From: Halomicrobium mukohataei DSM 12286
Lineage (GTDB): Archaea; Halobacteriota; Halobacteria; Halobacteriales; Haloarculaceae
NCBI RefSeq assembly: GCF_000023965.1
Contig: NC_013202.1
Location: 1,350,001-1,382,000, forward strand
Direction of reading: 5' to 3'
Length of the DNA: 32,000 nucleotides
Part shown: positions 1-32,000 of the stretch, piece after piece
How positions within the stretch are numbered: position 1 is the first letter of the stretch
How the letters are laid out: each line of letters opens with the position of its first letter
Notes under the pieces: generated by a model
Database searches by the model: none
What the model saw: the letters and a program-made list of their open reading frames with translations, nothing else
What the model was told of the DNA's origin: nothing
Position numbers and translations under genes: made by a program

Positions 1-84
1 ATGCCCCACCCCGAGCGCGTCTCGCTGCCCGACATCGGTGCCGTCGAGGGCCAAGGCGTCCTTCGCGGATTCGCGGAGGCGTAG
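1..84 (+). CDS. 3' end of an unidentified CDS that starts upstream of the window (…PHPERVSLPDIGAVEGQGVLRGFAEA*)
   Basis: Frame 1 is open from position 1 to the TAG at 82-84. Nearly every codon ends in G/C, as in the real genes here. No function can be assigned. Confidence 0.3.
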   Translation: MPHPERVSLPDIGAVEGQGVLRGFAEA

Positions 85-132
85 GCCGGCGAACCGCCGT
101 GGGGACGGTTGCTATCGAGCAGGCGACCGCGC

Positions 133-870
133 TCAGAACGTCCCTTCTGCGGGTGCGCTGGGGTCTCCGGAACTCACGTCGGTGCCGCGATCGAGGGGCG
201 GTTCGCCGTACTCCTCTTCGTACGCGTCGGCAAAGCCGCTGCCCCAGACGTAGAAGATCGCCGACTGGAAGACGAACTGCACCCACGGGACCGCCAGCAA
301 GCCGATGATCGTGAAGCCGAGGGCACTCCCGACGGCCGAGGCGATGATGTTGACGGCAAAGGCGAGCAACACGGCAACCAGCATCGTCCGGTTGGTCACG
401 AGCGTCCTGAGGACGTCGAGATCGAAGGCCGCTGAGACGCTGTCCTTACGGACGAAGTTCGCCGTCGCGACCGGCACGGCGACGGCAACTGCAATCAGGC
501 CCAGGAAGTAGCACAGCACGGCGATCAACACTGCGAGGAAGAACAGTCCCTCGTTTCCGGAGGCCACACCCAGGACGGCGACGATCGCAGCGGGAATCAT
601 CGCGACGAGCAGCGCACCGATCGTGTACGGGAGCACGACGAGGAGGTATCGGAGGCCGTCGACCGTCGCCTCGACCAGATCGAGTTCGTCCCACTCGGGA
701 GGCGTCGCCGTGTCGCCGCCGAGTACTCGGCGCATGACTTCGAGCATGTACCCCTGGAAGGTAAACAGCGGTACGACGAAGATACCGAGAATCACGACCA
801 GCCCACCGATCCCGACACGCTTGAGCCAATCGTCTCCCTGCAACTGATACTTGATCGAATCTTCCAACAT
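133..870 (-). CDS. Polytopic membrane protein, DUF4013-like
   Basis: 245-aa ORF with an ATG at 868-870. The N-terminus (MLEDSIKYQLQGDDWLKRVGIGGLVVILG…FQGYMLEVMRRVL) and several hydrophobic segments resemble my memory of haloarchaeal DUF4013 proteins. The tail is acidic. Confidence 0.75.
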   Translation of the reverse strand: MLEDSIKYQLQGDDWLKRVGIGGLVVILGIFVVPLFTFQGYMLEVMRRVLGGDTATPPEWDELDLVEATVDGLRYLLVVLPYTIGALLVAMIPAAIVAVLGVASGNEGLFFLAVLIAVLCYFLGLIAVAVAVPVATANFVRKDSVSAAFDLDVLRTLVTNRTMLVAVLLAFAVNIIASAVGSALGFTIIGLLAVPWVQFVFQSAIFYVWGSGFADAYEEEYGEPPLDRGTDVSSGDPSAPAEGTF

Positions 871-896
871 AGATGATTGGGGGTCCTATGGAGGCG

Positions 897-906
897 GTAT
901 ATAAGT
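897..906 (-). promoter_or_regulatory. TATA-like box for the DUF4013-like gene, probably a leaderless mRNA
   Basis: The minus strand reads CTTATATACC, centred about 30 nt upstream of the ATG at 870. It sits in an otherwise GC-rich context. Confidence 0.4.
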
Positions 907-921
907 TGTGCATGTACGCAC

Positions 922-1241
922 GGTAGTGTTCAGATAAGCCGCTGCATCTTCTGAGTTGTAGACACCGAAAGCCCTCGGCACGCTCCGGGGTTCTGTGGCG
1001 GATATCCTCACTGCGTTCGGATAGTGCCGCCGCAGAACCGCCCACCGCGCCTCGCCCTTTCATCCCCCAGGATTCGGCTGTTTACCGGTCTAAACCCTGG
1101 CGGATGAAAGGGCGAGTGCAGTTGCGGGAACCCCGACGACGCAAGCACGCGAAGCGCGCGCAGCGAGTCGCGGGACCGCAACTGCACGAGGGCTTTCGGT
1201 GCTTCAGACTGCCTGCACCGATCTCTTATCTGAACACCGCC
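922..1241. mobile_element. MITE-like non-autonomous element, about 320 bp, highly self-complementary
   Basis: Terminal inverted repeats are GGTAGTGTTCAGATAAG (922-938) and CTTATCTGAACACCGCC (1225-1241), matching 15/17 with 13 perfect. Identical 8-bp direct repeats GTACGCAC flank it at 914-921 and 1242-1249. The interior forms a closing helix (963-977 with 1187-1201) and three long hairpins (989-1039, 1049-1116, 1117-1186). There is no credible ORF. Confidence 0.6.
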
Positions 1242-1380
1242 GTACGCACCCGAACGCTCGCTCCTCACGAGCCGATCGCCACACTCTCGGCTGGACGCGT
1301 ATCGTCTCGGAGGATGGGAACGAGGGGCCATGGAGCGTGTGACAAGATCCTGACCCCTAACCGTCGATACGAGATCCAGG

Positions 1381-1389
1381 AATAAAAAG
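1381..1389 (-). terminator. Possible oligo-T archaeal terminator downstream of raSEA
   Basis: The minus strand reads CTTTTTATT about 110 nt after the raSEA stop. It is the only T-run in this GC-rich spacer. Confidence 0.25.
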
Positions 1390-1500
1390 ACGGGGTTACC
1401 GGAGTGAAAGTGAAAACGGGTGTAAGGAGATATCTACTGGGACTCTCTACAGCCCAGCGAGCCAGCGACTCTCACAGTTTCTGGCAGGGACCGGGTACGG

Positions 1501-2577
1501 CTATCGGGCCAGGGGGAGCGAGTAACTCGCTTCGCGCTCGACGACGGCGTCCCAGGTCGCCTCGCAGTCACAGGTGACTTGCTCGAAGACGCTCGGGTCC
1601 TGGCGGAGGTCGAAGTCTTTGATGGCGCGCTGGGCGCGGTCGTCGCACTCTCCGCAGTTGTGCGGGCCGCGGTCGCTCCCGTGGCCGACGGGGTCCGAGA
1701 CGACGATCACGTCCTCGTCGGCGGTCGACTCCAGCACCTCGCACACCGACCAGAGCCACGGCGGCCGGTATCCTTGGTCGTGAAACAGCTCTTCGACCAT
1801 CGTGTAGCGCTGGACGTTACAGGGGTTCATCGAGACGGTGTGACACCCCTCGACGTCGGCGCACTTGCGCACGGAGCGCTGCATGTCTTCGATCGCCTCC
1901 GACTCCGTGAGGAAGGGCGGTTTCATCAGGAGATACGCCTTGACGCCGCCACCGGCGGCCTGTGCCTGTGCGGCCGCGTCCTCGAAATCCGAAAAGTCGA
2001 AGTACTTGTTCACGCAGTCCCGGCGGACGCGGTCTGTCGCCGTTTCGAGGCCGACCGCGATGTCGGTCTCCAGTCCTGCGTCGACGAACTCGGCGACCTT
2101 CTCGCGGTCGACGAAGTCGGGCAGGGACTCGACGACGATTCGGTCGCGGTCGGCGAACGTCTCGGCGATCGCTCGGCGCGTCTCGGCTCCGACCTCCCGC
2201 TCGTCGAGAAATGAGCCGGAGGTGTAGATCTTGATCAGCCCGGCCTTCTCGTCGGCCTCTTCGTCCTCGTGATCGAGACAGTACTGGATCTGGGCCATCA
2301 GGTCCTCGTGGGCGACGCTGCCGCCGTCGACGCTCTCGGCGACGTAGCCACACATCGTACAGCCGCCGGCGCGGGCCCACCGGCAGCCGCCGGTGTTGAG
2401 GATGATCGTCAGGCTCTGGTAGACGCCGTCGGGCGTGTTGTCCTCGTCGAGCCAGACGCGGGTCGGTTCGCGGGGGTCGTAGGACGCGTCGTTGCGCGAG
2501 CGGACCTCGCGCATCACCTTGTTGTGGGCGTCCATGCCCTTCCCCTGTTCGTAGACTTCGGGCGTGGGCGTGCTCAT
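1501..2577 (-). CDS. raSEA: Archaeosine biosynthesis radical-SAM protein RaSEA (TIGR01210-type)
   Basis: 358-aa acidic ORF. It has the atypical radical-SAM cluster motif NTGGCRWARAGGCTMCGY and lies in the same neighbourhood as arcS and tgtA. Confidence 0.8.
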   Translation of the reverse strand: MSTPTPEVYEQGKGMDAHNKVMREVRSRNDASYDPREPTRVWLDEDNTPDGVYQSLTIILNTGGCRWARAGGCTMCGYVAESVDGGSVAHEDLMAQIQYCLDHEDEEADEKAGLIKIYTSGSFLDEREVGAETRRAIAETFADRDRIVVESLPDFVDREKVAEFVDAGLETDIAVGLETATDRVRRDCVNKYFDFSDFEDAAAQAQAAGGGVKAYLLMKPPFLTESEAIEDMQRSVRKCADVEGCHTVSMNPCNVQRYTMVEELFHDQGYRPPWLWSVCEVLESTADEDVIVVSDPVGHGSDRGPHNCGECDDRAQRAIKDFDLRQDPSVFEQVTCDCEATWDAVVEREASYSLPLAR

Positions 2578-2614
2578 TGTCGGGCAAAACGGGGCTGTGC
2601 GTAAAGCGGCTTCG

Positions 2615-3055
2615 CTACGGGTCGCCGTCTGACGGGAATCCAGTCGCCTCGGCCGTGATCCGTTCGAAGCGCAGTCGGGCCGCGACGACGCCCCAGCTCG
2701 CGGCGATCACGGACGCACCGACGGCGTTTGCGAGCAGGTCGAGACGACTGAACTGCCGGTACGCCAGTGGCAACTGGACGAGTTCGACCACGAAGCCAAA
2801 GGCCACCGCGAGGACGAACACTGCAACACCGGCCCTCCGTGGCTCCCACTCTGCCAGCGCGTAGGCAAGCACCGTCGCGAGGCCGCCGTATGCCAGGACA
2901 TGGAGGTACTTGTCGATCCCGAACACGCCGAGGGGACCCGTTATCCGGCTGGCTGAGCCTGGACGAAGCACCGAGACGATCAGGATCACGGCTGCGACGC
3001 ACCCGACGATCAGCCAGCGCACCCAGTTGGGGACGAGTGGGAGGCGACGTGACAC
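2615..3055 (-). CDS. VanZ-like small membrane protein
   Basis: 146 aa with a GTG start and about 4 TM segments. The GIDKYLHVLAYGGL motif matches the DKxxH signature of the VanZ family. It sits 43 nt downstream of aglM on the same strand. Confidence 0.65.
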   Translation of the reverse strand: MSRRLPLVPNWVRWLIVGCVAAVILIVSVLRPGSASRITGPLGVFGIDKYLHVLAYGGLATVLAYALAEWEPRRAGVAVFVLAVAFGFVVELVQLPLAYRQFSRLDLLANAVGASVIAASWGVVAARLRFERITAEATGFPSDGDP

Positions 3056-3098
3056 ACCGACGACTGGCCGGCGACGCGCAAAAGGTCTTGCTGTGCTC

Positions 3099-4394
3099 TC
3101 ACCACGTCAGTCCTTCGTAGGTGATGCCGTCGCGGCGCTCGACGACGTGGCGGCCGTCGACGACGACCGGTGTCGCCATCTCGTCGAACTCGTCGTCGAG
3201 CGCGGCGAACTCGTCCCAGTCCGTGACGACCACGGCACCGTGAGCGCCCGTCAGAGCGTCCGCCGCGGAATCGGCGGCGACGAAATCGACATCGGGCGCG
3301 TACTCGCGGAAGCTCTCGACGGCGACGGGATCGTAGGCGACCACGTCGGCACCTCGCTCGTGGAGTCCCTCGATGACCGGGATCGCACGCGTCCCGCGAA
3401 CGTCGTCCGTGCCGGGTTTGAAGGACAGTCCCAGCACGGCTACCTGTTTGCCCGCCACGTCGACGTGGTCGTCGAGCAGGGAGAGCAAGCGTTCTGGCTG
3501 GCGGTCGTTGACGTTGACGCCGGCCTTCAGCAACTCGGGGTCGTAGTCGGCGTCCTCGGCGGCGGCGATGAGCGCGGCCACGTCTTTCGGAAAGCAGCTT
3601 CCTCCCCATCCCAGTCCCGACCGGAGGAATCGCTCGCCGATGCGGTCGTCGAGTCCGATCGCGTCGGCGACCTCGTAGGCGTCGACGCCGTACTCCTTGC
3701 AGATGTTCCCGAGTTCGTTGATGAGGCTCACCTTCGTCGCGAGGAAGGAGTTGTTGGCGTACTTGATCATCTCGGCCTCACGGAGGCCGGTGCGGACGAC
3801 CGGGGCTCCGGTCTCCTCGACCAGTGGCTCGTAGAGCCGATCGAGCGTCTCGTAGGCCCGCTCGTCGGTCGCGCCGAAGACGATCTTGTCCGGGTCCATG
3901 AAGTCCGCGACGGCGGTCCCCATCCGGAGGAACTCGGGGTTCATCGCGATCCGGAAGTCTTCGCCGACCGCGAGGTCGCCGGCTTCCTCGATGGCCGGTG
4001 TGACGACCGCTTCGGTGCTGCCCGGGATCACCGTGCTCTTGACGATCACGAGGTGGTCGCCGTCGGACGGCAGCACCTCGCCCAGCGAGCGCGCGCCCGC
4101 CTCCATGATCGAGAGGTCGTTGCTCCCGTCGTCGTTGGCGGGCGTCGGCAGCGCCAGGAACGTCGCGTCGGTCTCGCGGACGGCCGCGTAGTCGGTCGTC
4201 GCCCGCAGGCGGTCGCCCGCGTGGCGCTCGATGCGCTCTGCAAGACCGGGTTCGTGGATCGGCGCGTCGCCGTCGTTGATCGCGGCGACGGTCGATTCGT
4301 CGATGTCGACGTTGACCACGTCGTGTCCGAGGTCGGCCAGGCAGGCCGCGAGCGTCGTCCCAACGTACCCGCTGCCGACGATGCTGACGTTCAT
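3099..4394 (-). CDS. aglM: UDP-glucose 6-dehydrogenase (AglM-type nucleotide-sugar dehydrogenase)
   Basis: The start is taken at the internal ATG at 4392-4394, giving [26 protein letters not shown] (Rossmann GxGxxG). The [11 protein letters not shown] catalytic-Cys motif is present. The 62 upstream codons of the long ORF are Arg/Ser/Pro-rich and overlap the divergent promoter. Confidence 0.9.
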
Positions 4395-4476
4395 TGGCCG
4401 CCAGTTGTCCGGGACTGGACTTGAGGATTCTGTTCGACCGATAGCCTTTAGCTGACTGACTGGTGAATGGGAACGT

Positions 4477-5238
4477 ATGAAAGCTGTCGTCCTCGCCGCC
4501 GGGGAAGGCACCCGGCTCCGCCCGCTGACCGAAGACAAGCCCAAAGGAATGGTCGAAGTCGCCGGCAAGCCGATTCTCACTCACTGCTTCGAGCAACTGA
4601 TCGAGCTCGGTGCCGACGAACTGCTCGTCGTCGTCGGCTACAAGAAACAGGTCATCATCAACCACTTCGAGGACGAGTTCGAGGGCGTCCCGATCACGTA
4701 CGCCCACCAGCGCGACCAGAAGGGGCTGGCCCACGCCCTGCTGACCGTCGAGGAGCACATCGACGACGACTTCATGCTGATGCTCGGCGACAACATCTTC
4801 CAGGCGAACCTCCGGGACGTGATCAACCGCCAGCGAGAGGAGCGGGCAGACGCCGCCTTCCTCGTCGAGGAAGTGCCGTGGGAGGAGGCCTCTCGCTACG
4901 GGGTCTGTGACACCAACAAGTACGGCGAGATCGAGGAGGTCGTCGAGAAGCCCGACGATCCGCCGTCGAACCTCGTGATGACCGGGTTCTACACGTTCAC
5001 ACCGGCGATCTTCCACGCGTGTCACCTCGTCCAGCCCTCCAACCGCGACGAGTACGAGATCAGCGACGCGATCGACCTCCTGTTGCACTCCGGGCGGACC
5101 ATCGACGCCATCCGGATGGACGGCTGGCGCACCGACATCGGCTATCCGGAGGACAGAGACGCCGCCGAGAAACGACTCACGGGCGGTGCCGAAGTCGACG
5201 ACGATGAGGCCGTGCAGGCAGTCGACGGCGCGGAGTAG
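4477..5238 (+). CDS. aglF: Sugar-1-phosphate nucleotidyltransferase (glucose-1-phosphate uridylyl/thymidylyltransferase, AglF-like)
   Basis: [26 protein letters not shown] is the canonical GxGTRLxPLT NTP-transferase motif. The protein is 253 aa and the gene is divergent from aglM. Confidence 0.8.
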
Positions 5239-5279
5239 TCCCGACGGATTTTTACTGACAGCCCGTCCCGACTCTGACA

Positions 5280-6266
5280 ATGAAGATTCTCGTCACCGGC
5301 GGTGCGGGATTCATCGGCGGTCACATCGCCGAGCGGTTCGTCGTCGACGGGCACGATGTGGTCGCGCTGGACAACCTCGATCCGTTCTACGACGTGGACA
5401 TCAAACGGCACACGATCGAGCGGTGTCGCGAGCACGCGTCGTCGGGCGACGGTCGCTACGAACTGGTCGAGGGCGACGTGCGCGACGCCGACCTCGTCTC
5501 GGAGCTGGTCGCTGACGCCGACTACGTCTACCACCAGGCAGCACAGGCCGGTGTCCGTCAGAGCGTCGAGAACCCGCGCAAGTACGACGAGGTCAACGTC
5601 GACGGGACGCTGAACTTACTGGACGCCGCCCGCGAGACCGGTATCGAGCGGTTCGTGATGGCGTCCTCGTCGTCGGTGTACGGCAAACCGCGGTACCTGC
5701 CCTACGACGAGGAGCATCCGACGACGCCGGTCAGTCCCTACGGGGCGTCCAAGCTCGCGGCCGAGCGGTACGTCTGTGCCTACAGCGAGGTGTACGACCT
5801 GTCGGCGGTCGCGCTGCGCTATTTCACCGTCTACGGGCCGCGGATGCGCCCGAACATGGCGATCTCGAACTTCGTTTCGCGCTGTCTCGACGGCCGATCC
5901 CCCGTCGTCTACGGCGACGGGAGCCAGACGAGAGACTTCACCTTCGTCGAGGACGTGGTCGAGGCGAACGTCGCACTGCTGGACACCGACGCGGCCGACG
6001 GCGAGGCGATCAACGTCGGCTCGACGGACAACATCGAGATCGAGACGCTGGCCGAGGAGATCCGCGACCAGCTCGCGCCCGATCTCGATCTGGTCTACGA
6101 GGACCGCCACGACGCCGACGCCGAGCACACCCACGCCAGCACCGAGCGGGCCGCGGAGCTGCTGGGCTACGAGCCCGAGTACACGATCCGTGAGGGCGTC
6201 TCTGCCTTCATCGACTGGTACCGCGAGAACCGCGAGTGGTACGAGCCGCTGGTCCGCAACTCCTGA
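5280..6266 (+). CDS. NAD-dependent nucleotide-sugar epimerase/dehydratase (extended SDR; UDP-glucose or UDP-glucuronate 4-epimerase-like)
   Basis: MKILVTGGAGFIGGHI (TGxxGxxG) and the YGASKLAAE catalytic YxxxK motif. 328 aa. Confidence 0.88.
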   Translation: MKILVTGGAGFIGGHIAERFVVDGHDVVALDNLDPFYDVDIKRHTIERCREHASSGDGRYELVEGDVRDADLVSELVADADYVYHQAAQAGVRQSVENPRKYDEVNVDGTLNLLDAARETGIERFVMASSSSVYGKPRYLPYDEEHPTTPVSPYGASKLAAERYVCAYSEVYDLSAVALRYFTVYGPRMRPNMAISNFVSRCLDGRSPVVYGDGSQTRDFTFVEDVVEANVALLDTDAADGEAINVGSTDNIEIETLAEEIRDQLAPDLDLVYEDRHDADAEHTHASTERAAELLGYEPEYTIREGVSAFIDWYRENREWYEPLVRNS

Positions 6267-6280
6267 CGGTCACGGCACTG

Positions 6281-8053
6281 CTACTGTTCTTCGACGTGGC
6301 GCACCTGGCAGGCGATCCCGCGGGTGGCCTCGTCCATCGCCGGGCCGGGCATCGTCGCGCGACCGACGCCGAAGGCCGACGGCCCCTCGATCACGACCTC
6401 GTCGCCGACGCGGATCTCGTCGGCCGCGTCCACGACGCCCGGCGCGAGCACGGAGCCGTGTGGCACGAAGTCGTCGATCGCGACGCGCTTTACCGACACG
6501 TCCGAGTCGACCCACCGTCGGGCTCCCGCGATCGTGAGCCCGAGGACGCCGTACTGCTGGGTCAGCGCCGCCAGCTGTTCGCCCTGGCCGCCGTCGGTCC
6601 GTTCGCCGTGGGCCCGTAGCTGGGGGTACGTCCCCTCCGCGGTGAGCGTGTCGCCGAAGATCTCGTCGCCCGCACCGGCCCCGAACTGGTAGTCCGCCAC
6701 TGCCCGAAGCGTGTTGTGCTGGCGCTCGCGCTTGCGGTACTTCGGGTACCCCTCCAGCGCCCCGGCGAGGTTCGCCAGCGAGTCCGCCGTCGTCGGGTGG
6801 TCTTCGACGGTGTAGGTGAAAGACTGGTCGAGGCGCTCCTCGACGCGCTCGCAGATCTCGCGGTACCCCTCGCCGGGGACGTGGACGATCACTTCGGGGT
6901 AGTCGGTGCCGTCGAGGTAGCCTTCGAGCACGTCGGCCACGAACTCGATCTCGTTGGCGCTCCACCGCCCGGTCACGACGGAGTCGTAGTGCTGGGCCGG
7001 ATAGGTGAGCTCCAGTTCCTGTGGGACGACGCCGATCGGCGACGTCATCGACGCCATGTGGCCACGGAACTGGATCGCCCGGTGGTACTGCTCGTGGCTC
7101 TGTGAGTCGCTGTAGGGCTTGCGCGCCGAGCAGGGGACGATGACGAGGGGCTGCTCGTCGAAGCGGGGCCGGTACCGCTCGGTGACCCGCTGTGCGAACC
7201 GCTGGATCTCGACCCGGCGCATCGTGTCTTCGGTCGCGGCGGTGATCTCCTCGCGTCGGTAGATCGGCGTGTGTCGTTCGAGGTAGGCGTACTGCTGGTC
7301 GAGCCGCCGCACCGTCGCCGTCAGCCACTGGTCCTGGCGGGCCTGGCCCTCGACGTAGTCACGCAGCCGGCCGTCTCGAATCCGTCGGCGGACCCGGGCC
7401 AGCTCCGCTTCCAGCGCGTTGACGTTGTGGTCGACACAGTCCTGTCGGTCGAACTCCTCGCGGGGCTTGCGGCAGGCCGGACACGAGCAGGGCAGTTCGT
7501 CGAGGTCTTCCAGGAAGTAGGCGTCGTCGGTCGTCAGGTATCGCCCCTGTGTCCCCCGGACGACGGCCCGGTCCCGATCGACGAGGTCGACGCCAGCGTA
7601 GACCAGCGTGGCGACGTTGCGCGGCGTCGCGACGCCCGACAGCATCAGAGCGGTGTCGTCCGGCATCGCTTCGCGTGTCTCGATAACGGCCTCGACGAAC
7701 GCTTCGGCGTGGCCGACGAGCCCGGCGGCCTCCGAGAGGACGTACGCGTCCGCGCCGTGGTCCTCGGCCGTCGCCGTCGAGACGACGGCGGCGCTCGGAT
7801 AGTCCACGTCCGGATAGTCGACGGCGAACGCCTCGGCGACCTCCTCGGGCGTGCCGCCGGGGAGGCCGCGGTGCGGGAGGACGGTGAGGACGCTCTCGTC
7901 GCCCGCTGGCACGTCTCGCTCCGTCGGCCAGAGGCTTCCGGCGTCCGCGAGGTGGTCGTCCACGACCGCGGGCGTCGTGACCGGATCGGCCAGCCGCAAC
8001 TCGGCCAGCCGCGCCGCGCCGTCGCGCTCGTGAACCTCGAAGTAGTCGGTCAT
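6281..8053 (-). CDS. arcS: Archaeosine synthase alpha subunit ArcS (TgtA2) with a C-terminal PUA-like domain
   Basis: The start is taken at the ATG at 8051-8053 (MTDYFEVHERDGAARLAELRL…), paralogous to the TGT N-terminus. It has the CSCPAC zinc motif and a C-terminal segment (…VKRVAIDDFVPHGSVLAPGVVDAADEIRVGDEVVI) typical of PUA. It lies immediately downstream of tgtA. Confidence 0.85.
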   Translation of the reverse strand: MTDYFEVHERDGAARLAELRLADPVTTPAVVDDHLADAGSLWPTERDVPAGDESVLTVLPHRGLPGGTPEEVAEAFAVDYPDVDYPSAAVVSTATAEDHGADAYVLSEAAGLVGHAEAFVEAVIETREAMPDDTALMLSGVATPRNVATLVYAGVDLVDRDRAVVRGTQGRYLTTDDAYFLEDLDELPCSCPACRKPREEFDRQDCVDHNVNALEAELARVRRRIRDGRLRDYVEGQARQDQWLTATVRRLDQQYAYLERHTPIYRREEITAATEDTMRRVEIQRFAQRVTERYRPRFDEQPLVIVPCSARKPYSDSQSHEQYHRAIQFRGHMASMTSPIGVVPQELELTYPAQHYDSVVTGRWSANEIEFVADVLEGYLDGTDYPEVIVHVPGEGYREICERVEERLDQSFTYTVEDHPTTADSLANLAGALEGYPKYRKRERQHNTLRAVADYQFGAGAGDEIFGDTLTAEGTYPQLRAHGERTDGGQGEQLAALTQQYGVLGLTIAGARRWVDSDVSVKRVAIDDFVPHGSVLAPGVVDAADEIRVGDEVVIEGPSAFGVGRATMPGPAMDEATRGIACQVRHVEEQ

Positions 8054-8145
8054 GGCCCTGTATCGGCTACGGGGACCCAACTATCTTGCGAGTCTCATCG
8101 GCCGTCGAGTCGCCACACGACGGGACTGCAGACACGGCATACCGG

Positions 8146-9615
8146 TTAGTCCTCGCCGAGGTGGCGAACCGTCACCGAGTCGGGCACGCGAGCCAGCGCG
8201 CTCTCCGGCCACTCGAACTGCGCGAGCGTGACCGTCGCGTCGGGGTTGCACTCTGCCAGGCGGGCGACGCCGTCGGCGGCGGTCTCGTAGGCCTGTGGGG
8301 AGAGTCGCTCGGGGACTTCGGCGGTGAAGGGATAGGCGTCGCTCATCTCTCTGGGATAGGGGCCAAACGGGGGCGTCACCTGCCAGCTCTCGTCGTACTC
8401 TTCGTCGCGCTCGCCCTCGGTGAGCAGGATCGAGCCCGACAGGTCGAAGCGGTCGAGCCGCTGGTGGTGGCGCACGACCTCGGGGCGGCGCGCGCTCTCC
8501 GTCGACGTGTGGAAGACGGTGTCCTTGGCGATCCGATCGGTCGTTTCCAGCTGCTCGGCGTGGTCCAGTAGCGTCCGGTAGCCGTCGAGCATCGTCGGAT
8601 GTGCACGGGCCCGCGAGTCGACCAGTTCCATGAGATCCCCGTCTCTGATCGCCTGCTTGATCGTCCGGATCTCGCCGTAGGTGACGTGGAGGTTGTGGCG
8701 GGCCAGCAGGTCCTCGCCGCGCTGGTCGTCCATCGCCCTGAGGTCGGCGGGCTCGTACTCGACACAGACGGGACACGAGCAGGGGAAGTAGTCCATGTCG
8801 TCGAGGTGCTCGGTGCCCCGAACGGTGAGATACCGGCCGTCGCGAGCGTACAGCGCGTACGCCGCCGAGTCGAACAGGTCACAGCCAAGCGCGACGGCCA
8901 TCGCGAACATCATGGGGTGGCCGGCCCCGAACAGGTGGACCGGTGCGTCCTCGCCGAGCCCGCGCTTGCAGGCCGCGACCACGTCCGCCAGGTCGTCGTA
9001 GCGGTACTCGTTCATCAGCGGCACGACCGCGCCGACCGGGAACACGTCGAGGTCGGTCCCGTGTGCGTGCTCGGCCGCCCGCTCGCGCAGGTCGGGATAG
9101 GTCGAGCCCTGGATCGGCGCGGTCGTGAGCATCTCGCCGGTGTCGACGCCGTCGGCGATCTCCAGGCGCTCCTGGGTCGTCGCCAGCTCCGATTCGGCCC
9201 GCTCGCGCGCCACGTCCGGCGGCGTCGGGATGTCGACGGGCGTCCCGATGTCGCTCCCGATCTCTCGCTGGAAGGCCAGGATCTCCTCGGTCGTCACGTC
9301 GATCTCGCCGTACTCGGCCAGCTGGAAGGAGCCGGAGTCGGTCATGATCGCGCCGGGGAAATCGAGCAGCTCGTGGAGGCCCTGCCGTTCGGCCGGCTCG
9401 CGGAGGTCGTCGCTCTGGTGGAGGATGTAGCTGTTCGTGATGAGGATCTCCGCGCCGAACTCAGACGCCAGCGTGGACGGCTCGATCGTCTGGACGTGGG
9501 GGTTGACGACGGGCAGGAGTGCGGGCGTCTCGACGGTGACGCCGGCCCGGGGCACCGTCAGCTCGCCCAGACGGCCGGCCGCGTCGTACCGGCCGACTTC
9601 GAAGTGGTCTCGCAT
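8146..9615 (-). CDS. tgtA: tRNA-guanine(15) transglycosylase (archaeosine TGT)
   Basis: [39 protein letters not shown]…, DSGSFQ, LFGAGHP and CSCPVC motifs of archaeal TGT. 489 aa. Confidence 0.9.
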
Positions 9616-9657
9616 TACCCGCAGTGGGACGAGCGCGTGCCTAAGGGTTGCGTTCCG
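9530..9657. repeat. Direct repeat copy A: first 28 codons of tgtA plus 42 bp of its upstream region
   Basis: 128 bp match 12561-12688 (offset 3031) with a single mismatch at 9535/12566. Confidence 0.9.
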
Positions 9658-9762
9658 TGATAGTCAGTCAGCAGTCGCCGGTCCGCTGCTTGCCCGAGCC
9701 AGCGTGTCACCGAGCCGTCGGGCCGTCGGAACGTACAAAAATGCACCGCCGGTAGTGGGGCT

Positions 9763-10896
9763 ATGGATATCGCTGTCGCCTACGACAAATTCGGAAAGCG
9801 ATCCGCTTCGGGAGCACGCGTCTCGCTCCACACGTTGCTCGACGGGCTGCCTGACGCCTACTCTTTCAGTATCTACGATACGGTCCATCAGGACGAAGCG
9901 GTCCCCGACTTCGTCGACAGTAGACAGACGGTGTCCCCCAGACAGATACCGACGTTCGTTTGGACGAACCAGGTCCTCTATCGATGGCAGTGGCGAAACG
10001 GGGTGCGGGAGCGATTCGAAGCGAACGAGCACGACGTGGTGATCACACAGGGAGAAATCGCGCCAGCGACGGTACAGATCGCTGCCGAGACGGACACGCC
10101 TTCGATATTCTTTCTGAGGAGTTTGCAGGTCACCGGCACGGAGAAGTTCGATCCGCGCGACGACGCCGTCGAGAACTTTGCCCGCACCGATTTGGGCGGG
10201 CGCGTCCAGTTTCCGTTCCTCGCTCGAAACGTTCGAGCGTATCGGCGGGCCCTCGAGACGGCGGATGTCGTCGTAACCAACAGCGATTTCACCGCAGAGA
10301 GAGTACGAGAGCGGTTTGGGGTCGACAGCACGGTTATCTATCCCCCGATCACGCTATCCGACTACCGGGTCACGTCCGATCCCGACGGGAAGATCACGAT
10401 GGTGAATCCGAGATCGGCCGACAAAGGCGTCGATATCTTCCTCGACATCGCCGAACGGCTGCCCGACGAGGAGTTCCTGCTGGTCGGCACTGTCTCCCCC
10501 GACGCGGAGAAGCGCCGTGCCCAACGGCTCGACAACGTGACTCTGCACGGGTGGACTGACGACGTACGAGAGGCCTACGGGCAGTCGAAGCTCGTGGTGG
10601 TGCCGTCGAGGTACGAGGAACCGTTCGGCCGAGTGGCCGCCGAAGCGATGGTCAGCGCCATCCCCTGCGTGGTGAGCAACCGTGGCGGCCTCCCCGAAGT
10701 CGTCGGTGAGACCGGCGAGATCGTCGACGCGGTCGAGTCCGAGCGCGCCTGGATCAACGCCATCGAGCGGGCCCTGGCAACCGATCGTGGGGCGGCCCAG
10801 CGAGAGCGAGTCGAGCGGTTCGCCGCTGACAAGCAGGTCGAGAAGCTGCGCAAACTCGTCGAGCGCGCACAGTCCGGTCGTGGGACCGGAAACTGA
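9763..10896 (+). CDS. Glycosyltransferase, GT4 (GT-B fold) family
   Basis: 377 aa. The C-terminal segment VVVPSRYEEPFGRVAAEAMVSAIPCVVSNRGGLPEVV matches the E-x7-E retaining GT4 signature. Confidence 0.85.
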   Translation: MDIAVAYDKFGKRSASGARVSLHTLLDGLPDAYSFSIYDTVHQDEAVPDFVDSRQTVSPRQIPTFVWTNQVLYRWQWRNGVRERFEANEHDVVITQGEIAPATVQIAAETDTPSIFFLRSLQVTGTEKFDPRDDAVENFARTDLGGRVQFPFLARNVRAYRRALETADVVVTNSDFTAERVRERFGVDSTVIYPPITLSDYRVTSDPDGKITMVNPRSADKGVDIFLDIAERLPDEEFLLVGTVSPDAEKRRAQRLDNVTLHGWTDDVREAYGQSKLVVVPSRYEEPFGRVAAEAMVSAIPCVVSNRGGLPEVVGETGEIVDAVESERAWINAIERALATDRGAAQRERVERFAADKQVEKLRKLVERAQSGRGTGN

Positions 10897-10908
10897 GACG
10901 ACTGGCCG

Positions 10909-12354
10909 TTACTCTACGTAGCCGAGCTCTCGGAGCTGTTTCTCGACATCGCTGGACAGGTCGACATCTCGTGCGGTGTCGGAGACGCCCTCCAGTCGAT
11001 CGTTCAGAACCGTGCTCAGTTCTGCGACGATATCGCCGTGGTCGGCGGCGATGTTGTGCTGCTCGTCGGGATCCGTCCGGAGATCGTACAGGTGCTCTGT
11101 GTCGAGCTGGCGATTCCGGATGTATTTCCAGCGCTTCGACCGAACAGCGGCGACCAGCGTCTCTAGCGTCACGTCTCCTCCGAGCCCCTGCGTGTGACAC
11201 AGTTCGGCAATTGCGTAGTCGCGGTCTATCTGTCCCGTCTCATCACGAAGGGGTTCGAGCAGCGAAACGCCCCGCCATTCCGCCGGGGGGTCGACGCCGT
11301 ACCAGTCGGCGATCGTTGGCGCGATGTCGACGTGACTCCTCACTGCGTCGATGGAAGTCTCACCGGCGTACCGGCCGGAGTTGTCGTAGAGCAAAAGCGG
11401 CACTCGTATCAGCTCGTCGTACATTTTCGTCCGGTGGCCGAGCGTCCCCCGGTCGAACAGCTCTTCGCCGTGGTCCGCAGTGAACAGTACAACGCTGTCT
11501 TCGAGCAGTCCTCTGGCGTCGAGCTCGTCGACCAACCGTTTGGCCTCGCGGTCGACGTACCGTGTTGCCGCCGCGTAGAAATCCCGGAGGGCCTCGATTT
11601 CGGTCTCGGAGACAGCCTCAATCATCGAACCGTCGATAATGTCGGGCCGCGCGCGCCTGGCCTTGCGGACGACCCGTCGAATGCGTCCGACATCGTAGCG
11701 GCCGTCGTGGAACCGCTCGATATCTTCTCTGGGCGGATAGTACGGCGCGTGGGGCTCCATGTAGTGGGTCCAGACGAAGGCGTCCGCCGTCGTATCGACG
11801 TGCTGATCAACTAACGAGATGGTCGTATCGGTCACGTCTTCGGCACGGGGGTACGGACACGCTGGCGTGTCGTACACGTCTTTGAGCCCGTCGTACTGCA
11901 ATTTGAGTTCCGAGGCGATCGGGGAGAGAACCGGTGTGTTCTCTATCCCATCGACCAGCGTCGATTTCAGGCGGCGCGGAAAACTCTCGCCGGTCTGTTG
12001 GTCGTCGTCGACCCAGTCCTCGAACACCTCGAACCCACGGTCATAGTCATAAATACTGGAACAGGAAGTCTGGGCAGTGACACCAACCGTCTGGATCGAT
12101 GCATCGGAGAGAACCTCGGCGAGGGTGACGTGGTTCTCGTTCAGTCCGGCGTATCCGTGATCTAACGGGAGACTGCTCGCGTGAATACCGGGAAACGACG
12201 TTGATGTCCCGGAACCCGTCGAGATGTGCTGTGTGAACTCGATCGCATCTTCCTTGATAGAGTCGAGGAACGGGGTCGTCTGTGTCCCGTTTCTCGTGGC
12301 CGAAACGTGATCGTATCGCAACGCATCAAAAGAAATTACGAATACATTCGACAT
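10909..12354 (-). CDS. Sulfatase-fold (alkaline-phosphatase superfamily) enzyme, soluble, with a Thr-type active-site motif
   Basis: 481 aa. It has the N-terminal metal-binding segment VFVISFDALRYD, then GSGTSTSFPGIHAS, and later FTADHGEE. It is a paralog of 27273..28625, and both end in LRELGYVE / LRDLGYID. Confidence 0.85.
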   Translation of the reverse strand: MSNVFVISFDALRYDHVSATRNGTQTTPFLDSIKEDAIEFTQHISTGSGTSTSFPGIHASSLPLDHGYAGLNENHVTLAEVLSDASIQTVGVTAQTSCSSIYDYDRGFEVFEDWVDDDQQTGESFPRRLKSTLVDGIENTPVLSPIASELKLQYDGLKDVYDTPACPYPRAEDVTDTTISLVDQHVDTTADAFVWTHYMEPHAPYYPPREDIERFHDGRYDVGRIRRVVRKARRARPDIIDGSMIEAVSETEIEALRDFYAAATRYVDREAKRLVDELDARGLLEDSVVLFTADHGEELFDRGTLGHRTKMYDELIRVPLLLYDNSGRYAGETSIDAVRSHVDIAPTIADWYGVDPPAEWRGVSLLEPLRDETGQIDRDYAIAELCHTQGLGGDVTLETLVAAVRSKRWKYIRNRQLDTEHLYDLRTDPDEQHNIAADHGDIVAELSTVLNDRLEGVSDTARDVDLSSDVEKQLRELGYVE

Positions 12355-12451
12355 CTTGGACGAAGCTAGCCAAGACTCGGTAAAAAAGCACTGTGTAGTG
12401 CCGTGGGTCTCAGACGGTGGGGTTGCCTCGCGTCCCCGCCGACTTCACGAG

Positions 12452-12565
12452 CGCTCGAACAGCGCGTAGTAGAGCACGCCGGTCACGGTGCGCCCGTCAC
12501 GCAGTTCGTCTTTGCGGGCCGAATCGAGGAGTTCGTCGAGCGTCGTCGTCGCGACGCGGATCGAC
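12452..12565 (-). pseudogene. Orphan 3' fragment (last 38 codons) of a NUDIX hydrolase gene
   Basis: 114 bp align without gaps to 16848-16961 (offset 4396) with 5 mismatches. In the NUDIX frame, 3 are synonymous and 2 are conservative (A->S, E->K). Confidence 0.85.
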
Positions 12566-12688
12566 AGTGACGCCGGCCCGGGGCACCGTCAGCTCGCCCA
12601 GACGGCCGGCCGCGTCGTACCGGCCGACTTCGAAGTGGTCTCGCATTACCCGCAGTGGGACGAGCGCGTGCCTAAGGGTTGCGTTCCG
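12561..12688 (-). pseudogene. Orphan tgtA 5' fragment (start codon at 12644-12646 plus 28 codons) with a duplicated upstream/promoter region. It creates a 49-codon chimeric ORF at 12497-12646
   Basis: Copy A' of the 128-bp repeat. It joins the NUDIX fragment at a shared TCGAC (12561-12565). The chimeric ORF reads [28 protein letters not shown], then an out-of-frame DPRRDDDARRTPRFGPQRRTA*. Confidence 0.85.
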
Positions 12689-12749
12689 CGACCGAGCGGT
12701 ATCGATCTCTCGACGGTGGGTCCTCGCTGCCCCGCGCTGGGCAGTCCCG

Positions 12750-13304
12750 TCACTCCCTTTCGTCGCCGACCTGTCGCTGGATCCCCAGCCAGTGTGTCAC
12801 CGACCCGTCGGGGCCGGTGATCGGTGCGAGGGACACCCGGTTGCGAAATGGGGTCCCGTCTCGCCGGTAGTTCCGCAGTTCGACCGTGACACGCTCCCAG
12901 ATCGCCGTCGCCTCGCGGAGGTCGGCGACAGGTCCAGGCTCCGTGTCGGGACCCTGGAGAAAGCGGGGATTCTCGTCCAGTGCCTCTTCGAGCGAGTACC
13001 CCGTCAGGTCCCTGAAGCGCCGGTTCACGTACTGGATCGGGTTGTCCTGATACGCCGGCCCGGAGAGGGTGAGTCCGACGATCGCGTCGTCCAGCAGCCA
13101 GAGCCGCCAGACGAGTTCCCGAGTCCATCCCTCGACCCGCTCGCCAGCCGGCAGGACGGTCGGCGCGTCGAACGCCTCGATCCCGTCGTCAAAGGCGTCC
13201 GTTCGGGCGGCGAGGTCGTAGCGCTCGACGACCGTCGGGAACCGTCTCCGGAACGTCTCCGGGCCAGCGACGAGACAATCGGCGAGGTCGTCTCTGCGTC
13301 CCAT
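12750..13304 (-). CDS. Short LOV-type PAS domain protein lacking the adduct-forming cysteine (NCRFLQ -> NPRFLQ)
   Basis: 184 aa. Residues from about 75 to the end align by eye to phototropin LOV2. Matching segments are DNPIQYVNRRFRDLTGYSLEEALDENPRFLQGPDT…VTVELRNYRRDGTPFRNRVSLAPI…WLGIQRQ. The flavin-contacting R, Q, N, N and Q positions are kept, but Cys is Pro. Confidence 0.8.
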   Translation of the reverse strand: MGRRDDLADCLVAGPETFRRRFPTVVERYDLAARTDAFDDGIEAFDAPTVLPAGERVEGWTRELVWRLWLLDDAIVGLTLSGPAYQDNPIQYVNRRFRDLTGYSLEEALDENPRFLQGPDTEPGPVADLREATAIWERVTVELRNYRRDGTPFRNRVSLAPITGPDGSVTHWLGIQRQVGDERE

Positions 13305-13347
13305 CTCGTAGACTCGTCTTGCGGTTTCGGTGCAAAACGTCTGTCGT

Positions 13348-13590
13348 TCACTCGCCCCGAACCCGGTACCAGACCGTTTCGCCGACCGGCGACCTGCCGT
13401 CGAGGTCGAGTCGTCCCACGAACAGGTCCCGGACGGCGAACGTGACGGTCAGTTCGACGGACTCCCCGTCGTCGGCGCGGACCGTGACGACGCAGTGGCC
13501 GTCGCGTTCTTCGAGTGCCTCGATCTGCCCACGCTCCCACTGGTCGACGTGGTGGTCGGGCTCTCTGGCGTGGATGCGATCGTGGTTCAC
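13348..13590 (-). CDS. Small acidic hypothetical protein (80 aa)
   Basis: ATG start, acidic composition and GC3 bias. It overlaps the upstream ORF by 4 nt (13587-13590) and lies 43 nt upstream of the LOV gene. Confidence 0.55.
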   Translation of the reverse strand: MNHDRIHAREPDHHVDQWERGQIEALEERDGHCVVTVRADDGESVELTVTFAVRDLFVGRLDLDGRSPVGETVWYRVRGE

Positions 13591-13898
13591 GACGGGCTCC
13601 CGTCACAGCAGACGGTGTAACGAACGTCCGCGTCGACCAGGGCGGCGATCCGTTCGAGGACGGCAGTCGTCGTCTCCAGCGGGCCGAACTTGCTCACCGT
13701 CTCTCCGTCGGCTCGCAGGACGAGCGTCCACGCTGGGGCCTTCGCGGGCTCGTGACGCCGTTCGACGACGAGTGTCCGGTCGGGAAAGGCGAGTCGACAG
13801 TGGCCCTCGTCCGACACGGTCAGCGACACGCCCTCTCGGTCGCCGAACTGCTCTCGGAGCCCCACTTCGAGGTTAGCAGCGTGTTCTGGCTCGGTCAC
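13587..13898 (-). CDS. Small hypothetical protein (about 103 aa; VTEPEHAANLEVGLREQF…VRYTVCCDGSPS)
   Basis: Only the C-terminal third of the 201-aa track ORF looks like a haloarchaeal protein. A GTG at 13896-13898 is proposed as the start. The upstream part is Arg/Pro-rich and overlaps the divergent promoter and the flavoprotein gene. Confidence 0.4.
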   Translation of the reverse strand: MTEPEHAANLEVGLREQFGDREGVSLTVSDEGHCRLAFPDRTLVVERRHEPAKAPAWTLVLRADGETVSKFGPLETTTAVLERIAALVDADVRYTVCCDGSPS

Positions 13899-13999
13899 AC
13901 CGGCCGTAGCGCCTCTCGACCGATACGTGTTTCGCGGTTCGACTCGCGAGCGCGCACGCGCGCGAAAGCCGTAAGCGTCCAGAGCCCCTTCGTCTCGGT

Positions 14000-15796
14000 G
14001 TGAGCAACCCAGACACTGCCGACAGCGAGGAAACGTCTGTGCCCGGATACGAGCGAGTCGACGTCTCGGTACTCGTCGTTGGAGCGGGCGCTGCCGGCGC
14101 TCGTACGGCGATCGAACTCGCCGAGCGCGGCGTCGACGACGTGCTGGTGCTGGGCAAACGGAGCCACGGCGACGCGCACACGACGTGGGCACGCGGCGGT
14201 ATCAACGGCGCGCTGGGGACCCACGATCCGGATGACTCGTGGGCGATCCACGCCGCCGACACCCTCAACGAGGGCCACTTCGTCAACGACCCACAGAAGG
14301 TCGAGACGGTGACCAGACAGATGCCCGACCGCCTCAGGGAACTCGACGACTGGGGAATGGACTTCTCCCGGACGGAAGGCGGCGAGATCGACCAGCGATT
14401 CTTCGGTGCCCAGTCGTTCCGTCGAACGGCGTTCGCGGGCGATCACACCGGCGAGTCGATGCTGGAGACGCTCGTCGACCGGGCACAGGAGCTGTCGGTG
14501 CCGTACCGCGAGAACGTGATGATCACCAAGCTGCTGTCGGACGGTGACCAGTGCTACGGCGCGGTTGGGTTCGACATGGACTCCGGCGAGTTCGTGCTCG
14601 TCAACGCGGGGACGGTCGTGCTAGCGGCCGGTGGCTACGCCGCGGCCTACAACCGCCATACGTCTCGCGACGACGAGAACAACGGCGACGGTCCGGCACT
14701 GGCCTACCACGCGGGTGCCGAACTCGTGGACATGGAGTTCGTTCAGTTCCACCCGACGGGAATGGCGGTCGACGAAGACGATCCCGAGTGGGAGCCCTGG
14801 AGTGGGCGGCTCGTCACCGAGGCAGTTCGCGGCGAGGGAGGACACCTCTACAACACCGACGGCGAGCGGTTCATGGAGCGGTACTCGCCGGATCAGATGG
14901 AGCTGGACGCCCGCGACGTCGTCGCCCGAGCGATCGCACAGGAGATCGCGGAGGGGCGTGGCACCGACAACGGCGGCGTCTTCCTCGACCTCTCTCACAG
15001 AGACCGTACATTCATTCGAGAGCGTCTCCCGCGGATGTACGAGCGGTTCCAGGAACTGGGCGTCGACATGGCGACCGAACCCGTCGAAGTCGCGCCGACA
15101 GCCCACTACGGCATGGGTGGCGTCGCCGTCGACGAGCACGGGGAGACGGCCGTCGACGGACTGTTCGCGATCGGCGAGACGATGGCCGGCGTCCACGGTG
15201 CCAACCGACTCGGTGGCAACTCGCTGGCAGAGACCGTCGCGTTCGGCGTCGTTGCGGGCGAACGGATCGCCGAGCGCGTCGACGGAGCGGGGTACCTGCC
15301 CGAGGCGGTCGTCTCTGATATCGCCGACCCGCAGTTCCGTGGTCTGGCGACACTGGCCGGTCGAGACGGCGCTCACGACGTGACGGACGTGTTCACCGAA
15401 CTACAGGACCTGCTGTGGGAACACGCGGGTCTCCTGCGAACGGACACGTCGTTGCGGGCGGGCCTCGACGCACTCGACGAGGTCCGTCAGAAGGCCGCCG
15501 ACATGGACGTGGGTTCGGCGACGAGTTCGTCCTTCGAGTTCGCGATCGACATCGGGTTCATGCTGACCGCCGCCGAGGCGGTCCTGCGTGGCGCACTCGA
15601 ACGGACCGAGTCCCGGGGCGCACACTACCGGACCGACGAGACAGAGACGGATCCGGACTGGCAGTGCAACATCTACTTCGAACGCTCCGATGTCGGTGGC
15701 ATGCGGACCGAGACGCGACCGGTCGGCACGCCGAGCGACGCCGTCCAGGCGGCTCTCGACGAAGGACACGAACTGGATTACCACCAGCTCGAATGA
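14000..15796 (+). CDS. FAD-binding oxidoreductase of the succinate dehydrogenase / fumarate reductase / L-aspartate oxidase flavoprotein family
   Basis: 598 aa with a GTG start. Motifs are VLVVGAGAAGARTA (the GxGxxG dinucleotide fold), FVQFHPTG, RGEGG, PTAHYGMGG and ESRGAHYR. No Fe-S or membrane-anchor subunit genes are adjacent. Confidence 0.85.
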   Translation: MSNPDTADSEETSVPGYERVDVSVLVVGAGAAGARTAIELAERGVDDVLVLGKRSHGDAHTTWARGGINGALGTHDPDDSWAIHAADTLNEGHFVNDPQKVETVTRQMPDRLRELDDWGMDFSRTEGGEIDQRFFGAQSFRRTAFAGDHTGESMLETLVDRAQELSVPYRENVMITKLLSDGDQCYGAVGFDMDSGEFVLVNAGTVVLAAGGYAAAYNRHTSRDDENNGDGPALAYHAGAELVDMEFVQFHPTGMAVDEDDPEWEPWSGRLVTEAVRGEGGHLYNTDGERFMERYSPDQMELDARDVVARAIAQEIAEGRGTDNGGVFLDLSHRDRTFIRERLPRMYERFQELGVDMATEPVEVAPTAHYGMGGVAVDEHGETAVDGLFAIGETMAGVHGANRLGGNSLAETVAFGVVAGERIAERVDGAGYLPEAVVSDIADPQFRGLATLAGRDGAHDVTDVFTELQDLLWEHAGLLRTDTSLRAGLDALDEVRQKAADMDVGSATSSSFEFAIDIGFMLTAAEAVLRGALERTESRGAHYRTDETETDPDWQCNIYFERSDVGGMRTETRPVGTPSDAVQAALDEGHELDYHQLE

Positions 15797-15845
15797 CGCC
15801 GCTCGGGCGTCCCGAGGGGCGATCCGATCGTGTGACCGGTTGGAA

Positions 15846-16109
15846 CTACTTGCTGTCCGGCACGTCGAAGTAGCCCAGCGCGTCCAGAATTGCGCCCATT
15901 AGGAAGCTGATCACGGCGAGCACGACGACGAGGCTGGTCAGCACCGTCGAGATCGGCTCCGGGAGCGTAAACTGGAAGGCCGCGATGAACACGCACGTGA
16001 CGATCCCGACGACGAGGAGAAACGACCCCGCGCTCGGGTCCTCGCCGGTCAGGAACTCGATTCCAGAGAGCGAACGATCCGGCTGTTCGTCTGCGAGGTC
16101 GTTGCTCAT
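15846..16109 (-). CDS. Small membrane protein (87 aa, 2 predicted TM)
   Basis: Internal ATG at 16107-16109 (MSNDLADEQPDRSL…). It has an acidic N-terminus followed by two hydrophobic spans. The upstream part of the 191-aa track ORF is Arg-rich and overlaps the next gene. Confidence 0.55.
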   Translation of the reverse strand: MSNDLADEQPDRSLSGIEFLTGEDPSAGSFLLVVGIVTCVFIAAFQFTLPEPISTVLTSLVVVLAVISFLMGAILDALGYFDVPDSK

Positions 16110-16333
16110 GTCTCGGCCTCGGGTGCGGCTCGCTGGACGATCTGGACGAGATGGGAGATCCAGAGCCCGCCAGTGAAGCCGAACAGCACGGAGACGACGA
16201 CGACTTTCGTCATCAGCTCCAGTGGGGCGACTGCGGCCAGCAGGCAGAGCGTGCCAAACAGGAGCATCAATCCGTACTGGATGCGCGTCTCGGTGTCGAT
16301 CCGTGTGAGTGGTCTGGTGATTGTCGAACGCAT
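16106..16333 (-). CDS. Small membrane protein (75 aa, 2 predicted TM)
   Basis: MRSTITRPLTRIDTETRIQYGLMLLFGTLCLLAAV…. Its stop overlaps the start of 15846..16109 by 4 nt. An alternative start lies at 16378. Confidence 0.5.
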   Translation of the reverse strand: MRSTITRPLTRIDTETRIQYGLMLLFGTLCLLAAVAPLELMTKVVVVSVLFGFTGGLWISHLVQIVQRAAPEAET

Positions 16334-16396
16334 TGTATCTGTCTCGCCGCGGCTGCAGTGTCTGGTCGTCCCGTACACCGGCTCGTACTGTCAGCG

Positions 16397-16452
16397 GCCC
16401 ATCTGTGAACGAGTTCGCCACCCCGCGGTGGTGAAGACCGTCACAGATGGGC
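16397..16452. other. Strong stem-loop (12-bp perfect arms) between two small membrane-protein genes
   Basis: GCCCATCTGTGA (16397-16408) and TCACAGATGGGC (16441-16452) are perfect inverted repeats. The 32-nt spacer contains a near-palindrome, CCACCCCGCGGTGG. Confidence 0.45.
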
Positions 16453-16463
16453 TGCCGAGCGTT

Positions 16464-16694
16464 TCAGTCTCGGTACCGTTCGAGCTCCGTTTCGATCTCG
16501 CCCAGCCTGCGGTAGATGGCGAGACCGAGAATCGTCGCGGGCCACAGGCCAACGAACTGCCCGCGCTGTTTGTCTCCCCGAACGTAGTAGTAGTACAGTG
16601 CCAGCGCGACGGAGGCGATCGAGGCCAGTGCCGCCGGGCCGAGCGTCCGTTCGGCGTCACCGCCCGTCTCGACTGTTAGTTCTTCTGTGGGCAC
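16464..16694 (-). CDS. Small membrane protein (about 76 aa, 2 predicted TM)
   Basis: Only the C-terminal part of the 245-aa track ORF is plausible (VPTEELTVETGGDAERTLGPAALASIASVALALYYYYVRGDK…). The proposed start is a GTG at 16692-16694, with an AT-rich GATATATG box about 25 nt upstream. An alternative ATG lies at 16718. Confidence 0.45.
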   Translation of the reverse strand: MPTEELTVETGGDAERTLGPAALASIASVALALYYYYVRGDKQRGQFVGLWPATILGLAIYRRLGEIETELERYRD

Positions 16695-16843
16695 ACTGTT
16701 AACTAGCACCACGAACATATATCGCTTTGGTAAGAATTTCACTGAAGCGTGTTTTTTCAGCATCTCTTTGACCGCTCTGAACACTCTGAGACCGACGCCT
16801 CCGGGTGGCGCGTGGGCCGCAGACGAACGGCCGAGAGACGTCG

Positions 16844-17389
16844 CTACCGCTCGAACAGCGCGTAGTAGAGCACGCCGGTCACGGTGCGCCCGTCCCGAAG
16901 CTCGTCTTCGCGGGCCGCATCGAGGAGTTCGTCGAGCGTCGTCGTCGCGACGCGGATCGACTCGTTGCCGTCGAGGTCCTGCTGGGCCGTCTGCTCGCAG
17001 TCGCGGGCGACGAAGTAGTGGAAGACGGCGTCCGCGAAGCCGTTGGCCGGCTCGACCGTCGTCAGGTGTTCGAGCGACCCGGCCTCGTAGCCGGTCTCCT
17101 CGGCGAGTTCGCGACGGGCGGCGACCTCCGGATCGGCGTCGTCGGACTCCATCGAGCCGGCGGGGAGGCCGCGGTTCACGCGGCCGACCGCCTGTCGCCA
17201 CTCCTCGATGACGACCACGTCGCCGTCGGGCGTCAGCGGGAGGACGACGACGCTCTCGCCCTCCGCGAGGTAGTCGAATTCGGCGTCGGTCCCGTCCGGG
17301 AAGCGAACGCGCTCGTTGCGTACGTCGAATCCCGCACAGCTGTAGGCGACGTTGCGCTCCAGGGTCTCCCAGGCGAGTTCGTCAGTCAT
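16844..17389 (-). CDS. NUDIX hydrolase (ADP-ribose pyrophosphatase-like)
   Basis: The Nudix box GSMESDDADPEVAARRELAEETGY matches GX5EX7REUXEEXGU. The ATG at 17387-17389 (MTDELAWETL…) is preferred over the upstream TTG at 17416. Confidence 0.88.
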   Translation of the reverse strand: MTDELAWETLERNVAYSCAGFDVRNERVRFPDGTDAEFDYLAEGESVVVLPLTPDGDVVVIEEWRQAVGRVNRGLPAGSMESDDADPEVAARRELAEETGYEAGSLEHLTTVEPANGFADAVFHYFVARDCEQTAQQDLDGNESIRVATTTLDELLDAAREDELRDGRTVTGVLYYALFER

Positions 17390-17446
17390 GTCTCGGGGTG
17401 TGGGGACGACCGCCAAAAGATGCTCGGAAGCGTCGACGCCCAGGCG

Positions 17447-19501
17447 CTACAGCTTCTCCGCGTCGAGGGCCTGCTCGACGCGCTTGCGGGCCTGTGACAG
17501 CCGTCTGTCGACCGCTCGCTCGATGGGGTCGGGGAGGCCGTCTGCGGCCCGTTCGAGGTTGTCCGCGACCTGCTCGAACCCGCTCTGGACGGCCACGAGC
17601 CGACGGTCCGCTCCCTCTCGGTCGCCGTCTGCGGCCCGCCGGGCCGCTCGCTGTGCGGCGCTGCCGGTCGCTTCCAGTGCTCTGACGAGCCCCTGGACGG
17701 CGTTTGCCCTCCCATCGAGATCCAGTCCCTCGATCTCGGCGCGCGTCTCCTCGGTGATCGTCGCCAGAAAGCTCGCCAGCGATTCTTTCCCGGTGGTCGG
17801 CCGCTCGACCGCGATGCGGTCCTCGTCGGTCGGGTTCACGCGGACGGCCCCGAGTTCGTCGTCGCTGTCGCGGATCTCGCCCGTGTAGGCACCGCCGCGG
17901 TGGACGTAGACTGCGTCCGGCCCCTCGACCGGAGCGTCGTAGAGTCGTCCACCGAAGTCGTCTTCGAGCGCGAAGTCGGTCACCTCCGTCTCGCTCTCGG
18001 TCGGATCGACGGTCACCTTCGTCGCGTCCTCGCGAGTCACGAGCGGGATCTCGCCGTCGACGCCGGCCGCCGTCACGCCCCGGTCCTCGACCGTGATCGA
18101 CTCGCTGTGTGGCTCGACACCCGCTCCGTTGACGGTGAGACGGTGCTGGCCGGCATCGACGCCCTGTGCCACCGCGACCCCCCGGAACGTCGGGACGGCG
18201 CTCGGATCGCTCTCCAGCAGCGCGACGGACTCGACCGCGCTGTCCTCGGTGGTCACGCCTTCCCCGTCCGGAGCCTCGCCGTCTTCGACGAGCGAGGAGA
18301 CGGCGGTGACGACGGCGTTGACCGGTGCCGGCTCGCCGATCGCTGCGTACCGTTCGGCCAGTTCTCGGCGGTGGTTCGGGTCCGAGATGTCCGCTGCGGG
18401 GTTCTGGTAGCGAGGCTGGTTCCAGGGCTCGCCGGTCGTCGTGATGTGGCCGGCGACGGCGTCCTCGACGGCTTCCGGGACCGAGAACTCGAAGCTCAAC
18501 TGCGGGCCGGTGAACCCGGAGATGTGTTCGATGTCGGCCGTCGATCGGAGCTCGTAGGCTACGTCCGCGTCGGTCCCGGGGTCGTTGCGGCCCTCGAACT
18601 CGAAGACGAGCCCGGTCTCGCGCTCCGGGAGGTCCGTCGGCGGCGCGGAGAGCGAGTCGAACGACCTGACCGTCAGTTCGTCTGGCACGAGGTCTTCGGG
18701 CTCGACCGACGGGAGCCGGTCGTGCTCGTAGAGGGGTGCGCCGTCGAGTTCCGGGACGACGTAGGGGAGCCGACTCCCCTCGTCGCGGGGCAGCCCGTAG
18801 GCGACGGGAATCGAGGCGAGGGACTCGACGTCGTCGACGACGCGGTTGGTGATGTCCGCGATGTCGCCGCCCGTCGGCAGTCGCTGGAAGCGGTCGCGTT
18901 CCTCGTTGACCGACAGCGCGCTCGAATGGGAGCCCAGTTCCTGGAGGATCCGCGGCACGGTCCGATCGGGATCGAGAAACTCGTTGTTGGGCACGCTCCG
19001 GGAGTGGGAACTGGCGACGAACAGCGCGGGCTCGTCGCTGTCGGTGTCGACGAAGACGTGGAGCACCTCCCAGTCGTGCCAGTGGAAGTTCGTCGTGAAC
19101 TGGTCGAAGGCGCTGTAGGCCCAGTACTGGACGACCGCGAGCGGGGAGTCGTCGTAGGTGACGACGTTGTGGAAGACGGTCGGATCCGGCGGCGTCTCGG
19201 CGGCTCGAAATCGTTCGGTGTAACCGTCGAGTGCGTCGAAGCCGTCCACGACGGTTTCGCCCTCGCGGTCGCTCTCGTAGGGGCGTGGGTCGGTCGGGAA
19301 CCACTGCTCGGCGCTGTCGAAGTACAGCGTCGGTGCGAACCGCTCGGCCAGCTCGCGTGCGCGGCCCTCGTCGACCGGCGTCGTCGTCGCGTCCTCGCCG
19401 GCCTCCAGCGCGCTACAGCCGGCCACTGCGCTCGTCCCGACGGCGGCAGTAGCGGCGAGGAAGGCACGCCGATCGAGGAGATCGGAGGCGTACTCTGTCA
19501 C
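17447..19501 (-). CDS. Large Tat-exported lipoprotein of unknown function with an N-terminal Vps62/DUF946-like region
   Basis: 684 aa with a GTG start. The signal is DRRAFLAATAAVGTSAVAGC (twin-arginine plus lipobox Cys). Residues about 55-175 (FAPTLYFDSAEQWFP…VVQYWAYSAFDQF…HWHDWEVLHVFVD…SSHS) resemble my memory of Vps62-family motifs. Confidence 0.75.
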   Translation of the reverse strand: MTEYASDLLDRRAFLAATAAVGTSAVAGCSALEAGEDATTTPVDEGRARELAERFAPTLYFDSAEQWFPTDPRPYESDREGETVVDGFDALDGYTERFRAAETPPDPTVFHNVVTYDDSPLAVVQYWAYSAFDQFTTNFHWHDWEVLHVFVDTDSDEPALFVASSHSRSVPNNEFLDPDRTVPRILQELGSHSSALSVNEERDRFQRLPTGGDIADITNRVVDDVESLASIPVAYGLPRDEGSRLPYVVPELDGAPLYEHDRLPSVEPEDLVPDELTVRSFDSLSAPPTDLPERETGLVFEFEGRNDPGTDADVAYELRSTADIEHISGFTGPQLSFEFSVPEAVEDAVAGHITTTGEPWNQPRYQNPAADISDPNHRRELAERYAAIGEPAPVNAVVTAVSSLVEDGEAPDGEGVTTEDSAVESVALLESDPSAVPTFRGVAVAQGVDAGQHRLTVNGAGVEPHSESITVEDRGVTAAGVDGEIPLVTREDATKVTVDPTESETEVTDFALEDDFGGRLYDAPVEGPDAVYVHRGGAYTGEIRDSDDELGAVRVNPTDEDRIAVERPTTGKESLASFLATITEETRAEIEGLDLDGRANAVQGLVRALEATGSAAQRAARRAADGDREGADRRLVAVQSGFEQVADNLERAADGLPDPIERAVDRRLSQARKRVEQALDAEKL

Positions 19502-19571
19502 GTGTGCTCCTCGCCGGGCACGTCAAAAGGTCTTCTGGCACGTTCGGGACCGCACCAGCCGTGACCGTCGC

Positions 19572-20810
19572 TCACTCGTCGGCGACGATGCGGTACAGCC
19601 CGCCCGTGGACCCCTCGCCCTCCAGCGACGCCTCGGAGGTCCGTTCGGCGACGTAGACCGCGTCGTCGGTGACCAGCGGGGTACTGGTGACCTCGCCCTC
19701 GGCCGGGACGGCCCAGAGCTCCTCGCCGGTCGACTTCGTCAGCGCGGTCAGCTTCGGCTCGTAGGACCCGACGAGGACGTGCTCGCTGGTCACGGTCGGG
19801 CAGCCGATGACCGGGCCACCGACGTCTGTCTCCCACTGCTCGTCGCCGTCGGCGGCGTCGAGAGCGTACAGCGATTCGTGCTGGTCGCCGACGTAGACGG
19901 TGCCCGTCGACCCCTCGACGGAGGGGCCGGCCATCACCGACGCGCCCAGATCGGTCGCCCACTCCTCGGAACCGTCCGACAGCGCGACGCGGTAGATCCT
20001 GTCGCTCCACGAGCCGAAGAACGCGCTCCCGTCCCAGGTCGCGATCGGCCCCTTGATCTCCTCGCCGGTGTCGTCGGTCCACAGGAACTCGTGGTCGGGG
20101 TACGACCAGCAGTAGAGGCGGCCGTCGTTCGACCCGACGACCAGACGGCCGGCCTCGCGGTCGATCGCACACGTCGAGTGTGGGTGGTCCGTGATTCGGC
20201 GATCTTCCCAGCTGACCTCGCCCGTGACGGCGTCGAGCGCGAAGATGGCACCGCTCGGTTCGTAGTACTCGACGGCGACGTAGAGCCGCCCGTCGTGGTA
20301 GCCGGGGCTGGATCCGATGGCGTCGCCCAGCTGCGTGCGCCAGTACTGTTCGCCCGTCTCCAGATCGAACGCGTACAGCGCCCCGTCGTACGCGCCGACG
20401 TAGACGGTCCCGTTCGCGATCGCCGGGGTGCCGTGGAACCCCCGCGGCGTGTCCGTGGCGTCGGCCCGCCACCGCCGCCTCCCGTCGGGCCGAACCGCCC
20501 ACACCTCGCCGGTGTCGCCGGTGACGACGATATCGCCGGTCGGTGCCAGCACGGGACTGCCCTTCGCCGCGGTGTGCCCGCCCGTGTTGAGGCCGTCGAG
20601 CCGCCAGTCGACAGTCACCGACGAGGGGACCGTCTGCTCGGGGAACACGCCCAGTCTGGTGGTTTCGCCGCGGAACTGCGTGTCGGCCGTCTCGGCTGGC
20701 GGTCTGTCCGGTCCGCCCCCGAGCGTCCGCAACCGACCGAGACAGCCGGCCGTCCCGATCGCCGCAGCCGTTCCCACGCCTTCGAGGAACCGCCGTCTGC
20801 GCTCGTTCAT
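19572..20810 (-). CDS. Tat-exported PQQ-like / BamB-like beta-propeller repeat lipoprotein
   Basis: Start at the ATG at 20808-20810 (MNERRRRFLEGVGTAAAIGTAGC). It has repeated G-x-[VL]-Y-[VA]-G / DG…LYALD and W blades typical of PQQ-like propellers. Confidence 0.82.
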   Translation of the reverse strand: MNERRRRFLEGVGTAAAIGTAGCLGRLRTLGGGPDRPPAETADTQFRGETTRLGVFPEQTVPSSVTVDWRLDGLNTGGHTAAKGSPVLAPTGDIVVTGDTGEVWAVRPDGRRRWRADATDTPRGFHGTPAIANGTVYVGAYDGALYAFDLETGEQYWRTQLGDAIGSSPGYHDGRLYVAVEYYEPSGAIFALDAVTGEVSWEDRRITDHPHSTCAIDREAGRLVVGSNDGRLYCWSYPDHEFLWTDDTGEEIKGPIATWDGSAFFGSWSDRIYRVALSDGSEEWATDLGASVMAGPSVEGSTGTVYVGDQHESLYALDAADGDEQWETDVGGPVIGCPTVTSEHVLVGSYEPKLTALTKSTGEELWAVPAEGEVTSTPLVTDDAVYVAERTSEASLEGEGSTGGLYRIVADE

Positions 20811-20873
20811 ACCACTCTCCAACGTGGGGACCGAATCAAGTGGTTTTCGCACGCTTCCGAGGTCGCTCCTGGC

Positions 20874-21473
20874 TCACTCGTCGGACCGGTAGCCGTCGGT
20901 GTCGAGGAAGTTGTGGGCGACGGTGATCGCGTGGTTGGCGTGTAACGGCTGTGGCCCCAGTGAGAGCCGCTGGTCGGCAGCGTCGTCGAGCAAGTCCTGC
21001 TCCTCGTCGGTGAAATCTCGGTGGTCCGAGAGGACGAACACCGGACCGGTCGGCGGCGTCGCGTCGACGGCGGGGTCGCCGTCGGCGTGCAACTGGACGA
21101 CCGTCCCCGCCGTCGCCACGTCTTCGAGCGTGCCCTCGAACCCTCGGCGAGTCAGCGAGATGCCGGGAGACGTTTCGACCGGAATGTGACCGATCGCCTC
21201 CTCGCGCTCTTCGAGGGCCGTGCGAATCAGGGCCGCAGTCGAGCGCTCGTCCGGGTTGAGCCGCCGGACCGTTTCGCTGTCGACGGTGACCGTGTACTCG
21301 TCGCCCAGCACGAGGTGGACGCGAACGTCCTCGCGGATGTCGTGACTCAGGAAGACGGCCGCCGAGACACACCGACAGAGCACGTCGAGTCGCCCCGCCG
21401 CCCCAGCGAGATCGTCCAGCGAGAAGTCGGGCGTCGTGGGCGCGTCGTGGCCGATGATGACGAACTGGCGCAT
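20874..21473 (-). CDS. trmY: tRNA (pseudouridine54-N1)-methyltransferase TrmY (SPOUT, DUF358)
   Basis: Start at the ATG at 21471-21473 ([36 protein letters not shown]…). The size and N-terminal motif match my memory of archaeal TrmY. Confidence 0.8.
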
Positions 21474-21574
21474 ACCTGTCGGTGTGCAAGCGGCCATATC
21501 AGGGCTCCTGTTTCGGGTCGACTCGCTCGTTGAGAGAACAGTGCCCCACTTCCCAGTGACATCATCAGCGAGGA

Positions 21575-21663
21575 ACCGAAAGCCGTCGGACCGCGCCTCG
21601 CCCTTTCATCCGCCAGGGTGTAGTTGGGGACACAGCCGAACCCCGGTGGCTGAAAAGGCGAGC
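21575..21663. repeat. Degenerate copy of the central hairpin module of the 922-1241 element
   Basis: ACCGAAAGCCGTCGG followed by CGCGCCTCGCCCTTTCATCCGCCAGG…GGCTGAAAAGGCGAGC parallels 964-977 and 1045-1116. The arms have 4 uncompensated mismatches, and the first internal hairpin and the termini are missing. Confidence 0.5.
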
Positions 21664-21767
21664 ACTGTGAGGGATTTCGATGTCTCGTCGTCGCCGATCC
21701 CATTCCCTCTGATCGCACTTTCCGACCACGGACCTAAGCCGATCGGACGCGAACAGACGCCTACCAG

Positions 21768-22700
21768 ATGCTCACAGACACGCCGGGGATCCACCACGTC
21801 ACGTCGATGGTCGGGGACCCACAGGAGAACCTCGACTTCTACGCCGACGTGCTGGGACTGCGCCTCGTCAAGCGCACCGTCAACCACGAGGACGTGCTGC
21901 GCTACCACCTCTACTACGGCAACGGCACCGGCGACCTCGGGACGATCTACACCTGCTTTCCCTACCCCAACGAGCCGCCGGGACGACGCGGCCGACCGGG
22001 AATCGACGCCGCCGCCTTCGCCGTCCCGCCGGGCTCGCTCGACTTCTGGGCGGACCGGCTCGCCGAGCACGGCGTCGATCCCGAGCGCCGGGAGCGCCTT
22101 GGCGAGTCCCTGCTCCGGTTCGAGGATCCCGCCGGCACGCGCCTCGAACTCGTGGCCGCCGACGCGCCGGTCGATTCCTGGCAGGCGAGCCCCGTCCCAG
22201 CCGAGCACGGGATCAGGGGCCTCCACGGCGTCACGACACACCCCGTCGATCCCTACCAGACCGCGAGCGTCCTCGAAACGCTCGGCCTCGAACAGGTCGC
22301 CGAGAGCGACGATCGCGTCCGCTACCGCGCACCCGGCGACCACGCGACCGTCGTCGACCTGCTCGACCGCGAGGGTGGCTTCGGCCGCGAGGGCGTCGGG
22401 ACGATCCACCACGTCGCGCTTCGCGTCGACGACGAGGATCTGCGCGAGTGGCACGACCTCTTCCGGGAGCGGGATCTTCGCGTCTCGCGCATTCGCGATC
22501 GCCACTACTACCGGGCGATCTACGTCCGGGAACCCGGTGGGGTCCTGATCGAGCTCGCGACGGAGTCGCCCGGCCTCACGGTCGACGAGGGTGCGGCCGA
22601 TCTCGGCTCCTCGCTCGTCGTACCGCCCTGGGCCGAGGAGGACCGCGAGATGATCGAGGGACAGTTGCCCCCAATCGAGGTGCCCTACCGCGACGGATGA
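21768..22700 (+). CDS. Two-domain VOC-family ring-cleaving dioxygenase (glyoxalase/bleomycin-resistance fold, MhqO-like)
   Basis: 310 aa. GIHHVTSMVGDPQENLDFYADVLGLRLVKRTVN…, with a second repeat GLHGVT… and HHVALRV. Confidence 0.8.
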   Translation: MLTDTPGIHHVTSMVGDPQENLDFYADVLGLRLVKRTVNHEDVLRYHLYYGNGTGDLGTIYTCFPYPNEPPGRRGRPGIDAAAFAVPPGSLDFWADRLAEHGVDPERRERLGESLLRFEDPAGTRLELVAADAPVDSWQASPVPAEHGIRGLHGVTTHPVDPYQTASVLETLGLEQVAESDDRVRYRAPGDHATVVDLLDREGGFGREGVGTIHHVALRVDDEDLREWHDLFRERDLRVSRIRDRHYYRAIYVREPGGVLIELATESPGLTVDEGAADLGSSLVVPPWAEEDREMIEGQLPPIEVPYRDG

Positions 22701-23371
22701 GCGCGGACAGCCCGACTGACGACGTTCCCGGCCCCCACGGCAGCCAGGCGATCGTCACCGCGGGCGCGCCCCGAGGGGCCACGGAAACCGTCGTCCTCGC
22801 GCTCCACGGCCGGGGCGCAACCGCACAAGGGATCGTCAATCTGCTCGATCCGATCTCCCGCCACGGCGTCACGTTCGTCGCCCCCGACGCCCACCGAAGC
22901 AGGTGGTATCCCTACGCGAGTTCCCAGCCGATCGAGCGCAACGAACCACACTTCTCGTCGGCGCTGGGCGTCGTTGAGGTCCTCCTCGAACACGTCGTCG
23001 AGACGTTCGGCGTGGACCGTGACCACGTCGTCCTCACCGGATTCTCGCAGGGGGCCTGCGTCGCCGCCGAGTTCGCCGCCCGCAACCCCGGTCGGTACGG
23101 CGCCGTGGCCGTCCTCAGTGGCACGCTGCTCGGCCCGGCGATCGATTCTGGGGGCTACGCGGGGACACTCGACGAGACGCCGGTGCTCGTGGCGTCCGGC
23201 GACGAAGACCCACACGTCTCTGCTGACCGGGCCCGAGAGACCGCCGACACCTTCCGGTCGCTCGACGCCACCGTGACCGAGCGCCGCTACGAGGGCGTCG
23301 GTCACGAGGTCACCGACGACGAGTTCGACTGTCTGGGGTCGCTACTGGACGAGATGGCCGACGATCAATAG
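22697..23371 (+). CDS. Alpha/beta-hydrolase, phospholipase/carboxylesterase family (MhqD-like)
   Basis: The ATG at 22697-22699 overlaps the upstream stop (ATGA). It has the nucleophile elbow GFSQGA and HG…G near the N-terminus. 224 aa. Confidence 0.82.
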   Translation: MSADSPTDDVPGPHGSQAIVTAGAPRGATETVVLALHGRGATAQGIVNLLDPISRHGVTFVAPDAHRSRWYPYASSQPIERNEPHFSSALGVVEVLLEHVVETFGVDRDHVVLTGFSQGACVAAEFAARNPGRYGAVAVLSGTLLGPAIDSGGYAGTLDETPVLVASGDEDPHVSADRARETADTFRSLDATVTERRYEGVGHEVTDDEFDCLGSLLDEMADDQ

Positions 23372-23403
23372 CCGGTGCTCGCCGACATCGTACGGCGGAG
23401 AAT

Positions 23404-23475
23404 GGGCCGGCGCGAATTCGAATCGCGGTTACGGCCACCCGAAGGCCGAAGGATACCAAGCTACCCCACCGGCCC
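23404..23475 (-). tRNA. tRNA-Pro (anticodon CGG), no encoded CCA
   Basis: Hand-folded 72-nt cloverleaf on the minus strand. The acceptor is GGGCCGG/CCGGCCC (7 bp). U8, A14, G18G19 and A21 are present. The anticodon stem is CGGCC/GGCCG with loop UUCGGGU (U33, CGG, G37). The variable loop is 4 nt. The T arm is CGCGA-UUCGAAU-UCGCG. The one oddity is A53-U61 where G53-C61 is usual. Confidence 0.85.
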
Positions 23476-23628
23476 GTGACGTAGCAGGTAGACGAATGGG
23501 TGGCGACGGTTTAATCGTTGCGAAACAGTACCTCCGCTGTGGGGTAGGTCACACACCACAGCGTCAAACGCCGTGTTTGGGACTACACCGGGATGTCCCC
23601 TCTTCACAGTAGAGTGATCAGTAACCGA

Positions 23629-23644
23629 TTTATGTATATATACC
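23629..23644 (+). promoter_or_regulatory. AT-rich TATA box for the sugar transferase gene, probably a leaderless mRNA
   Basis: TTTATGTATATATACC is centred about 26 nt upstream of the ATG at 23663. Confidence 0.45.
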
Positions 23645-23662
23645 GAGGGGGACCGTAAGGCA

Positions 23663-25111
23663 ATGGCGAGTGGCTGGCGGTATCGGATTGTTTCCGTCGT
23701 TGGAGTCTTTGCGTTGATCGTGGCCGCAGTCTCGGTTGCCAATCATCCACTCGTCCACTCTGGCTTTCGGTTGCTACCCGTCGTCGGACATCTTCCCTTC
23801 GATCCCGCCGAGGGAAGGGAGTTCTTCATCGAAGCTGGGACAACTGCTGTCGTCGTCTTGCTGGCACTCGCTCCGCTGTACAAACCCCGTCCTCACCGGA
23901 TCCTCGACATCTCGATGTTCGCCCTGAAACGGACCCTCGTTGGGCTGTTTGCCCTCGCAACGATCGGCTACTTCGATTACACGTACCGCTTACCGCGAGC
24001 GACACTCCTGATCGTCGGATCGTTGCTCGTCGTGGCGATCCCGACGTGGTTCGTGACCATCCGGAGCCGACCGGCACGTGGCGAGAGCGGTCGGGCGATC
24101 ATCGTCGGCGACGACCCGAGTGAGATCGATCGTATCTTGGCTGCGATCGACATCCCGGTCTTCGGCTACGTCTCTCCTCCGTCGCCCTACATCGTCGACA
24201 CGGAGGGATCGGGGCAACCACAGCTCGCTGACGGTGCTGGCAGTACGGCCGACTCGCTGACGTACACGACGGATCTGGAGTGTCTGGGTGGACTCTCACG
24301 CCTCGACGACATTCTCGTCGAACACGACATCGATGTCGCCGTGTTCGCCTTCGACGAGACGGATCGAGAGGAGTTCTTTGGCGTGTTGGCTACCTGCCAC
24401 GAGCACGGCGTCGACGCGAAGATCCACCGGGACAAGGCCGACAGCGTCCTCGTCGACGACGACCAGGTCGAGGAGATCGTGGACATCGACGTCGAGCCGT
24501 GGGACTGGCAGGAGCGGGTAGTGAAGCGAGTTTTCGACGTGGTGTTTGCGGCTGTCGGCCTGTTGTTCGGACTCCCACTGATGGCAGCCGCTGCCGTGGC
24601 GATCAAACTCGAGGACGGTGGCACCATATTTTACAAACAGGAACGGACCGCGGAGTTCGGAGATACCTTTCAGGTGTACAAATTCCGGAGTATGATACCG
24701 AACGCAGAAGAGCGAACCGGGGCAAAACTTAGCGAGGAAGACCGAGGTGGACGAGACCCACGGGTAACGCGAGTTGGTCGAACGCTTCGGAAGACACATC
24801 TCGACGAGATACCACAGCTGTGGTCGATCCTCGTCGGCGACATGAGTGTCGTCGGTCCACGACCGGAGCGTCCGGAACTCGATCGCGATATCGAAGAAGG
24901 GGTGTCAGACTGGCGTCGCCGATGGTTCGTTCGTCCGGGTCTTACGGGTCTCGCGCAGGTCAATGACGTAACCGGTCACGAACCAGAACAAAAACTCCGA
25001 CTTGACGTAGAGTACATTCGGCGCCAGTCGTTTTGGTTCGACCTGAAAATCGCAATTCGCCAGATCTGGAAGGTCGTTAGTGATATTGCTGAAACTTTGG
25101 CTCATCGTTGA
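23663..25111 (+). CDS. Polyprenyl-phosphate sugar phosphotransferase (bacterial-type sugar transferase, WbaP/WcaJ-like large PGT)
   Basis: 482 aa with N-terminal TM segments and a central Rossmann-like region (AIIVGDD…). The C-terminal catalytic domain reads [57 protein letters not shown]…[24 protein letters not shown]. Confidence 0.9.
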
Positions 25112-26079
25112 CAAGCCCTGCGTACCTCGAATAGTGAACTGTATCCCTCATTTTTGTCGAATTCTTCTATCATCTCGGTGTCCTCTTCAAGAGAGGTATC
25201 GAACTTATCGCTGCATTGATGATATCCGACGACGTCCGTGGTTCGCATATGTCCCATTTTGCAATACTCCATCCAGACGTTCATGAGATACTCCTCCTAG
25301 TTTATTTTACTGCACAGCTTAATGAATGGTTTATGCCGCCACTCGTCGGTAATCGTCCTGAATCCGCAATTTTCCGTAATCAGTTGGCTTCTGTATCCAC
25401 ATCTGTGATGAAAATGGATGAGGGAGACCGGTTCGAGTCTCAGGGATTCAATCTCGGAACCATCAGGATATTGCATTTTATTCAAATCCTTTTTGTCGAC
25501 ACCGTTTTTCAGCTGGAGATCGAAATAGACCGATTTCGAATAGTATTTTGATTTGGCTAATCGAGCTAAACAAATCTTCCTGATCATGGTCTTACTGAAA
25601 GTCACCGTACTCCTGGCTGGTGTTCTCGCCGTACACAATCAGCGGGACATCGGGGTCAATGCCTATGTGGATCGGGACCCAGTAGATGGGCCGGTCAACA
25701 GGTCACGTCGGACTTCCAAATTCCTCGAATGCAGTCCGGCCCATCTTTTTCAAAAGCGTCTCCAACAGCCATCAAAAGGGATTCATATTGAGAACTTCCT
25801 TCACACGTGTGTCTGATAGGCGCTATCTTTTCCACCATCTACAGGAACTAGACAGTCGTATGACCCATTGTTTCGTCTGTGCTCGTCACAGATTTATTCG
25901 AGATGTTCAGATCGTTTTTCGTAGTCAATTGTACTCCGTACCTCTTGCTGAGCAAATCCCTAGCAATTCATATATCGTCCAGTTCGACACCAAACTTCGT
26001 CGTTGGTATAAAACAGTTAACACGCTGATCCCATATCTGCACAGTTTCAGCTACGATCTCAAACGTTAGTCTCTTTGTT
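25102..26079 (-). pseudogene. Degraded coding remnants (multiple frames, in-frame stop), original function uncertain
   Basis: This is the lowest-GC stretch of the window. Minus-strand ORFs 25297..25638 and 25102..25284 share a frame and are separated by one stop. A 35-codon protein-like block (VDRPIYWVPIHIGIDPDVPLIVYGENTSQEYGDFQ*, 25591-25698) sits in another frame. Further upstream pieces are interrupted by stops. Confidence 0.4.
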
Positions 26080-27017
26080 CTACTCTGTTGAATCCGATGA
26101 CTGCGAGCGGATAGCGTTGCTGTGAAGGTGGAAGCGAAGCGGAGAGAGTGAATGTACCAATGCCACTCTTCCGCTTCGTTACACAAGCCGCATCACTGGC
26201 TCAAAAACGCTGTGCCGCCAGCCCCACGGCGGTGGTGAGTGACCCGGCTGGCAACGGATTTGCGGATTGGAAGCATCTGACGCTGCATTTCTTGCGGAAC
26301 CACATGGACGCGAGCTACCGCGAAATCGTCGATTGGGCGAGTGAGATGGATCGCGTTCGTGGCCTGTTGCAGTTGGCTCGGACCGACTTCCCGGCCCCCT
26401 CGACGCTGTGGCGGTCCTTCGAACGGGTGCCGACCCGTATCTGGCGGCAACTGCTCCGTCGGTCGGCGACCCGCTGCGATCCCGGCAATCATGGGGCGCT
26501 GGATGCCACATTTTTCGACCGTGAAGCGGCATCCAGCCACTACGTCGACCGGTCGGATCGCCACATACGCACGCTGAAAACGACGGCCCTCGTAGACACG
26601 GCGTCGTGTGCCGTCCTCGACCTCCACTGTTCGGCACACTGGCCCCACGATACACAGGTCGGCCGTCGGGTGGCGCTGCGCAATACCGCTGAAATCGAGA
26701 TCTCGCCGGTGACAAAGGCTACGACGATCAGTCACTGCGGGACGCACTCCGTTCCGAAGGTGTCCGGCCGGTCATCAGACACCGGCTGTTTGCGCACTAC
26801 GATCACGCCCACAACGCACGGTTGGACAGCGATCTCTACGGGCAGCGATGGATGGCCGAGACCGCATTCTCGGCCATCAACCGCCTATTCGGCTCCGCTG
26901 TCGGGCCGAGCGCGTGGTACCGCGAATTCAGAGAACTGGTGCTGACCGTGGCCGTCTACAACCTCGAACAAGCCATCAAGGAGTGATCACTACGCCATCC
27001 CTGGATTCAACAAGGCA
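26080..27017 (+). mobile_element. IS5-family-like insertion sequence, about 0.94 kb
   Basis: Imperfect terminal inverted repeats are TACTCTGTTGAATCC (26080-26094) and GGATTCAACAAGGCA (27003-27017). The GC content is higher than the flanks, and it holds a single DDE transposase reading frame. No flanking direct repeat is detectable. Confidence 0.75.
26148..26986 (+). pseudogene. DDE transposase (IS4/IS5 superfamily) interrupted by a frameshift near 26693-26705
   Basis: The N-terminal 180 or so codons lie in the track ORF frame (…GALDATFFDR…ALRNTAEIE). The conserved C-terminus lies in the -1 frame and ends at the TGA at 26984-26986. It reads LAGDKGYDDQSLRDALRSEGVRPVIRHR…YGQRWMAETAFSAINRLFG…VYNLEQAIKE*. 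A single base restored in GAG(G)ATCTC would fuse the two parts. Confidence 0.75.
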
Positions 27018-27272
27018 CAGTATGCTTATAAACCTGCTATTAATTCAAATGAGTTCGTTACCAGTCTTCCTAAACTACGATAGAGTCTCTTCCAGAGAGT
27101 CCATACCAATCAAACCCAACCAATGCCGCTGGGTAGGACGTCAGTTTTCCGCGAACGTAATTGGACTTTTCCTCAACAGCCAGTATCCGGACCCGCCGTA
27201 ATCAGTTTCGTATGGGACGGAAACCATCCTTCCATATCCCCGACCAGATCGACGATTGTGTAATAAAACTAG

Positions 27273-28625
27273 TTAATCTATATACCCTAGATCCCGTAAC
27301 TTATTTTTCATTTCATCGTCTATATCAGGTTGAATTGCAGAGTCATCGCTGCTTTTTATACTGGATATGTGCGTTTCGATTTCGTCAACTAGATCCTTCA
27401 CATGGTCCGCCCGATAGTTGATCCGTTCTTTTTCTTGTCCGTCACATAAGTCATACAAGGTATCTGTATTCTCACCTCGATCGTGAATGAGCTTTCTCCT
27501 TCCATCACAGATCATAGCCTGTCCATCTGACGGCGCGTTGGCGTGTGCGAATACATATTGTTTCTCGTCCTTTTCCTGTCGTTCATTTTCATCTACTGCG
27601 AGTAACGACTTCCCTCGACATTTACTCGGTGCAGACTCACCCCTGATATCTGTAATTGTCGGATAAATATCAACGCACGACACGGGTGACTCTACTTTGC
27701 TAGGCTCTATGTTCGGTCCGCGGATAATAAGCGGGACCCGGGTGACTTCGTCACCGAGTGCATCGCCCCCGTGACCGTAATTATCATTTTCCCCAAATGC
27801 TTCACCGTGATCGGACACCAAGATAAGGACCGTATTGTCGAAGCCGAGCTCAGACTGCACCTTGGAAAGGAGCGAATTGAGGCATCGATCAAAGTATTCC
27901 ACTTCTCCCCGATACAATTGACGCAGGATTTCAATCTCGCTATTCACCAAGTCATCTGGAGAATGGATGAATTTTTGCCGAAGTCGAATCGCTTCTTTTT
28001 CTCCAATATCGTGACTAACCGTATTTTTGTGGGGCAGATACGGATGGTGTACGTCCATATAGTGAACCCACCCAAATACTGGAGCTGAAGCGGATTCTAA
28101 CCAGTCGAATACGTACTCATTGAGTTCGGTTCCATCCACGTAAGGAGTCCCGACACCAGTTCCAGTAGCTTTTTCTAGATTCTTCCAAGCTTTCCGCAAA
28201 ACATCATAGAGAATGCTATCTTTCGGTATGTTATTCCCAGCCTTCTTACGTAATTTCGAGACTGTAGACGGTGAATCAGAACCCTCGGAGAAAATGTCGA
28301 AACCACGGTCATATCCGAATGAGGCACTTAGATGGGGGTTTGAGTGGAACGCTGCTGTTCCATAATTCGTGTTTTTGAACTCTTCAATGAGATGTGGACG
28401 ATCGGGGGAATAATAAGACCCATAGTAGTCCCAGGGATACATCCCTGAAAAAATAGATGGAAAAGACATTCCCGTTGAGGTACCGTTCGCATACGCTCGC
28501 TTGAACGTTAGCCCTTCTTCAATTAATTGTTCAATTGTCGGAGCTGATACCGCTTCGTCCGAAAATATAGTATCATACCGCAGTGAATCCACGGTTATGA
28601 GTATGATGTTAGAATTGCCGGTCAT
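27273..28625 (-). CDS. Sulfatase-fold (alkaline-phosphatase superfamily) enzyme, low-GC paralog of 10909..12354
   Basis: 450 aa. Motifs are IILITVDSLRYD, NGTSTGMSFPSIFSG, VSDHGEAFGE and the C-terminal KLRDLGYID. Codon usage is A/T-rich, unlike the first 23 kb. Confidence 0.85.
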   Translation of the reverse strand: MTGNSNIILITVDSLRYDTIFSDEAVSAPTIEQLIEEGLTFKRAYANGTSTGMSFPSIFSGMYPWDYYGSYYSPDRPHLIEEFKNTNYGTAAFHSNPHLSASFGYDRGFDIFSEGSDSPSTVSKLRKKAGNNIPKDSILYDVLRKAWKNLEKATGTGVGTPYVDGTELNEYVFDWLESASAPVFGWVHYMDVHHPYLPHKNTVSHDIGEKEAIRLRQKFIHSPDDLVNSEIEILRQLYRGEVEYFDRCLNSLLSKVQSELGFDNTVLILVSDHGEAFGENDNYGHGGDALGDEVTRVPLIIRGPNIEPSKVESPVSCVDIYPTITDIRGESAPSKCRGKSLLAVDENERQEKDEKQYVFAHANAPSDGQAMICDGRRKLIHDRGENTDTLYDLCDGQEKERINYRADHVKDLVDEIETHISSIKSSDDSAIQPDIDDEMKNKLRDLGYID

Positions 28626-28910
28626 ATTGAGAAGGACGCAGATTGGTCAATAAAGGCTTCGAAAGAAGAACACCGACTGTAGCCGGACAAATGCCCAACC
28701 AAAGAATGTGGATCGCTTTGGAAGGGAAAATCCAGTATCGCAAACTCGTTGCTTCCGCTTGATGGTTCCTCTATCGATAATGTTCTCATGTGGAGCAGCA
28801 GAATCTAGCTAGGGTATCGCAATCATTTAGTATGGGTGAAATGATTGATCTTCAGGCCGCAAAACAACGGATTTTTATCTGCGCTGAACCACTCCTCAGT
28901 TGGATTATTA

Positions 28911-30713
28911 ATGGCGGATGAACCGGATAATGTCTCTCGGCGGGACAAAATAGAAGCCGTGATAGCAGTCGCCCGATTTCGGCCACGCTTCACCGTCGGT
29001 GTTTTCGCCTTTGGGATAACCGCTGCGCTGTTTGAGGGAATCGGTCTCAGTTTCATACTCCCTATTGTGGAACTCGTGCAGACCCAGGATTCAGCATCTG
29101 AGGCTGACGGACTCTTAGCGATATTTGTGACGTTGTATCGGACCGCCGGGGTCCCATTTACGCTCGGTACTGTGATACTAGGGGTGTCGGGAGTGATGGT
29201 TGCACGGTATACCTCAAACTTTGTCGTTGCTTGGTTGCGGGAAGCGTTGCGAACCTATTATATCCGAGATCTACAGGATCGCGCGTTTAGAAACGCACTG
29301 AACGCCCGCGTCGATTATTACGATGAGGAGGGTTCCGACGATATACTGAACGCAATTGTAACCCAAACGTACTATGCCGGACGAGTCATTAAGCGCGGTA
29401 TCCAGTTCCTTGAACAGACCTTCATGGCGTCTGTATACCTGTTTATCGCCTTTGTAGTCGCCCCGTGGTTGACGCTCTTCGCCGTGTTCGTGCTTGGAGG
29501 ATTTACCCTGGTATTTCGGCAAGTGCTGGAGACGGGCTACGATGTCGGAGAACAGGTCGCCGACGCCAACAAAGAGCGGCAAGAAGCTGCGCAAGCGGGA
29601 ACCCAGGGGATTAGGGACGTTCGAGTTTTCGGAGTCGCAGACGAACTATACCAGGATTTCCAAGACGCGATTGACAAGTACACTCAGGCACGGATACTTC
29701 TGCGGCGGAATGAGGCCGCTATCGACAAGTTTTACAATCTCATCGTCGCCGTATCTGTCTTTGTACTTATATACTTCGCGTTGGAGTTTGCCGATCTGAC
29801 ACTGGGCGCGCTTGGGTTGTTCCTGTACGCGATGTTCAGATTAGGACCGAAGGCGAGCCGAGTGAATACACTTTTTTACCAAGTGGAGAATGATTTGCCC
29901 CATCTGGTCCGAACGCAGGAGTTTATCCACGTACTCGAACAGAATAAAGAAGACAACAGTGGATCGAAAGAGGCGCCCGAGGAGATCAATGGGGTTGAAT
30001 TTGAGGATGTATGGTTCTCATACAACGATAGCGAGACCGTTCTCCAGGGGATGAACTTTCAAGTGGAAAAAGGCCAGTTCGTCGGATTCGTTGGACAGTC
30101 AGGAGCAGGCAAGTCGACTCTCGTCTCCTTGCTAGCACGGATGTACGAGATTGACCGGGGCACGATCAAGGCTAACGGGGTATCAATCGATGAGATTGAC
30201 ATCGACGACTGGCGTGAATGTCTGTCGGTCGTCCGTCAGAACCCGTTCATTTTCAACGATACACTCCGATACAACTTGACAATCGGGAACCGTGACGTGA
30301 GTGAGTCAGAATTAGACCAAGTCTGTTCGATCGCACGAGTTGACGAGTTTCTCGAAGATCTCCCGGACGGGTACGACACAATGCTCGGCGACGAAGGTGT
30401 CCGGTTGTCGGGCGGTCAAAAGCAGCGCGTCGCACTTGCACGGGCGCTGATCAAGGACGCCGACCTGTTAATCATGGACGAGGCAACGAGCGACTTGGAC
30501 TCGGATCTTGAGAAGCAAGTGCAGCGCGCAATCGAGGAAATGGACAGGAATTATGCGATAATTACGATCGCACACCGGCTATCAACCGTGAAGAACGCTG
30601 ATCGGATTTACACTGTTGAGGATGGACGGATCACCGAACGCGGAACCCACAACGAATTGGTAGAGACCGATGGGAAGTACGCGGAATTGTACGGAATCCA
30701 ATCAGGAAGATAA
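28911..30713 (+). CDS. Fused TMD-NBD ABC exporter half-transporter (MsbA/PglK-like)
   Basis: The ATG at 28911 (MADEPDNVSRRDK…) is preferred to the TTG at 28845. It has about 6 TM segments followed by Walker A (GQSGAGKST), the signature LSGGQKQR, Walker B (LLIMDEATS) and the H-loop (ITIAHR). Confidence 0.9.
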   Translation: MADEPDNVSRRDKIEAVIAVARFRPRFTVGVFAFGITAALFEGIGLSFILPIVELVQTQDSASEADGLLAIFVTLYRTAGVPFTLGTVILGVSGVMVARYTSNFVVAWLREALRTYYIRDLQDRAFRNALNARVDYYDEEGSDDILNAIVTQTYYAGRVIKRGIQFLEQTFMASVYLFIAFVVAPWLTLFAVFVLGGFTLVFRQVLETGYDVGEQVADANKERQEAAQAGTQGIRDVRVFGVADELYQDFQDAIDKYTQARILLRRNEAAIDKFYNLIVAVSVFVLIYFALEFADLTLGALGLFLYAMFRLGPKASRVNTLFYQVENDLPHLVRTQEFIHVLEQNKEDNSGSKEAPEEINGVEFEDVWFSYNDSETVLQGMNFQVEKGQFVGFVGQSGAGKSTLVSLLARMYEIDRGTIKANGVSIDEIDIDDWRECLSVVRQNPFIFNDTLRYNLTIGNRDVSESELDQVCSIARVDEFLEDLPDGYDTMLGDEGVRLSGGQKQRVALARALIKDADLLIMDEATSDLDSDLEKQVQRAIEEMDRNYAIITIAHRLSTVKNADRIYTVEDGRITERGTHNELVETDGKYAELYGIQSGR

Positions 30714-30841
30714 TAACTAATTTGAGACAATGGTTGTGGATTTGTGAAGTCTCCCGTCAAGGTTTCGGAAATGGGTTTGGGATCCCCGTTCCGTCCGTTC
30801 GCCGACCACTCGTGTCGAAACCGTTTAATGGTCTACTATCA

Positions 30842-31690
30842 ATGAAATCGGCAGAGGTGAACTCGTTATCCAAGCGACCGTTTTCGGTGTTAATTAGTGT
30901 CTACAAGGAAGATAATCCGGATCACTTCAAGACGGCGCTTGAGAGTATCGTCAATCAAACGATCGTTCCAGACGAGGTGCTCGTCGTGAAAGACGGCCCA
31001 CTCCCCGACGATCTGGATTCGGTGATCGCAGAATTTCAGACATCATATCCGGAAACGTTCGTACAAGTCGCCCTTAACGAGAACCAAGGCCTCGGAAAGG
31101 CGCTACAAACGGGGGTTCGGCTGTGTTCACACGATCTGATCGCAAGAATGGATGCCGATGATGTTTCCGTATCTGAACGGTTTGAAGAACAACTCCGATA
31201 CCTCGAACAACATCCTGAAGTTGACGTGCTCGGGGGATATGTCTCCGAGTTCGATCAGGATCCCGGAGCAGCTGACCGGATCCGAGCAGTTCCACAGGAC
31301 GCCGATGAAATCCGAAAGTTCGCGAGGTCACGATGCCCAACTAATCATCCAACTGTAATATTCCGCCGAGAATCAGTTCTAGAAGCAGGGAACTACAGGC
31401 CATGGCGACTGATGCAAGATTACGAGTTATGGATGAGAATGTTGAATCACGGACACATTATTGAGAATCTACCAAAAGTGCTGGTCAAATCGCGGGCTGG
31501 CAGCGCCCTTTACGGTCGCCGTGGAGGGAAAAAGTACGCTCGTCTTGAGCTCAAGTTACAACGAGAATTCAGACGAATGGGTGTTATCTCTCAAACACGG
31601 TTCGTCAAGAACGTCCTCTCCCGGGTGCCAATACGTCTCGTCCCAAACCGGATCCGTGAACTGATCTACCGATTCTGCTTCCGCTCCTGA
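30842..31690 (+). CDS. Glycosyltransferase family 2 (GT-A fold)
   Basis: The start is at the ATG at 30842. FSVLISVYKEDNPDHFKTALESIVNQT, then DGPLPDD, then the ARMDADD (DxD) motif. 282 aa. Confidence 0.85.
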   Translation: MKSAEVNSLSKRPFSVLISVYKEDNPDHFKTALESIVNQTIVPDEVLVVKDGPLPDDLDSVIAEFQTSYPETFVQVALNENQGLGKALQTGVRLCSHDLIARMDADDVSVSERFEEQLRYLEQHPEVDVLGGYVSEFDQDPGAADRIRAVPQDADEIRKFARSRCPTNHPTVIFRRESVLEAGNYRPWRLMQDYELWMRMLNHGHIIENLPKVLVKSRAGSALYGRRGGKKYARLELKLQREFRRMGVISQTRFVKNVLSRVPIRLVPNRIRELIYRFCFRS

Positions 31691-31721
31691 GTGCCACTCC
31701 CACGCCGGACTCTGTATCCAC

Positions 31722-31934
31722 TGCTCTATTGAATCCGCAGACGGCACTGGGATTGAGGCCGAAGACACAGTTATCAGACTCCATTGGTGACGAATTCTTA
31801 CAACCGACCTTCGATTGATGGGTCGGCTTTGGAGAGCGAAAGCAGATTCTGACTCGCTATCTGTTGCTGACTCCATCTGACACACTCGACGCTAGCCCGT
31901 CGACTTGGCCGCCGTCACCGGATTCAACAGAGCA
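31722..31934. mobile_element. MITE of about 213 bp sharing terminal repeats with the IS at 26080-27017
   Basis: Terminal inverted repeats are TGCTCTATTGAATCC (31722-31736) and GGATTCAACAGAGCA (31920-31934), matching 14/15. Perfect 8-bp direct repeats GTATCCAC flank it at 31714-31721 and 31935-31942. It has no ORF of its own and starts 31 bp after the GT2 stop. Confidence 0.65.
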
Positions 31935-32000
31935 GTATCCACTTAATCAAGGGGGCTCCCTGTCATTACAAGTATCGCCTTCCAGTCTCGTCACTAGCAC

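Follow-up and report, generated by a model that had tools for sequence, protein, structure and literature searches.

The interval between tgtA and the NUDIX gene of Halomicrobium mukohataei DSM 12286 holds two accessory cassettes, X and Y, in tandem, together with second copies of the ends of both flanking genes, in the order A-X-B'A'-Y-B. This arrangement quite probably arose by additive integration of a fragment of a donor allele, with homologous exchange on one side, in the 5′ part of tgtA, and a microhomology joint on the other. Coordinates are those of the window, the whole stretch of 32,000 nt that was analysed. Its relevant features are as follows.

6281–8053/8080: arcS, downstream of tgtA
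8146–9615, minus strand: tgtA, intact resident gene, 489 aa (Pfam TGT match, E 2.7e-87)
9530–9657, minus strand: repeat A, comprising TCGAC (9530–9534), tgtA codons 1–28 and 42 nt upstream
9674–9725, minus strand: decayed 3′ remnant of a PAS gene in the flank of X, aligning to 12762–12816
9763–10896, plus strand: first X gene, GT4-family glycosyltransferase, 377 aa (Pfam Glyco_trans_1_4, Glycos_transf_1, Glyco_transf_4)
10909–12354, minus strand: second X gene, sulfatase-fold protein (alkaline-phosphatase superfamily), 481 aa (Pfam Sulfatase, E 2.2e-40)
12381–12402, minus strand: hairpin and T6 run, 43 nt past the B' stop codon
12445–12565, minus strand: B', orphan NUDIX 3′ fragment with the last 38 codons, an extra Ser codon and its own TGA stop (12445–12447)
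12497–12646, minus strand: chimeric 49-aa ORF, 28 TgtA codons and then out of frame through B'
12561–12565: TCGAC microhomology, overlap of B' and A' at their novel joint
12561–12688, minus strand: repeat A', duplicate of the tgtA promoter and codons 1–28
12693–16787: cassette Y, with boundaries taken from the empty allele L171
12750–13304, minus strand: PAS/LOV-type gene of Y (ENPRFLQG, Cys replaced by Pro)
13348–13590, minus strand: DUF7861 gene of Y
13587–13898, minus strand: 103-aa gene of Y
14000–15796, plus strand: SdhA/TfrA-like flavoprotein gene of Y
15846–16109, 16106–16333 and 16464–16694, minus strand: small proteins of Y
16788–16843, minus strand: NUDIX trailer, 56 nt, kept in all resident-type alleles including the empty one
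16844–17389, minus strand: NUDIX, intact resident gene, 181 aa (Pfam NUDIX match; protein exactly WP_015762411.1)
16848–16961, minus strand: repeat B, last 38 NUDIX codons, with TCGAC at 16957–16961

The A-X-B'A'-Y-B structure is confirmed as real; assembly error does not account for it. Three deposited genomes (ACV47555-65, QCD66018-28 and QFR20823-33) encode identical proteins whose accession numbers are spaced alike, and the gene order of the Halomicrobium chromosome CP045142.1 is implied for H. mukohataei DSM 12286 and JP60. An independent assembly of SRR017869 reads produced a contig equal to window positions 9628–12481; its ends lie 31 nt inside A and 30 nt inside B', as expected of a k=31 assembly graph at repeats.

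A repeat finder applied to the window returned both duplications, one pairing 9525–9660 with 12556–12691 (spacing 3031) and the other 12441–12565 with 16837–16961 (spacing 4396). Base-level alignment bore out the repeats and their abutment as given in the preliminary description. A and A' match at 127 of 128 positions, the sole mismatch being G at 9535 versus A at 12566; B' (12452–12565) and B match at 109 of 114, with mismatches at 12499, 12502, 12505, 12513 and 12522; and B' and A' overlap in TCGAC. The length and identity of these repeats cannot be due to chance. A sixth B/B' difference, synonymous, lies at 12451 (CGC versus CGG), and B' is one codon longer at its C-terminus (..FERS and stop versus ..FER and stop). 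The five mismatches had been described as three synonymous and two conservative changes; the synonymous ones stand, while of the two non-synonymous changes, A to S and E to K, the latter is charge-reversing and hence non-conservative.

Repeat A is identical along its full length to the H. katesii sequence, and its upstream part includes a TATA-like CCTTAG at about −27 from the tgtA ATG. X begins at position 9658, which is T in the window versus C in all other sequences. The private base of A', 12566, is synonymous in the tgtA frame (ACC to ACT); the matching position is G in A and in three outgroup strains, and T in the NUDIX parent sequence. A random joint would have at least 5 nt of microhomology with P about 0.008. 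The ORF that spans the joint is annotated in the deposited genome as RefSeq WP_174259117.1 ('MULTISPECIES', on two chromosomes).

B differs from the H. katesii, LC1Hm and WOYG01 sequences at 1–3 sites only. B' has five private differences from all four resident-type copies in addition to the synonymous one at 12451, and its C-terminus, ..DSARKDEL..FERS and stop, was found nowhere else in the databases searched. The fragment is nevertheless of Halomicrobium type, with at most 76% identity to other genera. It groups with the mukohataei/katesii NUDIX proteins (36 of 38 residues) and has a strain-specific G at 12481 in common with B; the expectation that it would be closer to a foreign NUDIX orthologue failed, none of those sampled being nearer than resident B. 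The numbers of differences in B/B' (5/114) and A/A' (1/128) are not significantly different (binomial p about 0.08), and the synonymous share of the B/B' changes, 4/6, is marginal only (p about 0.06). Because both comparisons are weak, B' judged alone could simply have decayed from B.

In Halobacteria the NUDIX gene usually lies directly upstream of tgtA, and at about 100 loci the distance between them ranged from 46 nt to 7.2 kb. H. katesii has tgtA-Y-NUDIX, with Y only: the equivalent of window position 9660 is joined directly to 12561, and exactly one 3031-bp unit is missing. Y is also present in LC1Hm and WOYG01, where a VapBC pair replaces the body of the PAS gene, and the slot is empty in L171, an environmental contig from the mukohataei group. 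One species-level clade contains four states of the slot, and in every comparison homology upstream of tgtA stops at −43 to −47 from the ATG. Judged from these loci, the NUDIX-tgtA interval is a variable slot for accessory cassettes that differ by lineage, as had been proposed. Single-cassette alleles of both kinds had been predicted; H. katesii provides the Y-only one, and an X-only tgtA-[GT4-sulfatase]-NUDIX allele was not found in 80 genome loci, 80 metagenome loci or a 5.8-billion-protein database. Among 63 comparable loci with an interval of at least 300 nt, no other genome had similar remnants.

The two genes of X are compositionally distinct, with GC 0.63 and GC3 0.78 for the glycosyltransferase and 0.60 and 0.73 for the sulfatase-fold gene, lower than the core genes used for comparison (GC 0.69–0.71, GC3 0.91). 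Both proteins form singleton clusters at 90% identity; the closest sulfatase homologue is only 73% identical, and remoter ones sit in clusters with several GT4 and sulfatase genes. By low GC and GC3 and distant homologues, X is foreign. The glycosyltransferase has an EX7E motif at residues 286–294, and a motif check of the sulfatase-fold protein did not find the canonical N-terminal (C/S)xPxR motif. The non-coding gaps of X are 105, 12 and 97 nt, which leaves coding room for two genes only.

Both edges of X carry traces of a NUDIX-tgtA interval. On the tgtA side, adjoining the tgtA promoter, the PAS remnant aligns to the resident PAS gene with a local score of 52 (shuffles 17.2 ± 2.7, maximum 29); it is about 85% identical, with indels, and its 30-nt core was returned by the repeat finder as repeat D3. 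It reads ..PDGSVTRWLG.., the resident PAS equivalent being ..PDGSVTHWLGIQRQVGDERE followed by the stop. Since this decayed PAS 3′ end lies beside the tgtA promoter, X does appear to derive from a diverged version of the same interval, in agreement with the earlier suggestion. On the NUDIX side the B' stop codon and the hairpin with its T6 run are contiguous with X. One terminator-like site was found versus 0.2 expected, and the hairpin is probably the terminator of the donor gene, NUDIX'. The T6 run of this hairpin is at the same time located at −27 to −32 from the sulfatase-fold ATG. The 56-nt trailer of resident NUDIX has 42–53 of 56 positions identical among strains; the B' flank has a marginal 15-nt match to it, equalled by 34 of 1000 shuffles.

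The resident flanks show no donor tract. The tgtA gene is 99% identical to that of H. katesii; its window-private SNPs (about 0.65%) are evenly spread, with none between 9463 and 9657, and no donor-type SNP cluster was found in tgtA, arcS or the NUDIX body. By this SNP distribution foreign DNA is restricted to one unit. Because tgtA and arcS have no donor SNP cluster, a homologous exchange inside or next to A is required in addition to the TCGAC joint.

The events can be ordered as follows. The Halomicrobium ancestor had cassette Y, its PAS gene adjoining the tgtA promoter. The donor would be an unsampled, more diverged Halomicrobium-like lineage, in which a low-GC two-gene glycan module replaced most of Y and left about 50 nt of the PAS 3′ end; the databases searched contained neither an X-only allele nor a NUDIX C-terminus of B' type. 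The most likely way for donor DNA to have reached the lineage of H. mukohataei DSM 12286 would be fusion-based mating, which is documented in haloarchaea together with polyploidy (PMC5496957, PMC4056108), and the transferred fragment would have reached at least from about codon 144 of NUDIX' to the tgtA promoter. A double crossover would exchange Y for X; here the fragment was presumably added instead. One of its ends would have been joined by homologous recombination in the 128-nt tgtA 5′ segment A, and the other by the 5-nt TCGAC microhomology, which would connect the NUDIX' coding sequence to tgtA codon 28. In the outcome tgtA and NUDIX are intact at the outer ends, X and Y stand in tandem, and the centre is made up of the NUDIX' tail, now an orphan, and the duplicate tgtA promoter with its start, which encodes the 49-aa chimeric ORF.

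Two routes could lead to this product. In the first, the donor fragment would be circularised by microhomology-mediated end joining, documented in Haloferax with 4–20 nt (PMC12281630), and would then enter by a single crossover at A, a natural 'pop-in'. In the second, homology-facilitated illegitimate recombination or a replicative template switch, donor DNA would be anchored at A, and the switch back to the resident template would fall 128 nt behind, at TCGAC. Both give the same product, and the sequence is equally compatible with either. Evolution of A across the sampled strains is no slower than that of B; if the donor was as divergent as B' suggests, about seven differences from the resident would therefore be expected in A, whereas A and A' differ at one site. 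Under the circle route, any site in A at which donor and resident differed has to appear as an A/A' difference. Reconciling the donor distances of A and B' needs a mosaic donor, later gene conversion or the second route.

The preliminary description, whose model is supported in part, had favoured an unequal crossover. A single reciprocal exchange at TCGAC between two whole chromosomes of a fused heterozygous cell (tgtA-X-NUDIX' and tgtA-Y-NUDIX), with no separate homologous exchange, gives the observed order and joint and makes A' resident-type, which fits near-identical A/A' despite a diverged B'; both mating by fusion and heteropolyploid states have been documented for haloarchaea (PMC5496957, PMC10085750). 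However, tgtA, arcS and everything beyond them to the left of X should then be donor-type, which the near-identity to H. katesii contradicts. A second homologous crossover would be needed within about 130–200 nt of X, which turns this scheme into the additive integration favoured here, and the private base 12566 must be a new mutation. We therefore consider the whole-chromosome exchange unlikely.

Less likely still is a local origin, in which a tandem duplication of resident A to B at TCGAC preceded the substitution of X for one Y, and the differences in B' reflect decay from B. The grouping of B' with the mukohataei/katesii proteins, the G at 12481 and the statistically similar difference counts of the two repeat pairs are in its favour. 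Against it, three events are required versus one, and the substitution of X for Y must run exactly from the NUDIX stop to −43 of tgtA, which implies homologous flanks from an X allele. In addition, the ages of the PAS remnant (about 85%, with indels) and of A/A' (99%) are incompatible, and the B' trailer is unrelated to the one kept in all resident-type alleles.

There is very little to recommend X as an integrative element of viral or plasmid-like nature that inserts site-specifically at the tgtA 5′ end and brings a substitute start for the gene, with A/A' as attachment sites: direct repeats do bracket the insert, its target gene is restored, and haloarchaeal genomes contain many integrated elements (PMC5861418), but X has no integrase, transposase or replication gene, the window's sole tRNA gene is at 23403, away from the insert, an attachment site does not explain the fragment of the other flanking gene (B'), and the 63 loci hold no such remnants in other genomes. 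Equally implausible is the wrong joining of two alleles of a polyploid culture by the assembler: haloarchaeal cells are polyploid, and heterozygous states can occur (PMC4056108, PMC10085750), and the read-based X contig, which halts at the repeats, alone cannot distinguish tandem from allelic arrangement, but the B'-A' joint and private base 12566 are absent from both hypothetical alleles and cannot be invented by an assembler, the ORF across the joint is annotated on two chromosomes, and the protein order agrees in three complete genomes. At the level of raw reads, the diagnostic sequence in this question is GCGGATCGACAGTGACGCC.

The event is gene acquisition of a known and mechanistically ordinary kind, and the example itself is new. 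As in Campbell-type 'pop-in' merodiploids of Haloferax and bacteria, direct repeats of a homologous arm (A/A') flank the insert, insert plus one repeat correspond to one circle of DNA (3031 bp) with a single novel joint, a close relative shows the site unoccupied, and either repeat pair could resolve to one or the other allele. In contrast to these, the event occurred in nature and involved neither vector nor selectable marker; the arm of homology measures just 128 nt; and the circle, itself a proposal, would be closed by a 5-nt microhomology of two chromosomal genes. A Campbell-type circle had been offered earlier as an alternative; it fits the exchange at A plus the TCGAC joint, as does the template-switch or homology-facilitated variant. 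Homology-facilitated illegitimate recombination (Acinetobacter, Pseudomonas stutzeri, Streptococcus pneumoniae, E. coli conjugation; PMC3240628) likewise anchors one foreign end by homology, joins the other at a short microhomology and adds non-homologous DNA. It is described in bacteria, and the titles and abstracts of the top-ranked literature on this process and archaea gave no archaeal case; here, moreover, the position of the joint, behind the anchor, means that 128 nt of recipient DNA are duplicated and none deleted.

In orphan-module arrays of T6SS effector-immunity, Rhs and CDI loci (PMC5361080) an incoming module likewise uses a conserved flanking gene for recombination and joins the locus instead of replacing its occupant, the older module is displaced, and orphan fragments of the conserved gene remain. 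Their cargo is toxin-immunity pairs, whereas here it comprises a pair of glycan-modification genes and an accessory cassette of mixed content, and a single event is seen instead of an array, remnants among the 63 loci being confined to this genome. Chromosomal hotspots and variable islands, including haloarchaeal interspecies homologous replacement (PMC3542582), have conserved flanks around a variable interval, as NUDIX and tgtA are here; they usually present replaced end-states only, whereas here an intermediate with both cassettes and both joints survives. The strain would have gained a GT4 glycosyltransferase and a sulfatase-fold enzyme, adjoining nucleotide-sugar genes. Either repeat pair could later delete a cassette, recombination between A and A' leaving Y only and between B' and B leaving X only.

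Both repeat pairs of the tgtA-NUDIX interval were detected by the repeat finder, and their limits were set by pairwise alignment. The arrangement proposed in the preliminary description, interleaved duplications of the tgtA 5' end (A and A') and the NUDIX 3' end (B' and B) that overlap in TCGAC, was recovered in full:

8146-9615, minus strand: tgtA
9530-9657: repeat A; A' at 12561-12688 lies in the same orientation, 127/128 identical, the sole mismatch being 9535 G vs 12566 A
9763-10896, plus strand: GT4 gene of the foreign two-gene cassette X
10909-12354, minus strand: sulfatase-fold gene of X
12452-12565, minus strand: B', an orphan NUDIX' tail (the prime marks the donor copy), 109/114 identical to B
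12561-12565: TCGAC overlap of B' and A', the microhomology at the B'/A' joint
12693-16787: resident cassette Y
16844-17389, minus strand: NUDIX gene, with repeat B at 16848-16961

All genes involved in the repeats are oriented on the minus strand. A contains tgtA codons 1-28 and 42 nt upstream, in which direct reading of the sequence reveals a TATA-like CCTTAG ~27 nt before the ATG; B consists of the final 38 codons of NUDIX. The joint between B' and A' reads GCGGATCGACAGTGACGCC, and the TCGAC is common to NUDIX' and tgtA codon 28 (chance P ~0.008). Both tgtA and NUDIX are still full length, and a 49-aa chimeric ORF (12646 to 12497) is now headed by the second tgtA promoter and start codon. 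B' is open one codon longer than B (ending FERS-stop vs FER-stop). Three of the five B/B' differences described earlier are indeed synonymous third-position changes (12499, 12502 and 12505). The other two had been called conservative; they are A to S at 12522 and, at 12513, E to K, which is a charge reversal. An additional synonymous difference was found at 12451.

The concern that the repeats might be an assembly artefact can be set aside; the structure is real. Exact tgtA, GT4, sulfatase-fold and NUDIX proteins are present in three deposits, ACV47555-65 (DSM 12286), QCD66018-28 (JP60) and QFR20823-33, with the same accession spacing in each. The last set belongs to a 3.09 Mb Halomicrobium chromosome, CP045142.1 (GCA_009217585.1); for DSM 12286 and JP60 we infer the structure from identical proteins and accession order. 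The joint-crossing 49-aa ORF corresponds to RefSeq WP_174259117.1, labelled 'MULTISPECIES' and found on two chromosomes. An independent contig from SRR017869 reads is identical to window positions 9628-12481. Its two ends fall 31 nt inside A and 30 nt inside B', the points at which such repeats would force a k=31 assembly graph to branch. Moreover, the A at 12566, at the joint, is absent from both parental sequences and therefore could not be produced by an assembler from two alleles.

The usual arrangement in Halobacteria has NUDIX immediately upstream of tgtA, with both genes on one strand. Since the gap between the two genes ranges from 46 nt to 7.2 kb in genome and metagenome loci, the spacer is a variable slot. 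In the mukohataei/katesii clade, delimited by at least 90% identity of tgtA and NUDIX, four slot states were found.

States of the NUDIX-tgtA slot in the mukohataei/katesii clade
Empty slot, 126 nt: environmental contig ERZ23491536, scaffold_363 (locus L171), 6589-8730, mukohataei group
Y with PAS gene: H. katesii (locus L002); window 3098-9660 contiguous with 12561-21476, exactly one 3031-bp unit absent
Y with VapB/PIN replacing the PAS gene body: LC1Hm and WOYG01; L086 9179-9975 and L087 9179-9975 vs window 12693-13266
X plus Y: this lineage

Thus, close relatives do not all share the A-X-B'A'-Y-B structure, as the comparison proposed in the preliminary description had anticipated. In H. katesii position 9660 is joined directly to 12561, so that the missing unit equals the insert and one repeat. 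Of the single-cassette alleles that had been predicted, the Y-only form exists in H. katesii, but an X-only form was not encountered: tblastn with the GT4 and sulfatase-fold proteins revealed no X-like gene near NUDIX or tgtA at 160 loci (80 species-representative tgtA loci and 80 metagenome NUDIX loci). In every comparison, homology upstream of tgtA stops between -43 (X) and -47 (PAS, VapBC and empty states) from the ATG, just outside the core promoter.

Several details of these alleles were recorded. The spacer of the empty slot beside the promoter matches the LC1Hm flank, and the empty state may be either ancestral or derived by loss of Y. In LC1Hm and H. mukohataei WOYG01 a toxin-antitoxin pair, VapB-like (91 aa) and PIN (147 aa), lies directly upstream of tgtA; the PIN gene reaches into the conserved promoter block, its end being 25 nt from the tgtA ATG. 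What survives of the PAS gene in both strains is its initial 38 nt, together with the region upstream; homology resumes at 13267, the PAS start being at 13304. Outside the clade, the NUDIX lineage that comes closest (80% identity) is on metagenome contig L172 (1-355 and 9653-13042). There, NUDIX is followed downstream by three other genes, all unannotated, and a phage-type integrase lies ~9 kb upstream; these contents are another, unrelated filling of the region.

The composition of X differs from that of the surrounding core genes. GC content is 0.60-0.63 and GC3 0.73-0.78 in X, compared to 0.69-0.71 and ~0.91 in tgtA, arcS and NUDIX, with Y intermediate. Both X proteins are singletons at 90% clustering of ~15 billion proteins. 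The top homologue of the sulfatase-fold protein is 73% identical; sulfatase homologues occur on short contigs or, for more distant ones, in clusters with several GT4 and sulfatase genes, and NUDIX and tgtA are absent from these contexts. A decayed 3' remnant of a PAS gene (9674-9725) lies in the 105-nt stretch that separates A from the start of GT4; it aligns to resident PAS positions 12762-12816 (PDGSVTRWLG vs PDGSVTHWLG in the resident gene). Its local score was 52, compared to 17.2 +/- 2.7 (maximum 29) for shuffled sequences, and its core was also seen by the repeat finder. The presence of this remnant beside A indicates that X-bearing DNA descends from an interval in which a PAS gene once adjoined the tgtA promoter. 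At the other end, B' has its own stop codon, followed 43 nt later by a hairpin and a T6 run at 12402-12381, and is contiguous with X. The flank of B' is unrelated to the 56-nt trailer of all resident-type alleles (42-53/56 identical among strains), its marginal match to the conserved NUDIX trailer being equalled by 34/1000 shuffles. The RNA fold of the B'-to-sulfatase spacer is ordinary overall (z = 0.11), and the local hairpin with its T-run alone stands out. On the evidence of the PAS remnant, the X-bearing DNA is a rearranged orthologue of this slot.

B' itself is clearly of the Halomicrobium type, with 94-95% nucleotide identity to congeners and at most 76% to other genera (blastn against all loci); 36 of its 38 residues are shared with the mukohataei group, the next best value being 29/38. 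It has five private differences (six with 12451) from B, H. katesii, LC1Hm and WOYG01, which differ mutually at 1-3 sites. The expectation that B' would be closer to some foreign NUDIX orthologue received no positive support, as none of 130 homologues has a C-terminus nearer to B' than B. A 24-nt private patch of B' is absent from JGI metagenomes, and the B' C-terminus was found in no database sequence searched, which implies that the donor is unsampled. Comparison of 5/114 differences (B/B') with 1/128 (A/A') gave p ~0.08, and the occurrence of four synonymous changes among six gave p ~0.06 (our calculations), both weak from the counts alone. What speaks for a diverged donor is instead the composition of X, the PAS remnant and a trailer and terminator of a distinct kind. 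We also noted that a third-codon-position G is common to B' (12481) and B (16877), the base being T in H. katesii and C in LC1Hm and WOYG01; the shared base may reflect coincidence at a hypervariable position or past gene conversion between the repeat copies.

Across tgtA, arcS and the NUDIX body, SNPs private to the window amount to ~0.65%, are evenly spread without a cluster, and are missing altogether between 9463 and 9657. The lack of a cluster means that foreign DNA is confined to one unit, and the event therefore needs a homologous exchange within or right at A together with the illegitimate TCGAC joint. Two routes would satisfy this. In route (i), microhomology-mediated end joining (MMEJ) would circularise a donor fragment, and a single crossover at A would then integrate it, a Campbell-type event and the natural counterpart of 'pop-in'. 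In route (ii), A would serve as the anchor for homology-facilitated illegitimate recombination or for a template switch during replication, with the return to the resident template 128 nt behind. The left boundary of foreign DNA lies within or at A, the flank being resident-type, and A' is resident-type apart from 12566, 1 nt from the joint. This base could be a donor polymorphism or a joint-associated mutation. Being synonymous in the tgtA frame (ACC to ACT), it suits a donor polymorphism and hence route (i). However, under route (i) every donor/resident difference in A must reappear as an A/A' difference, and 1/128 was seen, whereas the divergence of B', scaled by how fast A and B evolve among the strains sampled, predicts ~7. 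Such a shortfall suits route (ii), in which 12566 would be a joint-associated mutation, and would likewise fit a donor of mosaic make-up or subsequent gene conversion. The two routes give the same product, and the evidence is split between them. The ingredients have been described in haloarchaea. MMEJ there uses microhomologies of 4-20 nt (PMC12281630), and mating proceeds by cell fusion (PMC5496957); polyploidy and heteropolyploidy (PMC4056108, PMC10085750) are on record too, as is locus replacement between species by homologous recombination (PMC3542582).

Like a Campbell-type integrant, X is bounded by direct repeats, with H. katesii representing the unoccupied site that lacks exactly the insert and one repeat, and private SNPs outside the unit are sparse. 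Homology-facilitated illegitimate recombination (PMC3240628) is resembled in that one end lies in a homologous anchor, A, and the other is joined at a microhomology of a few bases. Orphan-module displacement at T6SS/Rhs/CDI loci (PMC5361080) is also among the closest known processes; unlike those orphan-module arrays, the tgtA-NUDIX event is a one-off. A general displacement system at this slot was rejected, since remnants of a locus's own tgtA 5' or NUDIX 3' end were found in 0/63 other loci with an interval of at least 300 nt. Neither does X recur as an element at the same target elsewhere, given its singleton proteins and the same 63 loci. An integrase-driven element is excluded: X holds the GT4 and sulfatase-fold genes only, with gaps of at most 105 nt, no integrase or recombinase and no nearby tRNA gene. 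Simple tandem duplication fails because X and Y are not homologous throughout, their common parts being A, B and the ~50-nt PAS remnant only. We conclude that the event is a neatly resolved instance of known recombination processes and not a new kind of system.

The gene calls of the preliminary description were confirmed by Pfam and NCBIfam searches: ArcS and tgtA on one side, GT4 and the sulfatase-fold gene in X, and NUDIX on the other side. Y contains a PAS/LOV-type gene, a DUF7861 gene, a 103-aa gene, an SdhA/TfrA-like flavoprotein and three small proteins. The GT4 carries an EX7E motif at residues 286-294 and is presumably retaining-type. For PF20706, 'GT4 in conflict systems', it clears the Pfam gathering cut-off with 36.5 bits vs 26; general GT4 families score much higher, and no defence-system context was seen around 9763-10896. 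In the sulfatase-fold protein, the sole match to the canonical N-terminal formylglycine motif (C/S)xPxR is SFPRR at residue 124, off the expected position, and all NCBIfam matches are far under cut-offs; the product is therefore best named sulfatase-fold. This GT4 and sulfatase-fold cargo may alter cell-surface glycans, a change also suggested by nucleotide-sugar genes (epimerase, NTP-transferase and UDP-glucose dehydrogenase) a few kb away. In Haloferax, mating efficiency is affected by surface glycans (PMC5496957).

Transcripts from A' probably end at the hairpin and T-run, and the T-run, located at -27 to -32 of the sulfatase-fold ATG, may be its TATA element. Either repeat pair could delete one cassette. 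It is very improbable, in our estimate, that the tandem goes beyond a frozen accident and is a maintained three-state genetic switch in a polyploid archaeon. If it were, A/A' recombination would yield a Y-only genome and B'/B recombination an X-only genome, and chromosome copies in a cell or population could sort out into three genotypes, carrying X+Y, X alone or Y alone. Surface glycans, and hence virus susceptibility and mating compatibility, would then vary, and the duplicated tgtA promoter in A' would drive new transcription towards the sulfatase-fold gene. In a weaker form of this claim, the locus might be the first natural case in Archaea, resolved at the sequence level, of illegitimate integration anchored by homology. 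An additive gene acquisition is preserved here with both of its joints, an uncommon intermediate because comparative genomics usually sees end-states only. At base resolution, a haloarchaeon has added rather than swapped an alternative cassette in a slot bracketed by core genes, using ~128 nt of homology and a 5-nt microhomology. With four allelic states in one species-level clade, the locus is a natural system amenable to study of the interplay of polyploidy, homologous recombination and microhomology-mediated joining in archaeal gene transfer.

Further observations concern the neighbouring genes. The PAS protein (12750-13304) is LOV-like, with a sub-cut-off top NCBIfam match to the YtvA family; as noted earlier, it is Cys-less, having Pro in the photoadduct Cys position (ENPRFLQG). 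Its N-terminal extension of ~70 aa has no domain match. The flavoprotein (14000-15796) is nearest to thiol:fumarate reductase TfrA and SdhA/FrdA models, under every equivalog cut-off (542 bits vs 718 for TfrA). It stands alone, as no genes for iron-sulfur or membrane-anchor subunits adjoin it. Its neighbours are small genes, of which two encode TM-like segments, and it is confined to Halomicrobium loci. Window segments 922-1241 and 2579-3097 have no H. katesii counterpart (breaks in the blastn alignment) and represent further strain-specific indels in the nucleotide-sugar/radical-SAM/VanZ neighbourhood. Directly upstream of NUDIX, a 684-aa protein (17447-19501) with no Pfam or NCBIfam match is conserved but uncharacterised; its synteny with NUDIX extends across Haloarculaceae, at 61-74% identity in many loci.

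What the first reader, a model, noticed from the sequence alone, without database searches (positions are those of the whole stretch)
12750..13304. Short LOV domain protein with the photoactive cysteine replaced by proline (NPRFLQ)
The C-terminal 110 or so residues align position by position with canonical LOV domains. Matching blocks are DNPI…, F…LTGYS.EE, N-x-RFLQGP.T, V.L.NY…G..F.N and IGIQ. The flavin-contacting Arg, Gln, Asn, Asn and Gln positions are kept. The adduct-forming Cys of GxNCRFLQ, however, is Pro (DENPRFLQ). Published work shows that Cys-less LOV domains can still signal through flavin photoreduction to the neutral semiquinone, so this protein could sense light or redox by a non-adduct mechanism. 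It has no effector domain, only a 75-residue N-terminal extension. It appears co-oriented in an operon with two small acidic proteins, and it is divergent from a stand-alone flavoprotein oxidoreductase.
Basis: partly seen in the sequence, partly recalled or inferred. Interest (0 to 1): 0.7.

Follow-up and report, generated by a model that had tools for sequence, protein, structure and literature searches.

The report
Stand-alone cysteine-less LOV-like flavin sensor
This haloarchaeal gene encodes a small blue-light-sensor-type (LOV) flavin-binding protein whose normally essential reactive cysteine is replaced by proline; it belongs to a conserved archaeal family that never carries that cysteine, a kind of protein first described in 2015.

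Summary
The ORF at 12750-13304 (minus strand, 184 aa) has a LOV-type PAS core at residues ~75-181. That core carries every flavin-contacting residue but has Pro113 (CCC) where LOV photoreceptors have the adduct-forming Cys.

This is neither a sequencing error nor a strain oddity:
- About 135 homologues from many haloarchaeal genera have the same ~180-aa architecture.
- All of them carry Pro or Leu at that site, and none carries Cys. In the 121-sequence alignment the count is 83 Pro and 38 Leu.

The family forms its own clade, separate from the published Pro-containing BAT-LOV* domain. It has a private N-terminal four-helix cap found in no other protein, and two family-specific, nearly invariant tryptophans (W136, W172).

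The most likely function is a non-adduct flavin sensor. Light and/or cellular reductants would reduce and protonate the flavin, Gln176 would read this out, and the N-terminal cap would transmit it.

The "operon" reading is weak. No neighbour is conserved across 21 distinct family loci. The gene also has its own conserved upstream element (CGACAGACGTTTG), found across genera.

Natural Cys-to-Pro LOV-like domains in haloarchaea are already published (Yee et al. 2015). This is therefore a new, uncharacterised variant of a known kind, of moderate interest.

The parts
12750..13304 (-). Gene for the 184-aa stand-alone cysteine-less LOV-like (LOV*) protein. It is acidic (pI 4.7).
   Evidence: ORF list. 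Pfam, NCBIfam and PDB matches. 161 homologues. pI.
13083..13304 (-). N-terminal cap, residues 1-74. It is predicted as four helices (3-12, 15-28, 35-40, 59-70). The last helix is the amphipathic A'alpha-like helix ELVWRLWLLD. R4, F18, L64 and R67 are conserved.
   Evidence: The AF2 model is confident across this region, with 10-residue block pLDDT of 88-98. It has no structural or sequence match in the PDB. A profile of this module alone finds only 16 representatives among 1.84 billion proteins. The 15 real matches are all members, complete or truncated, of this same short family.
12762..13082 (-). LOV-type PAS core, residues 75-181.
   Evidence: Foldseek places it on LOV structures at rmsd about 1.1 A over 104 residues. 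phmmer against the PDB finds YtvA at 4e-24.
12966..12968 (-). [quoted passage not shown] It sits at the first turn of the predicted E-alpha helix (113-116).
   Evidence: Family counts at this site are P 83, L 38, C 0.
12777..12971 (-). Span holding the flavin-contact residues:
- N112 (12969-71)
- R114 (12963-65)
- Q117 (12954-56)
- R130 (12915-17)
- N145 (12870-72)
- N155 (12840-42)
- Q176 (12777-79)
   Evidence: Conservation across 121 sequences:
- N112, R114, Q117 and N145: 121/121
- N155: 120/121
- Q176: 117/121
- R130: 101/121
12897..12899 (-). Trp136, a family-specific, nearly invariant tryptophan in the F-alpha/G-beta loop.
   Evidence: Present in 120/121 family members. Present in 0/64 canonical LOV domains and 0/10 BAT-like Pro-LOV domains sampled.
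12789..12791 (-). Trp172, a nearly invariant tryptophan on strand I-beta, four residues before Gln176. By strand register it faces the flavin pocket. Canonical LOV domains have Phe or Tyr here.
   Evidence: Present in 120/121 family members. In canonical domains the position is F 34, Y 23, W 3 of 64. The pocket-facing orientation is an inference, because no model coordinates were available.
13329..13348 (-). Conserved upstream promoter/operator-like element AACGACAGACGTTTTGCACC. The family consensus is CGACAGACGTTTG(T), a near-palindrome ACAnACGTnTGT. It starts 44 nt before the ATG and overlaps the DUF7861 stop codon.
   Evidence: Leave-one-out PWM: the best site of the whole locus lies upstream of the family gene in 6 of 13 loci, and ranks 2-5 in 3 more. 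Out-of-sample test: it is the top hit of about 17,000 positions in 3 of 4 new loci. Every PWM hit of at least 18.7 in 2.0 Mb scanned is upstream of a family gene.
13348..13590 (-). Neighbouring gene for an 80-aa DUF7861 protein (pI 5.0). It is co-oriented and lies 43 nt upstream of the LOV* gene. The linkage is not conserved in the family.
   Evidence: Pfam 9.2e-40. It is adjacent in only 3 distinct family loci, and is convergent in one of them.
13587..13898 (-). Neighbouring 103-aa ORF with no Pfam family (pI 4.8). Its stop overlaps the DUF7861 start by 4 nt. It is seen next to the LOV* gene only in Halomicrobium.

Best explanation
The gene encodes a cytoplasmic, stand-alone LOV-like flavoprotein. 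It consists of an N-terminal four-helix cap followed by a LOV core.

Proposed mechanism:
1. The core binds a flavin (FMN, possibly FAD or riboflavin) non-covalently, through the canonical Asn/Arg/Gln/Asn/Asn/Gln set.
2. Position 113 is Pro (Pro or Leu throughout the family), and many members contain no cysteine at all. The canonical Cys-C4a photoadduct therefore cannot form.
3. The signalling state is instead a reduced flavin protonated at N5 (neutral semiquinone or hydroquinone).
4. That state is produced by blue-light photoreduction, with electrons from nearby aromatic residues (the family-invariant Trp172 and Trp136 are the candidates) or from cellular reductants, and/or by direct chemical reduction when the cytoplasm is reducing.
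5. The conserved Gln176 senses N5 protonation and passes the change through the beta-sheet to the N-terminal cap and its A'alpha-like helix.
6. This changes self-association or binding to an unlinked partner protein.

The gene is transcribed from its own conserved promoter/operator.

Shown here: the fold, the residue pattern, the absence of Cys, family-wide conservation, the private N-terminal cap and the conserved upstream element.

Inferred: flavin binding, photoreduction or chemical reduction, the Gln-to-cap relay and the nature of the output.
For: - LOV identity by sequence and by fold.
- The flavin-contact residues are among the most strongly conserved positions in a family that diverges to 41% identity. 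N112, R114, Q117 and N145 are present in 121/121, N155 in 120 and Q176 in 117. This argues for selection to keep a flavin and to keep the N5-sensing Gln.
- The Cys site is P 83 / L 38 / C 0. 52 of 121 members have no Cys anywhere, so no relocated cysteine can substitute. The 12 additional family members from the N-terminal profile search whose sequence reaches this motif are also P or L.
- Experimental precedent (PMC4682037). Cys-less VVD and YF1 signal through the neutral semiquinone. The natural haloarchaeal Pro-containing BAT-LOV* binds FAD, FMN or riboflavin, photoreduces slowly, is readily reduced chemically, and changes conformation on reduction.
- Trp is the electron donor in Cys-less LOV variants (PMC5645311).
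- W136 and W172 are invariant and family-specific.
- The position where BAT-LOV* has its quenching Trp172 is Phe97 here. Yee et al. associate Phe there with efficient photoreduction.
- The N-terminal cap is confidently predicted as folded and occurs only together with this core.
Against: - Nothing biochemical is known for this family. Flavin occupancy is inferred.
- Even BAT-LOV* bound only modest flavin when made in E. coli.
- R130, the second phosphate-binding Arg, is replaced in 20 of 121 members.
- Pro or Leu above C4a, and two nearby Trp residues, could quench the excited flavin. The protein might then be a poor photoreceptor and essentially a dark redox sensor.
- No conserved partner, effector or neighbour was found to indicate an output.
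- Distances from W136 and W172 to the flavin could not be measured, because no model coordinates were available.
Confidence: 0.62

Rival explanations
1. The protein is a dark redox or oxygen sensor only. The flavin is reduced and reoxidised by the cellular redox pool, as in NifL, Aer or Bat. Light plays no physiological role, and Pro/Leu plus the two Trp residues serve to suppress photochemistry and production of reactive oxygen species in a sun-exposed organism.
For: - Wild-type BAT-LOV* photoreduces about two orders of magnitude more slowly than VVD-III, because of an internal Trp quencher, yet is readily and fully reduced chemically with a conformational change.
- This family has two invariant Trp residues.
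- The replacement for Cys is always bulky and unreactive (Pro or Leu), never Ala, Gly or Ser.
Against: - Sequence similarity is far greater to LOV photoreceptors than to NifL-type redox PAS domains (105.7 against 35.2 bits).
- The site equivalent to the BAT quencher is Phe here.
- Natural Cys-less haloarchaeal LOV domains do show light-driven radical-pair chemistry.
- Any bound oxidised flavin absorbs blue light, so a light effect is hard to avoid in a haloarchaeon.
Confidence: 0.22
2. The protein is a PAS domain that no longer binds flavin. It would bind another ligand or none, and act as a scaffold or protein-interaction module.
For: - The defining Cys is lost.
- F115 of the motif is Leu in most members, and R130 varies.
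- Pfam annotates it only as a generic PAS domain.
Against: - The residues that hydrogen-bond the isoalloxazine ring and the phosphate are exactly the invariant ones in a family down to 41% identity.
- The modelled core matches flavin-bound LOV structures at about 1.1 A.
- The Pro-containing BAT-LOV* does bind flavins.
Confidence: 0.1
3. The feature is an artefact. Either the Pro codon is a sequencing error or strain-specific mutation in a normal LOV photoreceptor, or the ORF is not a real gene.
For: None found.
Against: - 161 homologues at E <= 1e-5.
- Pro or Leu, never Cys, in about 135 sequences from many genera.
- CCC differs from TGY at two bases.
- The N-terminus and the upstream element are both conserved.
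Confidence: 0.01

Closest known systems
BAT-LOV* (the LOV-like domain of the bacterio-opsin activator Bat of Halorubrum hochstenium; Yee et al. 2015, PMC4682037)
   Same: - It is haloarchaeal.
- It has a LOV fold with the flavin-contact residues and the active-site Gln retained.
- The adduct Cys is naturally replaced by Pro.
- Experiments showed that it binds flavins and changes conformation on flavin reduction.
   Different: [quoted passage not shown] The window protein is stand-alone (184 aa) with a private N-terminal four-helix cap.
- The two fall in separate clades of a neighbour-joining tree.
- BAT-like domains have the quenching Trp at the position that is Phe97 here.
- BAT-like domains lack W136 and carry Tyr or Phe at position 172.
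- About a third of the short family uses Leu instead of Pro.
Short LOV proteins with helical extensions only (VVD of Neurospora with its N-terminal cap; DsLOV, PpSB1/2-LOV, RsLOV)
   Same: - They have a LOV core plus flanking helices and no fused effector.
- Their output is by cap or helix rearrangement and a change in oligomerisation or partner binding.
- DsLOV and the LOV core of YtvA (itself a LOV-STAS protein, not a short LOV) are among the best sequence and structure matches.
- Cys-less VVD still signals through the semiquinone.
   Different: - All of these have the adduct-forming Cys and a canonical photocycle.
- This family is archaeal, and short LOV proteins were not among the archaeal LOV architectures surveyed in 2014 (PMC4844311).
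HsuLOV (Halanaeroarchaeum sulfurireducens) and amb2291 (Magnetospirillum): other natural Cys-less LOV domains
   Same: They are natural LOV domains without the Cys. HsuLOV is reported to photoreduce reversibly to the neutral semiquinone and to show radical-pair magneto-fluorescence.
   Different: Both are domains of longer proteins (residues 266-399 and 335-467). I could not retrieve their sequences to compare them directly.
Flavin-PAS redox sensors NifL, Aer and MmoS
   Same: They are PAS domains that signal through the redox state of a non-covalently bound flavin, without photochemistry.
   Different: The sequence relationship is much more distant (NifL model 35 bits against a cutoff of 242). 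Those proteins lack the LOV NxRFLQ signature.

Membership tests
Canonical LOV photoreceptor domain | PAS fold of the LOV subtype | tested here: met
   The AF2 model has pLDDT 94.7. Foldseek places it on LOV crystal structures at rmsd about 1.1 A over 104 residues, target TM-score 0.93-0.95. All 60 PDB sequence hits shown are LOV domains.
Canonical LOV photoreceptor domain | Flavin-contacting residues (YtvA N61, R63, Q66, R79, N94, N104, Q123) | tested here: met
   All are present: N112, R114, Q117, R130, N145, N155, Q176. They are invariant or nearly so in the family.
Canonical LOV photoreceptor domain | Adduct-forming Cys in the GxNCRFLQ motif | tested here: not met
   The motif is DENPRFLQ. 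The family count at this site is P 83, L 38, C 0 of 121, and 52 members have no Cys at all.
Canonical LOV photoreceptor domain | Blue-light photocycle with the 390-nm flavin-cysteinyl adduct | not testable with these tools
   This needs spectroscopy. It is chemically excluded without a Cys at the site.
Cys-less LOV-like domains (LOV*) as defined by Yee et al. 2015 | Lacks C62 but keeps at least 9 of 10 other conserved residues. Those listed are YtvA G59, N61, R63, F64, L65, Q66, N94, N104 and Q123. | tested here: inconclusive
   8 of the 9 listed residues are present. The only miss is G59, which is D110 here. Most family members instead have the Gly but carry Leu at F64. The tenth residue is not named in the text, so the 9/10 threshold cannot be checked strictly. 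Yee's list includes 18 'PAS_9 only' entries, given as GI numbers that I could not resolve.
BAT-type LOV* (bacterio-opsin activator) | [quoted passage not shown] | tested here: not met
   This is a 184-aa stand-alone protein. It forms a separate clade from the BAT-size Pro-LOV ORFs.
Short LOV proteins | LOV core with only helical N- or C-terminal extensions and no effector domain | tested here: met
   Pfam finds only PAS. The N-terminal 74 residues are helical and there is no C-terminal extension. The photoactive Cys that known short LOV proteins have is absent.
YtvA family blue-light photoreceptor (NCBIfam NF052652) | Full-length match above the curated cutoff (LOV plus STAS) | tested here: not met
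   105.7 bits against a cutoff of 250. Only model positions 5-118 (the LOV part) match.
NifL/Aer-type flavin PAS redox sensors | Profile match to the family model | tested here: not met
   The NifL model TIGR02938 gives 35.2 bits against a cutoff of 242.

The most novel reading that the evidence does not exclude
The short LOV* family is a Halobacteria-wide, anciently cysteine-free photoreceptor. Within a LOV fold it has evolved cryptochrome-like chemistry:
- A dedicated Trp (W172 and/or W136)-to-flavin electron transfer gives a radical pair and then a neutral semiquinone.
- A private four-helix N-terminal cap reads this out.
- Expression is controlled by a conserved palindromic operator.

It would then be a natural, evolutionarily optimised stand-alone non-adduct LOV photoreceptor (and potentially a magnetically sensitive one), rather than a degenerate or merely redox-sensing relative.
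Probability: 0.25. Interest if true: 0.65.

Novelty: new variant of a known kind. Interest (0 to 1): 0.42.

Why it matters
Natural LOV domains without the adduct cysteine bear on two questions: how LOV photoreceptors evolved from redox flavoproteins, and whether flavin photoreduction alone is a physiological signalling mechanism. Only a few have been studied (BAT-LOV*, HsuLOV, amb2291). All of those are excised domains of large proteins.

This family offers a compact, full-length natural example:
- It is present in many haloarchaeal genera.
- It has never reverted to Cys.
- It has its own output module (the N-terminal cap).
- It has two invariant candidate electron-donor tryptophans.
- It has a conserved cis-regulatory element.

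That makes it a tractable system for testing non-adduct LOV signalling. Given current interest in radical-pair effects in Cys-less LOV domains, it is also a candidate scaffold for fluorescent, optogenetic or magneto-responsive tools that work at high salt. The basic idea, a Cys-to-Pro LOV-like domain in haloarchaea, is already published, so the finding adds to that idea and does not overturn it.

Tried and rejected
1. Functional inference from gene neighbourhood.
- I ran tblastn of the window's neighbours against 80 loci from the genome scan, and all-against-all clustering of ORFs within 4 kb of 12 family loci.
- I examined Pfam-annotated contexts for 12 family members.
- No neighbour is conserved. 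DUF7861 is adjacent in 3 distinct loci and a TGT/PUA gene in 3.
- The operon reading is therefore rejected as a family property.

2. Looking for the N-terminal cap elsewhere.
- A profile search against PDB sequences gave only chance hits at E > 1.
- Foldseek aligned only the core.
- A profile search of 1.84 billion representatives found only this same architecture, plus one spurious repeat protein.
- No fusion to an effector exists that would reveal the output.

3. A relocated adduct cysteine. Rejected, because 52 of 121 members have no Cys.

4. Sequencing error or pseudogene. Rejected.

5. The genome-contig scan used generic LOV peptide patterns. It returned mostly LOV domains of other proteins and only about 8 true family loci. 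It was still useful as a comparison set of canonical and BAT-like domains.

6. Literature.
- No paper mentions DUF7861.
- No paper in the library combines LOV, haloarchaea and neutral semiquinone.
- The primary HsuLOV paper is not in the library.
- One hit (PMC10221578) was irrelevant.
- GI numbers in Yee et al.'s supplement could not be resolved to check whether this family is among their 18 'PAS_9 only' entries.

7. The bacterial sigma-70 and intrinsic-terminator scan gave nothing meaningful for an archaeon.

8. Measuring Trp-to-flavin distances or docking FMN was not possible, because the model's coordinates are not exposed.
Full report
**The observation**

The minus-strand ORF at 12750-13304 (ATG start, 184 aa) exists as described. 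It reads ...LDENPRFLQGPDTEPG..., with Pro113 encoded by CCC at 12966-12968.

LOV identity is well supported:
- Pfam sees only generic PAS models (PAS_9, 4.4e-12).
- The best NCBIfam model is the YtvA blue-light photoreceptor family (2.7e-30, 105.7 bits, LOV part only). The flavin redox sensor NifL scores only 35 bits.
- All 60 PDB chains shown by sequence search are LOV domains: YtvA 4e-24, DsLOV, EL222, aureochrome, phototropin.
- Those alignments put Pro113 exactly on the adduct Cys (YtvA C62).
- They also put N112, R114, Q117, R130, N145, N155 and Q176 on the flavin-contacting residues.

An AlphaFold2 model built on 121 sequences is very confident (pLDDT 94.7, pTM 0.90). Its core superposes on LOV crystal structures at about 1.1 A over 104 residues, with target TM-score 0.93-0.95.

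**The protein belongs to a family, and the family never has the cysteine**

A search of 5.8 billion proteins returned 161 homologues at E <= 1e-5. The 120 listed are 146-226 aa long, and every one that carries an organism name is named for a haloarchaeon. Genera include Halomicrobium, Salinigranum, Halogeometricum, Halobaculum, Halapricum, Halogranum, Salinirubrum, Halohasta, Natronomonas and Haloplanus. Genome loci add Haloarcula, Haloquadratum, Halosimplex, Halobellus and Halonotius.

In the 121-sequence alignment, identity to the query ranges from 41% to 96%:

| Position | Count out of 121 |
|---|---|
| Cys site (113) | Pro 83, Leu 38, Cys 0 |
| N112, R114, Q117, N145 | 121 each |
| N155 | 120 |
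| Q176 | 117 |
| R130 | 101 |

- 52 of the 121 members contain no cysteine at all, so a relocated adduct cysteine is excluded.
- Twelve further family members from an independent profile search, those whose sequence reaches this motif, also carry Pro or Leu.
- CCC differs from the Cys codons at two bases.
- The "sequencing error" refutation therefore fails.
- The pattern of invariant residues argues that the pocket, and the N5-sensing glutamine, are under selection.

**What distinguishes the family**

I sampled LOV cores from haloarchaeal and bacterial loci and built a neighbour-joining tree. This is crude and has no bootstraps.
- The short proteins form one long-stemmed clade.
- That clade is separate from the canonical Cys-containing haloarchaeal LOV domains.
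- It is also separate from the BAT-size Pro-containing ORFs, and from a third Pro-containing group in roughly 1500-aa ORFs.
- Pro and Leu interchange repeatedly within the clade.

Two tryptophans are nearly invariant (120/121) and family-specific:
- W136 lies in the F-alpha/G-beta loop. It is absent from 64 canonical and 10 BAT-like domains.
- W172 lies on I-beta, four residues before Q176, where canonical domains have Phe or Tyr. By strand register W172 should point into the flavin pocket.
- The position where BAT-LOV* has its fluorescence-quenching Trp172 is Phe97 here.

The N-terminal 74 residues are confidently modelled as four helices. The last is an amphipathic A'alpha-like helix, ELVWRLWLLD.
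- They have no relative in the PDB by sequence or fold.
- A profile of this segment alone, run against 1.84 billion representatives, found 16 hits. Fifteen are members, complete or truncated, of this same short family, and one is a spurious repeat protein.
- The cap is therefore a private module of this family. It is never fused to an effector, so no fusion exists to point to the output.

**Genomic context**

- A 103-aa ORF (13587-13898) overlaps by 4 nt the start of a DUF7861 ORF (13348-13590).
- The DUF7861 ORF ends 43 nt before the LOV* start.
- Both small proteins are acidic (pI 4.8 and 5.0).
- An SdhA/TfrA/NadB-like flavoprotein (14000-15796) is divergent.

Halomicrobium katesii has the same arrangement; its protein is 96% identical.

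Across 21 distinct family loci, however, nothing is conserved:
- DUF7861 is adjacent in three distinct loci, and in one of them it is convergent.
- A tRNA-guanine transglycosylase or PUA gene is nearby in three loci.
- Elsewhere the gene sits alone between unrelated genes, often on the opposite strand.

**The gene has its own conserved upstream element**

The consensus is CGACAGACGTTTG(T), a near-palindrome ACAnACGTnTGT. It begins 38-54 nt upstream of the start codon. In the window it lies at 13329-13348 and overlaps the DUF7861 stop codon.
- I picked the training sites by eye, so I tested the motif two ways.
- Leave-one-out: the upstream site is the best of the whole locus in 6 of 13 loci, and ranks 2-5 in 3 more.
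- Out-of-sample, in four newly fetched loci: the top-scoring position of about 17,000 falls at -42 to -49 in three of them, from Halogeometricum, Halobaculum and Halogranum.
- In 2.0 Mb scanned, every hit of at least 18.7 bits lies upstream of a family gene.
- Its TTTG sits about 28-33 nt before the ATG in most loci. That position is consistent with an archaeal TATA-like box for a leaderless or short-leader mRNA. This is an inference from general knowledge of haloarchaeal promoters.
- The gene is thus best read as its own transcription unit under a shared regulator, not as the third gene of a conserved operon.

**How it most likely works**

Experimental precedent exists.
- Yee et al. (PMC4682037) showed that Cys-less VVD and YF1 still signal, because flavin N5 protonation in the neutral semiquinone mimics the adduct.
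- They listed about 70 natural Cys-less LOV-like proteins, with Ala, His or Pro at the site, including 18 with a PAS_9-only architecture.
- They showed that the haloarchaeal Pro-containing BAT-LOV* binds FAD, FMN or riboflavin.
- BAT-LOV* photoreduces slowly because of an internal Trp quencher. It is readily reduced chemically, and it changes conformation on reduction.
- Trp is the electron donor in Cys-less LOV variants (PMC5645311).
- A 2026 preprint reports radical-pair magneto-fluorescence in wild-type HsuLOV and in a W172F mutant of BAT-LOV; wild-type BAT-LOV responded at most weakly.

On this basis I propose the following, at confidence about 0.6.
1. The window protein binds a flavin non-covalently.
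2. The flavin is converted by blue light and/or reductants to an N5-protonated reduced state.
3. Gln176 detects that state and relays it through the sheet to the N-terminal cap.
4. This changes oligomerisation or binding to an unlinked partner.

The main rival, at about 0.2, is a purely dark redox sensor in which Pro/Leu and the Trp residues suppress photochemistry. Loss of flavin binding (about 0.1) and artefact (about 0.01) are unlikely, given the conservation pattern.

**Comparison with known families**

The protein works like, and is related to, LOV domains. It fails the defining Cys test, so it is not a canonical LOV photoreceptor.

Against the published LOV* definition:
- It has 8 of the 9 listed conserved residues.
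- The one miss is G59, which is D110 here.
- The tenth residue of that definition is unnamed, so the test is inconclusive.

It is not a BAT-type domain, because both architecture and clade differ. It is not a YtvA family member (105.7 against 250 bits). It is not NifL-like.

It resembles short LOV proteins such as VVD and DsLOV in having only helical extensions. Archaeal LOV surveys described only HTH- and kinase-linked architectures (PMC4844311).

**Novelty and interest**

The central idea of the finding, a natural Cys-to-Pro LOV-like domain in a haloarchaeon that might signal by flavin reduction, has been in the literature since 2015.

I did not find the following described:
- A Halobacteria-wide family of stand-alone proteins with this core.
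- Its private N-terminal cap.
- The Pro/Leu alternation with no Cys at all.
- The invariant Trp pair.
- The conserved upstream element.

I rate it a new variant of a known kind, with interest about 0.4. It is a good experimental target, but it does not overturn anything.

**Seen in passing**

The window differs from H. katesii by a 3,031-bp insertion between the LOV* gene and tgtA.
- It carries a GT4 glycosyltransferase (9763-10896) and a sulfatase (10909-12354).
- It is bounded by a 136-nt direct repeat (9525-9660 and 12556-12691, 97% identical).
- That repeat duplicates the tgtA 5' end and leaves a truncated tgtA stub just downstream of the LOV* gene.

Noticed in passing
window 9525-9660 and 12556-12691 (with 9661-12555 between them): A 136-nt direct repeat (97% identical, spacing 3031) duplicates the 5' end of tgtA (archaeosine tRNA-guanine transglycosylase, 8146-9615 -). 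It brackets a roughly 3-kb insertion carrying a GT4 glycosyltransferase (9763-10896 +) and a sulfatase (10909-12354 -). A truncated tgtA stub ([28 protein letters not shown]..., then out of register and stopped) sits just downstream of the LOV* gene. In Halomicrobium katesii, tgtA follows the LOV* gene directly. This looks like a recent insertion or recombination event in a cell-surface glycosylation region.
   Followed up: partly
window 13329-13348 (-); also L090 3955, L092 3959, L004 5943, L002 5941, L093 3956, L094 3952, L001 2481: A conserved near-palindromic element, CGACAGACGTTTG(T) (ACAnACGTnTGT), lies 38-54 nt upstream of the start codon of short LOV* genes in many haloarchaeal genera. 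It was validated out-of-sample: it was the top hit of the locus in 3 of 4 new loci. It is probably a promoter plus the operator of an unknown shared regulator. No other genes carrying it were seen in the 2 Mb sampled.
   Followed up: partly
window 13348-13898 (-): A 103-aa ORF with no Pfam family and an 80-aa DUF7861 ORF overlap by 4 nt, which suggests translational coupling. DUF7861 also lies next to the LOV* gene in a metagenomic relative (L081), but there it is convergent and preceded by a different 57-aa ORF. No literature on DUF7861 was found.
   Followed up: partly
loci L008, L010 (roughly 1500-aa ORFs); L019, L031, L033, L043, L044, L052, L055 (BAT-size ORFs): Haloarchaea carry at least three separate groups of LOV-like domains with Pro at the Cys site: the short family, BAT-like regulators, and very large multi-domain proteins. 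These sit alongside many canonical NCRFLQ LOV domains. In a crude neighbour-joining tree the three Pro groups do not cluster together, which suggests repeated loss of the Cys.
   Followed up: partly
L081 6167-7645; L089 1905-3677 and 4650-6227; L087 4530-5792; L088 4559-5551; L091 2483-3874; window 14000-15796: Neighbours of family genes, although not conserved, are often related to light, oxygen or flavin:
- an RPE65-type carotenoid oxygenase
- a protoglobin-MCP transducer
- a photolyase-related DPRP protein
- several flavoproteins (amine-oxidase-like, luciferase-like, FAD_binding_3, SdhA-like)
I made no statistical test against background, so this may be chance.
   Followed up: no
window 14000-15796 (+): A stand-alone 598-aa SdhA/TfrA/L-aspartate-oxidase-like flavoprotein scores below every NCBIfam equivalog cutoff (best is TfrA, 542 against 718 bits). 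No iron-sulfur or membrane-anchor subunit gene lies next to it, and its substrate is unknown.
   Followed up: no
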